A stretch of DNA of 64,000 nt from the NCBI GenBank assembly GCA_039799905.1, contig JBDLRP010000048.1:1-64000 (forward strand), read 5' to 3'. The notes under the pieces were generated by a model, which worked only from the letters and a program-made list of their open reading frames with translations, did no database searches and was not told where the DNA came from. The position numbers and the translations under genes were made by a program. Below are positions 1-64,000 of this stretch, one piece after another. This DNA comes from Pseudomonadota bacterium (GTDB lineage Bacteria > Bdellovibrionota_B > Oligoflexia > Silvanigrellales > Silvanigrellaceae). The stretch's first letter is position 1, and each line of letters begins with the position of its first letter.

Positions 1-2
1 AA

Positions 3-1799
3 ATGAGAAACTGGAGTCTCAACAAAAAAATAATGTTGTCCGGTCTCATCTTCGTGACTGCCGTCGTGTTGTTATCTGCGGCGGGAATTTTTGCCGTTGT
101 CCATCTCAAGCGGTCAAACGAAAATTTCACAGAAAAATACGACATCGAACGAAACATCTCTCCCCTCGAAAGCTCCGCAAAATCTATTTATTTGCTGGAG
201 ATACAGAGCATTGTCGAACCCAGCGAAGACAAAGCATCGCTGATTGCGAAGCAAATCAACGATGTATACGGCGAGTGGGATTCCGCTGCTTCAACACTCT
301 TGAGCTCGGTAGGCGATGTTCGACAGCAAAGCCGTCTGAGCGAACTTCGCACGCTGATCAGCAAAAGAAAAGAACTTAGCACACAAGTTCTCAAAGCGGC
401 ACTTGACGCCGACACCGAGGAAGCATTTGCTCTTCTCAGCTCCGATGAATCGCCCGCACGCGGACTGAACGAGAGTATTCAGAAGACCACCGGCGATATA
501 ATTCAGACTGAGCGGTCTGCCGCATCGCAGCTTGCACGCGACAGCTCGACACAAGGCCGTCTTTGGATCTACTGGCTGACTCTGTTGTCGGCGACTGTGC
601 TGGCTTCTGCTGTTTTGCTGACACAGACTCTTATTGTAAGCCTCAGAAAAAACCTGGGCCGGACCAGCGAGGGGCTTTTGGAATCTGCCGACGAGCTGGT
701 CAAAAAAGTTCAGTCGGCTGCGCAGGATGGAAACAAACTTTCCGAGAAGGCCGCGACAGAAGCTGCCGCCTTCGAAGAAATGAGCACCACGGTCACTCAG
801 ATGATTTCTGCAGTCAACGCGGCGGCAGAGAACACAAAGTTGTTTACAGAATTTGCCTTGGAGGTCAGCAGCAATGCCGAAAAGGGACAGGCTGTTGGAG
901 AGCGTCTTGAGCAGACAGCAGCAGCAGTTTCCAAGAATACCGACGATATTGTAAAGCAGACCAACGACAACAAGCGGCAGCTGGAAGAATTCGTAAAATT
1001 TTTTGCAGAATTCTCTGAAAAGTCGAAAGCTCTGAATGAATTCGTCTTTAAAGCAAAATTAATGGCATTCAATGCTTCACTTGAGGCCGCGCGCGCTGGT
1101 GAAAGCGGGCGTGGATTTTCTTTGATCGCCGACGAACTCGCAGAACTTGCCGAAACAAGTGGTACAGCGGCAAGGGAACTCAGCTCGATGCTCAATGGGC
1201 GTGTGGAACTGACCACAACCTTTGTGCGAGAATCCTGCAGAGCGTTGGAAGAGATTGCAACAAACTGCGCGCAGAGCGGTAATGAGGCCAATTCCACAGT
1301 TGTCGAGTGCAACCGATTATTGCGTGAACTGAAGGAAGATTCGCAGCGAGTGGCCCAATTTGTTCAGGAGCTTCGGCAGGCTTCTGAAGCCCAGGCACTC
1401 GGATTCACCGAACTCGGCAAAACCATCTGCGAACTGGAAGAGATGTCTCGGCAGAATGCGACCGTATCCGAAACCTGCGCAGCGTCGGCAGATGAACTCG
1501 CTGTCAGAATTATAGATCACAAAGCCCTTGTAAAAAATTTATCGCTGCTGATAAACGGCCAACAGGCATCAACATTACGCACCGAGTCCCAACCGATAAA
1601 CATGGATGCACCTCCACAATCAGCGCAGAATGGCGAGAATCTGAAAAATAATGAGTCAATACTGTTAACTTTCCGGGGCAAAAACACGAGAAAAGAAAAG
1701 AAGCAAATCCGCGCGCAACGTTTTGGTCAGCGGACAAGAAGCGAAGAGTATATGCGCAAGGCAGCAGGTGCCGAAGACATACCCTTTGAAAAAGAGTAG
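3..1799 (+). CDS. Methyl-accepting chemotaxis protein
   Basis: Two TM segments flank a periplasmic region; signalling hairpin NASLEAARAGESGRGFSLIADEL. Confidence 0.9.
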   Translation: MRNWSLNKKIMLSGLIFVTAVVLLSAAGIFAVVHLKRSNENFTEKYDIERNISPLESSAKSIYLLEIQSIVEPSEDKASLIAKQINDVYGEWDSAASTLLSSVGDVRQQSRLSELRTLISKRKELSTQVLKAALDADTEEAFALLSSDESPARGLNESIQKTTGDIIQTERSAASQLARDSSTQGRLWIYWLTLLSATVLASAVLLTQTLIVSLRKNLGRTSEGLLESADELVKKVQSAAQDGNKLSEKAATEAAAFEEMSTTVTQMISAVNAAAENTKLFTEFALEVSSNAEKGQAVGERLEQTAAAVSKNTDDIVKQTNDNKRQLEEFVKFFAEFSEKSKALNEFVFKAKLMAFNASLEAARAGESGRGFSLIADELAELAETSGTAARELSSMLNGRVELTTTFVRESCRALEEIATNCAQSGNEANSTVVECNRLLRELKEDSQRVAQFVQELRQASEAQALGFTELGKTICELEEMSRQNATVSETCAASADELAVRIIDHKALVKNLSLLINGQQASTLRTESQPINMDAPPQSAQNGENLKNNESILLTFRGKNTRKEKKQIRAQRFGQRTRSEEYMRKAAGAEDIPFEKE

Positions 1800-1823
1800 T
1801 CCAACGTTTCTTCGATTTGCGGG

Positions 1824-2183
1824 ATGAACATGAAACTTGTTTACCTCATTCCACTGACAATTGGCCTGTGCGTAATGCCGAGCTGCAAATTCTTGTCGCT
1901 TTCTGAGCCCATGACCCGAACCGCACAACCGATACGGCAACCTTGTGAGCCGTGCTTTTTGGCATTTGGTAATGGCGAGATTTGCCAAATGAGTGCAAAA
2001 CAATGCGAGAGCAGCCGCGCATTCTTGGACGATTTCCGGCAAAACCCACCGCCCACGCAACGCGACGTTTTGCAAGTGAAACTGGTTCAGACAATCATTC
2101 AAAAAGATGTTCAATCCGCAAAGAACTGGAACACAGACCTTGAGCGTTGGGCATTGAAAAAATTCATGGCAGGAAAGAAATAA
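1824..2183 (+). CDS. Hypothetical exported protein, possible lipoprotein
   Basis: 119-aa ORF with hydrophobic N-terminus followed by Cys; in series with neighbours. Confidence 0.55.
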   Translation: MNMKLVYLIPLTIGLCVMPSCKFLSLSEPMTRTAQPIRQPCEPCFLAFGNGEICQMSAKQCESSRAFLDDFRQNPPPTQRDVLQVKLVQTIIQKDVQSAKNWNTDLERWALKKFMAGKK

Positions 2184-3287
2184 GTGGATCACATGCAGAC
2201 ACTGAAACTTCACTCAATCAAATATTTCAATTCATTTATCTCGGTCACTTTTTACTTTTTAATGTCATGCACCCAAGGCTGTGTGGGCAAGAAGAAATCA
2301 TCAACCGCGTCGGGCCGCAACATCGGTGCTGTTATCGGTGCTGATGAGTCCAAAGCAAGAGTTTCACCTGAAGAACTCGACGGACCATCCATGAGGATAG
2401 AAAAATTTGAGGTGACTTACGCCGAGACCGGAAAAACCAAAATTCCACTTCTTTCGTACAGTATCCCTCAAAAAGCCGACTTCGTACAAATCATCCGCTG
2501 TGATGCAAACCTCAAGACTTCTTTGCCGGAAGAACCTGATTCTGCCGTTCAAGACACTGCTCCCGGAGCAAAAACAGCACCGAGAAATACTGTTTGGAAT
2601 GAGATTTCTTCTACCTTGGGCTGTCTTCAGATTTCGACAGGAGTATCGAGGGATCAACATCCCGATTATTTCGCGAGTAGCGGAAATTGGATTTATTTCA
2701 GTCGCGCTTGCATCAATCCTGCTCGTCTTCCCAACATTGTAGCTCAGTCGGAAGTCGAACCATGCTCCCGGCACGTTTCAAAGACATCTATCCTCAGCGG
2801 ATACGTGAACCAGCAGGCTGATCTGCCTGTCGAAAAACAAACTGAGATGATGTTGTTGCGTGACAGGGTTGATGAAACCGGGAGGAATATTTTTTTTAAA
2901 TTCAGACGATTGAAAACAGAGCTTCTGTTCTGCGATGCTGAAAAAGGCGTTAATTTCCTATCAATCAAACGCAGGGACTCGGCCGAAAAAATTTTGAATT
3001 TCGGCATTGTGCTCGGTGTCAGCCTCATCGATCAGCCGCCACTGCCAGCGATTCACCCAAAAGAACAGATTTCCGCAACTCTGCGTGATCTCGACGCCGG
3101 ATCTGAAGAATTCCTTCCAGCAAACTTCTGTGTTTCAGCAGAACAAACAAGGAAGGATATAGAATCCGAACGACTGCAGTTGGAAGCAGACGCGGCGGCG
3201 TTCAATAAAAATATCACACAAATTGGCCAGCCTTCGGCTTTAAATTCAATCACAGGTGACGAGAAATCATCCCCACTGGGAAAGTAA
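2184..3287 (+). CDS. Hypothetical exported protein, possible lipoprotein (start may be 2193)
   Basis: 367-aa ORF, hydrophobic stretch then Cys, several further Cys, C-terminal coiled-coil-like region. Confidence 0.65.
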   Translation: MDHMQTLKLHSIKYFNSFISVTFYFLMSCTQGCVGKKKSSTASGRNIGAVIGADESKARVSPEELDGPSMRIEKFEVTYAETGKTKIPLLSYSIPQKADFVQIIRCDANLKTSLPEEPDSAVQDTAPGAKTAPRNTVWNEISSTLGCLQISTGVSRDQHPDYFASSGNWIYFSRACINPARLPNIVAQSEVEPCSRHVSKTSILSGYVNQQADLPVEKQTEMMLLRDRVDETGRNIFFKFRRLKTELLFCDAEKGVNFLSIKRRDSAEKILNFGIVLGVSLIDQPPLPAIHPKEQISATLRDLDAGSEEFLPANFCVSAEQTRKDIESERLQLEADAAAFNKNITQIGQPSALNSITGDEKSSPLGK

Positions 3288-3288
3288 T

Positions 3289-3831
3289 TCAGGCTGATTT
3301 GCTAGATCCGGCTGTTTCGTCTGAGTCGTCATCCAAATCATCAGATTCGTCTGCATCGGACTCGTCGTCATCCCTGTCATGATCGAGCAGGACATCGAAA
3401 GCCCGTTTCCATTCGGAGGTGATTTCCAAAAACTCGGGCCGCTGCTGTACTTCGCGGAATGCTTTCAACCAATGAGAAATGATCACTTCATCTCTGACTG
3501 CGGAAAGTCCGCCGCCAACAGCATGAATCCGGGTGGGCAAGTTGACGTCAAGGAAAGCAGCCAAGCCCAATTCCGCTTCAAAACCCAACAATTCTGAAAA
3601 GGTTCCGGATACGGACCACACAAGCTGAGAAACATCTTCAGGCTCATCGAGTGCCGCAAGCATCGTTTCGACGGAACGGCAATGCGCTGAATCAAGCAGC
3701 CGCTCGAACTCGGATGCTTCATACTCGAGAAGAATTGGCATCACGAGGGCCAGAAAACCTCTCCACAACTCACGCTGTTTGGCGTGGGCCTTGTCTGACA
3801 AAGCATAGAGAGTGAGCAAATCCACCCGCAT
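3289..3831 (-). CDS. Hypothetical protein with acidic C-terminal tail
   Basis: 180-aa ORF filling the gap, divergent from tmk; ends DDDESDADESDDLDDDSDE. Confidence 0.7.
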   Translation of the reverse strand: MRVDLLTLYALSDKAHAKQRELWRGFLALVMPILLEYEASEFERLLDSAHCRSVETMLAALDEPEDVSQLVWSVSGTFSELLGFEAELGLAAFLDVNLPTRIHAVGGGLSAVRDEVIISHWLKAFREVQQRPEFLEITSEWKRAFDVLLDHDRDDDESDADESDDLDDDSDETAGSSKSA

Positions 3832-3989
3832 GCGGAAGGCCCTCGGAGGTTCTCAGTGCGTAACTTTTGGACAGCTATTGTTCATCAAGTCACTCTGTGC
3901 AAAATGGTAACCCAACGTCGGGGGCCCTGCCACGGGCAGAAGATTGACGTTTTTTTATTCAAATTACTCACTCGCTCGGAGGCGCCGAC

Positions 3990-4646
3990 ATGCCTTTTAT
4001 CGTATTCGAAGGCGGAGAAGGCTCAGGGAAAAGCACCCAAGCCCGTCTGCTTGCGCAATTTCTCCGTGACAAAGGTTTGACGGTTCTTGAAACTCGCGAA
4101 CCCGGCGGAACACCTCTGGCGGAGGACATTCGAAACGTTTTCAAGAGCGTACCGAAAAGCGGCGACATCCCCACTCCGCGGACCGAACTCTTGCTTGTGA
4201 TGGCTGCGCGCACACAGCACATTGAGAAAACAATCCGCCCTGCGCTTGCCGCGGGTGCATGGGTGATCTGCGACCGTTTTCTGGACTCAAGCTACATCTA
4301 TCAAGGCTTCCGCGGCGGGCTCGGAAAGAGCGATATTGATACCGTCGCCGCGCCTGTGGTCGGCACACTTCAGCCGGACCTGACACTCGTTTTGCGGGTT
4401 GATTTGGAAACCGCGCACCAGCGCCTCAAGGATCGTCCCGGCAGCGAAAATGACCGACTCGACAGCGAACTTTTGAAAGATGCAACGCTGCATGCGGCAT
4501 TTGAGGCTCTCGTCACTTCAAAAACACCCTATCCGGATGGTCGGGTTCCAAAGCGCGTCCTGATTGATGGAGCGGGAAGTGCGGACGAAGTGAGTCAGCG
4601 CATTCTTGCCGCTGCCACCGAACACTTCGGAACTATCAGGCAATGA
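3990..4646 (+). CDS. tmk: Thymidylate kinase
   Basis: FEGGEGSGKSTQ P-loop, TREPGGT, CDRF, PDLT motifs. Confidence 0.97.
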   Translation: MPFIVFEGGEGSGKSTQARLLAQFLRDKGLTVLETREPGGTPLAEDIRNVFKSVPKSGDIPTPRTELLLVMAARTQHIEKTIRPALAAGAWVICDRFLDSSYIYQGFRGGLGKSDIDTVAAPVVGTLQPDLTLVLRVDLETAHQRLKDRPGSENDRLDSELLKDATLHAAFEALVTSKTPYPDGRVPKRVLIDGAGSADEVSQRILAAATEHFGTIRQ

Positions 4647-5515
4647 GCTTTTCAGGCTCACTCGAAGCTGTGGTGGAGCAATCGCTCGGCAGCGCAAATC
4701 ATCATTCGTATGTTTTCATAAGCCGCTCTTTTGCGGAGGCTGCAACACCCACGGATTTCGTCCGCTTGCTTCTCAAGAAGCTTGCCGGCCTGAGCCTGTT
4801 CGGCGAGGGGCAAAAAGTCAGCGACGAAGAATTCTGGGAAGCCTTCGCCCGTCATCCGGATTTGTTGCGAGCCGATGCGGAACGTTCGATCCTCAGAAAA
4901 GACGACGTCGAACTCTTCCGCGAGCGGACCCTTTATCCGCCGACCTTTGCGCGCCGGCGTTTTCTGCTGATTGAGCGTGCCGAGCGGATGAACAACCAAA
5001 GCGCAAACGCCCTTCTCAAAACTCTCGAAGAACCTTTGGCGCAATGTGTTTTTGTACTGACTACCTCGCGCCCGCACAGTTTGCCCTCGACCATCACGAG
5101 CCGCTGCCAGAAAATCCCGCTGCCGGCATGGAGCGATGCCGGCACGTCGGCCTGCGCCGGGTTGGAAAAGGAAGACGTCCATTTCCTCGAAATATTCTTC
5201 TCGGCCGCTCACCTGCAGTCGCCCCCAAACACACTTCCGGCCGACACTTTGTCGACACAACAAAAAATAAACCTTCCGGCGAAAGTTCTGAGTGATTTGG
5301 CTCAGTGGTGTGACGCCGCGGGTAGAAAATATCCTGCGCAATTACTGCGTGATGCTGTTGTTGAAAAAACATCAGCCGCACTTCTTGCCGGACAGATGTG
5401 CCAGTCGAGGGCAACCCTGACGATCAGCGAAATCAACCGCTGGGCAGACATGGATCCCTTCAATCCGACAAATAGTTTTTGGCTGATGCGCATCCTGTTG
5501 ACTCTCGCCGATTGA
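4643..5515 (+). CDS. holB: DNA polymerase III delta-prime subunit (divergent)
   Basis: HPD, AERMNNQSANALLKTLEEP and TITSRCQ motifs; follows tmk with ATGA overlap. Confidence 0.88.
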   Translation: MSFSGSLEAVVEQSLGSANHHSYVFISRSFAEAATPTDFVRLLLKKLAGLSLFGEGQKVSDEEFWEAFARHPDLLRADAERSILRKDDVELFRERTLYPPTFARRRFLLIERAERMNNQSANALLKTLEEPLAQCVFVLTTSRPHSLPSTITSRCQKIPLPAWSDAGTSACAGLEKEDVHFLEIFFSAAHLQSPPNTLPADTLSTQQKINLPAKVLSDLAQWCDAAGRKYPAQLLRDAVVEKTSAALLAGQMCQSRATLTISEINRWADMDPFNPTNSFWLMRILLTLAD

Positions 5516-5587
5516 TCTTCGCGCAAAGGACTGCAACGATCTCCCCCTCAGGATTCAATTTCATACTGGCGAGGGAGCGGCAGCATC

Positions 5588-8098
5588 ATGAACCACGTTC
5601 TGCAAATCCACGTGAGAGCTCAATTACCCACTGTACTTGAACCGCTTTGGACGATTGCCCGCAACGTTTGGTGGTCGTGGAATGTGGATGCCGTCAATCT
5701 ATTTCGCCGCATAGATCCTGTCGCGTACGAGCAGAGCGGACCCTGTCCGCTGCGCATGCTCAACGAAATGAACCGAAGCCATTTTGAACGGCTGGCGAAG
5801 GATCAGGGATTTGTTGACCATCTTAACCGCGTGCAAACGGCATATGACGCCATGCTGCAAAGCGCTCCCGCAGCGCGGCCGGAAATTTCCGCATGCAGGC
5901 AAAACAGCATTGCCTATTTTTCGATGGAATTTGGACTCCACGAGAGTATTCCGCTCTACAGCGGCGGCCTCGGCGTTCTCGCAGGTGACCATCTCAAGAC
6001 GGCGAGTGACCTAGGCCTGCCGTTGATGGGCGTTGGCCTCTTTTACAACGAAGGTTACTTCAACCAGTCGGTCGGCAAGGACGGTTGGCAACGCGAACTC
6101 TACACCGCCAACGATCCGTTCTACATGCCGATGGAACTTGTCCGTGACAGCAATGACCGGCCGCTGACTTTTGAGATGACGATCACAAATGAGCGGGTCA
6201 CTGTACAAATCTGGAAGCTGGCCGTCGGACGCATTCCACTTTATCTGCTCGACACGAATCTTTCGCAGAACTCGCACGAAGCCAGACTCATCACCAGCCG
6301 CCTTTACGCCGGAGGACAAGACTTCCGCCTGCGCCAGGAAATTCTGCTCGGCATCGGTGGCGTGACTGCATTGTCGGCAATGGGATTTGCTCCTGAAGTC
6401 TTCCATCTCAATGAAGGGCACTCGGCATTCCTTACGCTCGCCCGAATCTCACAAGGTGTGCGCAACGGCCTGAGTTGGCAGCAGGCATTGAATCAGGTCC
6501 AGTCGACCCAGATCTTTACTGTGCACACTCCTTTGCCGGCTGGAAACGACAGCTTTCCAATTGAAAAAGTCAAGCACCATATGGGTTCGACACAAGAGCT
6601 ATACGGGCTTCCAGATGAACAGTTTTACGCTCTCGGCAAGCATCCGGAACATACCCTTGAATTTTCCATGCCCGTCTTTGCGTTGCGCACGTCGCATTTC
6701 CGCAATGGCGTGAGCGCGCTTCACGGCGAAGTTTCGCGGCGGATCTGGAAGAGCCTGTGGCCGCATCTCAATGAACATGAGACTCCGGTTCACCACGTGA
6801 CCAACGGGGTGCACACGCGCACGTGGATGTCCAACGAATTGGCTGATTTGTGCGACATGTATTTGGGCCGCGGCTGGGACACACATCTTGAAAAGACGGA
6901 AACATGGGAGCGTATTCATTCTGTGCCAGATTCCGAATTCTGGGACGTACATCTGCTGCGCAAAAGCCGGCTGACGTCGAGTGTACTGCGCTGCATGACG
7001 AACAGTGAACGCGTTTCTCCGCACGCTCTTGCTGAACTGCGTCAGTCTCTCCGTCCGCAGACGCTGACCATCGGTTTTGCGCGCCGCTTTGTTGCATACA
7101 AGCGCGGTACTCTGATGTTCCGCAACATCGAACGGCTCAAGAAGATCCTCAACAACCCGGATCGCCCCGTACAAATCCTGATTGCAGGCAAGGCGCATCC
7201 GAACGACAACCACGGCAAGGAAATCATCCAGCAGGTCGTGCGCATCATTGAGCGTGAAAAGCTCTCCCACCGTGTCTTGTTCCTCGAGAACTACGACATG
7301 AATCTGGCACACCGCCTCGTACGCGGTGTGGACGTCTGGCTCAATACGCCGGTGCGCACACTCGAGGCCTCCGGCACAAGCGGGATGAAGGTTGCACTCA
7401 ACGGCGGTCTGCATTTTTCGGTGCTCGACGGATGGTGGGATGAGGCGCACAACACAGATGCCGGCTGGGCAATCGGCACGCGCGACAATCATGCGAGCGA
7501 CGATCAGCGTGATGAGCGGGAGAGCGAGATGCTCTACGACATTCTCGAACATGAACTGGTTCCGCTTTACTACAGCGCTCCGGTGCCAAGCGAATGGATC
7601 CGCAAAATGAAGAACTCGGTGATGCGCTACGCACCCGCATTCAGCGCACAGCGGATGGTTCTCGATTATTTTAATTCGGCCTACACACCCGCGCTGCAAA
7701 ACGCAGCCCGTGTTGGAGTGTCTGCAGCTGCAGCTCAGCAGAATCTTTCCCTGCACGAAAAAAATCTTTCGCAGCTGCGATCGCAGTGGGGTAAACTTGA
7801 GATCCGCAGTCTGGAAATGACACCCAAAGGAAACTCCTTTGTCGGCGAACCCATAACTGTGCGTGCAACAATCCGGACAACACTCCCGCACGAATGGATC
7901 GATGTCCAACTCGTTCCAACACAAAAAAGCGGTGAGCAGCTCGTGCTGACTCATCGGGGAAGCGACTCTGAAAATACTTACCTTTATGAGTGTATTTTCA
8001 ATCCGTCTCAACCCTGCATGATGTCACTCGGATTGCGTGTCACTCCGTCGACTCGGATTTTTCCGGAAGCCCTTGATCTGCAACTTGTCGCACGATAG
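5588..8098 (+). CDS. glgP: Alpha-glucan (glycogen/maltodextrin) phosphorylase, GT35
   Basis: YFSMEFG, YSGGLGVLAGD, HLNEGH, GFARRF, EASGTSGMK (PLP lysine). Confidence 0.96.
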   Translation: MNHVLQIHVRAQLPTVLEPLWTIARNVWWSWNVDAVNLFRRIDPVAYEQSGPCPLRMLNEMNRSHFERLAKDQGFVDHLNRVQTAYDAMLQSAPAARPEISACRQNSIAYFSMEFGLHESIPLYSGGLGVLAGDHLKTASDLGLPLMGVGLFYNEGYFNQSVGKDGWQRELYTANDPFYMPMELVRDSNDRPLTFEMTITNERVTVQIWKLAVGRIPLYLLDTNLSQNSHEARLITSRLYAGGQDFRLRQEILLGIGGVTALSAMGFAPEVFHLNEGHSAFLTLARISQGVRNGLSWQQALNQVQSTQIFTVHTPLPAGNDSFPIEKVKHHMGSTQELYGLPDEQFYALGKHPEHTLEFSMPVFALRTSHFRNGVSALHGEVSRRIWKSLWPHLNEHETPVHHVTNGVHTRTWMSNELADLCDMYLGRGWDTHLEKTETWERIHSVPDSEFWDVHLLRKSRLTSSVLRCMTNSERVSPHALAELRQSLRPQTLTIGFARRFVAYKRGTLMFRNIERLKKILNNPDRPVQILIAGKAHPNDNHGKEIIQQVVRIIEREKLSHRVLFLENYDMNLAHRLVRGVDVWLNTPVRTLEASGTSGMKVALNGGLHFSVLDGWWDEAHNTDAGWAIGTRDNHASDDQRDERESEMLYDILEHELVPLYYSAPVPSEWIRKMKNSVMRYAPAFSAQRMVLDYFNSAYTPALQNAARVGVSAAAAQQNLSLHEKNLSQLRSQWGKLEIRSLEMTPKGNSFVGEPITVRATIRTTLPHEWIDVQLVPTQKSGEQLVLTHRGSDSENTYLYECIFNPSQPCMMSLGLRVTPSTRIFPEALDLQLVAR

Positions 8099-8169
8099 GC
8101 CTTTTCGGTAAAAGATTCCGTGATTAAAATTTGTTTTCCGTCCAATCTCCAACTGAACGTGGTGATGTG

Positions 8170-9615
8170 ATGAAGATCCTGATGCTCGGATGGGAATATC
8201 CGCCGCTTATTTCCGGCGGACTGGCAACAGCAACGGAAGGTCTTGTTTCCGGCCTGACCAAACTTGGCCACCAGATTGCTCTGGTCCTGCCCCACTTCCC
8301 GCACGACGCGGCGGAGTCGGTTGAAAACATCAATCCGCATCTGACCATTGTCAGTCCGGAGCACCCATTCAATCCGGAAAGAATTCTCCGTCCGGTCGAC
8401 GAAAAATTTGTCGCCTCGGCCGGTCTGCAGCTGAGCACCATGTCTGCGACCGAGATCTTGGCGGCTTCGCAACGTGGTCACGGCAGCTCCACCTCAGCCG
8501 GCCTTGGCGCACTGAGCCACTACGAAACAGCTCAAATCGAATCACTCGCTCTGACGCCCGAAGAAAAACAGGCCCTGCGCCAGCGGCTCGCGCTCTATCA
8601 GGCCCAGTTGAGCAGTTCATCGGCGGAAGGTATTTCCGAAAAGACACTTTGGACTCCGCAGCTCAGCGAGGTCTCGGAGCAAACGGAAATCTTGTCGCTG
8701 CTGGCCGGCGACGTGCTGCGCAATCAGCCGCAAAGCATATTCGAGGTGATTCACGCGCACGACTGGATGAGCCTCAAAGCCATTTCACAAATCAGAAATA
8801 CATCAACCCTTCCAGTTGTTCTTCATGTGCACTCAACCGAATACGACCGCGCGGGTGTTCACGGAAACCAGAAAATTCAGGCCATGGAGAAACTCGGTTT
8901 CCAGATCGCCGACCGACTGGTCGCTGTGTCGAACCTCACACGACGCATACTCGTCGACCACTACGGAGTTCCATCCGAGAAAATTGACGTTGTTTACAAT
9001 GCATCCAATCTTGCACACCGCCGTCATACCGCGGTGAATGTTTCCGCAGCTGCCCCGACCAAAGAACGCTCTCCGGTGATTTCATTTGTTGGGCGTGTCA
9101 CCTATCAAAAAGGTCCGGCATACTTTGTGCAGTCGGCTTTCCGAGCACTGCAGCTGCAACCCAATCTGCGCTTTCAGGTGGTCGGAACGGGCGACCTTCT
9201 TCCTTCCATGCGCCAGTTGGCTTGGGAACTGGGAGTTCAAGACAAATTCACCTTCCACGGTTTTCAATCGGCAAAGAAGGTTGAAGCGCTCCTCGCCGAC
9301 TCCGATGTGTTTGTCATGCCCAGTGTCTCGGAGCCGTTCGGTATCGTCGCACTCGAAGCCATGGCGCAGCATATTCCCATCATCATCTCCAAGCAGTCGG
9401 GCGTTGCCGAGTGCCTGATGCACGCGCTCAAGGTGGATTTCTGGGATACCGATCTGATGGCGGATAGAATTGTCAGTCTAGTGAGACGCAGCCGTCTGCG
9501 TGGCGAATTGCAAAAGAACGGCTCACGCGAGGTAGAACGGTTCACTTGGGAGAATTCAGCACGCCGCTGTGTTGACGTTTACAGAAAGACAGCTCGGCGT
9601 ACGATACCGGCATGA
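8170..9615 (+). CDS. GT4 glycosyltransferase, glycogen-synthase-like
   Basis: MKILMLGWEYPP..GGL start, HAHDW, HSTEYDR, EPFGIVALEAM. Confidence 0.9.
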   Translation: MKILMLGWEYPPLISGGLATATEGLVSGLTKLGHQIALVLPHFPHDAAESVENINPHLTIVSPEHPFNPERILRPVDEKFVASAGLQLSTMSATEILAASQRGHGSSTSAGLGALSHYETAQIESLALTPEEKQALRQRLALYQAQLSSSSAEGISEKTLWTPQLSEVSEQTEILSLLAGDVLRNQPQSIFEVIHAHDWMSLKAISQIRNTSTLPVVLHVHSTEYDRAGVHGNQKIQAMEKLGFQIADRLVAVSNLTRRILVDHYGVPSEKIDVVYNASNLAHRRHTAVNVSAAAPTKERSPVISFVGRVTYQKGPAYFVQSAFRALQLQPNLRFQVVGTGDLLPSMRQLAWELGVQDKFTFHGFQSAKKVEALLADSDVFVMPSVSEPFGIVALEAMAQHIPIIISKQSGVAECLMHALKVDFWDTDLMADRIVSLVRRSRLRGELQKNGSREVERFTWENSARRCVDVYRKTARRTIPA

Positions 9616-11471
9616 ACTCAACGACGTACAGTGCACTGCTTGCGACCGCCAGTTCGCTCGCCGCCTACGAGCGTGACGGGCAGCTTAAGTCGTGGTGTTG
9701 GCCGCGCAAAGATGCCTTCCACAATCATCTGCGTTTTTTTATCATGGGTTTGGTTCAGCAGGACGAGAGCATTTGGCTTGATCCGGAGCGCGACAACATC
9801 TCGTTCAATTGGGTCACACCGCTGGAGCATCTGCAAATCCATTGGCACATTCATCACCCTGCCGCGCGCGGACTGCGCTTGCGTATGGATGCTAAGCTTG
9901 TCGACGAAAACACTCTTGAACACACCTATCTGATTGATGCATCCGAACAAAGCGCCCTGCACGACACAAAATTCTGGTTTCTTATGGCACCTGAAGTCGC
10001 AGGCCGCCGGAGCCAGCTTCAGTGCGTGCGTGCGGGTTCGCAAGACAACCAAATCCGCTGCGACGCGGACCCGTACTATTTGACTTTGGAGACGGTGGGA
10101 CTCGGAAAATTCCGCAATGTTGCCGCGCTGCAGATTGATGCACACAGTTCATTGGGCAGCCTCGTGCAGTCATTTGTCACACATCCGGCCGCCTTCAGAG
10201 CGATTGAGATGGGACGCTGCGCCGCGGTCGCCCTATCGCAAACCATCCGCTGGAATACTCCCTTCACTTTGCGCATGAGTCTTCGCACCGCCGAGAACAA
10301 TCATCTGCAAAAGGAACGGATAGTCCATGCAGAGGAATCCGTTTGGTTTGCAGCAGCCGATGAACCGCCCGCCAGACCAACATCAAACTCCTTGTCGCTG
10401 CGTGTCTTGGATGCTTTGACAAGTCCCAATGGAGCTCTGTTGGCATCGGCCGAGTGTGACTGGGATATGCGCTTCAGCGGCGGATACGGATTTGTCTGGC
10501 CGCGCGATGCCGCGTTTGCCGGACTCGCCCTGCTCGAATGCGGACACAGCCAGCGGGCAGCGCGCGTTGCTGGATTTTTGTCAAAAGCGCTCGGCCAGTC
10601 GAACGACTTTGAACAACGCTACACAGACTCCGCCCAGCCAGCCCCGAGCTGGTGTCTGCGACAGCCCGATCAGCGGCCGCTCGTGTGTTTGCTCTGGATT
10701 GCTCTGCTGACCGAGCCGCAGCTGCCGGAGTCGAAAAAAACTGAACTACGGATCAAGCTCAATACGTGCTTGTCGGCCATGGCCGATGAATTGCTGACGT
10801 GTCCGGACACTGCCCTGATGGGATTCGACCTCTGGGAAGAACGCGAAGGGCAACATTTTTTTGCTCTCGTCACCGCCTACGGTGCACTCATCCGCGGAGT
10901 CAATCACGCGCTCACCGATGTCGCACAAGAACGCTACGGCGCAGCCGCACAGGTGGCCGCCCGTTTGGCACAGGGACACTTCAGTCCTCTTCATGCATGG
11001 CCTGCACGTACACGTTCAGCGACGGGTCACGCCGACTTCACCGCAGACGCAAGTCTGCTGGCGTGCCTGATGCCAGTTCCTGAATTTCCACTCTCAGAAC
11101 AGCAGCGTTCAGGCATGTTTCATGCCCTGCGCGAAGCTCTGAGACACGGTGTGGGTTACCGTCGCTACGCCGGCGACACCTACCGCGGAGGGGGATGCTG
11201 GCCGCTGGTCGGCCTTTGGTTTGCTTTGGGCGCAGGTGAAGTTCTGGCCGCTGCCGAAGTTGGTCCATTCATGAGGTCGGCCCTGCACGAGGCCTCTGCC
11301 TCATCCACTCCGTTGGGCTATCTTCCCGAGCAAATTAACCCTGAGTCCAGCCAGCCCACATGGGTCGTGCCATTGGCTTGGTCACACGCTTTTTTCATGC
11401 AGTTGATGCATCGTAATAAAAAGATTGAGGAAGCCAAGAAAATCCTTGATGAACCAGCCTTCCCTCACTAA
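9612..11471 (+). CDS. Glycoside hydrolase family 15 (glucoamylase-like)
   Basis: WPRD, DLWEE, GYLPEQ, PLAWSHA motifs. Confidence 0.88.
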   Translation: MNSTTYSALLATASSLAAYERDGQLKSWCWPRKDAFHNHLRFFIMGLVQQDESIWLDPERDNISFNWVTPLEHLQIHWHIHHPAARGLRLRMDAKLVDENTLEHTYLIDASEQSALHDTKFWFLMAPEVAGRRSQLQCVRAGSQDNQIRCDADPYYLTLETVGLGKFRNVAALQIDAHSSLGSLVQSFVTHPAAFRAIEMGRCAAVALSQTIRWNTPFTLRMSLRTAENNHLQKERIVHAEESVWFAAADEPPARPTSNSLSLRVLDALTSPNGALLASAECDWDMRFSGGYGFVWPRDAAFAGLALLECGHSQRAARVAGFLSKALGQSNDFEQRYTDSAQPAPSWCLRQPDQRPLVCLLWIALLTEPQLPESKKTELRIKLNTCLSAMADELLTCPDTALMGFDLWEEREGQHFFALVTAYGALIRGVNHALTDVAQERYGAAAQVAARLAQGHFSPLHAWPARTRSATGHADFTADASLLACLMPVPEFPLSEQQRSGMFHALREALRHGVGYRRYAGDTYRGGGCWPLVGLWFALGAGEVLAAAEVGPFMRSALHEASASSTPLGYLPEQINPESSQPTWVVPLAWSHAFFMQLMHRNKKIEEAKKILDEPAFPH

Positions 11472-11560
11472 AACCCCGACACGCGACAGCCGGCCCCGCT
11501 GCTGATTCCGAAAGAATCGTAATTCCGCCGAGATAAGGCTGTCTTCATCGGGAGATTCGC

Positions 11561-13459
11561 ATGCGTTCCATGGAGTATGATGTCGTTGTCGTCGGCGGAG
11601 GCCACGCCGGAATTGAAGCAGCACTGGCAAGCGCGCGTATGGGACTCAAAACCTGTCTGCTGACAATGAGCATCGACCGCATTGGACAAATGTCCTGCAA
11701 TCCGGCCATCGGCGGCACCGCCAAAGGTCATCTCGTCAAGGAAATCGATGCACTCGGCGGCGAAATGGGAGCGGCAATCGACTCGGCCGGTTTGCAATTC
11801 AGAATTCTCAACCGTTCCAAGGGCCCTGCAATCTGGAGTTCGCGTGCGCAGGCCGACATGGAACTCTACCGCAACTACATGCGCAAGACGTGTGAAAACA
11901 CAGTGAATCTCGACCTGCATCAAGACACCGTCGCCACTCTGCTGTTGGAAGGCAACAGAGTCGTCGGAGTGAGCACATCACTCGACCAAAGGCTCAATGC
12001 AAAATGCGTTGTCATCACCACGGGCACATTTCTCAACGGACTAATTCACATCGGTGACCGGAGAATTACTGCAGGTCGCGTTGGCGAACCTGCGAGTGTG
12101 GAGCTCGCCGAAGCACTCAAAAATTTCGGATTCAAGATGGGTCGGATGAAAACCGGAACGACACCGAGACTGGATGCCCGCTCGATCGATTTTTCAAAAC
12201 TCGAACGGCAGGATTCCGATCCGGATTTTGTCCCCTTCAGTCTCAGAACAAAGAAGATCAGCCAGAAACTGCTGCCGTGCTACATCACCTACACGAACGA
12301 AGAGACGCACAGAATCATCCGTGAACACATGCATCTCTCGCCATTGTACAGCGGCATCATCACCGGAATTGGTCCGCGCTACTGCCCAAGCATAGAGGAC
12401 AAGGTCGTCAAGTTTCCAGACAAGCTCTCGCACCAGATTTTCATTGAACCGGAAGGATACGACACGCACGAAATTTATCCGAACGGAATTTCGACAAGCC
12501 TGCCGGTCGACGTTCAGGAAAAATTCCTCCGCAGCATTGCCGGTTTTGAAAACGCGGTGATCATGAAACCCGGCTACGCAATTGAATATGACTATATCCA
12601 GCCGACAGAACTGCATCCGACGCTGGAGGCGAAGGCGCTTGAAAATCTTTACTTTGCCGGGCAAATCAACGGAACAACAGGATATGAGGAAGCCGCCGCG
12701 CAGGGACTCGTCGCCGGGATAAATGCGGCTCTGCGGGTGCAGAACAAACCGCCTTTTGTGCCGTCGCGTCAGGAGAGCTACATCGGCGTGCTGGTCGATG
12801 ACTTGACCACACTGGGCACCCAGGAACCCTACCGGATGTTTACAAGCCGGGCCGAGAACAGGCTCAAACTTCGTGAAGACAACGCCGACGCACGTTTGCG
12901 GCACTATGCGCATCGATTTGGTCTTGTCAGCGACGAAGAATTTGCGGAATTTTCTTTGCGACAAGAACGCGTTCATGCAGAACGTGAACGTCTGCGCACG
13001 ACGTGGCTCAACCCGACTCCCGAAACCAACCTGCGGCTCAAAACTGCCGGATTGCCGGAGCTTATGTCCACCTCAACCAGCCTTGACGCCTACCTCAAGC
13101 GGCCTGAAGTCGACGCTCAGCGTCTGTGCGCTGCGGGATTGATGGATGCTGAACTCGGCGAGCGCGTCCTGCGCTGCATTGAAATTGAAACAAAATACGA
13201 CGGCTATATCCGCCGTGAAGAAGCACTCGGCGATCGGCTGCAAAAAATGGACGCCGTTTGGATTCCGCGGGAATTGGATTACTCGGGTATCTCCGGTCTG
13301 TCGCGTGAGGTGGTCGAAAAACTGCGCAAGCATTCTCCCAGCACGCTGGGTCAGGCCTCGCGCATCAGCGGCATCACGCCGGCAGCAGTGACGCTTTTGC
13401 ATGCGGTGATTGAACGCAACCGTCAGTCGGCTGTCGGGCAAAGTCTTCCGACCCACTAA
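11561..13459 (+). CDS. mnmG: tRNA uridine 5-carboxymethylaminomethyl modification enzyme MnmG/GidA
   Basis: [43 protein letters not shown]. Confidence 0.98.
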
Positions 13460-13557
13460 CTCTCTCCATAGGTGTGCATGCTAGGATCAAATCGTGCGGA
13501 ACGACTCTACCGGCCGATTGCCGGAAGGGAGTTCCGAACACGCAAACTTGATTCAGG

Positions 13558-13956
13558 ATGGTTCGTGCCATGGCATTACTCGACGGACAACTCACTTCGC
13601 GCAAATTTCAGCTGACAGTTCGCTGGACGCTGGTTGTTGCGCTCTGGGCGTTGCTGATGTCGATGGCATCCGGACAGGCCGGAATCTCCAACTACGTCGA
13701 GCTCGTCGGCAAACGGAATATTCTCGTCGATGTCAATATGCGGCTGAAGGTCGAAAACCAGTTGCTCGAAGAAAAAATAAAACTGCTCAAATCCAATCCT
13801 GCAGAGCAAATCCGCTTCCTGAAGGATGAATTCGGCTACGTGCAGGCAAACGAATACGTATATCGTTTCGACAAACCCGAGCAGCTTGAAAAAGTTACAA
13901 GCAAGAAAAAGAAAACGCAGACATCTGAAATAAAATCGAACAATCCAAACGGCTAG
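13558..13956 (+). CDS. Septum formation initiator family (FtsB/DivIC-like)
   Basis: One TM segment, coiled coil, then KDEFGYVQANEYVY. Confidence 0.75.
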   Translation: MVRAMALLDGQLTSRKFQLTVRWTLVVALWALLMSMASGQAGISNYVELVGKRNILVDVNMRLKVENQLLEEKIKLLKSNPAEQIRFLKDEFGYVQANEYVYRFDKPEQLEKVTSKKKKTQTSEIKSNNPNG

Positions 13957-13962
13957 GAAACC

Positions 13963-14565
13963 ATGCGCAAGCATATTTTGTCATTTACATTGCTGGTGCT
14001 GCTCTCTTCGGGTCCCGCGTTCGCTGCTCCGCGCGAAAAAAAAGCAAAATCATTTGAACGTGAAAAAACGCAAAAACTCAATCCCGAACCGACTCAGGTC
14101 AAATCATTCGAACGCGAGAAAACACAAAAACTCAATTTCGAACCAACTCAGGTCGAATCTCCGGACGCAGTCCGCGGCGACGGCGAACCGAAAAATCCTC
14201 TGCTGACGCCCGCAGAGATTGAATCCACAAATAAAGAGATAAAAAGACTTCGCGCCTTGATTGAATCAGGTCAGCAGATGCTGGCGGAATCGGAAGGCAA
14301 TCAGAGTGCGCAAATAAAAATTATGAGCACTCTGACACTCCTTGAACTTGAGATGCGAAAACTCAACGAAAAACTGCGCGGCTCGACACCGGCATCCGGT
14401 GAATCTGCCGCAGGCGTAGACTCAACTGTACCTGCCGAAGGCTCGACTTCTGAGAACCCCACGCAGACTGCTCAAGAGCAAATGAGACCTGCATCAAACG
14501 AGACTCCTGTTGATGCTGCGCCGTCCAACAACAACTCTGAGAGTATGAATAAAAAAGGAGAGTGA
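13963..14565 (+). CDS. Exported hypothetical protein with an 18-aa tandem repeat and coiled coil
   Basis: Signal peptide ending AFA; KSFEREKTQKLN(P/F)EPTQV twice. Confidence 0.75.
   Translation: MRKHILSFTLLVLLSSGPAFAAPREKKAKSFEREKTQKLNPEPTQVKSFEREKTQKLNFEPTQVESPDAVRGDGEPKNPLLTPAEIESTNKEIKRLRALIESGQQMLAESEGNQSAQIKIMSTLTLLELEMRKLNEKLRGSTPASGESAAGVDSTVPAEGSTSENPTQTAQEQMRPASNETPVDAAPSNNNSESMNKKGE
14047..14154 (+). repeat. Two-copy 54-bp in-frame tandem repeat
   Basis: 14047-14100 versus 14101-14154; differences mostly at third codon positions. Confidence 0.9.
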
Positions 14566-15071
14566 GAGTCATGTCCGTACGCCGCAGAAAATTCAGAAAC
14601 TACTGGCTCAACGCCGAATTCCAGGGCCGCTACATCGTCGCCCTTATGGCGTCATCGCTCGTCGCGATGCTCCTCTATGGCTTCGTCTTTTACTCTCACG
14701 TCAAAGAAAACTATGACACGCTTGTCAAAATTTCACCAATGACAGACGAGACCAAGACTCAACTCTATGCGGAGCTCAACCGGATTATTGTCTATCTGAG
14801 CTTGAGCAGTATTGTCTTTTTCGCATTGGTTGCGATCATCGGACTCATCTATTCCCACCGCGTTGCCGGACCGCTGTTTAAAATCAAGAGCGTCTGCAAA
14901 GAGGTCTGCGACGGAAACTTCTCGGCACGCATCGCACTGCGACCGAACGACGAATTTCGCGATGTAGCTGAACAACTCAACAAAATGATTGATATCCTTC
15001 AAAGCAAGAGCAGCGAGCAGCAATCACAGCAAGGTGACACTCAGCAAAACAGCCATCTGAAAGCTGTTTAA
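14562..15071 (+). CDS. Small membrane protein with a HAMP domain
   Basis: Two TM helices, then SHRVAGPL..GNFSARIALRPNDEFRDVAEQLNKM. Confidence 0.85.
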   Translation: MRVMSVRRRKFRNYWLNAEFQGRYIVALMASSLVAMLLYGFVFYSHVKENYDTLVKISPMTDETKTQLYAELNRIIVYLSLSSIVFFALVAIIGLIYSHRVAGPLFKIKSVCKEVCDGNFSARIALRPNDEFRDVAEQLNKMIDILQSKSSEQQSQQGDTQQNSHLKAV

Positions 15072-16330
15072 GGAAGAAATTCCATATCCGATAGAAACTT
15101 CGTCAATTCTTCCCGCTCTGTGGCCGACAGGCTGATACCACGCCCATTGTTCGGCGGAGGCATGCTGTTACTGTCCACACGCGAACGCGCACCACCCGCA
15201 CTCGTCTTAACCTGTTGAAAGTTTCCGAACGGCGTGCGCGGGGCACTTGCATGACAAGACTGGCAGCGTGCGTCTATGAGCGCCTTAAACTTGTCGTTGT
15301 ACTGCTGAGTAAGTTCTTCAGCCGACGGAGTGGCCGGAGCGTCTGGTTTGTCCGGTTCAGCAGTTTCAACTTCTTTTTCCGTCGGCTCAGGAACAGTTTC
15401 ATTGTTGACCACCTCGACCTTCCCATCAGAGCTGTAGATTTTATTTCCACTCATGACAAAGACTCGTCCGACAGGTGCAATCACACCGTCGGCATCTGCA
15501 CTGAGAGTCATACTGATCCGACTCGGAACGATTATATTCTTTCCTGCTTTGAATCCCTTGAATCGTCTGCCCTCGGCTGCAAACTGACCGCCGGAATCGC
15601 GCAGGATGTAGACAATGTAATCGCCAACAACCAACCATACACCTCGGCCGCGTATGACACCGGCGCCGGTGATCTTCGATGAATCAAAGTTTGCGAGACT
15701 GACGGAATCCAGTTTCAGATAAAATTCTCTCTTCAGCTGCGGTTCCGCGTTCAACCAGATAATCCGATCTTTGAAAATTCCAACCAAATCGGTTTTCGAT
15801 ACGGAAATCACCCTCAGACCCGTCGACTTTTCATCCAAAATGGATGAAAGGTTTTCCTCAATCTTGGCTATTTCCGAAGCAATCCGTGCGCGGTAATAAA
15901 TCTTGTCTTTGGTAATTCCCCAATACTGTTGTTCGCCCATAGAATAAATCCACACGGGTTTTTCGGAGGTGTCGGAGATGGATGCCGTGTGAGTTTCAGC
16001 CCGCAGATCCTGAGTGTTGATGACAACGCTCTTGCCGTCTTTACCGGCCACCATGACCGATTGATCGTCCAGGTAGGAGATGAGCTGGACAGAAGACTGC
16101 AGATCGTCGGAAATGCGTTTTCCCAGCTCCTCCTGCAGAGTGAGACTGACACCGGTGGATTCAAGAAAGGGCTTGAACTTCGCGTTTGCATAGTTGCTGT
16201 CGCCGGAAATGGAAACGCGATTGCTACAGGCGACAATCAGCGCAGCCAACACGAAGACAACTGGAATGTATTTTGTTGCAAACCTTCGAATCAAGATCTT
16301 ATCCTTTTCTGAATTTGCCGACCTTATCAC
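15068..16330 (-). CDS. Lipoprotein with beta-rich N-domain and C-terminal monoheme cytochrome c
   Basis: Lipobox LIVAC; CQSCH followed by SMPP (candidate distal Met). Confidence 0.8.
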   Translation of the reverse strand: MIRSANSEKDKILIRRFATKYIPVVFVLAALIVACSNRVSISGDSNYANAKFKPFLESTGVSLTLQEELGKRISDDLQSSVQLISYLDDQSVMVAGKDGKSVVINTQDLRAETHTASISDTSEKPVWIYSMGEQQYWGITKDKIYYRARIASEIAKIEENLSSILDEKSTGLRVISVSKTDLVGIFKDRIIWLNAEPQLKREFYLKLDSVSLANFDSSKITGAGVIRGRGVWLVVGDYIVYILRDSGGQFAAEGRRFKGFKAGKNIIVPSRISMTLSADADGVIAPVGRVFVMSGNKIYSSDGKVEVVNNETVPEPTEKEVETAEPDKPDAPATPSAEELTQQYNDKFKALIDARCQSCHASAPRTPFGNFQQVKTSAGGARSRVDSNSMPPPNNGRGISLSATEREELTKFLSDMEFLP

Positions 16331-17807
16331 GTGGACGGAGAGTCAGGGACTGACCCGCTGCAGAGAGAATTGCCTCGGCGACAGCTCCGTCAATCGACCC
16401 CGCAGTCTGCGTTCCTGCATCCAGACCAAACACGCCGTCAGCCCATTCGAGTGTTCTGTTGTCAACAAAGGCAGTGGCGCTCGAGGGACCATAATAGGCG
16501 TTCTGAATAGCACCAAGCGGTCCGCCTTCGGAACCTTTGACAATGACAGCGATGCTGCTGACGGTATTGCTGTCCTGAACCCAGTCCTCATTGCGGCCTG
16601 AGCACGTTCTTATAAAAGCGATTCCATCCATGCCCTTTGCAATCAGAGAATTCGCCCAGACGTTGATTCCAACACCCGCTTCAATGATCGCAGTGTACAT
16701 GTTTCCACTGTCGCCGCTGGGAGCACGATTCGCGTCGGGGTTGTGGAAGTCAGGAGTCTGCAAGCCGACACTCGACACAGTGCACAAACCGGTTTCAGCA
16801 AGTTTTGCAGCAATCGCCATTGAGGCCGCGCGGTCACAGTTGATCGAGCCAAGAGCATTGAAGTTCCCGTTGCCTAGGCTTGCGTAGCTGGTCTTGAGCG
16901 ACTGCACTTCGACAGCAATCCTCTCGAGGTTTTCGAGCCACTGCGTTCTGACTTTCTTTGCATCTTCGTTGCCGTGCAATTCCTCAAACATTCGAATTTT
17001 GTTGGCCACCGATCCGGAAGCCTTGTCGTTCTCTTTGGGCACGTAGCTCTTGGCAATCAACTGATCGAGAGAGTTGATGAATGCAGCCGATTTTTTGCCC
17101 GATGCGACGATGGCACCGCCGTTGGGTCCGTCATCACGCACTTCGACTGCTCCGAAGGCAGCAACTCCGATCGGACTGAGCTGACCACTCGCCTGAATCA
17201 TATGCGCTATGGATCCCGCTCCCGGAATCTGCCCGCGCTGATGAACACCTGTTCCCTGATAGCTGACAAACGAAGTCATTGAAATCTTATTCTGTGGAAT
17301 ATCTTTGATGAGCGAGTTGAAACCCGGAAGCACCGCAGCTGTTCCATTCATCATGTACTTTCCAGTCAGCACCATGTCGCCGAACAGTTTATTTACCTTA
17401 GCTTCGGCAAACGCTGGGTGCGTCTGTGTCAGATCGGAAACCGAGCTGTTTCCAGTTCCAAAGGTCAGTGTTTGCAGCGGATTGTTTTGCGAGCTGAAAC
17501 CGCTCAGGTTCAGAAAATTTCGAGGATCGTAGGATGTAGCCATGAAAATATCCAGGAAACTCACCTTCGGAAAACCCTGTGCGAGTGCCTCGGAAATAAA
17601 GATGAGCGATGGGCCGCCGCGAAATGCGTCTTCCAGCACCGCAAGGGCATCCATTCCTTCAGCCCACGGATTCTTGGCTCTAAACTGTGCATACCAGTGT
17701 GCGAGTCCCTGCGAGACTCCGTATTTCTGCAACCCCGACATCGCACCATAGCCGAGTCCGCCCAATAGCGCGCTCCTGAGCAGATGTCTTCTGTTGATTT
17801 GACTCAT
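16299..17807 (-). CDS. Tat-exported DUF1501/DUF1552-like protein
   Basis: INRRHLL twin-arginine signal; PDFH and SGR motifs resemble DUF1501 wDtH/eFGR; lies beside a DUF1588-like cytochrome. Confidence 0.65.
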   Translation of the reverse strand: MSQINRRHLLRSALLGGLGYGAMSGLQKYGVSQGLAHWYAQFRAKNPWAEGMDALAVLEDAFRGGPSLIFISEALAQGFPKVSFLDIFMATSYDPRNFLNLSGFSSQNNPLQTLTFGTGNSSVSDLTQTHPAFAEAKVNKLFGDMVLTGKYMMNGTAAVLPGFNSLIKDIPQNKISMTSFVSYQGTGVHQRGQIPGAGSIAHMIQASGQLSPIGVAAFGAVEVRDDGPNGGAIVASGKKSAAFINSLDQLIAKSYVPKENDKASGSVANKIRMFEELHGNEDAKKVRTQWLENLERIAVEVQSLKTSYASLGNGNFNALGSINCDRAASMAIAAKLAETGLCTVSSVGLQTPDFHNPDANRAPSGDSGNMYTAIIEAGVGINVWANSLIAKGMDGIAFIRTCSGRNEDWVQDSNTVSSIAVIVKGSEGGPLGAIQNAYYGPSSATAFVDNRTLEWADGVFGLDAGTQTAGSIDGAVAEAILSAAGQSLTLRPRDKVGKFRKG

Positions 17808-17846
17808 GGCGAAAGCCCCCTTCGATTCCGATTCAAACTTTTTCTT

Positions 17847-18521
17847 TCAACGCAATTCTGCAAACGTAGCCGAGGCAATGAACGCAGCGAGAATCTCGCG
17901 CTTCTTGGCGACATCAGCCACGCTGCACTCGGCAGCAAATTTGCCTGCCAATGGTCCTACGTCTGCATCCGAATAGGCCGGTATGCAGCGCTGCAGAATC
18001 TGTTTTGCTTTTTCCTCGGTCGAGCAGTCGCAGCGCGAGTCGGGACTGTTGAAGTTGCAGTTCCACGCGACAACATCGGCAACCGTCGCAAGTGCACCCA
18101 TGTATGTGAGTGTCAGGTAACCTGCTGCCGTATCGACACGCGACACCCTCATTGGGTCGTACAGATCGCCAGCAAGCACTTCGATTATGTCTGACCGGCC
18201 CGCCGCCGCCTGAAAGTTTTGTCCGAGTATGGCCTTTCTTCCCTCTCCGCCGCCGCCGGAGATCATTTCCGGCTTGATTGCCAGCAGCCCATCCTGAAGA
18301 CATTCGTTAATCGACCCGCGGAGAATTTCGCTGTTCTTGACAAGAAAACCCGGGGCGCCAAGAAAGTAATTGAACCTGCTTATCTTTTGTTTGGAGAGCT
18401 CCTTTGCTCCCGAGCTTCCACCTTGTGCGACGTTGACATTCGTGTCACCCGATTTTTTTGAACACGCCGCCGCCAGCGCGACAAGCGCGCATACACCGGC
18501 TGCATTGAGTAACTTGCGCAT
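17847..18521 (-). CDS. Cys-containing hypothetical lipoprotein
   Basis: MRK..LAAAC lipobox with upstream GAAGGGGG RBS; C-terminal helix EILAAFIASATF. Confidence 0.75.
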   Translation of the reverse strand: MRKLLNAAGVCALVALAAACSKKSGDTNVNVAQGGSSGAKELSKQKISRFNYFLGAPGFLVKNSEILRGSINECLQDGLLAIKPEMISGGGGEGRKAILGQNFQAAAGRSDIIEVLAGDLYDPMRVSRVDTAAGYLTLTYMGALATVADVVAWNCNFNSPDSRCDCSTEEKAKQILQRCIPAYSDADVGPLAGKFAAECSVADVAKKREILAAFIASATFAELR

Positions 18522-18538
18522 CGATACGCCCCCTTCGA

Positions 18539-20467
18539 TTAACGTCCAGAACATGCAAACGATTCGGTTTGGAAATAGGCTTTCATCATCGGCAGCAGCA
18601 ATCCGTCGTTGCTGCTGAACGCTGCACTCACATCGCGGATGATCTCAATGTTCGTCGAGTTCGTGTTTGCGAAAGTGCTTGGTAAAAATCTCGTCAGACC
18701 ACGCACGGTCGCAACACCCTTCACGGGAGTGTCGGCGGTGTCGTTTTGGTGAATCAAAATATCGGCATAGCGCGCCAGATCATTTGCATACTTTGCCTTA
18801 TCCATGTTGAGCGGGTCCGACGGATCCGGAAAACAAGTCGCCTGCTCACTATTGTCGAGCTCTTCAAGGAGCTGACGGTAGAACGCAGGGTCAATGAATT
18901 TGAACTCGGTGGCAGACGAGTCTGTATGTGTGATGTGCGTGCGGTCATCAGGAGTGTTGTTGTTCGCGCGGACCGGCTGGATGAGATTCATGTCCGCATA
19001 GACTTTAACGGGGTTACCGTTGGCCGAGTTCATCATGCGAGGAAATATAATCTCACCCGAAAACCCGAATGGCCTGAAGACGACCGATGCTGCCGCAAGG
19101 TGGCGGTTCAGGTGACATCCCTGACACACACGGCCATAAAACGGAATCGCAATCGCACCCCATGCAGAACGTTCGGAGCTCAGGTCGCCCTTCTTTTTGA
19201 CAAACCAGCGCTTGTCGGCAGTCACCTCCAGACACTGTGGGATTGGGCGTGGTTTTTCACCAGACACACCATCCGTGTTGGCCATCAAGACTTCACCGAA
19301 AATGACCTGATGGGTATCTCCTCCGCGGCCATAGTTGTTGTTGCTTTGAAACATCGCCGTTGGTTTTGAGACAAGAAAACCACGCGTGCCGAAAAAGTTC
19401 CCACGCTTTGCGCTCAAGGTACACTCAGCCCATGTTCCAGCGGCTGGTGTTGCACAGGTTTCACGGTACTTTTCCTGCATCGGCTGGGGTAACGCATTCA
19501 CCTCGCCTGCAACGGAATTGTAGAGCGGGGCCGTATTGGAAGTCACCATCACTTTGTTCATCAAGAACAATTGCGGGTACGAAACCTTCTCGTAGTTTGC
19601 CTTCACCAGCTGCGCAAACTCCGACTGCAGATCCTCGACGGCTGCAGGCGGAAGCGGAGGCTCAACAGTTTTTCCGTTTACGCCTATTGCACCGACGTTG
19701 GCAATCTTCTGTGCCAGTCCAACGACAGCCACATCCTCAAACTTCTTTTTCAGATCATCTCTGGAAAGAAGCACGTCGACAACCTTTTTCCTGACTTCGG
19801 CACTCGCCGGAGCATTCTTTTCAGATTCGCTCAAAAGGTCTCTTTCGAATGGCTCTAGCGGATTTATTTGTCTGCCCAGCGCGCGGCTCATGAAACGATT
19901 TTGGAAATCCCATCCGGTGATGATCTTTTCGCATTTTGTGTTGAGTTGAACTTCAATATTGGAGCGGAATTCCGGTCGAGTTCCGAATTTGATTTCCGCC
20001 TCGCGGACCGCGCCCGGTAGTGAATCTTGAAACCATGCAATCAGGTTGGGAAGTTTCTTCGCCTGATTCGCATCTTTAAAATCGGGCGGCATGGCCGAAG
20101 GCGAATCATTTTTTTTGAGGTGCTTGTGGACGAGCGCCTGATAGGCGGTCTGATTGAGCGCGGAGCCATCAAGCCAGCTTGCGTCCTTGAGGAGAATTTC
20201 CCGCGCAGGCATGGAGAATGCTGCCGCAAGTGGTTTTCCTGGACCGTGACACTCAAAACAGTTCTGGTCCATGAACTCAAGCGCTTCGCGGGTGCTCATT
20301 GGCGTCGGACGGCCCGAGGAGTGCTGATCCGAAACGCCCGTAAGACCACGTTTGACTGTTGTGATATCGTTTTTTGGGTTTGAACTGCAGGACGCCGCCA
20401 CACCGGCGAACATTACAAAAAGCATTCGGCACGCTAAAAAAGGTTTTCTTTTCTGAACTGCAACCAT
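18539..20467 (-). CDS. Diheme c-type cytochrome lipoprotein, DUF1592/DUF1588/DUF1585-like
   Basis: Lipobox AASC; CFECH..AMPP and CQGCH; RGNFFGTRGFL and C-terminal MKAYFQTESF resemble planctomycete/myxobacterial PSD domains. Confidence 0.75.
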   Translation of the reverse strand: MVAVQKRKPFLACRMLFVMFAGVAASCSSNPKNDITTVKRGLTGVSDQHSSGRPTPMSTREALEFMDQNCFECHGPGKPLAAAFSMPAREILLKDASWLDGSALNQTAYQALVHKHLKKNDSPSAMPPDFKDANQAKKLPNLIAWFQDSLPGAVREAEIKFGTRPEFRSNIEVQLNTKCEKIITGWDFQNRFMSRALGRQINPLEPFERDLLSESEKNAPASAEVRKKVVDVLLSRDDLKKKFEDVAVVGLAQKIANVGAIGVNGKTVEPPLPPAAVEDLQSEFAQLVKANYEKVSYPQLFLMNKVMVTSNTAPLYNSVAGEVNALPQPMQEKYRETCATPAAGTWAECTLSAKRGNFFGTRGFLVSKPTAMFQSNNNYGRGGDTHQVIFGEVLMANTDGVSGEKPRPIPQCLEVTADKRWFVKKKGDLSSERSAWGAIAIPFYGRVCQGCHLNRHLAAASVVFRPFGFSGEIIFPRMMNSANGNPVKVYADMNLIQPVRANNNTPDDRTHITHTDSSATEFKFIDPAFYRQLLEELDNSEQATCFPDPSDPLNMDKAKYANDLARYADILIHQNDTADTPVKGVATVRGLTRFLPSTFANTNSTNIEIIRDVSAAFSSNDGLLLPMMKAYFQTESFACSGR

Positions 20468-20490
20468 GCACCTACCCCTCGTGGGGCATA

Positions 20491-20518
20491 GGATCGGAAG
20501 AATTCAGAAAATCCTTTA
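20491..20518 (-). promoter_or_regulatory. Possible sigma28-like promoter of the cytochrome operon
   Basis: Minus strand TAAAG-N15-TCCGATCC, about 23 nt upstream of the ATG; -10 deviates from GCCGATAA. Confidence 0.4.
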
Positions 20519-20569
20519 AAAACAGGATAATAATTTTTTTTAAATTAGTATTTTCTGGAACTTACAGAA

Positions 20570-21031
20570 TCATCCCGTTTTACGCCCAGTATTTGTCTGC
20601 GCCTGTTGATAGAGGGCATTAAGCTCAGGCTGGAGCGTAGGGCTCGGAACTCCATCAGGCCGCGGGTTGTTCACTACATCCTGCCATGCCGTGTAGAGGG
20701 TCGTCAGCAGTCGTTCCACAACTTCGAGTTCTTCGACTTTGTTGTACATGTTCGCTTCAATCAGCTTATCCATGATGAACATGTAGAGATTCTCGAGATC
20801 GGAGGCAAGCTGTCCGCCTTTTTCGTGGTCGAGTGTGTTCATCAGCTCTGACACTATTGCGAGTGTTTTACTGATGTTTTTACCCTTCTCAGCGACGTTT
20901 TTTTCTTTCATTTTGAGAATGGCAAGCTTGTTGAACTTGATGGCTCCCTCGTAGAGCATCAACAAGATTTTTTCAGGCTTTGCAGTCGTCACCTGAGTCT
21001 TTTGATACGCCCGGTAAGGGTTATTCTGCAT
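20570..21031 (-). CDS. fliS: Flagellar export chaperone FliS
   Basis: AYQKTQVTTAKPEKILLMLYEGAI, LMNTLD, LENLYMF. Confidence 0.95.
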   Translation of the reverse strand: MQNNPYRAYQKTQVTTAKPEKILLMLYEGAIKFNKLAILKMKEKNVAEKGKNISKTLAIVSELMNTLDHEKGGQLASDLENLYMFIMDKLIEANMYNKVEELEVVERLLTTLYTAWQDVVNNPRPDGVPSPTLQPELNALYQQAQTNTGRKTG

Positions 21032-21077
21032 ACTCGCTCACTCTCCCCGCATCCGCCGATTCACCACGAAGGTTGCT

Positions 21078-22442
21078 TCAACTCAGCCCCGGCATAGGCC
21101 CTGACTGCACTCCGAGACGTGCCGCGATGGCTTGTCCCTGCGAGTTCATTCCGTTTATCAGACCTTCTAGTGCGGCAAACTTCCGTTTGATTCCCTCGGC
21201 TCTCTGCGCTGCCGCGCGTTCCTTCCGAGCGATATCGTCATCGAATGTCTCTAAGGTCCGCTTGTACTCGCGTTCCTTGGAACTGATCACGCCCGTCTGC
21301 TGGTTTTGAGCATTACGAACCGTGTCACTCATTCGCATCCCGAAGCCTGCGCCCCTTTCCGTCTGAACAAAGAGCTCAGCAACACCTTGGTAATCATCGG
21401 CCAGAGCCTTCTTCACTTTAGTGGCGTCAATTTTTAGTGCACCCGTTTTCGGATCGCTGGTGATTCCAATTTCGGCGAGGTTGCGAAATTTCCCGTTACC
21501 TTGGTACTGTAGCGCGGATTGCAGATTGCGCTGCAATTGTTTCAGCGTGTTGTCTTTTGACAAGCTCCCGGCCTTATTGGAGGACGGATCGATCTGGAAC
21601 TGTTTGTCGATGAAGTCTGTCACCTTGTTGTAGGCGCCGACAAAGTTGTTGATAGATTCAACCGTTGCGTCGACATCGAAGTCAATTTTCAGTGTGATCT
21701 TTGTTCCTGGCTCTGCCCTCTTGGCATTAATAACGAGTCCCGGCAACAATCCCTCGACGGTGTTGTCATCATCAAAAACGGCGACGTCCTCAAAGAGCAA
21801 TTCGAGATTGCGCCCAGACATTTGTTCCTTGAACTCAAGATAGGTGGTATCGGGATCGATGAAGACTTTTCCTGCCTTGCCAGACTTCTCTGAAATCACC
21901 AACAGCCGAAACGCATCTTGTTCCGGATTTTCAAGATTTTCTTTGGTGTTGAGAATGAGCGCCTTGCAGCCTGCATTTGCTTCGTTGATCTGCTTGGCAA
22001 CGTCTTGCAGTGTAGACGCGTCAGGATCGACATCGATGTCGAAGCGGCGGCCATCATCCAGCTCAATGGTCATGTAACCGAAACCCACGGGAGTTTCGTC
22101 TTTATCAGGGAACGCTTCGGTCAGCAGTTTTTGGGTTTTTGCAAGATGGCGGACTTCCAGTTCGTAGCTGCCGGGAACCGCTAGGTTGTCGACGGTGCCC
22201 TCCACGATATCAGGATTACTGCTGTCAGCCTTCAATTTACGAAAGTCGGAAGGGTTGCGCAGGCTGTTGAGAGTCTGGCCGAGTTCACTTACCAACTGAG
22301 TGAACTCACGGAACAGCTTGCGTTCCTCTTCGAGGTCTTTTTTTCGGGTTTCAATTTTTTTGATCGGCTGGCGCTCAAGCTCGACAAGCTTGTTCACCAA
22401 CTGAGGATCAATTCCCGAACCGGTGTTAACCCTGACTCCCAT
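21078..22442 (-). CDS. fliD: Flagellar filament cap protein FliD
   Basis: GSGID..LVELER N-terminus, LAEIGITSD, KFAALEGLINGMNSQ C-terminus; RBS GGGGAG before 22442. Confidence 0.95.
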   Translation of the reverse strand: MGVRVNTGSGIDPQLVNKLVELERQPIKKIETRKKDLEEERKLFREFTQLVSELGQTLNSLRNPSDFRKLKADSSNPDIVEGTVDNLAVPGSYELEVRHLAKTQKLLTEAFPDKDETPVGFGYMTIELDDGRRFDIDVDPDASTLQDVAKQINEANAGCKALILNTKENLENPEQDAFRLLVISEKSGKAGKVFIDPDTTYLEFKEQMSGRNLELLFEDVAVFDDDNTVEGLLPGLVINAKRAEPGTKITLKIDFDVDATVESINNFVGAYNKVTDFIDKQFQIDPSSNKAGSLSKDNTLKQLQRNLQSALQYQGNGKFRNLAEIGITSDPKTGALKIDATKVKKALADDYQGVAELFVQTERGAGFGMRMSDTVRNAQNQQTGVISSKEREYKRTLETFDDDIARKERAAAQRAEGIKRKFAALEGLINGMNSQGQAIAARLGVQSGPMPGLS

Positions 22443-22547
22443 GCACTCCCCTTCTTCAGGAGATATTGACAGAAGTAGAGGAAAACACGCGCGCAGGAGA
22501 TGCACGGAGAGTCAAAACACAAGTAGAAAAAATCGGAAAAAAAAGCC

Positions 22548-23720
22548 TTACGCGGCAAGATTTGTTTTAATCTTTATCAGCAAATCGCCCGCACCCGGGT
22601 ATTTTGGGTCGATCTCAAGGCAGCGCCTGAGCTGCGCGACAGCTTCATTCTTGGCACCCATGGCACGCAGTTCGTCTGCAACTTTGAATAGATATCCGCA
22701 TTTCTGATTTGTCTCGGGAAGTATTTCAACAGTGGCATTGATGGCATCCGCAACAAACTGAAACTGCCGCAGTAAAACGAGCGGCTTGACCAAAGCACAA
22801 GCGTATTGGGTCAGAGCATCACCGTGCATGTGGGGCATGCCCATCGACAAAGCCTCCCGCACCTCGGCGCCGTTGAGCGGCACTTTTTGCAGTTCGTCGC
22901 GCAATACCTGCAGTTGGGGAAAGAGACGCATCCCCTCCATCAAAAACTTCTTGGCCTCGGGGTACTGACCCTGCTCGATACACAAACGAGCCAAAGTGGC
23001 GAGTCGGTCAGGATTTCCACCGGCCAGCTCATTCGCTTTGCCTATCAATTTCAGGGCCAGTTCATATTGCCCGAGCTTAGCTTCAACCTCTCCGAGAATT
23101 GTCATCGCACGGACAGCATAGGGCTCAGCCTGCAAAATTCTGCGCGCAAGCTCAACTGCCATGGGATATTCGCCTCTCAGCACATAAACCCTCGCCTGAG
23201 CCGAACGAATGATCATGTCGTTGGGAAAGGCGCGATACACTTTTTCGATTTGCACCATTTCATCTTCGCTGAGGACCACTTTTCCCGAGGTTGCCAACGC
23301 AAGACCGGCTTCCTGCAGCGAGTCACGGTTTTGCATTGCCTGAACCACCAACTGTACAGCATTCCCGAGCGTCAGCGCGGCACGCTCCTGCGGCAACGCC
23401 TTCTGCATTCCGACGTCAAGCGAAAACGCGACTGCACGCATGTTGTTGGCGCGGTAAATCATGAATCTCTGTATCTGGCTGCCCAGCTCGCTGCGGCACA
23501 TGTTGTGATGGAATTTCGTCGTTTCATTGCGTTCGAAGCCTTCGAGAGAATGAACAAGAATTTTCGTCTTGTTCTTTTTCAATAATGCTTCGACATCGGC
23601 AAGGCTGTCGGTGACATCTACTTCAAATTCTACACTCTTCAGTGATCGGTGATAGAGCGCACTATTCGCGTTTTTCTTGCAGACTAGCAATGCCCGACGT
23701 TCAAATTTCGCCTCAGCCAT
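22548..23720 (-). CDS. TPR-repeat protein with degenerate N-terminal receiver-like domain
   Basis: Several TPR-like helices (AMTILGEVEAKLGQYELA, LRRCLEIDPKY); start MAEAK preceded by GGGGGA. Confidence 0.75.
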   Translation of the reverse strand: MAEAKFERRALLVCKKNANSALYHRSLKSVEFEVDVTDSLADVEALLKKNKTKILVHSLEGFERNETTKFHHNMCRSELGSQIQRFMIYRANNMRAVAFSLDVGMQKALPQERAALTLGNAVQLVVQAMQNRDSLQEAGLALATSGKVVLSEDEMVQIEKVYRAFPNDMIIRSAQARVYVLRGEYPMAVELARRILQAEPYAVRAMTILGEVEAKLGQYELALKLIGKANELAGGNPDRLATLARLCIEQGQYPEAKKFLMEGMRLFPQLQVLRDELQKVPLNGAEVREALSMGMPHMHGDALTQYACALVKPLVLLRQFQFVADAINATVEILPETNQKCGYLFKVADELRAMGAKNEAVAQLRRCLEIDPKYPGAGDLLIKIKTNLAA

Positions 23721-23790
23721 AATTCCCCCGCAGCTCTCCCGCGCCGCCCTCGGGTCTTTTTCGGCAGCGACCGAAGGAACTTGAGGGTGG

Positions 23791-24810
23791 TCAGACGGAC
23801 AGCAATGCGGCGCCCAAACCACCTGCGGAATCGCCCAGTTGGTGCTTGTAGACCGGAACCAGACTGTCGGGCAAAAAGGTGTGCCGGGAAAGGATTTCAG
23901 ACAAGCCCTGGTAAATTGCCGGTTGCAGGCTGATGCCGCCGCCGAGCACAAAATAATGCGGGTCAAAAACTGAGGTCAGACTGCCGAGGAATCGGCCCAA
24001 ATCCGACCGGTAACGTGCAACTACGGCCATTGCAGCCGGATCCGAGGCATCTGCTTTTTCAAAAATCTCACGCGCGCTCAGAGGCGCAGAGCCGAGCTGG
24101 CTATAGTGGCGCGTGGCCATGAGTGATTCCAACCCCGGGCCCGACAGATACTGCTCTGCACAGCCGGATTGACCGCAATAACACTGGTGACCGTCGCGGT
24201 AGAGTATTGTGTGTCCGAGCTCACCGCCGCCGCCGCGGGCGCCCTGTAGTGTACGGCCGTTGATCACGATTCCGCCACCGCAACCGGTTCCGAGGATAAT
24301 TCCCACAGCAGTCTGCGAATGCACGCTGATCCCTGTTTTCTTTTCGTGGAAGAGACCTGCGCCACACAGTGCCTCCGCAAGAGCAAAACAATTGGCGTCA
24401 TTTTCGGCGCGCAAAACCACTGACTCGGGAAGAGCGGCTTTTTTGCGGACATCGCCGATCAGATCCTGATTCACCAAAACCATTGTGTTGCCATTGAGCA
24501 TTCGTGATGTGCGCGGATCGATTGAGCCCGGCAGACCAAAGCCGATTCCCGACAACTGTTGCGCAGCCACTCCGGCTGCAGCACAAGTCGCGTCAATCAG
24601 GCGGGCCATCTTTTCGACGATCGACTGATAACCTTTGTGCCGCTCCGTCGGTTCACGCAGGCGCGCAAGAACCTGACCATGCAACAAACCCTGCTGGGGA
24701 TGTGCACAGGCAAAAACCTCACGTCCCTCGGCCGATTGAGCATCTTTGGAAAGGCGAAAAAGAGTCGCTTCTATCTTTGTTCCGCCAACGTCAAATCCCA
24801 TCAAAAACAT
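23791..24810 (-). CDS. ROK family sugar kinase (Mak/fructokinase-like)
   Basis: GFDVGGTK, ENDANCFALAE, GTGCGGG, GELGH, CYCGQSGC. Confidence 0.93.
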   Translation of the reverse strand: MFLMGFDVGGTKIEATLFRLSKDAQSAEGREVFACAHPQQGLLHGQVLARLREPTERHKGYQSIVEKMARLIDATCAAAGVAAQQLSGIGFGLPGSIDPRTSRMLNGNTMVLVNQDLIGDVRKKAALPESVVLRAENDANCFALAEALCGAGLFHEKKTGISVHSQTAVGIILGTGCGGGIVINGRTLQGARGGGGELGHTILYRDGHQCYCGQSGCAEQYLSGPGLESLMATRHYSQLGSAPLSAREIFEKADASDPAAMAVVARYRSDLGRFLGSLTSVFDPHYFVLGGGISLQPAIYQGLSEILSRHTFLPDSLVPVYKHQLGDSAGGLGAALLSV

Positions 24811-24822
24811 ATCGTCTATTCC

Positions 24823-25494
24823 TTAATCCAATGAATCATTCAATGCGCTCAGATTTTCGAGCCACGCCATCACTGTGCGCACATCAGCCTGCGCGATGAG
24901 CCCCATCGACTGCGCAACGGTGAGAATTTTGTGAGTCTCGAAAAGAGGCTTGAAGGGAATCATCAGATGATCAAATTTTCTGTGAGACGAGGGAATGCCA
25001 TGTGTGGTGACACTCGATGCCAGCACGATGTTTGTTTGAAGCTGGCGGAGCACCTCAACTGATTTCAAAAGGCTTTGTCCGGTTGTCAGCATATCGTCGA
25101 CAACAAGGTGGGGTTTTGAGGGAGTGAATTCTCCTTCCACCATCTGCTGCAATCCATGCCCCTTGGGCTTTTGCCGGACGTAGACAAAATCCGAATCCCA
25201 CAAATTCGCCAGACACATGGCGGGTGCGAGACCTGCGGTGGCAGTGCCGACACAGACAACATCACGCGGCCGCAGGCCCAACGCATTCAATTCGCGCTCA
25301 AGCACAGCCGCCCAAGCGGCAACGAGAGCCTTGCGCAACGCCGGCGCCGTGAACGCACGACGGTGATCGAGATAAATCGGAGCCTTTGCCCCACTCGACA
25401 AAACAAACGGTGAGGTCGAATCCACCTTGATGACACCATGCGCAAAAAATAAATCGACTATCGTGGATTCTCTGGCATCTGCACTGCCTGTCAT
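24823..25494 (-). CDS. pyrE: Orotate phosphoribosyltransferase
   Basis: FVLSSGAKAPIYLDHR, YVRQKPKGHG, VVDDMLTTGQS PRPP motif. Confidence 0.93.
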   Translation of the reverse strand: MTGSADARESTIVDLFFAHGVIKVDSTSPFVLSSGAKAPIYLDHRRAFTAPALRKALVAAWAAVLERELNALGLRPRDVVCVGTATAGLAPAMCLANLWDSDFVYVRQKPKGHGLQQMVEGEFTPSKPHLVVDDMLTTGQSLLKSVEVLRQLQTNIVLASSVTTHGIPSSHRKFDHLMIPFKPLFETHKILTVAQSMGLIAQADVRTVMAWLENLSALNDSLD

Positions 25495-26660
25495 AGTGAA
25501 TTCCTGTTCTCAAATTTAACGTTCAGCACACGGGCGCATTCTGCCGCGAACTGCAAATTCCACATCGCACCGGTGGCAGCATGTACCACATCGACACCCG
25601 CATCGAGAAATCTTTGTACATCCTGAGCTGATGAAATCCCGCCGACGCCAATCAATGCAAAGTTGTCGGGCAGAAGTCCCAAGGACTGCCTGGCACTTTG
25701 CAATTGCGTGAGCAAGCGGAGTGACTGCTCGCGAATGGCGCTTCCGCAGACTCCCCCATGTTCGGCTCCCGAACCCAAAGCACGGCTGCCGTCAGGTGTG
25801 ACGATCGTCGCGCTGACGGTGTTGATGGCGCTCACTCCATGGGCATAGCGTGCAACGAGTTCTACTGTTTTAAGAATGTTGCCTTCGGGAACCACGCCCA
25901 ACTTGATAATCAGACGAATGTCAGGAAAACCGCTGAGCCCTTCTGCGGCCGCGCGCAAGGTTTCTGCAAGGGCGTTAATATCTGTGTAAATCGGAGCACC
26001 TGATTCATTGGGACAGCTGACGTTCATTTCAAGGATCCGTCCGCCCTTCAGGTTGACACATTGTGCCGCCATTTGTGCGGTGCGGGATGTGTCATCGAGA
26101 AAGTCATGCCAGTGGGAGCCGGACTCGCGGGTGCCCTGAAAACTCAGCACAGTGCAACGACCGCGCGCATATGCAAGCTCGTTCAGATGAGAATAATCAT
26201 CGCCCCACTCCTTTGCCGACAAACTCGGTACGCCGAAAGCGTTGGTGATGCTCAGGCGATCGCGCAGGTACGGATCGCGGAGGTCCTGCTGAGAGAGCGG
26301 CAACACCCGAACCTTTGGCCGCGGCTGCTGGCTGCCCTCTGTGCTGCTCAGTTGGCAATTCTCCTGTTCGCCGGCGGTCTCGAGGCGAAGGACGTTGGGC
26401 CACGGATGACTCTGCCATTTCCTGCTGCGCACTGTTTTGTAGACCGGCATGCAAAAACCGGCATTGAGTGCAACGTTCACGTAGGCAGAAGACAGCAGCG
26501 GGCCCGCGGGAATCCCGAGCGGGAGATAGAGCGGCAGACCGAGAAGCGAAAACCGCGGCTCACCGCTGAATTGACCACACGGAAAGACTCCGTCGCGATT
26601 CCACTCAACCGCGGGCCCGTTGCGGAGATTTTCGTCGTAGCTGAGCTGCGGATTGTACAT
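25491..26660 (-). CDS. pyrD: Atypical family-1-like dihydroorotate dehydrogenase
   Basis: YKT, EMNVSCPN (catalytic Cys), INT, GGVCG, IGVGGI; adjacent to pyrE. Confidence 0.78.
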   Translation of the reverse strand: MYNPQLSYDENLRNGPAVEWNRDGVFPCGQFSGEPRFSLLGLPLYLPLGIPAGPLLSSAYVNVALNAGFCMPVYKTVRSRKWQSHPWPNVLRLETAGEQENCQLSSTEGSQQPRPKVRVLPLSQQDLRDPYLRDRLSITNAFGVPSLSAKEWGDDYSHLNELAYARGRCTVLSFQGTRESGSHWHDFLDDTSRTAQMAAQCVNLKGGRILEMNVSCPNESGAPIYTDINALAETLRAAAEGLSGFPDIRLIIKLGVVPEGNILKTVELVARYAHGVSAINTVSATIVTPDGSRALGSGAEHGGVCGSAIREQSLRLLTQLQSARQSLGLLPDNFALIGVGGISSAQDVQRFLDAGVDVVHAATGAMWNLQFAAECARVLNVKFENRNSL

Positions 26661-27658
26661 CAGGCCAGTCCCAATACTCTGCGTCCGTTGTCGGTGGCAA
26701 TCCGGATGAGTTCCTGTGAGTCGTAAAAGTGTGTCGCCTCAAGGAGCATTCTCAACTCGACCATCAGATCGCCGTCGGCGAATGGTTTGTAAATGTCGGC
26801 AATGTTGTCCGAGCCAATGGCAACACACAACCCTGCGGGAATCATTTCGTCAATCGGCGTGATTGCGTTGTGGGTCGGTGTGAGAACCTCGTTGCGGCGT
26901 GCATCGAGCCATGCGCCCGGGCAGGCAACGAAACTCAGACCCGCATCGCGACAAAGTTTGTAGAGTTCCTGACGGTACGCCTTCGGCTGACAGCCGATAC
27001 TGATTCCATGAACGGCCGTCACCTGACCTTCGACGCCGTGTCGAATGACAGCCCGTGCGAGCTGTTCTGTCTCGCGTTCCGAAGGGTCGTTGTTTTGATC
27101 GACGTGAACATGAACGCGCTTGCCGGTGCTTTTGGCTGCGCTTAAAAGTACATCCAAATGCTCGGCCTCGCGCCCTCGATCGGCACCCGGCAAGCCGCCA
27201 ATCACGTCGACCTTTTCCAGGGCAGTCTCAAAATAGGAACGCGCCTCAGGGGCCAAGACACCTTTGAGTGTCTGGCACGCAAGCAGCAATTTCATTTGAA
27301 GCTTTTGTGCGGCGTAATCCTTCGCGCGTTCGGCGGCCTGCAAAGCGCGCGTTCCTGCAACGGGGTCGCAATCGACAAAAGTCAGGGCCAGGCGAACACC
27401 GAACTCATGCTGCGCACGCAGTGCCGATGTGATGTGCGCAAAGTATTCATCCTCACTCGTGACACGCTTCCAAGCATCAACCAACTGCCACTTTTCGTGC
27501 AACGTGCGCTCGACAGTGGCCGACTGTTGGCCGGAATCCGGTAGGTCCGCTGGCGTCACCGAATAAGCACGATCAAAGTGCGCGTGCGCATTGACGAATC
27601 CGCCTGCAGAAATAATTTTCTGACGCAACTGCGCCACGGGCATCCAGTACATCGTCAT
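26660..27658 (-). CDS. Metal-dependent amidohydrolase, cytosine/creatinine deaminase-like
   Basis: NAHAHFD, HVHVDQ, AVHG, GSDNIAD metal-ligand motifs; lacks the usual N-terminal beta-sandwich segment. Confidence 0.88.
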   Translation of the reverse strand: MTMYWMPVAQLRQKIISAGGFVNAHAHFDRAYSVTPADLPDSGQQSATVERTLHEKWQLVDAWKRVTSEDEYFAHITSALRAQHEFGVRLALTFVDCDPVAGTRALQAAERAKDYAAQKLQMKLLLACQTLKGVLAPEARSYFETALEKVDVIGGLPGADRGREAEHLDVLLSAAKSTGKRVHVHVDQNNDPSERETEQLARAVIRHGVEGQVTAVHGISIGCQPKAYRQELYKLCRDAGLSFVACPGAWLDARRNEVLTPTHNAITPIDEMIPAGLCVAIGSDNIADIYKPFADGDLMVELRMLLEATHFYDSQELIRIATDNGRRVLGLA

Positions 27659-29316
27659 ACTCCGTTCATCAGTGCAGGTTTTTGCTGCTCCGTGCGCGCT
27701 GCTGATGGCTTGCGAACCTGAGTTTTGAGCCGCTCGCAGATATTGCTGAGCACATCATATTCACTGACCAGCTGCACACCGTTGATGACGCTCCACTTAC
27801 GAATCTCGGTTCCGTCGCGGACTTCGACATTGTTGTTTTCGGGACTCATCACATTCACGATGAGGTCGAAACGATTCTGTTTGAGCAAATCAATTAAGTT
27901 GGGTTTCTTGCTTGCATCCGAAACCTTGTAAACACAAACCGCAGAGACACCCGCCTGCTGCAAAACCGCATGGGTTCCTTCGGTTGCAAACAGCACAAAA
28001 CCACTCTCGGCTAGCTTGGCCACCAACGGCAGGAAGCGCTGCTTCTGTTCGACACTTCCAATCGAAATGAGCGCGTACCGCTCGGTCTCGCGTGCCATGC
28101 GCATCTGCATTGTATAGATTTCTGTGAACGCGGCCGACGCATTTTGGTTGAACGCATTGCTCTTCATGAAGGTTGCAAGCTTCTCGTCAAACAAGCTGTT
28201 GGGAGTTTCAACCGCCACAGCCTCGGCGCGGCCCTTGAACAGGCGAACGGTGACTGTACCGGTCACTTTTTCATTCACGGCGTCGATGTACATGTTGAGG
28301 TTGTGCATCAGCGGCTCATACCACTGCGCTCCGTAGCAGAGGTATCCCCACTTTTGATCCACCAGCGTTTTGAATTCATTTTCCTGACGCGTGCAGACGT
28401 ATTTTTCGAGTGTCTCGTGCGCTCGGACAATAACGCTGGCAGCGGGAGCTTCGTAGATTCCGCGCACTTTCAGGCCGACAACACGGTCTTCGATATGATG
28501 GGTGACACCAACGCCGTGACGCGCGCCGAGTTCGTTGAGCTGCGCAATCAGCGGCACGAGTCCCATGTCCTGACCATTGAGCTGGACGGGCAGACCTTTC
28601 AGGAAGCCAATCGTGACTGTGGAAGCTTCATTCGGCGTGTCCTCGATTGGCTTGCAAATCTGCAAAATATTTTGCAGCGGAGGAACCAATGCGGGATTTT
28701 CGATTTCTCCGCCCTCGGCGGAAATTCCCCACATGTTGTCGTCGTAGCTGTATGGCGAATCCGCAGTCTGCTTGACAGGAATATTGTGCTTGCGTGCGTA
28801 TTCGAGTTCTTCGTCGCGGCCCATGCCCCACTCACGCACAGGTGCGATGATTTTCATTTCTGGCGCAAGCGTCAGGATACTTCCCTCAAGGCGCACCTGA
28901 TCGTTGCCTTTGCCGGTGCAGCCGTGAGCAATACAGTCACAGCCTTCAGCACGCGCGACATCGACGGCAAGCTTTGCGAGAAGTGGACGTCCGAGCGGCG
29001 TGGCAAGATGATAATCACCCTGATAACGCGCGTTGGCCTTGATCCCTTTTGCGAGATATTCGTATGCAAATGTATTTTTCGCGTCGACAACAACTGCCTT
29101 CACAGCACCAAGGCGAAGAGCCTTTTGGCGAATTTCCTCGAGATTATCCGCCTGCTGGCCGATGTCGATTGTTAGTGCGATGACCTCGGCCTGATACTCA
29201 TCCTGAATCCATTTGAGCATCACGCTCGTATCCAATCCACCCGAATACAACAGGACCACTTTACGGATTTCGCCCTTGCGGCCTTCGTAAGAGGAAACTT
29301 TCATGTAATTGTTCAT
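27655..29316 (-). CDS. argG: Argininosuccinate synthase fused to a C-terminal MGS-like (CarB allosteric-type) domain
   Basis: LYSGGLDTS, HGCTGKGNDQVR, IEDRVVGLKVRGIYEAP; C-terminal ALISI..FATEGTH..DLIVN..DG.EIR; GGAGG RBS before 29316. Confidence 0.92.
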   Translation of the reverse strand: MNNYMKVSSYEGRKGEIRKVVLLYSGGLDTSVMLKWIQDEYQAEVIALTIDIGQQADNLEEIRQKALRLGAVKAVVVDAKNTFAYEYLAKGIKANARYQGDYHLATPLGRPLLAKLAVDVARAEGCDCIAHGCTGKGNDQVRLEGSILTLAPEMKIIAPVREWGMGRDEELEYARKHNIPVKQTADSPYSYDDNMWGISAEGGEIENPALVPPLQNILQICKPIEDTPNEASTVTIGFLKGLPVQLNGQDMGLVPLIAQLNELGARHGVGVTHHIEDRVVGLKVRGIYEAPAASVIVRAHETLEKYVCTRQENEFKTLVDQKWGYLCYGAQWYEPLMHNLNMYIDAVNEKVTGTVTVRLFKGRAEAVAVETPNSLFDEKLATFMKSNAFNQNASAAFTEIYTMQMRMARETERYALISIGSVEQKQRFLPLVAKLAESGFVLFATEGTHAVLQQAGVSAVCVYKVSDASKKPNLIDLLKQNRFDLIVNVMSPENNNVEVRDGTEIRKWSVINGVQLVSEYDVLSNICERLKTQVRKPSAARTEQQKPALMNGV

Positions 29317-29348
29317 CGCTGCCAACCTCCGGATTGAAGAAACAAGCC

Positions 29349-29376
29349 AAAAAAAAACCCGCTCAACGCGGGTTTT
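29349..29376 (-). terminator. Intrinsic terminator in the argG leader (attenuator candidate)
   Basis: Minus strand AAAACCCGC-GTTGA-GCGGG-T9, ending about 33 nt before the argG start. Confidence 0.8.
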
Positions 29377-29455
29377 AAAGTTCAATTAAATGAGGGGAAA
29401 CGCTGCCCTTGCTTATGTGCGACGCTCTTCAACCAACACACTGGCATACGAAACA

Positions 29456-29487
29456 ACCCCTGCATGAAAAATCGTTCATACAGGGGT
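29456..29487 (-). terminator. Hairpin after the HD-GYP gene
   Basis: ACCCCTGTATGAA..TTCATGCAGGGGT inverted repeat followed by TGTTT. Confidence 0.55.
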
Positions 29488-29507
29488 AAGGGAGCGGGCT
29501 TCGATTG

Positions 29508-30809
29508 TCAAGACGCCTTCTTGATTGAAGACTCGTCTTTCGCAGGCTCTACTGCTTCTTTTTTCTCACCTGCCGGAATCGGCATCGGAATGGACGACGC
29601 CGGCGGCGGATCGACTGCCGGGAACTGCGCCTTGATCTCGAGAATCTCATCAAGATTATCGAAAAAGATATCGACAATATCTGGATCAAAGTGACTGCCG
29701 CTGCAGTTACGCAGTTCGTCGAAGACTTTGTCAATCGGCCACGATTCTTTGTACACGCGCCGCGAACACAATGCGTCGAAGACGTCGGCCAGTGCAACCA
29801 CACGCCCTTCCGCAGGAATGTCCTTGCCCTTGAGGCCGCGCGGGTATCCGCTGCCATCCCAACGTTCATGGTGTGTGTACGCAATGACTGCACCAACCTG
29901 GAGGAAGGGCGAATCCGCACCGCGCAGAACTTCGTATCCCTTCACGGTGTGCAGTTTCATGATTTCAAATTCTTCGGGCGTGAGTCGTCCAGGCTTTTTG
30001 AGCACCGCGTCAGGGGTAGATATCTTACCCACATCATGCAGCATGGCTGCCAGCCGCATCACTTCACAAGAGTTCTCATCGTATCCCAAATGTTTATACA
30101 ACAATACACTGTATCGACTCATGCGCTCGATGTGTCCGCCGGTGTCGGTGTCGTGATATTCAGATGCCTTCACGAACTTCTTCACCGTTTCGATACGTGA
30201 CTGCCGCAAGTCTTCGGCCATGCGCAAATTACGCAGAACTACGCCGCATTGGCTGGAGAGTGCACGCAGATAGGATTCCACACGACTCGGAAACGGCGAA
30301 ACCTCGCCGCTAAAATTTTCACCGGTGAGGTGATTGATAAGCTGCAGAACACCCAAAACATTCCCGCGTGAATCGCACATCGGTATCACCAGCATCGAAC
30401 GGCTTCGATAGTTGGTCATAATGTCGAAAGATGGATTGAAACTGAACGGCGATTCCGGCGGTAAATTATAGACATCTTGAATATTGAGCGGCGTCCGCGA
30501 AGATGCGGCAAACCCTGCAGCTGTCTTGAGGTCAATCGGAAGAGTGTAATTCTTGAGTGCGGCCTTGACCCCACGCGCTTCCAAGACGCGGTTGCGGGTA
30601 AGCACGAATCTCAGCTGGTTCCCGTCTGCCTCATAAACCGTACAGCCTTCGCAATTGCCCATAATCAGTGCCGTTTCAGCCATCAGGCTGAGCAGCTCAC
30701 TGGCGTCATCCATCTCACTCAGAGCGAGTCCGCTCTTCACAAGAAGATTAAGGAAATCAATGGAGTTCTCAGCGTCCTGCGCCAAAACATTCTTTGTGTT
30801 CTCGGACAT
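29508..30809 (-). CDS. GAF plus HD-GYP c-di-GMP phosphodiesterase
   Basis: GAF region (YRSRSMLVIPM..GVLQLIN); LHDVGKI, HHERWDGSGYP, ADVFDAL. Confidence 0.93.
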   Translation of the reverse strand: MSENTKNVLAQDAENSIDFLNLLVKSGLALSEMDDASELLSLMAETALIMGNCEGCTVYEADGNQLRFVLTRNRVLEARGVKAALKNYTLPIDLKTAAGFAASSRTPLNIQDVYNLPPESPFSFNPSFDIMTNYRSRSMLVIPMCDSRGNVLGVLQLINHLTGENFSGEVSPFPSRVESYLRALSSQCGVVLRNLRMAEDLRQSRIETVKKFVKASEYHDTDTGGHIERMSRYSVLLYKHLGYDENSCEVMRLAAMLHDVGKISTPDAVLKKPGRLTPEEFEIMKLHTVKGYEVLRGADSPFLQVGAVIAYTHHERWDGSGYPRGLKGKDIPAEGRVVALADVFDALCSRRVYKESWPIDKVFDELRNCSGSHFDPDIVDIFFDNLDEILEIKAQFPAVDPPPASSIPMPIPAGEKKEAVEPAKDESSIKKAS

Positions 30810-30878
30810 TAAACACTCCACTTCCCAAACGTACCCGACGGATCCGCGCACTCAAGCGTACGGGTCCCATTTGACTCG

Positions 30879-30905
30879 GTATCGGCCTCGGTTCCGACAA
30901 CTTGA
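30879..30905 (-). promoter_or_regulatory. sigma28 (FliA)-type promoter
   Basis: TCAAG-N14-GCCGATAC upstream of the HD-GYP gene. Confidence 0.7.
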
Positions 30906-31068
30906 GACAGGATGAGGCGGGAAACTGACAGCCGCTGGTCCAACCAAACGCGCCTCCCGAGGGAAAGCAGCCAAGGCTCTTGTCTTTTTGGCAAATTACG
31001 GACTATGAGAGGGGCGTTCCGCAAAATACGAACTTCACCTGAATATAAACTTTCCCGCGAGGTGATTT

Positions 31069-32679
31069 ATGATTGCGCGTTACAGCCGCCCACAGATGTC
31101 CAAGCTATGGTCCGAGGAAGCAAAATACGTCTCATGGTCCCGCGTCGAGCGGGCTCACCTCGAAGGTCTTGTCGAACGCCGCGGAGTTCCCGCAGCTGTG
31201 CTCAATGCATTCGACCATGCGATTCAATCCACTCATCCAGACGACTACCAAAGGCGCGAGCTTGAGACTGGCCACGACGTGATTGCTTACGTCGCCGAAG
31301 TCGGTGCTGCGATGGGCGACTTTGGACGTTGGCTGCATCAAGGTCTGACGAGTTCCGACGTGCTCGACACCGCACTCAGCCTGCGCCTGCGTGAAACTCT
31401 CGAACTCCTCGACAAGCCATTGACACAGTTGCGAACGGCCCTGGCAACACATGCATTCCGTCATAATGCGACTCCCGTGATGGGCCGCACTCACGGTATC
31501 CATGCAGAGCCGCTTTCATTCGGACAAGTTCTCGCAGGCCATTTCGGCGAATTCCAGCGCGCACATTTGTCGCTGCTTGAGGCGCGCAAAGCCTGCTCGA
31601 CCGGTAAACTTTCGGGAGCAGTCGGACAATATTCGCAACTGCATCCTGAGTATGAATCACACGTTTTGAACAAATTGAATCTGACGGCGGAACCCGTCGC
31701 GACTCAGGTGATTCCCCGTGACCGCATCCTCCGTGTCGGACAGGCGTGCGAAAGCCTCGCCAATGCAATCGACAGGTTTGCGCTCAACATGCGTCACTGG
31801 GCACGCACCGAATTGCAGGAAGTACTTGAACCCTTCGGTGAAAAACAAAAGGGCAGTTCGGCAATGCCGCACAAGAAGAACCCCGTGCTGGCAGAAAACC
31901 TGTCAGGGCTTGCGCGTACTGTACGCGGGTATGTGCAGATGCTCGGACAAAACACCAGCCTCTGGCACGAACGCGACATTTCGCATAGCAGCGTGGAGCG
32001 CATTGCTCTGCCTGACCTTTTTGTCACGCTCGATTTCATGACCGCCCGCTGCGCTGAGCTGATCGAAAAAATGGTTGTTCAGCCCGAAGTGATGAAGAGG
32101 AACCTCGACCGCCTGGGCGGATTGTGGGCCAGCCAGTCGGTGCTGACGCAGCTGACCAACGCCGGAATGAACCGCACCAGCGCTTACGAGCTGGTGCAAA
32201 AAATCGCGCTGCCGCTCAACATGCAGGCTGCGCGTGAAAGCCTGCCCGCAGACGCCTTTTTGAAAGCACTCGAGGCCCAGCCGGCGGTTGTCGACCTCAT
32301 CGGCCGAGAACAACTCCGCAGTCTGTTCAATCTTGAAAAGTTTGTCGCACACACTGCCGGACGTTTTCTCAATGTGTTTGGAATTACGCCGGACGAGGTC
32401 ACCCGTCTGCATGGCGGCAGAGCCGACGCCAAAACGATTCCTGCCTTGCAGAGGGTTTATCAGGTGACGGTCGCGCTGAATGCCGACGTGCTCGATACGG
32501 AAGCCAAAACAATTGAAGAACACATGCAGGCGCAGGGCCTGACGGCCCGCCTGAACCGTTCGAAAGTCTTTACCATCAGCCTTCCCGACGAAGATGAAAA
32601 AACGAATTTGTTACGTTATGTCTCGTCAGTGCTCAGAAACGAGGTCATGGAGTCCATTCACGTGGAGGTCATTCAATGA
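31069..32679 (+). CDS. purB: Adenylosuccinate lyase fused to a C-terminal PurS-like domain
   Basis: MIARYSR, GRTHGIHAEP, GSSAMPHKKNP; last ~75 aa resemble PurS (V.V.L..VLD...SK.F...LRNEVME). Confidence 0.93.
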   Translation: MIARYSRPQMSKLWSEEAKYVSWSRVERAHLEGLVERRGVPAAVLNAFDHAIQSTHPDDYQRRELETGHDVIAYVAEVGAAMGDFGRWLHQGLTSSDVLDTALSLRLRETLELLDKPLTQLRTALATHAFRHNATPVMGRTHGIHAEPLSFGQVLAGHFGEFQRAHLSLLEARKACSTGKLSGAVGQYSQLHPEYESHVLNKLNLTAEPVATQVIPRDRILRVGQACESLANAIDRFALNMRHWARTELQEVLEPFGEKQKGSSAMPHKKNPVLAENLSGLARTVRGYVQMLGQNTSLWHERDISHSSVERIALPDLFVTLDFMTARCAELIEKMVVQPEVMKRNLDRLGGLWASQSVLTQLTNAGMNRTSAYELVQKIALPLNMQAARESLPADAFLKALEAQPAVVDLIGREQLRSLFNLEKFVAHTAGRFLNVFGITPDEVTRLHGGRADAKTIPALQRVYQVTVALNADVLDTEAKTIEEHMQAQGLTARLNRSKVFTISLPDEDEKTNLLRYVSSVLRNEVMESIHVEVIQ

Positions 32680-33413
32680 CCAGACAAAAGGCCGCCGTTC
32701 TGCAATTTCCGGGAACCAACTGCGATCAGGACACACTGCGCTGGCTTGCGCGCAATCTTGATCTCGATGTCTCCTTTGTCAGAAATCAGGAAGACATCGA
32801 AAAACGCCCCCCTGGACACACCGCCGTGATTATTCTCCCAGGGGGGTTTTCATTTGGCGATTATCTGCGCGCAGGGGCGCTGGCGGCGCGCTCGCCGCTG
32901 ATGGACTGGGTGCGCCGCGAGGCTGCTGCGGGTGTCGCTGTGCTCGGCATCTGCAACGGTTTTCAGATTCTCTGTGAATCCGGTCTTCTGCCGGGTGCGC
33001 TTGCGCCCAACGTCATCCGCCAGCACGTGCATGAGTTTGTCACCATCCATGCAGAAATCTCGGTAGCCTCGCGCTGGACTCCAAAGCTTACGAGCGGCCA
33101 GTTGCTGACTTTGCCGATCTCGTGCGGCATGGGTAACTTCGTCGCACCACGAAAGGCGGACAGCTTTCAAACCCTCTTCCGCTATACACTCAACATTCTG
33201 GGCAGCAGCGAGAGCATCGCAGGAATATCCAATCCCGAAGGAAACATTGTCGGCATGATGCCGCACCCAGAACGCGCGAGTGACCCAACTTTGGGAGCAT
33301 CGGATGGATTGTTCATGCTGGACGCGTTGGCAACCCAGCTAGGCATACCAGTCAGAGCGGACAGTCCGCTCGACCACTGGCGCAAAACCAAACACGCCCA
33401 CAACACACACTGA
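32676..33413 (+). CDS. purQ: FGAM synthase glutaminase subunit
   Basis: FPGTNCD, PGGFSFGDYLRAG, GICNGFQIL, MMPHPER. Confidence 0.96.
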   Translation: MTRQKAAVLQFPGTNCDQDTLRWLARNLDLDVSFVRNQEDIEKRPPGHTAVIILPGGFSFGDYLRAGALAARSPLMDWVRREAAAGVAVLGICNGFQILCESGLLPGALAPNVIRQHVHEFVTIHAEISVASRWTPKLTSGQLLTLPISCGMGNFVAPRKADSFQTLFRYTLNILGSSESIAGISNPEGNIVGMMPHPERASDPTLGASDGLFMLDALATQLGIPVRADSPLDHWRKTKHAHNTH

Positions 33414-33437
33414 CGTTTGTCGCCGAGGTTGAATTCA

Positions 33438-35924
33438 ATGTCTTCAAGTCCGCAAACACCAGCAGAAGTTGGCAAAGAAGAAAAGAAGCAGCTCGAACTC
33501 GCGCAGGGATTCGGCCTGTCCGCAGATGAATTTAAACGGCTCAGAGAACTTCTCGGGCGCAGCCCGTCACTCGAAGAAATCGCCGTGACCGGTGCGCTGT
33601 GGAGCGAGCACTGCTCCTACAAGTCATCACGCGTCCATCTCTCGCGCTTTCACACCCAGGAACCTTGGGTTTTGCAGGGCCCGGGTGAAAATGCCGGGAT
33701 TGTCGAGATCGCCGAAGGCGTCGGACTCGCCTTCAAAATGGAGAGTCACAACCACCCCAGCTACATTGAACCTTATCAGGGCGCGGCGACCGGTGTTGGC
33801 GGAATTCTCCGCGACGTGTTCTGCATGGGCGCGCGCCCGATCGCAAACCTGAACTGCCTGCGCTACGGCGAAGGCGACTACAACGCACATCTTCTGAAGC
33901 ATACCGTGCGCGGAATCGGCGATTACGGCAACTCGGTGGGTGTTCCCACAGTCGGCGGCCAGACACGATTCCATCACGGCTACAGCAAGAACATTCTCGT
34001 CAACGCTTTCACCGCAGGACTCGTCAAAAGCGATGCCATTTTCCGCGGTAAACTGCAGAACGACTCAACTCAGCCGCGTCAGCAAGTTGCAAGCCGACTT
34101 CTCCCCGCGCAGCCGATGACAGCCGAAAAGCGCAGCGAACTTTTTCCTTCCGGTGCCAACCTGCTGTTGTATTTCGGAAGTGCAACTGGCCGTGACGGCG
34201 TTCATGGCGCAACCATGAGTTCCGACACCTTCGACGACGCGTCGGCGGCACTCAAACCGACCGTGCAGGTCGGAGACCCGTTTGCAGAGAAAAAACTGCT
34301 CGAGGTGACGCTTGAATTGCTTGAAAAGAAACTGGTCGTCGGTCTGCAGGACATGGGCGCGGCAGGACTCACTTCGAGCGGAGTCGAAATGGCCGGCCGT
34401 TCGGGATGCGGAGTCGTTATAGATTTGAACCTCATTCCTGCACGCACGGCGCGGCTCAAGGCATTCGAATATCTATTGTCAGAGTCGCAGGAGCGCATGC
34501 TGTGTGCCGTCACACCCGAAAAGGCTCCTGCGGTGATTGAGCTTTGCAGGCAGCATCAAGTGGCAGCTGCGGTGATCGGCTCGGTCAACGACACGGGCGA
34601 ATTCATCTGTCTGCACAACGACGAAGTCGTGTGTGTTCTGCCGGTCGGAATCCTCACCGACAACGCACCGAAGTACACCTGGCCGCTTCAGGATCGCGAC
34701 GCATATCTTCGTGAACACGCGCGCATCGAACGTCCGCTGCCGGCTGATTCCGGTCTGAAAATTGGACTGCCGGAAGAAACGCGAAAATCCCTCGCCGGCG
34801 TCTTGGAATCGGCGACAACGAGTTTTGCTCAGGCATGGCCAGTTCTGCAAAAACACCTTCCCGAACTTATGTCACTGCCAGTGCACGCATCGAAAGATCC
34901 ATTGACGCGGCATTACTGTTCGACCGTGCAGGGCAACACGATTGCAGGCTGCCAGACGCCGCGCTCGAGCGCCGCTGCTCTCGTCAGGCTAGATGAAGCC
35001 TTTGTTCCTGAATCGGCTCACGATACATTCGCACGCAACGCTCCGGTTGTTGCTCTCGCCGCGGGTTGTCAGGAACGCTGGATTGAAATTGACCCGCTGC
35101 ATGGCGCCGCGCAAAGCACCCTGCTTCTCTCACGCAGGATCGTAGCGAGCGGCGGACGCCCGCTGGCCATGACCGACTGCCTGAACTTCGGAAGCCCGCG
35201 TCAGCCGGCCGTCATGCGGCAGATCTCGGACGCCATCGACGGCATCAATTCAGTGGCAAAAACGATGCGCATTCCGATCGTCAGCGGCAACGTCAGCCTC
35301 AACAACCAGACAGGAACCACACCCATTCCGCCGACACCGATGGTGGGAATTGCCGGTGTCGTCGATTCCTGCCAGCGGGTGGTCGGAGATTTGCCTTCGC
35401 TCACGAAAAACAACTCAACTTCTCAGCATCGTCTTTATTGGTTGTGCGCGAAAAACACCGATTCATTGACCAATTTCGCCATGTCGGAAATGGCATGGAA
35501 CGTGTTTCACAAAAACAACGGGCCCGTTCCGCAAGCCGACTTCGCCTCGGAAATGCAGATGAACGAATTCCTCGCTGAGCTCAACCAGCAACAGCACTTG
35601 AACAGCTGCGCGGTCGCCGGATGCGGCGGTGTGCTGATGACTTTGCTGACCATGGCCGCACGCACACAGTCAGCACTTGCGTTCACAAAAGAGTGCCTCG
35701 CACTGCATGTGCAGACGCTGTTCGCCGAAGGGCAAGCGGGCGTCATTGTATCTGGCCCTGCATTAGCTGATCAGCGAATTGCAGGACAGGCCGATGCGCG
35801 CGGCTTGAGGCTTGTACCTTTGGCCGACCTCATCTCCTGCGACAGCCTCGCTCCAACCGAGTCGCAAGTTTGGAAGGCAGCATCGGCGCAATACTCCGAC
35901 TCTCTCAAATCTTTTTTCAGGTAA
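33438..35924 (+). CDS. purL: FGAM synthase synthetase subunit (small PurL)
   Basis: WSEHCSYKSS, ESHNHPS, GAATGVGG, QDMGAAG, SESQERM, VSGNVSL. Confidence 0.96.
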   Translation: MSSSPQTPAEVGKEEKKQLELAQGFGLSADEFKRLRELLGRSPSLEEIAVTGALWSEHCSYKSSRVHLSRFHTQEPWVLQGPGENAGIVEIAEGVGLAFKMESHNHPSYIEPYQGAATGVGGILRDVFCMGARPIANLNCLRYGEGDYNAHLLKHTVRGIGDYGNSVGVPTVGGQTRFHHGYSKNILVNAFTAGLVKSDAIFRGKLQNDSTQPRQQVASRLLPAQPMTAEKRSELFPSGANLLLYFGSATGRDGVHGATMSSDTFDDASAALKPTVQVGDPFAEKKLLEVTLELLEKKLVVGLQDMGAAGLTSSGVEMAGRSGCGVVIDLNLIPARTARLKAFEYLLSESQERMLCAVTPEKAPAVIELCRQHQVAAAVIGSVNDTGEFICLHNDEVVCVLPVGILTDNAPKYTWPLQDRDAYLREHARIERPLPADSGLKIGLPEETRKSLAGVLESATTSFAQAWPVLQKHLPELMSLPVHASKDPLTRHYCSTVQGNTIAGCQTPRSSAAALVRLDEAFVPESAHDTFARNAPVVALAAGCQERWIEIDPLHGAAQSTLLLSRRIVASGGRPLAMTDCLNFGSPRQPAVMRQISDAIDGINSVAKTMRIPIVSGNVSLNNQTGTTPIPPTPMVGIAGVVDSCQRVVGDLPSLTKNNSTSQHRLYWLCAKNTDSLTNFAMSEMAWNVFHKNNGPVPQADFASEMQMNEFLAELNQQQHLNSCAVAGCGGVLMTLLTMAARTQSALAFTKECLALHVQTLFAEGQAGVIVSGPALADQRIAGQADARGLRLVPLADLISCDSLAPTESQVWKAASAQYSDSLKSFFR

Positions 35925-35930
35925 TCCAGA

Positions 35931-37385
35931 ATGTGCGGAATTTTTGCCCTGACAAATCACACTGAAGCTGCCCACATGGCATTTTTGGGTCTTTTTTCCC
36001 TGCAGCACCGTGGTCAGGAAAGCGCCGGACTTGCTTCGCTGCGTGACGGCGATCTCAATGTGCACCGCGCAGCAGGTTTGGTGAGCGACGTTTTCACACC
36101 CGAGACACTCAACCGTCTCAAGGGCACTGCAGCTTTGGGCCATGTGCGATACAGCACCGCCGGCGGCGAGTCGGCTTCCAACATTCAGCCGCTGGCCGCG
36201 CGTGTCAACGGCGTCAAGGTTGCGCTTGCGCACAACGGAAATCTAGTGAACGCACCAGAATTGCGGGACGACCTCGAAAGGCGTGGCGCAATTTTTCAGG
36301 GGACCGCCGACACTGAAATCATACTGCACCTGCTCGCACAGGCCCCCGGTGCCGATTTGGGCGCAAAACTCAAGCACGTCAGCGGACTGCTTGAGGGTGC
36401 TTTCTCGCTCGTCCTGCTCACTCCCACTCATCTTTATGCTTGTGTCGACGCGCTCGGCTATCGGCCGCTGTCACTTGGGCGTTTTTCCGACAGCACAGGC
36501 AGCGCAGCAACTTGGGCAGTCAGCAGCGAGACGTGCGCATTTGAGCTGGTGGGAGCAAAATTCGAACGCGACATTTTGCCCGGCGAGATGATCGAAATTC
36601 GCCTCCATGACGGCTTAATCAAAACGAGCCATCTGCCGGATACGCGCACATCCGCCGGTGAAAATTTACGCCGCTGTGTGTTCGAACAAATCTATTTCGC
36701 GCGACCCGACTCCCAGCTTTGGGGACAGTCCACATTTTTGTTTCGTGAGACTCTCGGAGCAGAACTCGCCAAACAGGCTCCAGCTGAAGCTGACTTGGTC
36801 ATACCCATTCCTGACTCGGGTGTTCCCATGGCGATGGGCTACGCGCGTGCATCAGGCATACCCTACGCAATGGGACTCATCCGCAATCACTACGTCGGCC
36901 GCACGTTCATCGAACCGACACAAACTGTGCGCAACTTCCGCCTCAGGCTCAAACTGAGCCCACTGCGTCATATCATCGAGGGCAAGCGTCTGGTGGTTGT
37001 GGACGACAGCATTGTCCGCGGTACGACCTCACGCCGGATTGTCGAATTGCTGCGCGAGGCAGGAGCACGCGAGGTGCACATGCGCATCGGTTCACCGCCA
37101 GTCAAATTTCCCTGCTTCTATGGTATCGACACACCCAAACGCAGAGACCTTTTGGCACAGCAGATGAATCTCGACCAAATGCGCGAAACACTGCAAGCGG
37201 ATTCGCTGGCGTATCTTGCAACCGAAACCCTGCATTCGATGGCCACCCCAGCGGCCCGCTGCGCAAACGGCAGCAGTGGATTTTGCGATTCATGCTTCAG
37301 CGGCAATTACGCGGACGGCTTCGCTCAGCGTCGGTTGAGCGAAGAACAAACAACGTCGGTAAAAAAAATTGAGGTGACACCATGA
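35931..37385 (+). CDS. purF: Amidophosphoribosyltransferase
   Basis: [29 protein letters not shown]; Fe-S-type cysteines CVFE/CFYG/CDSC. Confidence 0.97.
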
Positions 37386-37909
37386 GTCATGTCGGAATTG
37401 TCATGGGAAGTGAGTCCGACATGGACACCATGAATGCGGCAGTGGAAATCCTCAAAGCAGCCGGTGTCGAATTTGAATGCACGGTCGTGAGTGCACACCG
37501 CACTCCCGAGAGATTGTTTCAGTATGCCAAGAATGCCGAGGCCCGAAAACTCAAAGTGATCATTGCTGGTGCAGGTGGCGCTGCACACTTGCCGGGGATG
37601 ATCGCCAGTCTCACCACTCTGCCGGTACTCGGCGTACCGGTGCAGAGCAAGACACTCAACGGTCTCGACAGCCTGCTGTCCATTGTGCAGATGCCGGCAG
37701 GTGTTCCCACCGCGACATTTGCCATCGGCACTGCAGGCGCGCGCAACGCTGCGTTGTTTGCGATTCAAATTCTTGCCCTCGCCGACGAGCGGCTGAGCCG
37801 TTGGAATCACCAGCACAAAAAACACATCGAAGGACAGGCTCTGGAACAGGCGGCACGGGTTGAGTCGGTCGCGGGAGTGCCGTTCCGCTGGGAACCTGGA
37901 GAGTCATGA
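37382..37909 (+). CDS. purE: N5-CAIR mutase
   Basis: [31 protein letters not shown]. Confidence 0.97.
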
Positions 37910-39105
37910 CTGAGACGCCGGCGCAAAAAACAATTGGCATTCTCGGCGGCGGACAATTGGGGCTGATGCTCAGTCAGTCGCTGGCAGACCTCGGCGCACA
38001 GGTACGGATTCTTGATCCCCAGCCCGATTGTCCCGCTGCATTGCGTACGGCTTTTTCACGTACAGCATCGTTCGCCGATGACGATGCCCTTTGTGAATTT
38101 TTTCTTGCCTGCGATCGCGTGACCTACGAATTCGAACACATCCCAATCGCCGCCCTGCGCAGGGTACTCGACAAGACGGATTCCCATCACAAACTCTGGC
38201 CGTCGCTGAGTGTTCTGGAAAACTCGCAGAACCGTGTTGCCGAAAAAATCGCTCTGGCAAAAGCCGATGCGCCCGTCGCAGAATGGATCGAAATCTGCAG
38301 TGTGGAAGACTTGCGTCAACACAAGCCGCAATGGCTTGGCAGGCAACGTGCGGGAATTCTCAAAACAGCACGCGGCGGCTATGACGGAAAAGGGCAATGG
38401 CGCCTTTCCAGCGAAGAGAATTGGAATAGTGCGATTGCAGAGTTGACCAGCCGAGAAGAGCTGTTTCCTCTTGTACTCGAAGAGAAGTGTCAACTGCTGG
38501 GTGAGCTCAGCGTGATTGTCGGGCGTCACCCCGAACACGGCGTTGTCACTCTTCCGGCAGTCGAAAACATCCACGTCGACGGAATTCTCGACGTCACTTT
38601 TTATCCGCCGCGGCTGCCTGCGCACATCTGCGTCGAGGCAAAACAGATTGCCGAGCATGTGGCACAGCAATGGAATGTTCACGGTTTGCTCACCGTCGAG
38701 TTTTTTGTGGTTGAGAATTCAGCCGGGACAAAACTGCTCGCAAACGAAGTTGCGCCGCGCCCGCACAACTCCGGCCACGTCAGCCGCCGCAGTCTGTCTC
38801 GCAGCCAGTTTGATTTGCTCGCTCACATTCTTCTCGACCAGCCCTGTCAAATCAGCGAGACGCAAACCGGCGTGGTCTGGGCAATGTTGAACACACTCGG
38901 CGATCTATGGGGCAAAGGAAGTGCATTTTGGCCGCATCAGCTGACCTCGCATTCCGCAGTCTGCGAGGCGATGCTTTACGGCAAACCCGAAGTTCGCCGC
39001 GGACGCAAGATGGGCCATGTCATTTTGCGCGGCAATACCCATTCTGAGCTCAACAAACACATTCAGTTTTTACGTTCAACGTTTCCCGATGACAAAGGTG
39101 TCTGA
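37906..39105 (+). CDS. purK: N5-CAIR synthase
   Basis: [35 protein letters not shown]. Confidence 0.95.
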
Positions 39106-39107
39106 AC

Positions 39108-39935
39108 ATGAGTACAGCTGCCATCCGCCCTACCGGCGCGCGCATTCTCTGCCTTGGTTTCGATCCGATGCCGAGGTCCGGTCTGCAAAAAGACTGGCTC
39201 GACTGCTTTGACAATCACCTCGAGTTTTTTGAACTGCTCGATCGCAAGCCGCAGTGGGTCAAACTCAATCTGGCTTTTTTCCTGCGCTGGGGCCGGCTCG
39301 GTATCGATAAACTCGAGCTTGCCTGCGAAACGCTCGGTGACAAGACAAACATTCTGCTCGACGGCAAATTTGGTGAAATCGGCAATAGCCTCAGCCATTA
39401 TCTCGACTTCGCCTTTGAACACCTCAAGGCCGACGGTGTGACAGTCAATCCTTTCATGGGTGAACACATCATCGGCTCGGCGCTGCAAAAAGCACTGAGT
39501 CTGCGCGGCGCATCTTCGCGAGTCTTCGTCCTCGGAGCCACCAGCGAATTTCCGCAAAAAAAACTGGCCGAGCTGCAAAACTCATACAGCGCAATCGCGG
39601 AGGCTTGTGAGGACGCACACCTCACGCTCGACCCAAGTGGTTCACTGGGCGCGCACCTTGGTCTGGTCGTCGGTGCAAACCGACAGGACGCCATGACCAA
39701 TGAAGTCATTTTGCGCGGACAGATGCCGCTGCTAATGCCCGGAATCGGCGCGCAGGGTGTATCGCTCGAGTCGGCAGTCAAACGCACGGCACCGCTTGCG
39801 CAGGAAATTATTTTTCCCGTGAGTCGTGCCATCTGCGAGGGCGGCAATCTCAAGCCAATCGAGATGCAACATAAATTTCAACAGATGCAGAACGAATTGG
39901 ATTCACTTCTCAGTCAGCCGCGAGGTCATTCATGA
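39108..39935 (+). CDS. pyrF: Orotidine-5'-phosphate decarboxylase (subfamily 2-like)
   Basis: CLGFDP, KLNLAFF, LDGKFGEIGNS, TVNPFMG, GLVVGA, PGIGAQG, SRAI. Confidence 0.85.
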   Translation: MSTAAIRPTGARILCLGFDPMPRSGLQKDWLDCFDNHLEFFELLDRKPQWVKLNLAFFLRWGRLGIDKLELACETLGDKTNILLDGKFGEIGNSLSHYLDFAFEHLKADGVTVNPFMGEHIIGSALQKALSLRGASSRVFVLGATSEFPQKKLAELQNSYSAIAEACEDAHLTLDPSGSLGAHLGLVVGANRQDAMTNEVILRGQMPLLMPGIGAQGVSLESAVKRTAPLAQEIIFPVSRAICEGGNLKPIEMQHKFQQMQNELDSLLSQPRGHS

Positions 39936-42316
39936 GCGCACAGGAGTTTGCCGTTCAATTTGGAAAAGTTCGCGTCAACACGGCGATTGGTGGATCACTG
40001 AGAATACTCACAGCCAGCCAGCGCATCTCGGCCTTCGACTGTGTGCTGCCTTTCGAAATCGAAAATAAGGGACAAATCCTGCAGGCCATTTCGGCCTATT
40101 TTTTCACGCAGACTCGTGACATCGTCGCCAATCACTTTGTCGCCTGTCTGGATTCGCAAAGCATGCTTGTGCGTTCGGGACACGTTTTACCTCTTGAAGT
40201 CATCGTCCGAGCGACACTCTCGGGAAGTTTGTGGCGCGCCTACAGCAGCGGCGGAACAGCCGAAGTTGCGCACAGTTTTGGCATCGAACTGCCGGACGGA
40301 CTCAAACAACACGCACGTTTCGATGCTCCCGTTGTCACATTCACGACCAAGGCCGCGTTCGGCCACGATGAAACCGTGACGTTTGCTCAGGCCATTGACC
40401 ACGTCGACACATGGCTCAAGGGCAATTCAAATCTTCAACAGAGCACGACCATCAACGCAAAAGAATTGCTCGCGCAGGTCAAAGGCACGGCTGTCAGAGT
40501 CTTTGAGCGCGGTCAGGAGCTCAGTCATAAGGCGGGACTGCTGCTCCTTGATACCAAGTACGAGTTCGCGCTCGACGACAATCAACAGCTTATGCTGGTG
40601 GACGAGCTGCATACTCCCGATGCGTCCCGTTTCGTTGACCTGCAGCACTTCAATGAAGGCCGCATCGAACATCTTTCAAAAGAATGGCTGCGCGAAATCG
40701 TACAAAAAGAATTGACCGAATGGGAAAAGACAGCCGAAACACTCGAGCTGAACCAGCCATTCGTTCTGCGTTCATTCTGGGAACGTAACAATCTGCGCCG
40801 ACGTCTGGCGGAAGGTCTGGCCGGACAATATCAAAACCTTTTCTCACGCTTTTTTCCGCAGCTCACGCCATGGGATGTGATTGCGCCCCACCTGCAGCCA
40901 TGGCCGGTTGATCCTGTGACTGTGCGACAAGCCGAGTCGGCTCAGCGCCTGCCTGCAAAAATACTCGTTATCGGCAACGGCGGACGCGACTATACGATTG
41001 CCAGCTGCATCGAGAAGGCTGCGGAAGTGGACGTCGTCTATTGTTGGCCCGGACGCGACAGCTGGACCGGCGGCAAAAAGGCTTCGCTTGGCAAAATTTC
41101 TGAGGAACAGCTGATTGCCTTCTGCCAACAGCAGAACATCGGTTGGGCCGTGTTTGGTCCGGAGATTCCAATCGCACAAGGGCTCGCTGAAAAACTGCGC
41201 GCAAAAAACATTCCCTGCCTGGCGCCCGACCTTCAAGGTGCCATGCTCGAATCCTCAAAAATTCACACGAAGAATATTCTCCGGCAATCGGGTTGTCCGA
41301 CCGCGGAGTCGTGGACTTTGGGCTGGAGTGAACTATCTTCGCTCTCACAGAATCATGTCTCGCATCCGGTTCTCGATGAGTATCCCTATGTTCTGAAATA
41401 CGAGTCGCTGGCCGCAGGCAAAGGCGTCTGCCTTGTCAGAAATGCGCAGGAACGCAGCGAGGCGCTTGCCCACTTTGGTGAAAATCTGCCTGCGTGGACA
41501 CAGGAGCTTGCAACACTGGCGGTCGACACCTTCTCAAAGCGGCAGGGAGAACCGCAATTCCTCGTTGAAAAACTCATCCACGGCAAAGAGATTTCTGCGA
41601 TTGCCGTGTGCAACGGTGAAGAATTTTTGCTGCTGCCCTACGCACAGGATTTCAAACGCCGTGACGACGGCCAAACCGGTCCGAACACCGGTGGAATGGG
41701 GTCAGTGTGTCCGGTGCCGATCTCGGAAAAACTCGATGGGCAAATCGTCAGCGTCTTTAAGAAGACTCTCAAACAACTCGCGGACGATGGACATCCCTAT
41801 CGTGGATTTCTGTTTGCCGGCCTGATGGTCGACGACAATGACTGCGCTCAGGTGCTCGAATACAATTGCAGACTTGGCGATCCTGAAACTCAGGTCATAT
41901 TGCCGAGTCTTGGCCGCGATTTCTTGCTCAGCCTGTGGCTGACCTCACGAAATATGCCGTGGACGCGCAGCCTGAAGCAACTTGGCCGCTTCCGCCATGA
42001 CCGACTCAGCCGCTGTTTTGTTGTGATTGCATCGCCTGAATATCCAAACACAGCGGCGCCAAAACGTATATTGAAGCTTCCATCACAATGGCCGCTGGGA
42101 TGCGAATGGATTCCTTCCGGAGTCGATGCCGGCGCCGCGACTTCAGCGGGCAGAATCGGCGGCGTGTTGTGCTCGGCAGAGACGGAAAAGAGAGCTGTTG
42201 AAGGTGCATACGCGGGAGTCGCGCAGATCTGTTTCGAAGGTACTCCGGCATCCGCGCCGCATTACCGAACGGATGTTTGTTTTCCACGGCTGAACAAGGA
42301 GTCTCTGCCTCAATGA
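39932..42316 (+). CDS. purD: Fused SAICAR synthetase (PurC) and GAR synthetase (PurD)
   Basis: N-terminal GKVR, RISAFD, LEVIVR, DTKYEF, DELHTPDASRF; C-terminal LVIGNGGR, LAAGKGV, GPNTGGMG, EYNCRLGDPETQ. Confidence 0.9.
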   Translation: MSAQEFAVQFGKVRVNTAIGGSLRILTASQRISAFDCVLPFEIENKGQILQAISAYFFTQTRDIVANHFVACLDSQSMLVRSGHVLPLEVIVRATLSGSLWRAYSSGGTAEVAHSFGIELPDGLKQHARFDAPVVTFTTKAAFGHDETVTFAQAIDHVDTWLKGNSNLQQSTTINAKELLAQVKGTAVRVFERGQELSHKAGLLLLDTKYEFALDDNQQLMLVDELHTPDASRFVDLQHFNEGRIEHLSKEWLREIVQKELTEWEKTAETLELNQPFVLRSFWERNNLRRRLAEGLAGQYQNLFSRFFPQLTPWDVIAPHLQPWPVDPVTVRQAESAQRLPAKILVIGNGGRDYTIASCIEKAAEVDVVYCWPGRDSWTGGKKASLGKISEEQLIAFCQQQNIGWAVFGPEIPIAQGLAEKLRAKNIPCLAPDLQGAMLESSKIHTKNILRQSGCPTAESWTLGWSELSSLSQNHVSHPVLDEYPYVLKYESLAAGKGVCLVRNAQERSEALAHFGENLPAWTQELATLAVDTFSKRQGEPQFLVEKLIHGKEISAIAVCNGEEFLLLPYAQDFKRRDDGQTGPNTGGMGSVCPVPISEKLDGQIVSVFKKTLKQLADDGHPYRGFLFAGLMVDDNDCAQVLEYNCRLGDPETQVILPSLGRDFLLSLWLTSRNMPWTRSLKQLGRFRHDRLSRCFVVIASPEYPNTAAPKRILKLPSQWPLGCEWIPSGVDAGAATSAGRIGGVLCSAETEKRAVEGAYAGVAQICFEGTPASAPHYRTDVCFPRLNKESLPQ

Positions 42317-42888
42317 TCGTCGCGTTGTGCAGCGGACAAGGCAGGACCTTTGAAGCGGTTGCACGCATTTTGGGTGCGCAGCTGAGCGACATGATCTGTG
42401 ACGTCCCCGCTGCGGCGGTTGTAGGACGTGCCCAATCGCTGGGTGTGCGGACGCATTGCGTCGCACGCTCTGAGTTCCCCGATCGCGGCGCACATGAAAG
42501 TGCTGTGCTGGAGGCTCTCGAGAACTGCACACCGTTTTCGATTGTCGCCCTGCTCGGCTATATGCGCATTCTCTCACCCAATTTTCTTGTGGCCATCAAG
42601 AAAAATTGGCCGCACAGCACCATCATCAATCTGCATCCGGCACCGATGTCGCTCTACAAGGGAAGCAAGGGTCTGCAACACGCTCTCGACAGACGCTTTC
42701 CGCACTGGGGACTCAGTGTGCATAAAGTAACAGATGAACTGGATGCTGGACCTTTGCTCGCATTTCGCAATCTAGAGATTTTCCCGACAGACACTTTTGA
42801 AATTTTGCGCGAACGCGCCCATCCGCTCGAAGTTTCGGCGGTTCTGGAAGCCATCGATATCCTGACACGGAGGAGTCTGCAGCCATGA
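42313..42888 (+). CDS. purN: Phosphoribosylglycinamide formyltransferase
   Basis: SGQGRT, LLGYMRIL, INLHP, VHKVTDELDAGP. Confidence 0.92.
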   Translation: MIVALCSGQGRTFEAVARILGAQLSDMICDVPAAAVVGRAQSLGVRTHCVARSEFPDRGAHESAVLEALENCTPFSIVALLGYMRILSPNFLVAIKKNWPHSTIINLHPAPMSLYKGSKGLQHALDRRFPHWGLSVHKVTDELDAGPLLAFRNLEIFPTDTFEILRERAHPLEVSAVLEAIDILTRRSLQP

Positions 42889-43868
42889 CACAACAGCAAA
42901 AACCTTCACAACCGCTGGCACCCGCATACACGCGCGCAGGTGTTGATATTGCTGCGGGCGAGGACCTCGTTGAAAAAATCCGTGCCGGCAATCCGGCCAT
43001 CGGTGGCTTTGCGGGGCTCTACCCGCTCGATGAAGAGAGATTTCTGGTTGGCTGCACGGACGGAGTGGGAACCAAAATCGAGCTGAGCCTGCAAATGGAC
43101 AGACTTGAGGATTTGGGGCAGGACCTCGTTGCCATGAGTGTCAACGACCTCGTCGTCTGCGGCGCACGCCCACTTTTTTTCTTGGATTATTTTGCATGCG
43201 GCAAGCTGGATGTTCAGCAGGCACACCGCGTCATCAGCGGCATTCAAAAGGCATGTCTTGCAAGCGGCTGTGTTCTTCTGGGCGGTGAAACGGCAGAGAT
43301 GCCCGGCTTTTATCAGCCACCGAAATTCGACATCGCCGGATTCGCTGTTGGTGAGGTGCACAGGTCGGCACTGGTCGACGGACGAACCGTGAATGTCGGT
43401 GACTTGTTGATTGGACTGCCCAGTACCGGCTTTCATGCCAACGGATTTTCTCTGGTGCGCAAGATTGTGCAGGAGCAAAAACTACAACTCAACGAGAAAT
43501 ATGACATCCTGCAGGGCCAGTCGCTCGGCGAGGCGCTCACACACCCGACAGCGCTGTATCCGAAGGCGGTGCAGAAGATTCTCACCCGCGCGCCGATTAA
43601 AGCCATGGCACACATCACCGGCGGCGGACTGCGCAACATTCAGCGGGTCCTTCCTGAAGGACTGACCCACAGCGTCGACCGCAGCGCAATTCCCTGCCCG
43701 CCTGCTATCAGATTCATTTCGCAACAAGGTCAGATTTCCGAGGACGAGGCATTCACGGTCTGGAATATGGGACTAGGTTTTGTGTTCGTAGTTCCACCCC
43801 ATGCCGCGCAACTTGTTCTGAACGTGCTGGAGGGCTCTTTCGTGTGCGGAGAAATCGTCCGCAGCTGA
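42885..43868 (+). CDS. purM: AIR synthetase
   Basis: YTRAGVDI, TDGVGTK, AMSVND, GGETAEMPG, HITGGG, NMGLG. Confidence 0.97.
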   Translation: MTQQQKPSQPLAPAYTRAGVDIAAGEDLVEKIRAGNPAIGGFAGLYPLDEERFLVGCTDGVGTKIELSLQMDRLEDLGQDLVAMSVNDLVVCGARPLFFLDYFACGKLDVQQAHRVISGIQKACLASGCVLLGGETAEMPGFYQPPKFDIAGFAVGEVHRSALVDGRTVNVGDLLIGLPSTGFHANGFSLVRKIVQEQKLQLNEKYDILQGQSLGEALTHPTALYPKAVQKILTRAPIKAMAHITGGGLRNIQRVLPEGLTHSVDRSAIPCPPAIRFISQQGQISEDEAFTVWNMGLGFVFVVPPHAAQLVLNVLEGSFVCGEIVRS

Positions 43869-43881
43869 GCAAAGCTGCGAA

Positions 43882-44412
43882 TCAATCACTGCTGACCGGA
43901 ACCAGCAAAACGTTGTGTTTGCTTGCATACTGAGACACAAGACAGCGGCAATCGGAGAATGTTTTTCCCGTCACACCCGCGAAAAAATTGCCCTGCCCTG
44001 CGACTGCTGTCCAGCCAGCCTTGTCGTTATCAGTCGACAATTTTTGTGCGATATCCTCATCTCCTGCAACAAAACCACATTTGAGTGGCGTTGCCTCCGG
44101 CGCACTGATGTCGCTGCTCTGTAGTTTCTGAATCGATTCCGTCGGCATGGATGCCAGCGTAAGGAGTGCCTTGGAACTGATTTCGGCAGACACGAACGGA
44201 TCCAGTTCGGGCACCAGCTGATTAGCAGCGTTTTGATCTCCGCCGTTCTGTTTGTTCGGGTCGTTCTGTACAGCGAGGCGGTCTATCTTTGCTCCGGGCA
44301 AAACAATCGGCGCCTGCTGTGCACAACCAACAGCACTCCAAGCGACAAGCCATACGCCCATCAAAAGCACTCTGTGTTCTTTTCTCAGAATCTTATTGTC
44401 TGGCGCCAACAT
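43882..44412 (-). CDS. Hypothetical lipoprotein
   Basis: GGAGG RBS; hydrophobic stretch with AVGC lipobox; overlaps the end of the upstream subtilase. Confidence 0.6.
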   Translation of the reverse strand: MLAPDNKILRKEHRVLLMGVWLVAWSAVGCAQQAPIVLPGAKIDRLAVQNDPNKQNGGDQNAANQLVPELDPFVSAEISSKALLTLASMPTESIQKLQSSDISAPEATPLKCGFVAGDEDIAQKLSTDNDKAGWTAVAGQGNFFAGVTGKTFSDCRCLVSQYASKHNVLLVPVSSD

Positions 44413-46669
44413 TGCACGCCTCCGTCTGAACTGAAGTGGATTGATCAGCAAAATCACAACGGCCGGCGTTACGATTTGCACCCGCCAAGAGCTTGCGGCA
44501 GACGTTGTTGCAGATGTTCTTGTTTGCAGTCGGGAACACTGCCAAAGTCTTGTTGTCGGCCAGCACACGGCAGAACGACTTCGACTGTCCTGCCAGAAAA
44601 AGTCCATTGGCGGTGCTAAGATTCATTACCCTCACTCCAGCCACAGGAATTGCCGAGCCGCCAGCTGATGAGGACACTGACAACGGCAGCGCCGCACCAT
44701 CTGCCGGAGCCTGCATCGTGGATGGAATTTCTCCAACACAGGTTCCGTCTCCTGCAGAGCAGGTTCCAACCTCAGTCGTTCCAAGCAAAAGTTTCGCATT
44801 CTTCAGCGAATCTTCAGGGACACCCTCGAGCGAAACCAGCAATGGAGCACCAACACCAGCGCTCGCTTCATTTACTTTCGATTGTGCCGGGGCGTTGCTT
44901 ACCTTCACAGACAATCCACCAAGGGAAGCGACTGCGCGCTCCAGATTGATCCGTCGGCCGCTGATTATCTTATTTTGAAAAGTCGGCTCCTGATCAGCAC
45001 TGCCAAAGACGATATCGCGTATCTCGGTTGCGCTCCGGTTGGGCGCCAAACTCCATACCAACGCGAAAACCCCCGCTGCATTGGGCGATGCCATGCTGGT
45101 TCCATCAAGATATTCATATCCTCTGTCCGGCATTGCAGTGATCGCGGCGCGGAACTTTTCAGTGACATTGAGATTCGGCGGAACCTGCCGCAACCCCAAC
45201 GATCTGGGCACCAGCTGCCTTGGCCATGTCGACATAATTCTCTCGCCCGGAGCAGACAGATGAACATATTGGCTGCTGAAGTTTGAGAACTCCGATATCT
45301 CGTTATTTGCGTTGTGAGATGCAATTGTGACTAACGCAGGGTGCCGCAACGATGCCGGAAACTTTGTCACGGCAACAATGTCTTCTGTATCGTTTCCCGC
45401 TGCCACGACGACCAGACCTCCAGCATTAGCAATCCGCGACACTGCGGCGTAGCCGGGTGAGTTAGGACCGATCGCATTTGCGCTCGTGTTTCCTCCCAAC
45501 GACATGTTGACGACTTTGGCCTTGATGTCGGCGGCATAGTTCATGGCTGCCAGCGTCACTGCATTTTCGGCACCCTCTCCACATTTGCCAAAAACCCGCA
45601 GTGCTACGATTTCAGCTTTCCAGCAGACGCCCGCTATACCGACACCATTGTTGCCGACAGCGCCGATGGTTCCTGAAACGTGAGTACCGTGGCCATCCGC
45701 ATCTTCGAATTGGTTGGGCGGTGGAGTCGCAGTGGCGTTTGAACCGGCCGGCAACTGACCGGTATCGCAGTTTTTAGCAAGATCGATTCCTGAAACAAAA
45801 TTACGCGACAGTTGCTTGTTGACGTTTGCGGAAAGATCCGGATGTTCGGCATCAATACCGGAGTCAATCACAGCAACGCGAATTGCACTACAATCCCGCT
45901 TGGTATCCCAAGCCAACGCTGCCTTCATGCTCGCAGCAACATTGACACGCGGAAGAACAGTGTTTCTGCCGAAGATCGCACTCGAATCGGGATCTCCTGC
46001 CGCGTAGAGCGTCGGGAGAAGAGGGTCATTCGAAAACTTACCGCGTCTAACGACAGTATTGTGCTCAACCAAGGAAACCGCCGGTGAGTCTTTAATTTTT
46101 TCCATCGTCTGTTCAAACTCACGGGCGTCTGCGGGAGCGATGGTCACCCGCCACATGACTGGAGTTCCCAGAGAAGAAACCGCCGTGACGCCAGCCGCTT
46201 TCAACTGACTCAGCAAACCCGACTCCGCCTGTGGTTGATGCGTGACAACAACAAGACTGTCGGCAAACCACTCGATGCCGGACGTTTCGTTGGGCGCATC
46301 GGTTTGTCGTTGAAAAACGACGGGTCGACCCGAACGGTTCACGTACCAGCGAAAATCCGATCCGCCTTCCGTATAGCCCTTACCAGCAACCAACGTGTAA
46401 CCGTTTTTTTGTTCCCAAGCGACAATATCAATGGACGGCTTTTGCTCCTTGTTGCGAGCTTGATCTGCAGCCCTAAGTCTTGAGGTGGTTATCATGGCAT
46501 CGTCCGCACCCCTGGGCTGGACCGTCGCAGAGATCTTTGGTGAATGAGCATCTGCAGTATCCACTTCGGCGGACATGCGCACTTCCCGACGGCTGCCTGC
46601 GTACCAGACTCCCACAATGGCAACAGCCGTCAGGCTGTAGACGACGACTCTTGGTGAAGTTTTCTTCAT
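44393..46669 (-). CDS. S8 subtilisin-like serine protease, membrane-anchored or exported
   Basis: VAVIDSG, HGTHVSG, AAGN, GTSMASP triad; Cys-rich C-terminus. Confidence 0.93.
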   Translation of the reverse strand: MKKTSPRVVVYSLTAVAIVGVWYAGSRREVRMSAEVDTADAHSPKISATVQPRGADDAMITTSRLRAADQARNKEQKPSIDIVAWEQKNGYTLVAGKGYTEGGSDFRWYVNRSGRPVVFQRQTDAPNETSGIEWFADSLVVVTHQPQAESGLLSQLKAAGVTAVSSLGTPVMWRVTIAPADAREFEQTMEKIKDSPAVSLVEHNTVVRRGKFSNDPLLPTLYAAGDPDSSAIFGRNTVLPRVNVAASMKAALAWDTKRDCSAIRVAVIDSGIDAEHPDLSANVNKQLSRNFVSGIDLAKNCDTGQLPAGSNATATPPPNQFEDADGHGTHVSGTIGAVGNNGVGIAGVCWKAEIVALRVFGKCGEGAENAVTLAAMNYAADIKAKVVNMSLGGNTSANAIGPNSPGYAAVSRIANAGGLVVVAAGNDTEDIVAVTKFPASLRHPALVTIASHNANNEISEFSNFSSQYVHLSAPGERIMSTWPRQLVPRSLGLRQVPPNLNVTEKFRAAITAMPDRGYEYLDGTSMASPNAAGVFALVWSLAPNRSATEIRDIVFGSADQEPTFQNKIISGRRINLERAVASLGGLSVKVSNAPAQSKVNEASAGVGAPLLVSLEGVPEDSLKNAKLLLGTTEVGTCSAGDGTCVGEIPSTMQAPADGAALPLSVSSSAGGSAIPVAGVRVMNLSTANGLFLAGQSKSFCRVLADNKTLAVFPTANKNICNNVCRKLLAGANRNAGRCDFADQSTSVQTEACNVGARQ

Positions 46670-46701
46670 AGGCGCTTCCAATTTTTTAGATCAGCTTCTT
46701 A

Positions 46702-46728
46702 TTATCGGCAATCTCAAAAAACCTCTTA
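46702..46728 (-). promoter_or_regulatory. sigma28 (FliA)-type promoter
   Basis: TAAG-N15-GCCGATAA, 33 nt upstream of the subtilase ATG. Confidence 0.75.
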
Positions 46729-46890
46729 AAGAAATTAAAAAAAACTGACTTTACGCTTATCTACAAACAGATCTGTAGGGCACCCACCGACTGACGCGAA
46801 CAACAATCGGCTCACACTTCAGACAGGGAAAAAATTGCCGCCGAGGTGTTCGTCATTTGTCCGAAAAACCTGAAAGGGAGACGTAAACAG

Positions 46891-48651
46891 GTGAGAAGAG
46901 TGCCAAGAACAATGTTGATTGGGTTGTTCTTTGTGGCTGGCGTTCTGGGCGCTTGCCTGCGCAAGCCGTTGATTGCAGGCAAATCGCCGCAACTTAACAG
47001 CCCCGTGATCTCGGCAACACCCGCAGCAGACACCCCTGAATCTCCGGCCGGACTCGCACAGTACCTTCCCCTCACCGAACGGAATGCTTTAGGAGCCAGA
47101 TTTCAGGACAGTTCGCTCGCGGATTTATACCTCAGCCTTGCCGTTTGTGATTGTCTACCAAAGCTGCAGGTAAAATTGATCACTTCGTTGAATGCCGATC
47201 GGGGAGCCCTGCCGCAAGCACTGATGCCGGCCGTACGACGCGAAATCCTCGGTAATTCAAAATTGAAGATTCTCGAAATTGTGCCGCGCCCGCTGGATGA
47301 TTTTGTCGGCGGTATTTTTGCAGATGAACAAACGGTTGCCAAAGAGATAAACACAGGACTCGTTGACAAAATCAAACTCGCCGAAGCACGCTGGGCAGCT
47401 GCGGAGAATTTGCCCCTACTTCAGCTCGACGGCTTTCCGCCGTTGCCGGGAACACGTGTTTCATCTTCGGGACGTTCAGTGAGGATGATCGACGTCTGGA
47501 CTCGTTGGAGCCTTATTCTCTCGCAGGGTGGTCCTTGGAGCAGTGAGCGGAGTGTTTCGAATGACTCCGGACTGCTCTGGCATGAATTGTTGCGCTCACT
47601 CGCAGAAGGTGAATATCTGTTCGGTTTGGGCGGCAGCGACGGTAAATCTTGGGGTGGCCTGACAATACCTGTCGATCTGCAAATCAACAATCCCGGACCA
47701 TTTGATCCGCGCACATCCTACAGTCAGGTGCGCTTCCTCAGCGGACAACTCGACCTGACTCTTTCGAGTAACAACTCACTCAGTCTTGCCCGCTTCGGCG
47801 GTGACCGCTGGAGTTGGCGTGAAAGCAACGTCCCTCTTGCAGAACAGGCGACACAGTGGTGGGTCGCAGCGCGCGCACTAAACAGGCTGCGCCCGCTCAA
47901 CCGAGGTGAGTTCACGACACTGTTTCCGACCCTCATTCCGGACGATTCATATCAACTTTCGCTGCTGGTGCTGCCGTCGCTCGATGCACTGCTGTCAGGA
48001 CGCTTTATTGATGAGGTTTCACGACTGATTCGTGCCTACATCAGTGGTGCGCAAGTGGGGGGAGTCGCTCCCTCAGTGCGCGAGCGGGCGGATGCACAGA
48101 CACAGAGTTTGCTCCTCATGGCAATGAGCGCTTGGATAAAAGAACTCAGCACAACATCGGACCTGAGTGTTTCTTCAGAAACTGCGACACAGCTGCGCAA
48201 TGCACCTCGGTCTTTGCTGCGAGGAGCGCAACTTATTGTTCAAAATTTGCTTGGGCAGACTCTTGCGCCGCGGCCGATCACAAATGAACAGATCAGTGAT
48301 GCCTTATTCAGTGTCTACGCGAATTCCGCTGACACCAGCCAAGGTGAACTTTCCGTCCGCGACCACGCACAGGTTCTGCATGCACTGGTCAGTGCCGAGA
48401 AGAATTTGATGCCCAGCCCCTATCTGCGTGCGCGTGTGCTTCAACTCGCCGCCGGTTTGGCTCAACGGTGGCAGGAAGCGCGTTCATTTGACCCGAGCAA
48501 AGATCCCCTCGCGCCACTGTTGTGGCTCAAGGCGGCTGGCGAACTTTTGGTCGTTACCTATCCTGATGCACCCATCAGTGCATCATTCAGGGGTATTAGC
48601 TCAGAAATCGATGTATTGCTGCGCTCCTTCGAGGAGGCCGCACTGCGATGA
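46891..48651 (+). CDS. Hypothetical lipoprotein (start uncertain, 46846-46912)
   Basis: Long ORF; hydrophobic signal with LGAC lipobox. Confidence 0.7.
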   Translation: MRRVPRTMLIGLFFVAGVLGACLRKPLIAGKSPQLNSPVISATPAADTPESPAGLAQYLPLTERNALGARFQDSSLADLYLSLAVCDCLPKLQVKLITSLNADRGALPQALMPAVRREILGNSKLKILEIVPRPLDDFVGGIFADEQTVAKEINTGLVDKIKLAEARWAAAENLPLLQLDGFPPLPGTRVSSSGRSVRMIDVWTRWSLILSQGGPWSSERSVSNDSGLLWHELLRSLAEGEYLFGLGGSDGKSWGGLTIPVDLQINNPGPFDPRTSYSQVRFLSGQLDLTLSSNNSLSLARFGGDRWSWRESNVPLAEQATQWWVAARALNRLRPLNRGEFTTLFPTLIPDDSYQLSLLVLPSLDALLSGRFIDEVSRLIRAYISGAQVGGVAPSVRERADAQTQSLLLMAMSAWIKELSTTSDLSVSSETATQLRNAPRSLLRGAQLIVQNLLGQTLAPRPITNEQISDALFSVYANSADTSQGELSVRDHAQVLHALVSAEKNLMPSPYLRARVLQLAAGLAQRWQEARSFDPSKDPLAPLLWLKAAGELLVVTYPDAPISASFRGISSEIDVLLRSFEEAALR

Positions 48652-49967
48652 AAAGAACCGAACGACATAAATTTCAACTGCGGCTGCGCAAAATATCTTT
48701 TACTTTGACTTGCCTGTTTTCCATTTCGCAAAAGGCACTGGCGCAATATGCGGGTGTGGTACCAGAAGGTGTACTGGCGGTGATTGGTGCACACCGCACC
48801 TATCAGGATCAAACCAACACATGGAATGCAAATGGCATACGCACTCCTCTGAAAAGCAAAGCACGGCTCAACTTCGATGGACAGCATCTGCTGCAGGGTG
48901 AGGGCGGAGCACGACTGCAGTCGCTTGCCGAGGAATTGCGCCGCTACGAGCCGCAGCAAGACAATCCGAACAGTCTTGTACGGCGGCTCAATCTGGGGAC
49001 ACTGAACGTCGGCGGCAGTGGCAAATTGAATATACAGTACTTTGGCTTTGCACTTGGCTTGCCTGCGCGGCAGGCTGTGTATGTCGCAGCACCGATTGTC
49101 GACCTGCAGGTCAGAACAAATTTCACTCTGACCGGTTCCAATAATGCTGCCGCCATTAAAGATGAGCTGGGTGCACTCGCATACGAGGAACTGCGCAGCG
49201 GACTTGAACAGGCGGCTCTGCTCACCGAGCGCGACATCAAGGCAAGCATTGAAGCCGCGGAATATACTGGTGTCGACAGCTGGCGCTACCGCAACTTTGC
49301 CGACATCGTTCTCGGCTATGCGACCGACCTTGTCGAAGCAGATGAAACAACCACAGACGAACCTGATTTTTCTTTACAGGGTGAAATTTTCTCAACCGCA
49401 CCAACCGGCCACGTTGACAATCCCGATGTACTTTCGGACGTGTCCATCGGCAGTGGAACGTGGGGATTCGGACTCGGACTTGCCCCCAGAATTGCACTCG
49501 GTCCGTACACACTCGGCCTCGAGGCCAACGCGACAGGATATCTTCCGTCACGTCAAAAAATGCGTGTTCCGATTTCGGATGAAACGATCATTCCCGCCAA
49601 CCGTAGAACGACCGTCAACGTCAAGACGGGTCTTAGCTGGGAAGTGACAGCCCTCGCTGAGGCCAAATTCGACTGGTTTCAACCGCAATACAGATTCATC
49701 TTCAAGCGCCACGAACGCGATCATCTCAGCGGCCAACTGACAGGCAATTATGAGCAACTGATGAAGAGCAGCGAGCGGACGCAGTGGGAGCATGCAGTCT
49801 GGGTTTATTTTTCGACGATAGAAGCCTTCAAAAGAAACGAATTTCCGATTCCAATACGTATTAAGGTTGCTGCCAACCAGATTTTTAAGGGCTACAACTC
49901 TTTTGATGAATCATTTATTGAGTTGCAGTTGACCAGTTTTTTACCGACACCATGGATGCCTGAATAG
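48648..49967 (+). CDS. Exported protein, probable outer-membrane beta-barrel
   Basis: Signal peptide ending ALA; alternating amphipathic beta patterns; APTG..D..IGSG.WG motif. Confidence 0.6.
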   Translation: MKRTERHKFQLRLRKISFTLTCLFSISQKALAQYAGVVPEGVLAVIGAHRTYQDQTNTWNANGIRTPLKSKARLNFDGQHLLQGEGGARLQSLAEELRRYEPQQDNPNSLVRRLNLGTLNVGGSGKLNIQYFGFALGLPARQAVYVAAPIVDLQVRTNFTLTGSNNAAAIKDELGALAYEELRSGLEQAALLTERDIKASIEAAEYTGVDSWRYRNFADIVLGYATDLVEADETTTDEPDFSLQGEIFSTAPTGHVDNPDVLSDVSIGSGTWGFGLGLAPRIALGPYTLGLEANATGYLPSRQKMRVPISDETIIPANRRTTVNVKTGLSWEVTALAEAKFDWFQPQYRFIFKRHERDHLSGQLTGNYEQLMKSSERTQWEHAVWVYFSTIEAFKRNEFPIPIRIKVAANQIFKGYNSFDESFIELQLTSFLPTPWMPE

Positions 49968-49978
49968 GAAACGAACCA

Positions 49979-51115
49979 ATGGACGTCTTTCACCTCGTCA
50001 GAGATTTTCTCAGCGGACAAGCGGGGTCAGCGAGTTTTGAAGAAGAGCTGCAGACTCTCGACAACACGCAGATTCGCATTGCGCTTTTGGGGCGATCCGG
50101 AACAGGGAAGTCGAGCCTGATGAACGCACTTGTGGGCGAGCGGGTTGCCGCCTCGGGCGCAGTGGAAACAACGACAAAGGCGCAAGAATTTGATGTCAAC
50201 GGTCTGATTTTTGTTGATCTGCCCGGCGGCGGAACATCACAATTCCCGTTTGACGAGTATCTCGACACAATCAAGATTGCACGCTACGACGCCTTCGTTT
50301 TAGTTGTATCAAAAAGAATACTCGAGAGCGATTCGGACCTGTTCAACGAATTGAAAAGCAGAACTGGAAAAAAGATTCACATCGTCCGTACCATGCTCGA
50401 TCAGGATATCGAAAATGCAGTACACGATGGCGTTTCTCCAGAGCTGTTGACGCACAGACTCCGCGCTGATCTCGAGGGAAAATTCGGCACCACAAATCAC
50501 TGCTGGCTTATTTCCAACCGACATCCGGACGCATATGATTTTCCTGCTTTTTCCGATTCGCTGCTGGAAGATTTTGATGAGGCGCGCCGTGATAAATACG
50601 TTTTCGCAGTGCAGGCCTACACAACCGATCAGTTGCGCCGCAAGCGGGAAGTCGCCGAGCGCCACGTCACGCTGTTTGCCGGCATGGCGGCCGTCAACGG
50701 ATTCAATCCGATACCTGCTGCCGATATCGTTGCCGACGTGGCAATTCTGGTCAAAATGAATCAATGGATTTTGCGCTGCTACAAACTGGATGAGGAGCAT
50801 CTGAAGAAAGAGCTGCGGCGCGCGCCAATGACATCGGCGCAAGTCACACTGATCAATCGCCTGATTGCCTATGGCACGCGTGAATTCATTCTCTCGCTGT
50901 TGAAAAAACAGGCCACACGCATGACGGGAAAAGAAATTGCAAAATGGGTTCCTGTTGTCGGCCAGATGGCATCTGCAGGCCTTGGATTCGCTCTGACCCG
51001 CTGGATGGGGCACGACCTCATCGGTCAGTGTGAAGAGGCGACCCGGGCACTTTTGCAGGTCAACGCCGCAGCGTCCGGTAAAAGCAGTAAACCCAAGATG
51101 AGCAAGAAAAACTGA
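49979..51115 (+). CDS. Interferon-inducible GTPase (IIGP/IRG)-like P-loop GTPase
   Basis: GRSGTGKSSLMNAL, GAVETT, DLPGGGT..F..DEYL..YD.F, VRTMLDQDI, LISN..YDFP; hydrophobic C-terminal helices. Confidence 0.85.
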   Translation: MDVFHLVRDFLSGQAGSASFEEELQTLDNTQIRIALLGRSGTGKSSLMNALVGERVAASGAVETTTKAQEFDVNGLIFVDLPGGGTSQFPFDEYLDTIKIARYDAFVLVVSKRILESDSDLFNELKSRTGKKIHIVRTMLDQDIENAVHDGVSPELLTHRLRADLEGKFGTTNHCWLISNRHPDAYDFPAFSDSLLEDFDEARRDKYVFAVQAYTTDQLRRKREVAERHVTLFAGMAAVNGFNPIPAADIVADVAILVKMNQWILRCYKLDEEHLKKELRRAPMTSAQVTLINRLIAYGTREFILSLLKKQATRMTGKEIAKWVPVVGQMASAGLGFALTRWMGHDLIGQCEEATRALLQVNAAASGKSSKPKMSKKN

Positions 51116-51159
51116 ACGGGTGCTGATGCATCAAATCAAAACGTTTCACCCCGCACAGC

Positions 51160-52194
51160 TTATGCCGGAAGTTGCTGATCGATGCGGACCTTGCCGTCGA
51201 ACACATTGTAGACCTGCTCTTCGTCAGCCCGCGAGGCACGCAGACTGCCCGTCAACTGTGGAAGCGCGGTCATTAATTTCTGACATTGTTCAATGCCTCG
51301 CATGGCGCGCTGAAGCTGCTCTCCGACTTGCTCGCTGATTTGTGTGAGTTGTTTTTCAGCATCCTGCAGCATGCGGATTTTTTCGTTCACCCCGACCGAC
51401 ATCTCATAGTAGCGGATGGCGTGTGAGAGCGGCTGCAAGGCGACGAACAAGGTATGCGGAGAGACAACCAGAACACGTTCGTCGACGAGCGATTGCCAAA
51501 GCTCAACATCATGAAGAACTTCCTGAAAGACTCCCTCAGAGGGAATGAAGAGATATGCAAAATCGGTTGTTCCCAGCTCTGGCCTGACATACTTGCGGGC
51601 AATCTCACGAGCGCTTGTCCTCAGAGCTGAGGAAAGTTGTTTGCGAGCCTCGCGCATTTCTGCTTCGTCGACACGGCCTTCCAACAACACCTGTGCAGCG
51701 GCAAAATGAAACTTTGCATCAATTGGACAAACCAGACCAACGTGGGGAAAGCGAATCACGGCGTCAACTCGTCCGCCGCCAATGTCGTATTGAAATGCGT
51801 AGCCGTGTGGTGGCAAAAAGTCACTCAGGAGTCTTTCGAGGGTCGTTTCGCCCAGAATCCGCCCGCGCAAATGCGGCACCACCAGCGCTGTCTTGAGCGA
51901 ACCTACAGCGTCATTCATCGTTTTGAGCTGTTGCGCCTGACCACCCAGTTGCGAGTGAACATCGCGGCTCCAGTTCTCTACCCGCTTGGCGAGGGCATCG
52001 CCCTGCTGGGCAATGTGCTGTTCGAGCTGACGCTGGAAATTATGCAGTTCAGTGAGCTTTGCATCCTGCTTTTTTTGCATCGACCGCGACCAGCCGCGCA
52101 ACAGAACGCCGATACAAACAAGCCCTATGAGGAGAGTCACACTGAGCGGATATGCAAGTGCGGTTACGATTGTGTTAGTATCTACAAGCGACAT
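51160..52194 (-). CDS. rmuC: DNA recombination protein RmuC family
   Basis: N-terminal TM and coiled coil; RGRILGE, RVDAVI, PIDAKF, KYVRP..TTDFAYLFIPSEG, VSPHTL. Confidence 0.88.
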   Translation of the reverse strand: MSLVDTNTIVTALAYPLSVTLLIGLVCIGVLLRGWSRSMQKKQDAKLTELHNFQRQLEQHIAQQGDALAKRVENWSRDVHSQLGGQAQQLKTMNDAVGSLKTALVVPHLRGRILGETTLERLLSDFLPPHGYAFQYDIGGGRVDAVIRFPHVGLVCPIDAKFHFAAAQVLLEGRVDEAEMREARKQLSSALRTSAREIARKYVRPELGTTDFAYLFIPSEGVFQEVLHDVELWQSLVDERVLVVSPHTLFVALQPLSHAIRYYEMSVGVNEKIRMLQDAEKQLTQISEQVGEQLQRAMRGIEQCQKLMTALPQLTGSLRASRADEEQVYNVFDGKVRIDQQLPA

Positions 52195-52227
52195 GCCGCG
52201 TACCTCCCTATGGACTGGTGAGATTCT

Positions 52228-53238
52228 ATGAGCAGCAGACAAACTTTGCCAGACAGGCCGTTGAGCGATTGGCTCGTGTCGCGCGCGAACAATGCTGCGG
52301 CTGATGCGCTTGAGCATTTCCTGCTGCAGTTTCAGAGCCTGAATACCCGCCGCAGCTATCGCTCGGACGTCGATTCTTTTTTTCGCTGCTGGCAAAAACT
52401 GAATGTCGATCTTGGGGAGAATTTGAACTCAGTCAGCGAGAAGCACGTGCTGCTCTGGCTGGAGCAATTTGCGCAGAGTGCCACCCGTGCGCGCAAGCTG
52501 GCAAGCCTGAGTTCGTTTTTTGGATTCTGTGAACAACGCAAACTGTTGGATGTGAATCCCTGCACCCTGATCGCAAGACCGCACGTCGAGCCAACTCAAG
52601 AGACACAGGCGCTCAATGAGCAGGAGACTCTCAAACTTCTAAATCATTTGTACGCCGCCGCCTTCGACTTATCCCCGACGGGAGTGCATGCGCGCCGGCA
52701 GAAACTCGCCGCACAATTGCGCTTCGCAGTTATACACACGCTTTTTTCCGTCGGCATGCGGGTCGATGAACTTTGCGAATTGCGGGTGGCTGATCTTTTT
52801 TTTGAACCGCCGGACTACCGGCTGCGCTTTGTCAGCAAAGGCGGCGATGAACACACAACCGCAGTCTCGGAGTCGTGCGCCCAGGTTATAAAAGACTACT
52901 TGAATGAATGCAGGGGCGAAGTGTGCGCTGACGATTTTGTATTTGTTCGGGTACAGGCAACAAAGACTCAGGTGAAGCTGTCACAAACCGCAGTCTTCAA
53001 GATGATCAGAGAATCCGCGCGCGACGCCGGACTCAATAAAATTCTCAGCCCGCATAGTGCGCGCGCCACGGTCGCTACAGTCTTACACCGGCAAGGTGTA
53101 CCGTTGGGCTTCATCCAGAACCTTCTGAATCACAAGCAAATCACGACCACCGCGCGCTATGTTAAAAAAGCAAACGAGCGCGACGAATCCGCCGCGCTCA
53201 AGGCACCCGTTTCACTCTGGCTTGGCAATAACGAGTAA
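52228..53238 (+). CDS. Tyrosine recombinase (XerC/XerD-like)
   Basis: Complete catalytic set: GMRVDEL (R), KGG (K), HSAR (H-x-x-R), LNH, TTARY (Y). Confidence 0.92.
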   Translation: MSSRQTLPDRPLSDWLVSRANNAAADALEHFLLQFQSLNTRRSYRSDVDSFFRCWQKLNVDLGENLNSVSEKHVLLWLEQFAQSATRARKLASLSSFFGFCEQRKLLDVNPCTLIARPHVEPTQETQALNEQETLKLLNHLYAAAFDLSPTGVHARRQKLAAQLRFAVIHTLFSVGMRVDELCELRVADLFFEPPDYRLRFVSKGGDEHTTAVSESCAQVIKDYLNECRGEVCADDFVFVRVQATKTQVKLSQTAVFKMIRESARDAGLNKILSPHSARATVATVLHRQGVPLGFIQNLLNHKQITTTARYVKKANERDESAALKAPVSLWLGNNE

Positions 53239-53241
53239 CTG

Positions 53242-53268
53242 CGCAAACCGCACTTGCGGCGATTTGCG
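53242..53268. terminator. Hairpin between the convergent recombinase and IHF genes
   Basis: CGCAAACCGC-ACTT-GCGG-CGA-TTTGCG imperfect inverted repeat; no U-tract. Confidence 0.35.
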
Positions 53269-53278
53269 ATGGACCCGC

Positions 53279-53629
53279 TCAGATATCTTCGTCGTCGTCG
53301 TCGCGCATGCCCGGTCCGACGATTGTCACCTTGCTATCGTCGAGGTCGGCATTCTTAACCGCGTCGCGCAACTTTTCCGAAGGATGGAACGTCACAACAC
53401 GACGAGCCGAAATTTCGATTCGCTCACCCGTGTGGGGGTTACGCCCGGGACGGCTCTGTTTGCTTTTGACCGTCCACTTGCCGAATCCGGAGATCTTGAC
53501 CTCCTCACCCTGCTCCAGCTTGTTCTTCATTGTTTCAAGCATCAGTTCAACAAGCTTTTTAGCTTCCTGGGACGAGAACTGAGTCCGCTGGCGGATGATC
53601 TCGACAAGCCTATCTTTGGTGAGTGTCAT
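53279..53629 (-). CDS. ihfA: Integration host factor alpha-like (HU/IHF family)
   Basis: MTLTKDRL, VKISGFGKW, RPGRNPHTGE, RRVVTFHPS; acidic tail. Confidence 0.85.
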   Translation of the reverse strand: MTLTKDRLVEIIRQRTQFSSQEAKKLVELMLETMKNKLEQGEEVKISGFGKWTVKSKQSRPGRNPHTGERIEISARRVVTFHPSEKLRDAVKNADLDDSKVTIVGPGMRDDDDEDI

Positions 53630-53863
53630 GGTGCAGTATCCCCTCTCAAATGCGGCATTGCTCACACTTGCGTGTATCATTTCACACCCTTACCCCGACC
53701 TTCAACGGCACCTGCGTCAAAAATTCCGAATACAGCCCAAAGAATTCACTCTGATAAAGGGTTGCGCGGTCGCAGTGCCCCTCCCCAGGGCTTGCCGATC
53801 CGACGCCAGACCGTTAGACACTCCGTGGGCCTGAGCCCCAACGCTTGCCGGAGACCACACACT

Positions 53864-54265
53864 ATGAATCTACTCTTTTTGCACGCTTTTTTTGCCACCA
53901 CCCTGTTCGGAGCCGTCTTGGCAGATGCGCTCTTCCTCCGTTCAAAAAACTCGCAGATTCTTCAGCCCGAAGCGCTGGTCGCAAGCTGGCGCCGCTGGAT
54001 TGGCCTCTATGAAATGCTCGCTGTTGTCGTCGTCGCAGGATTGGGAATCGTCCAATGGATGCCGAATATGGCGGCCTACTCCGCGCCGGTTTTCCACAGC
54101 AAGTTTTCGCTTCTTCTCGTTCTTCTTGGACTCGCCAAGGTGCGCATGCTCAAGGAAAGAAAGTCGGGTGTTCCGTCGTTCACCTTGACGCGCCTCATGC
54201 TTGCTGTGGTGACCCTTATGGTCCTTCTGGGCTTCGGATCCAGTTCCGGAGTCATTCCTCGATGA
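53864..54265 (+). CDS. Small four-TM membrane protein
   Basis: Four hydrophobic segments, FHSK motif; stop overlaps the trpS start (ATGA). Confidence 0.7.
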   Translation: MNLLFLHAFFATTLFGAVLADALFLRSKNSQILQPEALVASWRRWIGLYEMLAVVVVAGLGIVQWMPNMAAYSAPVFHSKFSLLLVLLGLAKVRMLKERKSGVPSFTLTRLMLAVVTLMVLLGFGSSSGVIPR

Positions 54266-55287
54266 CTTCTGCACAGCCCACCCACACAACACACGTCGTC
54301 GGGCGCACGCGGGTTCTGACGGGAGCCAAACCGACAGCCGACCTGCACGTCGGCAATTTCTTCGGCGCCATCAGGCCGGCGGTTGAAGCCTCGCTTGATA
54401 AAAGCAGAGAAGTCATTCTGATGTGCGTGGACTGGCATGGTCTCACCGATCGCGCCAAAATTCTTGAGCCAGGCAAAAATACCGCAGGCTTGCTCGCCAC
54501 GTATCTGACCATGGGATTCTCGCTCGAAGACAACATGTGTATCGTGCAGAGCGAAATTCCACAGATTCAGGAAATCGCATGGTACCTGTCTTGTGTGAGT
54601 GCAGTCGGTCTTCTCGAGCGGGCACATGCGTACAAAGACGCAGTTGCAAACGGCAAGGAGCCGACCGCGGGTCTGTTCAATTACCCTGTGCTGATGGCAG
54701 CTGACATTGTTACCTTCGATGCACAGGTCGTACCTGTCGGCAAAGACCAATCCCAGCATCTCGAATACGCATCAGACATGGTGAAGCTCTTTAACAACTC
54801 GGTGGGCAGGCCTGTGCTCTTTGAACCCAAAGCGTTGATTCAGGAAACACCGTTGCTGATCGGCACCGATGGGGAACGGAAGATGAGCAAGAGCTATGGC
54901 AATCATCTGCCTTTGTTCGCCCCGAAAAAGGAGATCGAAAAGCGCTGCAAGGAAATCAAAACTGATTCCAAAGGACTCGACGATCCCAAAGACCCCGAGA
55001 CCTGCGCGGTGTTCCAGATTCTCAAATCATTCGGATCGAATGAGTCCATTGAATACATGGACGACCGACTCCGGCGCGGCACGGGTTATGGCTATGGCCA
55101 TGCCAAAAAAGACCTCTTTGAGGAGCATGAACGGGTCTTTGGCAGCAAACGCGAGTTGTATGAGCACTACCTGAACAGTCCGCGCGAGGTGGCCCAACTC
55201 CTGTCGGCAGGACACGAAAAGGCCCGCCAGCTGGCAGCGACAGTTCGCCAACGGGTGCGCGATGCGCTTGGTTTGGGTATTCTGTAG
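54262..55287 (+). CDS. trpS: Tryptophan--tRNA ligase
   Basis: TGAKPTADLHVGN (HIGH-like), YPVLMAADI, VPVGKDQ, KMSKS. Confidence 0.96.
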   Translation: MTSAQPTHTTHVVGRTRVLTGAKPTADLHVGNFFGAIRPAVEASLDKSREVILMCVDWHGLTDRAKILEPGKNTAGLLATYLTMGFSLEDNMCIVQSEIPQIQEIAWYLSCVSAVGLLERAHAYKDAVANGKEPTAGLFNYPVLMAADIVTFDAQVVPVGKDQSQHLEYASDMVKLFNNSVGRPVLFEPKALIQETPLLIGTDGERKMSKSYGNHLPLFAPKKEIEKRCKEIKTDSKGLDDPKDPETCAVFQILKSFGSNESIEYMDDRLRRGTGYGYGHAKKDLFEEHERVFGSKRELYEHYLNSPREVAQLLSAGHEKARQLAATVRQRVRDALGLGIL

Positions 55288-55316
55288 GCAAACATACAGC
55301 CTGCAGGAGCCCCACC

Positions 55317-56504
55317 ATGAACCGACAAACCGTCGACAGACCAATTCTGCGTACTGCTCCGCTGCTGCTCGGCAGCGTTGCCCTGCTCAGCGGCTGTCAG
55401 CTGTTGGGATCCAAAAACAACACTTTTGTACAAAAGGACGCGACAGGGAAGATTCAAGCTCTGCTGCTGCCCTATAACGACACCATTGCCGACGCTGCGC
55501 CCTCGAACCCGAGCGTGCCGCCCATCACTGCAACTGATCCGTCCGCCGCGACCGACACAAGTGCGGCGCCCTCTGCCGACAGCGATGCGCCAACACCCGA
55601 CACGGCCGATGCTGTCACAACAACCTTCAAAAAAATGGGCCAATGCTGGTACATGGTCCGCGAGCAGGACAAACGTAAAAAGAAAATTGACCTGCAGACG
55701 GTCAATTTAAGCCTGCCAGCAGACCAAGCCGATGCTCTTGAGGGAGCAGAGCTCATCACACCGAATTATGTTCCGACACCAGCACTCATCGGCGCCATGA
55801 AACGGGATCCTCTGCTGCGTAACATGCGCGCGCTTTATGACAATACGCGGCAGCGGCTGACGGAAGCCAGCCAACGTAATTTTTCCAATCTGACCTCAAA
55901 TCCTGTTTACGTTGCAACGGTTGGCGGTACGATCGCCAGTCAGGCTTTTCTCAACGACAGATTGGGCGGAATGAGCGCAGAAGACCTTCTTGCCAACCGA
56001 GAGAAAGCCGTAGCTTTTTGGGCAAGAGTGACGGAAAACTCGGCCATTGCAAAATTCCGCAACGGAGCGCTCGTCGCAAAGCTCGCAGGCCCGCGCAACA
56101 CCATCGTCAAGTCGGCATACGACGTGTTCAACAAGGCACATCACTTCTGCTTTAGAAATCCATCCACTTCGCGTGTCATGGGCCTTGCCTGTGTGACGGG
56201 ACTCGTCACCGTCATTTCGGCGGCCATTCAGGGATCGGTCAATCTGTGGACAGAAAACACTGAAAAACCGCCACCACTTTTCAAGGCTGACAAGCAATTC
56301 CTTGACGAATTTGCTGCTGCTGTCTCGGACATCGAAAAGGAAGCATTAGTCACGTCCGATGAACTCGATGCACTCACGCGCGTGGCCGACGGAAAAACTC
56401 CCGAGGGAGTGCTCCGCCGGCTCGGCAAACGCCCGGGTGCCGCCTGCCCGACATCACAGCAGGCAGCACGCAACCTCCGTGTCGCGGCAGGATTGGAACA
56501 ATAG
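55317..56504 (+). CDS. Hypothetical lipoprotein
   Basis: LLSGC lipobox, Pro/Thr/Ala/Asp-rich linker, internal hydrophobic helix. Confidence 0.7.
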   Translation: MNRQTVDRPILRTAPLLLGSVALLSGCQLLGSKNNTFVQKDATGKIQALLLPYNDTIADAAPSNPSVPPITATDPSAATDTSAAPSADSDAPTPDTADAVTTTFKKMGQCWYMVREQDKRKKKIDLQTVNLSLPADQADALEGAELITPNYVPTPALIGAMKRDPLLRNMRALYDNTRQRLTEASQRNFSNLTSNPVYVATVGGTIASQAFLNDRLGGMSAEDLLANREKAVAFWARVTENSAIAKFRNGALVAKLAGPRNTIVKSAYDVFNKAHHFCFRNPSTSRVMGLACVTGLVTVISAAIQGSVNLWTENTEKPPPLFKADKQFLDEFAAAVSDIEKEALVTSDELDALTRVADGKTPEGVLRRLGKRPGAACPTSQQAARNLRVAAGLEQ

Positions 56505-56507
56505 ACT

Positions 56508-57479
56508 TCAAAGCATCAACCCAACGTCGAGTCCGAAACGTGCTGTCTTTTGCGTGCGGCCGACGCCTGCGAAGATCGACACCGTCCTGTTTTCAAAACC
56601 AAGCCGACCTTCACCGCCGAAGTCGTCGCGCCATTTGTTCTCTTCATCCCAGACTCCGCCACCCAATGCCCGCGCACCAAGAATGATGCCGTTCAAGTTG
56701 AAACCTGCACCCAGCAGAGCATGAGCGCTGGCACGCTTCATGAGGTTGTCGCCCTTCGACATGGATGCAGCGGTGCCACCCATCTCGGTGCGCAGGTTGG
56801 GCATGCCTGTGTTTGGACGCACGTAGGCGACCTCAAGACCTATAATTGGAAATGATTCGTCCGAATCGCGGTCGGCATCCTGCCCCATTCGAGCTGCGAT
56901 GCGTCCAAAATTTTCACGCGACAATTCCGTCTTGACCACGGGCTCAACCGACACACGCGGCAGTTCCGCAGGCTCCTTCACGGGCTCGATTTGCGGTTCA
57001 CCCGTTTCAGACGAGGCACCTGCCGTTGAATGCAGACGGCGGTCTTCGCTGGTCACGGGATTGTCTCCCTCGGCCATCGCAGCCTTGGTTGCAGGAGTAA
57101 TCGCAACAAATGTCAGACGCACTGAATTGCCAAGCTGCCGGCTTGGGCCAGCATTCAGTGTGTCAATGCGCGCGGCTGGAAAGTCTGCCGAGAGCTTCCG
57201 CCGCAAGTTCTCGATGCGTGTGTCCGCGCGCTTGATATTCGCATTCAATTTTCCCGCAGCCTGAGTGCTTGCGAGAATCTGAAAATACTCGATATCATCC
57301 TTGCGGTTGATGAACGATGCCAGACAGTCATCAAGAGCCTTTGAGGGAACAGCGGTTACGTTGCCGCTGTATCTGAGCGTACAATCATGCGCTTCGGTGC
57401 GGCTGGCAGCCTGCGCGTTCTGCAGTACAAACCACGCGGATAATGCCGCACCGGCCATCAACAGTTGATGTCCCTTCAT
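56508..57479 (-). CDS. Exported protein with C-terminal beta-barrel-like region
   Basis: Signal peptide ending AQA; Gly/aromatic alternating strands ending RFGLDVGLML. Confidence 0.65.
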   Translation of the reverse strand: MKGHQLLMAGAALSAWFVLQNAQAASRTEAHDCTLRYSGNVTAVPSKALDDCLASFINRKDDIEYFQILASTQAAGKLNANIKRADTRIENLRRKLSADFPAARIDTLNAGPSRQLGNSVRLTFVAITPATKAAMAEGDNPVTSEDRRLHSTAGASSETGEPQIEPVKEPAELPRVSVEPVVKTELSRENFGRIAARMGQDADRDSDESFPIIGLEVAYVRPNTGMPNLRTEMGGTAASMSKGDNLMKRASAHALLGAGFNLNGIILGARALGGGVWDEENKWRDDFGGEGRLGFENRTVSIFAGVGRTQKTARFGLDVGLML

Positions 57480-57688
57480 GTCGCCTCCTATTGTTCAATC
57501 CCAACCAATTTCCGAGCCGGCCTGTGCAGAACTTCCGGCAAACGGCGCTTTTGTGCAATTTACGAATCTGATGATTCGACAAGTTTGAGGAGAGAAGGCG
57601 GACTCCCATCACCGACAATCTCCCGCCACAGCGACTGACTTCACGCCAGAGCATTTGCTAAAGTTGAGAAAGTTTTTCAGGAGCACGG

Positions 57689-58267
57689 GTGAACGTCTTA
57701 ATTAGAAAAAATAACGGAATGATACTTGGACCGATTGCCATCGGTGACCTCGCCAGCCTGCTCGCCTCAGGACAAATACATAAGGGCGACAAAGCGGCGC
57801 TGGAAGGAAGCAACGACTGGCAGGAGGTGACGACACTTCTCAAACAGTCAGGACTGAGCGGACATACGCTCGCGGGTCACGGCCGCCGTCTGATTGCCTT
57901 TTTGTTCGATTTGGGAATCCTCTTCATGATTGTGAATTTCTCAAATCTGCTGTTCGAAAAATTCCCGCTGTTTTCGGAAACACAATTGGACACTCAACGC
58001 CAGTTCATTTTTTATACTGTCATCTGGCAAATCGTGATCGCCCTGCTGCAGGCATCCAGACTACAGGCGTCGCTTGGAAAAGCTATTGTTGGTCTTGCGG
58101 TCCTCAGCGAGGAAAACCAGCGACTCACTCTGTCGCAGTCATTTGCGCGTCAGTTTGCCTTTATCGCTACGGCATCTTTTCTAATATTTTTCCTCATGCC
58201 GCTCTTCAGCCGGAAACGGCAGGCCGCGCACGACGTGATGATCCGCTCGGTTGTCGTCGAGGTTTGA
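57689..58267 (+). CDS. RDD family membrane protein with N-terminal GYF_2-like domain
   Basis: GP..DL..G.I..W N-domain; RRLIAFLFD, SLGK, RQAAHD. Confidence 0.85.
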   Translation: MNVLIRKNNGMILGPIAIGDLASLLASGQIHKGDKAALEGSNDWQEVTTLLKQSGLSGHTLAGHGRRLIAFLFDLGILFMIVNFSNLLFEKFPLFSETQLDTQRQFIFYTVIWQIVIALLQASRLQASLGKAIVGLAVLSEENQRLTLSQSFARQFAFIATASFLIFFLMPLFSRKRQAAHDVMIRSVVVEV

Positions 58268-58272
58268 TGGGT

Positions 58273-58842
58273 TCAAACCCGAATATCCTGATTGCGAATC
58301 CGCACGACCCGAGTTCCGCTGATTAAATCGGTCGGGTAAACACCGAACAGCAGCGTCAGCGGAAACAGACAGAGGATTCGTCCCACCGATTCACGAACTA
58401 TGACACGCACCAGACCAAGACGGGAGTTTGGAAAACTCGCGTGCACCACCTGCAGACCAAGAACCCTTTTTCCGAATGTCATCCCCGATTGCCAAGTCAG
58501 GAAAACCCAATAAAAAAATATCACCGGCGCAAACGATGCACTCGCTCCCAGGTTCACAAACATATTGTTTGTAAAATATGCTGTGGCAGACTTTATCAAC
58601 AAAGCGATGGGAGTGCAGATTGACAGATCAATTGCCAATGCGAACAGGCGCTCCTGCAGGCCGGCTTTTGAGTATACAGAAAAATCCTGCTCAAATTGAA
58701 ACTTGAGCAAACCGCTGTTCGCCCTCTCAGAAACAGCTGGCTGCGTTTTCGCATGTTGAACCTCGGCTGCCGTGCGGCTGCGTGCAGCAGCCATTCTCTG
58801 CTCGACCAGCGATATTTTACCGGAACTCTTGTCATCCGGCAT
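58273..58842 (-). CDS. RDD family membrane protein
   Basis: RLFALAID, GMTFGKRVLGL, RE, DLISGTRVV; GGAGG RBS. Confidence 0.85.
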   Translation of the reverse strand: MPDDKSSGKISLVEQRMAAARSRTAAEVQHAKTQPAVSERANSGLLKFQFEQDFSVYSKAGLQERLFALAIDLSICTPIALLIKSATAYFTNNMFVNLGASASFAPVIFFYWVFLTWQSGMTFGKRVLGLQVVHASFPNSRLGLVRVIVRESVGRILCLFPLTLLFGVYPTDLISGTRVVRIRNQDIRV

Positions 58843-60445
58843 CGAGTTCAACCTCCGTTTTTTCAACTGTATAGCGACCCAGACAATCCATGACAATTCG
58901 GTTGGAGATGCAAGAACGGAGCTCCATCAAATGATGCAACTCACCGCGCTCGGCCATGTGACGGGCAATAGAATCGACGCTCGACAAAACAGCAGGAGAT
59001 TGCCGACTGAGCGGATACGCAAAAAGATATGCATCAAGACAACGGACTGCGAGGGTCAGACGACCGGTATTGACCGCGCTCTCGGCAAGTCCAAGCCACG
59101 TCAACTGTCCTGTGCGCGGAGTCAGTTCGATCAATCGGATATCTTTGGGACACAGTTCCAGCAGACCGAGTCCGGTTTGCTTCATGCCGAACTTCATCGT
59201 CAGAGCAAGAACATCGGCAAAATACTGTTCCGAAAAATGGACAATCTTATTTCTGAGAGGATGTAACGGTTCGTTGTTCAAAAGAGTAAAACCGCGATGA
59301 ATCGCCAGACCAGCCGGATACGGATTGTCGGGATTGATTCCGGCCTCCGATGCGGCACGATCAATGAGAACACCGACGTCACTTTCAGCCATCAATGCCT
59401 CATACCGCTTTTCCTCGTTCAGAAAAATAAAACCCGGCGGCCGGCCCCGCGATAATTTTATCAGCGCAGTCAAAAGAGCACCAATGACAAAAGCCATCAG
59501 ATGCGCACCGTGTGCCACGCCTCCGCCAAGAGGATCCCTCAGTGAGCCTATAAACCCGTGCAGGTCGGATGCAACAGTCAGGAATGGAAGCATGTACTTG
59601 ACGGGTATCTTGAACACGGCCCAGCGGAATGGAATCCAACACAAAACATTCATTCGGTTTTCGGAGAACATAGCGTAGTACATTCCCGCAACTGCGGACA
59701 CGATGGCAGATCCACCCAAAAGGATCACCTCACGCTGGAGGTTGATCGCATCAAAGAGCATTCCGGCCGAGCCGGCCAGTGCTGCGATGAGGATGTACCA
59801 CCACGGCGCAAGAGCACTTTCGACGGCAATTCCAACCAATATAAAGACCAGCGTATTACCCCAAAAATGAGAGAGTGATCCATGTCTAAAATGTGCATCC
59901 GAAACAGACTGGATGGTGATGTTTTCACGTGTGAGCCGATGACTTTCCGATTGCCAAGCTCTGATTTTTTCAAGTACGTATTGGTCTGCGGATGATAACG
60001 CCGCGAAAGCGGAATATCCGCTGAACGAAAGGTAGCCGTTGGCGGATTCATGTGTAAATTTTTCGATGCGTTTCAACTCATCTCTGCACCTTGCCGCCAT
60101 ACACCTCGATAAAGTTTTGATTCGCTCGCTGGTCTCTGAAAACAATTTTTCTTCCTGTGCATCTCCCGGATCGAAGCGATGCATCAGCATGAGCCCCCAA
60201 GCGGTCGACCACTCCTGCTCACATTGCTGAGCCTGAATTTTTTCAGCGGCACAGGCCTCGCGGTACAACGCTCCCGCCTTGCCGCGGTAGTCGGAGTATG
60301 TCCAGGCAGCTCGGGTTACATCACCCATCTGCTGTGAAATGTTTTCACCAAAAACAAACAAAAGAAGCCAAGCCACGGCAATCGACAGCGTGATGAGCGG
60401 AAATCTGGGTAGTCTGTGTCCGATTCCGTAAGGTACGATCAGCAT
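58832..60445 (-). CDS. Rhomboid family intramembrane serine protease with soluble insert and C-terminal helical domain
   Basis: HGS..HFWGN, LGGS (catalytic Ser), VAHGAHL (catalytic His). Confidence 0.85.
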   Translation of the reverse strand: MLIVPYGIGHRLPRFPLITLSIAVAWLLLFVFGENISQQMGDVTRAAWTYSDYRGKAGALYREACAAEKIQAQQCEQEWSTAWGLMLMHRFDPGDAQEEKLFSETSERIKTLSRCMAARCRDELKRIEKFTHESANGYLSFSGYSAFAALSSADQYVLEKIRAWQSESHRLTRENITIQSVSDAHFRHGSLSHFWGNTLVFILVGIAVESALAPWWYILIAALAGSAGMLFDAINLQREVILLGGSAIVSAVAGMYYAMFSENRMNVLCWIPFRWAVFKIPVKYMLPFLTVASDLHGFIGSLRDPLGGGVAHGAHLMAFVIGALLTALIKLSRGRPPGFIFLNEEKRYEALMAESDVGVLIDRAASEAGINPDNPYPAGLAIHRGFTLLNNEPLHPLRNKIVHFSEQYFADVLALTMKFGMKQTGLGLLELCPKDIRLIELTPRTGQLTWLGLAESAVNTGRLTLAVRCLDAYLFAYPLSRQSPAVLSSVDSIARHMAERGELHHLMELRSCISNRIVMDCLGRYTVEKTEVELDAG

Positions 60446-60485
60446 CCCTGTCCCTCAATCGCTCAGTTCTTACCGTCCCAAAAAA

Positions 60486-62453
60486 TCAGTGATACAGGAC
60501 TGTCCCACCCTTGAGTTCGCGTTTCTTTTTGCCCGAAGCCTGCCAATGCACCTTCAAGTTAGCCTTTCCCGCCTTGTGCAGATACTCGAGCGAAATCTTC
60601 TGATATCCCTCGCTCAAATCAACATCAGCCGACTTCACTTTATTTTTCGATGCAGTTACAACTGTCGTGTTGTTGATCATAAGACGCGCCTCGTTGTCAG
60701 ATTTGACAAAAAACTTATAGCGGCCCGACTTCGGCACCCTGACATAACCCTGATAATTTAAAGCAAAATCATCTTTCCTGTCGGCAACCGAAGTTTTAAA
60801 AGTCACCGCTGTTCCTGACTTTTTGGGATTCAGTGTTGAGAGGTCGGGAAGTGACTGCCAGACACCCTCAAAGTATTGCCACACCAGTCCGTTATCGTAA
60901 ATTTTGACCGCAGGCGGCTGTGGCTGAGCGGACTTCATTTCATTCATTGATTTAAGTGCATTGATGCGCCCACCTGCTGCAACAAGCCCCGACAGTGCTG
61001 CAAACGAATCGCTTCCCGCGAAGATTGCGCTGCGCAGCTGACTCACCGTTCTCTGCGGAACAGCATTCCACAACAGCGCCGCGACACCAGCGACATGCGG
61101 CGTCGCCATCGAGGTTCCGTTCAGACTCATGTATCTATTCCCAGGCATGGTCGAAACAATATTGCTCCCTGGCGCAGCCACATCCACACCATCGCCGCGG
61201 TTCGAAAAATAGCTCAGCACGTCGTAGTCGGTCGTGGCTGCGACTGAAAGAACATTTGTGAATGTCTTCGTGTAATAGGCGGGATAAAGAGCTTTCGGTT
61301 CGGAATCATTTCCTGCCGCCGCAACAAACAACCGGCCCGCGTTCTGCGACGCCTTCACTGCTTCGGACATCAGCACGCTGCCCGCAATGCCGCCATAGCT
61401 ATTTGAAAGGACCATCGCTCCATTCGCAATTGCGTAAGCTGTTCCACGAAAGATGTCGAAGTCATTTGTAAACCCGCTGTTAGCGATGACCCGCACCGGC
61501 ATCACGGACGCTGTCCAGTTGACCCCAACGACACCGAGGCCATTGTTACCGCGCGCGGCAATCGTTCCCGCACAGTGCGTTCCGTGTCCGTGCGAATCCG
61601 CTGGGTCGGCGTCGTTGTTTACAAAGTCCCAGCCTTGGATATCGTCGACAAAGCCATTGTTGTCATCATCGATGCCGTTTCCCTGAACCTCACCTGGATT
61701 GCGCCAGATGTTGTCGCGCAGATCTTCGTGTGTGGAATCGACTCCGGTATCCAATACGGCAATCACGATCTTGCCCGCAGAATTGAATTGCGGCCAAAGG
61801 CCCGTCACGTTGATTTTTTTCAATCCCCAGAGGGACGGTAGAAGCGGATCCGAAGGCGCAGCAACATGCTTGTAGCGGACGTTGGGTTCCGCCAGCATGA
61901 CACCCGGAAGCTTATGCAGGCGATTGATTGCCAGAGCGACAGCCGTTGCGTCATCGGCCTTGATCTTTATGCGTGCGACGTCAAAAACAGACGCCGGCGC
62001 ATCATCATGCCGATTGGGCATTTTCTTGAACATTGCCAGAGTCGCAGGGTCGAACCCAAACTCGTCGACAGACAGATCGCCGATGGCGACGACGTCGTTG
62101 ACAACCGCAGAATCAGCCATCGTCCGGACGTCACCGCTGCGTCTTTTGACTGGCAAAGAGTTTTTCCAGTCTTCGCGCAGCAGCAGATTGACCTCAAATG
62201 GTTCGCCACCTTTGTACATCGAGCGCACGGCGTTGAGGTTGTCGGTAGAATAAATTGCGTCCAACGTGCTGTCATCGAGTCCCAGTTCATCCTCCACGCC
62301 TTCGGGAACCACCACGGTCGGCACAGAGCCTCCAGCGGAGCTGTTCTGCGGTTTCTCAGCCAACGCAGAGGGAGGCTGCGTCTTCTTAAGACAACCCAGC
62401 GGAGGCAATGATGCCAACAACGCACATGTGATTACTGAGATCTTTCGAAGCAT
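60486..62453 (-). CDS. S8 subtilisin-like protease lipoprotein with C-terminal PA14 domain
   Basis: PLGC lipobox; AVLDTG, HGTHCAG, GTSMATP; PA14-like DDFALNYQGYVRVP.SG.Y.F..SD. Confidence 0.93.
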   Translation of the reverse strand: MLRKISVITCALLASLPPLGCLKKTQPPSALAEKPQNSSAGGSVPTVVVPEGVEDELGLDDSTLDAIYSTDNLNAVRSMYKGGEPFEVNLLLREDWKNSLPVKRRSGDVRTMADSAVVNDVVAIGDLSVDEFGFDPATLAMFKKMPNRHDDAPASVFDVARIKIKADDATAVALAINRLHKLPGVMLAEPNVRYKHVAAPSDPLLPSLWGLKKINVTGLWPQFNSAGKIVIAVLDTGVDSTHEDLRDNIWRNPGEVQGNGIDDDNNGFVDDIQGWDFVNNDADPADSHGHGTHCAGTIAARGNNGLGVVGVNWTASVMPVRVIANSGFTNDFDIFRGTAYAIANGAMVLSNSYGGIAGSVLMSEAVKASQNAGRLFVAAAGNDSEPKALYPAYYTKTFTNVLSVAATTDYDVLSYFSNRGDGVDVAAPGSNIVSTMPGNRYMSLNGTSMATPHVAGVAALLWNAVPQRTVSQLRSAIFAGSDSFAALSGLVAAGGRINALKSMNEMKSAQPQPPAVKIYDNGLVWQYFEGVWQSLPDLSTLNPKKSGTAVTFKTSVADRKDDFALNYQGYVRVPKSGRYKFFVKSDNEARLMINNTTVVTASKNKVKSADVDLSEGYQKISLEYLHKAGKANLKVHWQASGKKKRELKGGTVLYH

Positions 62454-62590
62454 TCGCGCCCCATTCTACGATAACGCGCTGGTATTCGGCAGATTCTTCC
62501 GCGAGTCTGAGAGATTTTTATTTAATTCTTGATTTCTGAGGCAAACCCCCATAACGACTCAGGACTTCCGTCTCCCTTGGAGCATCTATT

Positions 62591-63280
62591 ATGCGCACCT
62601 GGGTCACTTTGGCTGTCACTACTCTGAGCGCTGCCTGTTCGCGGCCTGTCGACTCGACTACGCAGTCCCGAATTGCCGATACCGAACAATTCACCCAACA
62701 GCAGCTCCGCACCGGCGACATCATTCTGGTTCCACTCAACTGCTATGTTTGCAATGCGATTGAGGCTGAAACGGGTGTCACATACTCGCACTCGGTGATT
62801 GTCGCCGAGACGAGTGAGGATTCTCGGCCCACGACTGTCTATGAAGCTTGGGGCTCGGTCAAAAAGACTCCGCTCTCAGAGATATCCGCGCGCAAGCAAA
62901 AGAACCAGTCGCTGTTTGTCGTGCGACCACGGCAGTTCATTCGCAGTGGATCTCCCTCTGCAGAGGAACTGCGCAAGGTGTTTGACGACGAATACAGCGG
63001 CTTGCCTTTCGATGATGAGTACCTGTGGACCAACACCGACGAGCAGGGACGCGAGAAACTTTACTGCTCAGAATTCGCGTTCAAATTCATCAATCGTTTT
63101 TTGCGCGAGCAATTAACGACTGCTCCCATGGATTTCTCTCGAAATTTTGAATTTTGGATCAAGTACTACGCGCAATTTGGGATGAAGCCCCCAAGTGGTG
63201 AGCCTGGAGCTTCGCCGGCAACCTTGTTCAACAGCACATTGGTCAAAAAAATCGGTGAACTTACAACGCCTGCACAATGA
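62591..63280 (+). CDS. Permuted NlpC/P60 papain-like hydrolase (YiiX/YebB-like), lipoprotein
   Basis: LSAAC lipobox; GDII, YSHS (His), LYCSEF (Cys) in permuted order. Confidence 0.85.
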   Translation: MRTWVTLAVTTLSAACSRPVDSTTQSRIADTEQFTQQQLRTGDIILVPLNCYVCNAIEAETGVTYSHSVIVAETSEDSRPTTVYEAWGSVKKTPLSEISARKQKNQSLFVVRPRQFIRSGSPSAEELRKVFDDEYSGLPFDDEYLWTNTDEQGREKLYCSEFAFKFINRFLREQLTTAPMDFSRNFEFWIKYYAQFGMKPPSGEPGASPATLFNSTLVKKIGELTTPAQ

Positions 63281-63297
63281 CCAGAGGTGATCGATAG

Positions 63298-64000
63298 ATG
63301 AGCCAGTACGTGGGAATCTTGGGCATACTTTTTATGTTTGCTGTCGCATGGCTGGTCAGCGAGAACCGTAAAGCTGTTCCGTGGAAAACAGTGCTCATCG
63401 CGACCCTGATGCAAGTCTTCTTGGGCCTGCTCATTGCCGGACTCCCCGCACTCGGAATCAAAGGTCCACTGAGCGGCTTTTTTTCTGCTGCGAATGACGC
63501 AATCATTGCGACCCTCTCATTTGTCGACAAAGGTTCTGGCTTCGTTTTTGGTCCGCTCACCCAACCAGAAAAGATTGGCGACTACATCATCGCATTCAAA
63601 GTTCTGCCGTCGATCATCTTCTTCGCCTCACTTATGGCGGTTTTGTACCACTTCGGAATCATGCAGAAGATTGTCAATGCGATGGCTTGGGTCATGCGAC
63701 GGTTTCTTGGGATTTCCGGAGCCGAGTCGCTGTCGACGGCAGGAAATATTTTTCTCGGCCAGACGGAAGCACCGCTGCTCGTCAAACCTTACGTCAACTC
63801 GATGAGCCGCAGTGAAATTATGTGCGTCATGGTGGGAGGTTTCGCCAACGTCGCGGGTGGAGTTCTGGCTGCCTACGTCGGCATGCTCGCAGGAATGATT
63901 CCCGACATTGCGGGACACCTGCTCACCGTAAGCGTGATGTCGGCGCCAGCCACAATTGTCTTCGCAAAAATCATGGTTCCCGAAACTGAAAATCGCACGT
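63298..64000 (+). CDS. NupC/CNT family nucleoside transporter (truncated by window end)
   Basis: Not in the ORF track; manual translation MSQYVGILG..SENRKAVPWKTV..VLPSIIFFASL..GAESLSTAGNIFLGQTEAPL. Confidence 0.92.
   Translation, partial: MSQYVGILGILFMFAVAWLVSENRKAVPWKTVLIATLMQVFLGLLIAGLPALGIKGPLSGFFSAANDAIIATLSFVDKGSGFVFGPLTQPEKIGDYIIAFKVLPSIIFFASLMAVLYHFGIMQKIVNAMAWVMRRFLGISGAESLSTAGNIFLGQTEAPLLVKPYVNSMSRSEIMCVMVGGFANVAGGVLAAYVGMLAGMIPDIAGHLLTVSVMSAPATIVFAKIMVPETENRT

What the first reader, a model, noticed from the sequence alone, without database searches (positions are those of the whole stretch)
23791..29447. Candidate non-canonical pyrimidine pathway: argG(+MGS), amidohydrolase, pyrD, pyrE operon
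Seen: argG, a CodA-like amidohydrolase, a DHODH-like gene and pyrE have overlapping start/stop codons, with a ROK kinase 12 nt further on. No carAB, pyrB, pyrC or argH lies in the operon or the window. Known: ArgG condenses citrulline with aspartate. Argininosuccinate contains the N-C-N-aspartate skeleton of carbamoyl-aspartate and can cyclise to anhydrides. Creatinine/cytosine deaminases hydrolyse cyclic amidines and guanidines, and dihydroorotase belongs to the same superfamily. Inference: ArgG plus the amidohydrolase may replace ATCase (and possibly DHOase) by converting citrulline + Asp to ornithine + carbamoyl-aspartate or dihydroorotate, which feeds PyrD and PyrE. I am not aware of such a pathway being described.
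Basis: partly seen in the sequence, partly recalled or inferred. Interest (0 to 1): 0.85.

Follow-up and report, generated by a model that had tools for sequence, protein, structure and literature searches.

The report
Pyrimidine ring built from argininosuccinate
This operon likely makes the pyrimidine precursor dihydroorotate by cutting ornithine off the arginine-pathway intermediate argininosuccinate, which would replace two textbook enzymes that are missing in nearly every genome tested that carries its uncharacterised hydrolase.

Summary
The operon is real: argG with a CarB-type MGS domain, a CodA/AtzC-like hydrolase (AH, NF005365), pyrD, pyrE. This genome has carAB, argF and pyrF, but no pyrB, pyrC, argH, argB, argC or argE was found. 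AH and pyrB exclude each other in two phyla: pyrB in 0/23 AH-positive vs 47/63 AH-negative genomes of the window's class, and 0/11 vs 65/69 in a Bacteroidota order. AH lies beside argG, or beside argH in genomes with no argG, which points to argininosuccinate as substrate; argininosuccinate equals ornithine plus dihydroorotate by formula. All 49 Blattabacterium genomes keep AH and argG while 13 lost argH; published work calls argininosuccinate a dead end there and dihydroorotate unmakeable. AH lacks CodA's Glu217. The MGS keeps CarB's UMP/IMP-site residues and a terminator sits in the leader. AH also occurs on 51 viral loci. Nothing is assayed. One genome has both routes, and five small genomes show no citrulline source. 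My ten literature searches found no description; this scan noted the same idea on three other genomes.

The parts
29506..29511 (-). TTGACA hexamer, possible -35 box of the operon promoter; overlaps the stop codon of the upstream HD-GYP gene
   Evidence: Invariant in 10 of 10 aligned relatives; the promoter scan found no full sigma-70 match, so weak
29382..29447 (-). Candidate leader ORF, 21 codons, stop 8 nt before the terminator stem
   Evidence: its ATG is invariant in 10 of 10 relatives while the peptide is not conserved
29349..29376 (-). Intrinsic terminator hairpin with U run just ahead of the argG ribosome-binding site; candidate attenuator
   Evidence: a like hairpin within 170 nt upstream of argG in 31 of 38 distinct loci vs 32 of 2334 ORFs genome-wide
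27655..29316 (-). Argininosuccinate synthase fused to a C-terminal CarB-type MGS (allosteric) domain
   Evidence: TIGR00032 455 bits (cut-off 268), NF001770 498 (334); MGS matches CPS allosteric domains in the PDB; substrate-site residues conserved over 65-66 homologues
26660..27658 (-). AH: mononuclear amidohydrolase of family NF005365/PRK06886; proposed argininosuccinate to dihydroorotate + ornithine enzyme
   Evidence: 377.8 bits, cut-off 340; model pLDDT 89.8, nearest folds CodA, 5-methylcytosine deaminase, AtzC; residues
25491..26660 (-). Divergent class-1-like dihydroorotate dehydrogenase
   Evidence: Pfam DHO_dh 54.9 bits over cut-off 27; below all NCBIfam cut-offs; NxSCPN motif aligns with PDB DHODs
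24823..25494 (-). Orotate phosphoribosyltransferase PyrE (divergent)
   Evidence: Best hits are PyrE models, below cut-off
23791..24810 (-). ROK sugar kinase; likely passenger
   Evidence: Pfam ROK; directly after pyrE only in close relatives, two genes further on in other family members, absent from loci outside the family
39108..39935 (+). PyrF (OMP decarboxylase) inside the divergent purine operon; completes the route to UMP
   Evidence: PF00215 over cut-off; TIGR02127 110 bits, cut-off 110.6

Best explanation
The hydrolase AH likely converts argininosuccinate into dihydroorotate plus ornithine, so that ArgG and AH together would replace aspartate carbamoyltransferase and dihydroorotase, neither of which was found in this genome. 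Inferred route here: CarAB makes carbamoyl phosphate; ArgF loads it on ornithine (or an amidinotransferase-family enzyme makes citrulline from arginine); ArgG joins citrulline to aspartate; AH closes the ring between the aspartate beta-carboxyl and the free guanidino nitrogen and a metal-bound hydroxide expels ornithine from C2, as AtzC expels isopropylamine from its ring (order of the two steps unknown); PyrD, PyrE and PyrF give UMP. Ornithine would be a recycled carrier. In other lineages ArgH run backwards (arginine + fumarate) would feed the same substrate. The MGS domain is predicted to give UMP feedback on ArgG and the leader to act as a UTP-sensing attenuator. Shown: genes, synteny, presence and absence, residues, formula balance. 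Inferred: substrate, product, direction, regulation.
For: (1) Pathway hole: own genome (93.8% complete) has one carbamoyltransferase, an ArgF, carAB, pyrD/E/F, and no PyrB, PyrI, type I or type II PyrC, ArgH, ArgB, ArgC, ArgE. (2) Class survey, 86 genomes at least 90% complete: AH in 23/23 of family f1, 0/63 others; PyrB-level scores (212 bits or more) 0/23 vs 47/63 (36); PyrC over cut-off 0/23 vs 31/63 (37). (3) Bacteroidota order: AH in 10/401 (70); pyrB in 0/11 AH-positive vs 65/69 AH-negative; of 5 AH-positive tested, pyrD 5/5, pyrC over cut-off 0/5, argG 2/5 (78-80, 102). (4) Substrate triangulation: neighbours are argG (18/30 outside the family), argH (8 of 10 loci; three of those genomes lack argG) or argF (L039). 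(5) Blattabacterium: AH 49/49, argG 49/49, argH 36/49 (52, 55, 56); one carbamoyltransferase in 5/5 (60), pyrD in 4/4 (61), only urease-sized and AH amidohydrolases in G025. PMC3296467 (passages) calls argininosuccinate a dead-end metabolite after argH loss; PMC3287516 (supplement rows) adds a gene-less dihydroorotate transporter. (6) C10H18N4O6 = ornithine + dihydroorotate. (7) Active site: H25, H27, H185, H217, D284, Q129 kept; Q188 in place of CodA Glu217, N285 and R30 where AtzC has Asn304 and Lys65, invariant in 175-176 of 176 close homologues; extra invariant K56, K64, R229. (8) MGS keeps CarB S948/K954/T974/T977/K993/N1015 equivalents; S948F removes UMP/IMP response (PMC6245113, passages); MGS is fused to AH instead in five distant proteins. 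(9) Leader terminator in 31/38 loci vs 1.4% background, five with a divergent upstream gene.
Against: No assay or genetic test. G029 carries carAB-pyrB-pyrC-pyrD/F/E and argG-AH in one cluster, so exclusion is not absolute. Five small genomes with argG-AH tested for arginine deiminase had none (0/5) and no carbamoyltransferase or L017-type amidinotransferase was found in them: citrulline source unexplained. Four Saccharibacteria genomes have AH with no arg or pyr neighbour and no argH (argG not tested). 49 of 51 viral loci have AH with neither argG nor argH nearby. Kin are not independent: f1 and Blattabacterium each count as about one event. Own genome has upp and udk, so salvage is possible, and an allantoinase/hydantoinase-like enzyme on C2. 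Type II PyrC was tested directly only in the own genome. One active site doing both ring closure and C-N hydrolysis has no precedent that I found. The window's PyrD is very divergent.
Confidence: 0.7

Rival explanations
1. AH hydrolyses argininosuccinate to ornithine plus carbamoyl-aspartate only (replacing PyrB), and an unrecognised dihydroorotase closes the ring.
For: Simple hydrolysis fits the superfamily; formula balances with one water; the own genome has a cyclic amidohydrolase on C2.
Against: Such a hit occurs in only 5 of 23 family genomes, all below cut-off; in most small genomes AH is the only Amidohydro_1 protein; 0 of 5 Bacteroidota AH genomes keep PyrC. No AH genome was found that keeps pyrC without pyrB.
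Confidence: 0.13
2. AH is a non-orthologous dihydroorotase, and carbamoyl-aspartate comes from a repurposed ArgG-MGS (activating carbamate or urea) or from a promiscuous carbamoyltransferase.
For: Same superfamily as PyrC; would explain small genomes with argG-AH but no citrulline source.
Against: ArgG keeps the residues that bind the amino-acid end of citrulline (Y102, S190, E276, Y288; roles recalled); three Bacteroidota genomes have argH-AH and no argG or pyrB; AH hits no dihydroorotase model and none is among the listed fold matches; G029 has PyrC as well as AH.
Confidence: 0.07
3. AH is a cytosine, methylcytosine or creatinine deaminase for salvage, and these organisms import dihydroorotate, orotate or uracil.
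For: Nearest solved structures are cytosine deaminases; sources name it so; upp and udk exist in the own genome; viral copies lie near thymidylate synthase and ribonucleotide reductase.
Against: CodA Glu217 is Gln in 176 of 176 close homologues; scores 82-93 bits vs cut-offs 403-483 (5); no codB; the Blattabacterium model lists no upp gene and needs a gene-less reaction to make cytosine; does not explain the link to argG/argH or the exclusion of pyrB.
Confidence: 0.05
4. AH breaks down argininosuccinate or a related guanidino compound for nitrogen or detoxification; the pyr linkage is secondary.
For: Many AH copies stand alone or beside arginine genes only.
Against: Translational coupling to pyrD-pyrE, MGS fusion, retention of pyrD in all AH genomes tested and pyrB exclusion.
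Confidence: 0.05

Closest known systems
Canonical de novo pyrimidine pathway (CarAB, PyrB, PyrC, PyrD, PyrE, PyrF)
   Same: CarAB, PyrD, PyrE, PyrF present; same atom sources predicted (aspartate; C2 and N3 from carbamoyl phosphate)
   Different: PyrB and PyrC not found; carbamoyl group would travel on ornithine; one extra ATP to AMP step; can start from arginine with no carbamoyl phosphate
Bacterial cytosine deaminase CodA (E. coli 1K6W; K. pneumoniae 4R7W)
   Same: Fold (TM 0.83 to query), three His + Asp metal site, catalytic His, Gln156
   Different: 24-27% identity; aligns to CodA 58-364 only; Glu217 to Gln, Asp314 to Asn, Thr66 to Arg; extra invariant Lys/Arg residues
N-isopropylammelide isopropylaminohydrolase AtzC (2QT3, 4CQB)
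   Same: Removes an alkylamine from a cyclic amidine carbon; lacks Glu217; Asn after the metal Asp; basic residue after HxHxD (PMC4577212, passages)
   Different: 23-24% identity; His219 not matched; substrate an aromatic triazine; no ring closure
Arginine biosynthesis / ornithine (urea) cycle ArgF-ArgG-ArgH-arginase
   Same: ArgF and ArgG steps; ornithine regenerated
   Different: Exit product would be dihydroorotate, not arginine/urea plus fumarate; own genome lacks argH, argB, argC, argE
CarB allosteric (MGS-like) domain
   Same: Six aligned nucleotide-site residues conserved
   Different: Fused to ArgG (here), to AH (P0135, P0140, P0141, P0145, P0161) or to an AsnS-like domain (L018)
E. 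coli pyrBI attenuator (pyrL)
   Same: Short leader ORF, U-rich stretch, G+C hairpin with U run just before the first gene (one search shows the E. coli leader)
   Different: Leader 19-28 codons at the conserved ATG; in the window the hairpin could also end the upstream HD-GYP transcript; UTP response untested

Membership tests
Canonical de novo pyrimidine pathway | Aspartate carbamoyltransferase PyrB | tested here: not met
   Single carbamoyltransferase scores 379.5 as ArgF, 130-142 as PyrB; 0/23 family genomes
Canonical de novo pyrimidine pathway | Dihydroorotase PyrC | tested here: not met
   Best TIGR00857 143 bits vs 279 (19); no tblastn hit with E. coli PyrC; genome 93.8% complete
Canonical de novo pyrimidine pathway | CarAB, PyrD, PyrE, PyrF | tested here: met
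   PyrD and PyrE are divergent and below NCBIfam cut-offs
NF005365/PRK06886 (AH) | Curated HMM cut-off | tested here: met
   377.8 vs 340 bits; the family is named only 'hypothetical protein'
Cytosine deaminase CodA | Mononuclear site His-x-His, His, Asp, plus catalytic His and Gln156 | tested here: met
   H25, H27, H185, D284, H217, Q129
Cytosine deaminase CodA | Glu217 (HxxE) and Asp314 | tested here: not met
   Q188 and N285 in 176 of 176 close homologues; that Glu217 is essential in CodA is recalled
Cytosine deaminase CodA | NCBIfam cut-off | tested here: not met
   82-93 bits vs 403-483
Cytosine deaminase CodA | Deaminates cytosine | not testable with these tools
   Needs assay
Dihydroorotase (for AH itself) | Match to PyrC models or folds | tested here: not met
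   No PyrC family among AH's hits; none among the listed Foldseek rows
AtzC | Lys65, Gln160, His219, His249, Asn304 | tested here: inconclusive
   R30, Q129, H217, N285 correspond; His219 does not; works-like lead, not membership
Argininosuccinate synthase | HMM cut-off and ATP, aspartate and citrulline motifs | tested here: met
   residue roles recalled; P107 stands where Thermus has Ser89
CarB allosteric domain | UMP/IMP-site residues | tested here: met
   S418, K425, T445, T448, K464, N488; Ser948 role from PMC6245113, others recalled
CarB allosteric domain | Binds UMP and changes activity | not testable with these tools
   Needs assay
pyrBI-type attenuator | Leader terminator plus translated leader ORF | tested here: inconclusive
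   Terminator 31/38 vs 1.4% background; leader ORF by a lax rule in 23 of 31, no null computed; translation not shown
pyrBI-type attenuator | Read-through depends on UTP | not testable with these tools
   RNA contigs too sparse

The most novel reading that the evidence does not exclude
A second de novo route to the pyrimidine ring exists in several bacterial phyla and in large aquatic viruses: one amidohydrolase turns argininosuccinate straight into dihydroorotate, making the ornithine cycle a pyrimidine-making cycle; a virus with this one gene (two loci add argH) would tap host arginine metabolism and bypass ATCase control, and the route explains why cockroach endosymbionts keep argG after losing argH.
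Probability: 0.65. Interest if true: 0.93.

Novelty: categorically new. Interest (0 to 1): 0.86.

Why it matters
ATCase and dihydroorotase are treated as the only way to build the pyrimidine ring. A bypass would correct the 'pyrimidine auxotroph' reading of many small-genome bacteria and symbionts, fill a named gap in the Blattabacterium metabolic model (gene-less dihydroorotate import) and explain a published dead end (argG kept after argH loss). It would give a function to family NF005365, now often annotated as cytosine deaminase, and add a viral auxiliary gene. One gene in a laboratory E. coli mutant tests it.

Tried and rejected
Incomplete assembly as the reason for missing pyrB/pyrC: rejected, same absence in 23/23 family genomes including single-contig ones. 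C2 cyclic amidohydrolase as PyrC: scores best as allantoinase, below all cut-offs, patchy in the family. G195's PyrC-like hit is a dihydropyrimidinase. ROK as a pathway member: not conserved. PyrR site or other Rfam family in the leader: no match at gathering score; whole-leader folding z -0.93. Cultured-phage collection: only distant CodA-like hits. PHROGs: no family for AH. RNA runs X1, X2: short scattered contigs, uninformative on expression or termination. ArgG-AH complex: not modelled, no binding claimed. Fisher tests are not used because kin are not independent (and that table counted one 180-bit hit that may be an ArgF). Ten literature searches (listings only unless cited) showed no description of the route; the library lacks most subscription papers and bioRxiv supplements are closed. 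No paper on argininosuccinate anhydride chemistry was found; that chemistry is recalled.
Full report
Observation. ArgG passes its NCBIfam cut-offs and carries a C-terminal MGS domain; the hydrolase (AH) passes only NF005365/PRK06886, 'hypothetical protein'; PyrD and PyrE are divergent. Record titles of the nearest relatives name Silvanigrellaceae and Oligoflexia, which is my basis for naming the family.

The genome. In the 3.38 Mb, 93.8% complete assembly there is one carbamoyltransferase, an ArgF (379.5 bits as ArgF, 130-142 as PyrB), carA and carB and pyrF (window 39108-39935). No PyrC was found: best type I score 143 against 279, on an allantoinase-like protein, and no hit with E. coli PyrC. 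ArgH, ArgB, ArgC, ArgE, PyrI and CodB were not found. So the cell has ArgF and ArgG without either end of arginine synthesis, and PyrD-E-F without the two steps before them. An amidinotransferase-family gene is on C16; upp and udk are present.

Exclusion of pyrB. Of 86 genomes of the class at 90% completeness or more, AH is in 23 of 23 of the window's family and 0 of 63 others. PyrB-level scores (212 bits or more) occur in 0 of 23 and 47 of 63; the family's best is 149, the ArgF level. PyrC passes its cut-off in 0 of 23 and 31 of 63. In a Bacteroidota order, AH is in 10 of 401 genomes; pyrB was found in 0 of 11 AH-positive genomes (those 10 plus G035) and 65 of 69 AH-negative ones, the 69 taken from the 391 without regard to pyrB. 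Among the 43 genomes, one passes the PyrB cut-off (G014) and one is just under it but is a true PyrB (G029). Kin are not independent, so I count these as a few separate events, not as dozens.

The substrate. Outside the family, argG lies beside AH in 18 of 30 loci, 12 of them with pyrD, E or F; six have an amidinotransferase next to it, one argF, one argH. In the Bacteroidota order argH is adjacent in 8 of 10 loci. Of five such genomes tested, all have pyrD, none has PyrC over cut-off, and three have no argG. ArgG's product and ArgH's substrate is argininosuccinate; with no ArgG, ArgH can only be making it from arginine and fumarate (inference). By formula argininosuccinate is ornithine plus dihydroorotate. 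Because the lineages with ordinary, high-scoring PyrD use the same AH, the product should be a normal PyrD substrate.

A natural experiment. All 49 Blattabacterium genomes keep AH and argG; argH was found in 36. Five of five tested have a single carbamoyltransferase, in G025 within the arg operon, and four of four have pyrD. Neef et al. [quoted passage not shown] The metabolic models of PMC3287516 (supplement rows only) say dihydroorotate cannot be made and add a transporter without a gene; they list BLBBGE_353 as cytosine deaminase, fed by a gene-less reaction, with no upp row. That this gene is AH is my inference from its position near uppP and argH.

The enzyme. The model (pLDDT 89.8) matches CodA, 5-methylcytosine deaminase and AtzC best. 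Metal ligands and the catalytic His are kept, but CodA's Glu217 is Gln188, Asp314 is Asn285 and Thr66 is Arg30 in 176 of 176 close homologues (79 cellular, 41 viral, 56 other metagenomic). AtzC differs from CodA at the same three places (PMC4577212, passages) and expels an alkylamine from a cyclic amidine. That is the step needed to release ornithine from the six-membered anhydride of argininosuccinate (anhydride chemistry recalled). Invariant K56, K64 and R229 could hold the substrate's carboxylates (inference; no docking done). Whether ring closure comes first or last is open.

Regulation. The MGS domain keeps the equivalents of CarB S948, K954, T974, T977, K993 and N1015 in most of 64-65 homologues; S948F abolishes UMP and IMP response in CarB (PMC6245113, passages). 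Five distant AH relatives carry the MGS themselves. A terminator hairpin sits just before argG in 31 of 38 distinct loci, against 32 of 2334 ORFs genome-wide; in five loci the upstream gene is divergent, so it lies in the operon's own leader. In ten close relatives an invariant ATG opens a short leader ORF that ends at the hairpin, with no conserved peptide, the layout of E. coli pyrL. In the window the hairpin could also end the HD-GYP transcript. None of this is shown to respond to pyrimidines.

Viruses. AH is on 51 IMG/VR loci, near thymidylate synthase, ribonucleotide reductase and DNA polymerase genes; two carry argH next to it. Most group with the window's family, those two with Bacteroidota (107 sequences, a subsample, midpoint-rooted, so no donor is claimed).

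Against. No assay exists. G029 has both routes. Five small genomes with argG-AH show no carbamoyltransferase, arginine deiminase or L017-type amidinotransferase; they are incomplete and may take citrulline from a host, but this is unexplained. Four Saccharibacteria have AH alone. Salvage genes exist in the own genome. Type II PyrC was searched by name only in the own genome.

Novelty. Ten searches of the held library showed no account of this route; subscription papers are mostly not held. Three earlier notes of this scan propose the same idea on other genomes; I read them after forming my view, and they are not independent support. Verdict: about 0.83 that argininosuccinate feeds the pyrimidine ring through AH, 0.70 that AH gives dihydroorotate directly; interest 0.86.

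Noticed in passing
L018:4334-5821 (-): A class II tRNA-synthetase-like (AsnS/AsnA-type) domain fused to an MGS domain heads a pyrD-pyrF-pyrE run, divergent from AH; that genome's argG lies elsewhere beside an amidinotransferase (L252). Role unexplained.
   Followed up: partly
P0135, P0140, P0141, P0145, P0161: Distant AH relatives with the MGS domain fused at their N terminus; no genomic context available.
   Followed up: partly
L167-L217 (IMG/VR) and many of L063-L134: AH on large viral-type contigs near thymidylate synthase, ribonucleotide reductase, DNA polymerase and GroEL; key residues invariant in 41 of 41 copies; most group with the window's family (support 0.996).
   Followed up: partly
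L202:4073-6378, L204:4282-6587: Viral loci with AH followed by argH, grouping with Bacteroidota AH (support 0.955).
   Followed up: partly
L029 and L048 (G029:C3): One cluster holds carAB, pyrB, pyrC, pyrD/F/E and also AH, argG-MGS and an amidinotransferase: both routes side by side.
   Followed up: yes
L016, L017, L029, L032, L036, L042, L252: A ~270 aa DDAH/arginine-dihydrolase-like gene directly after argG (in L016 argG is off the contig); a candidate arginine-to-citrulline feeder. A relative is on own contig C16:10030-10857 and in 13 of 14 family genomes tested. A CtlX gene lies near it in L252.
   Followed up: partly
G109, G111, G119, G120, G127: Family genomes with argG-AH-pyrD-pyrE but no carbamoyltransferase hit and no argH.
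   Followed up: yes
L034, L037, L040, L041: Saccharibacteria with AH standing alone; argH not found, argG not tested.
   Followed up: partly
L159:8188-9498, L061:3988-5238, L070:3-530: ArgG without MGS in two loci; an MGS-bearing ORF end ahead of AH in L070.
   Followed up: no
L014 (G014): AH in a MAG that has pyrB, pyrC and argH; the locus is full of short unknown ORFs and its AH groups with viral copies, so possibly a viral or mis-binned contig.
   Followed up: partly
window 31069-43900 (+): Divergent purine operon (purB, purQ, purL, purF, purE, purK and more) with pyrF inside, making a nucleotide supercluster with the pyr operon.
   Followed up: partly
window 29508-30851 (-): GAF plus HD-GYP gene upstream of argG, conserved there in close relatives.
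   Followed up: no
G000:C35:14462-15107 and C26:153505-156297: carB is split by the assembly between two contig ends; argF lies tail to tail with it.
   Followed up: yes
ESM Atlas lists look-alike clusters dominated by Uroviricota, by Nucleocytoviricota and by Spirochaetota; leads only.
   Followed up: no
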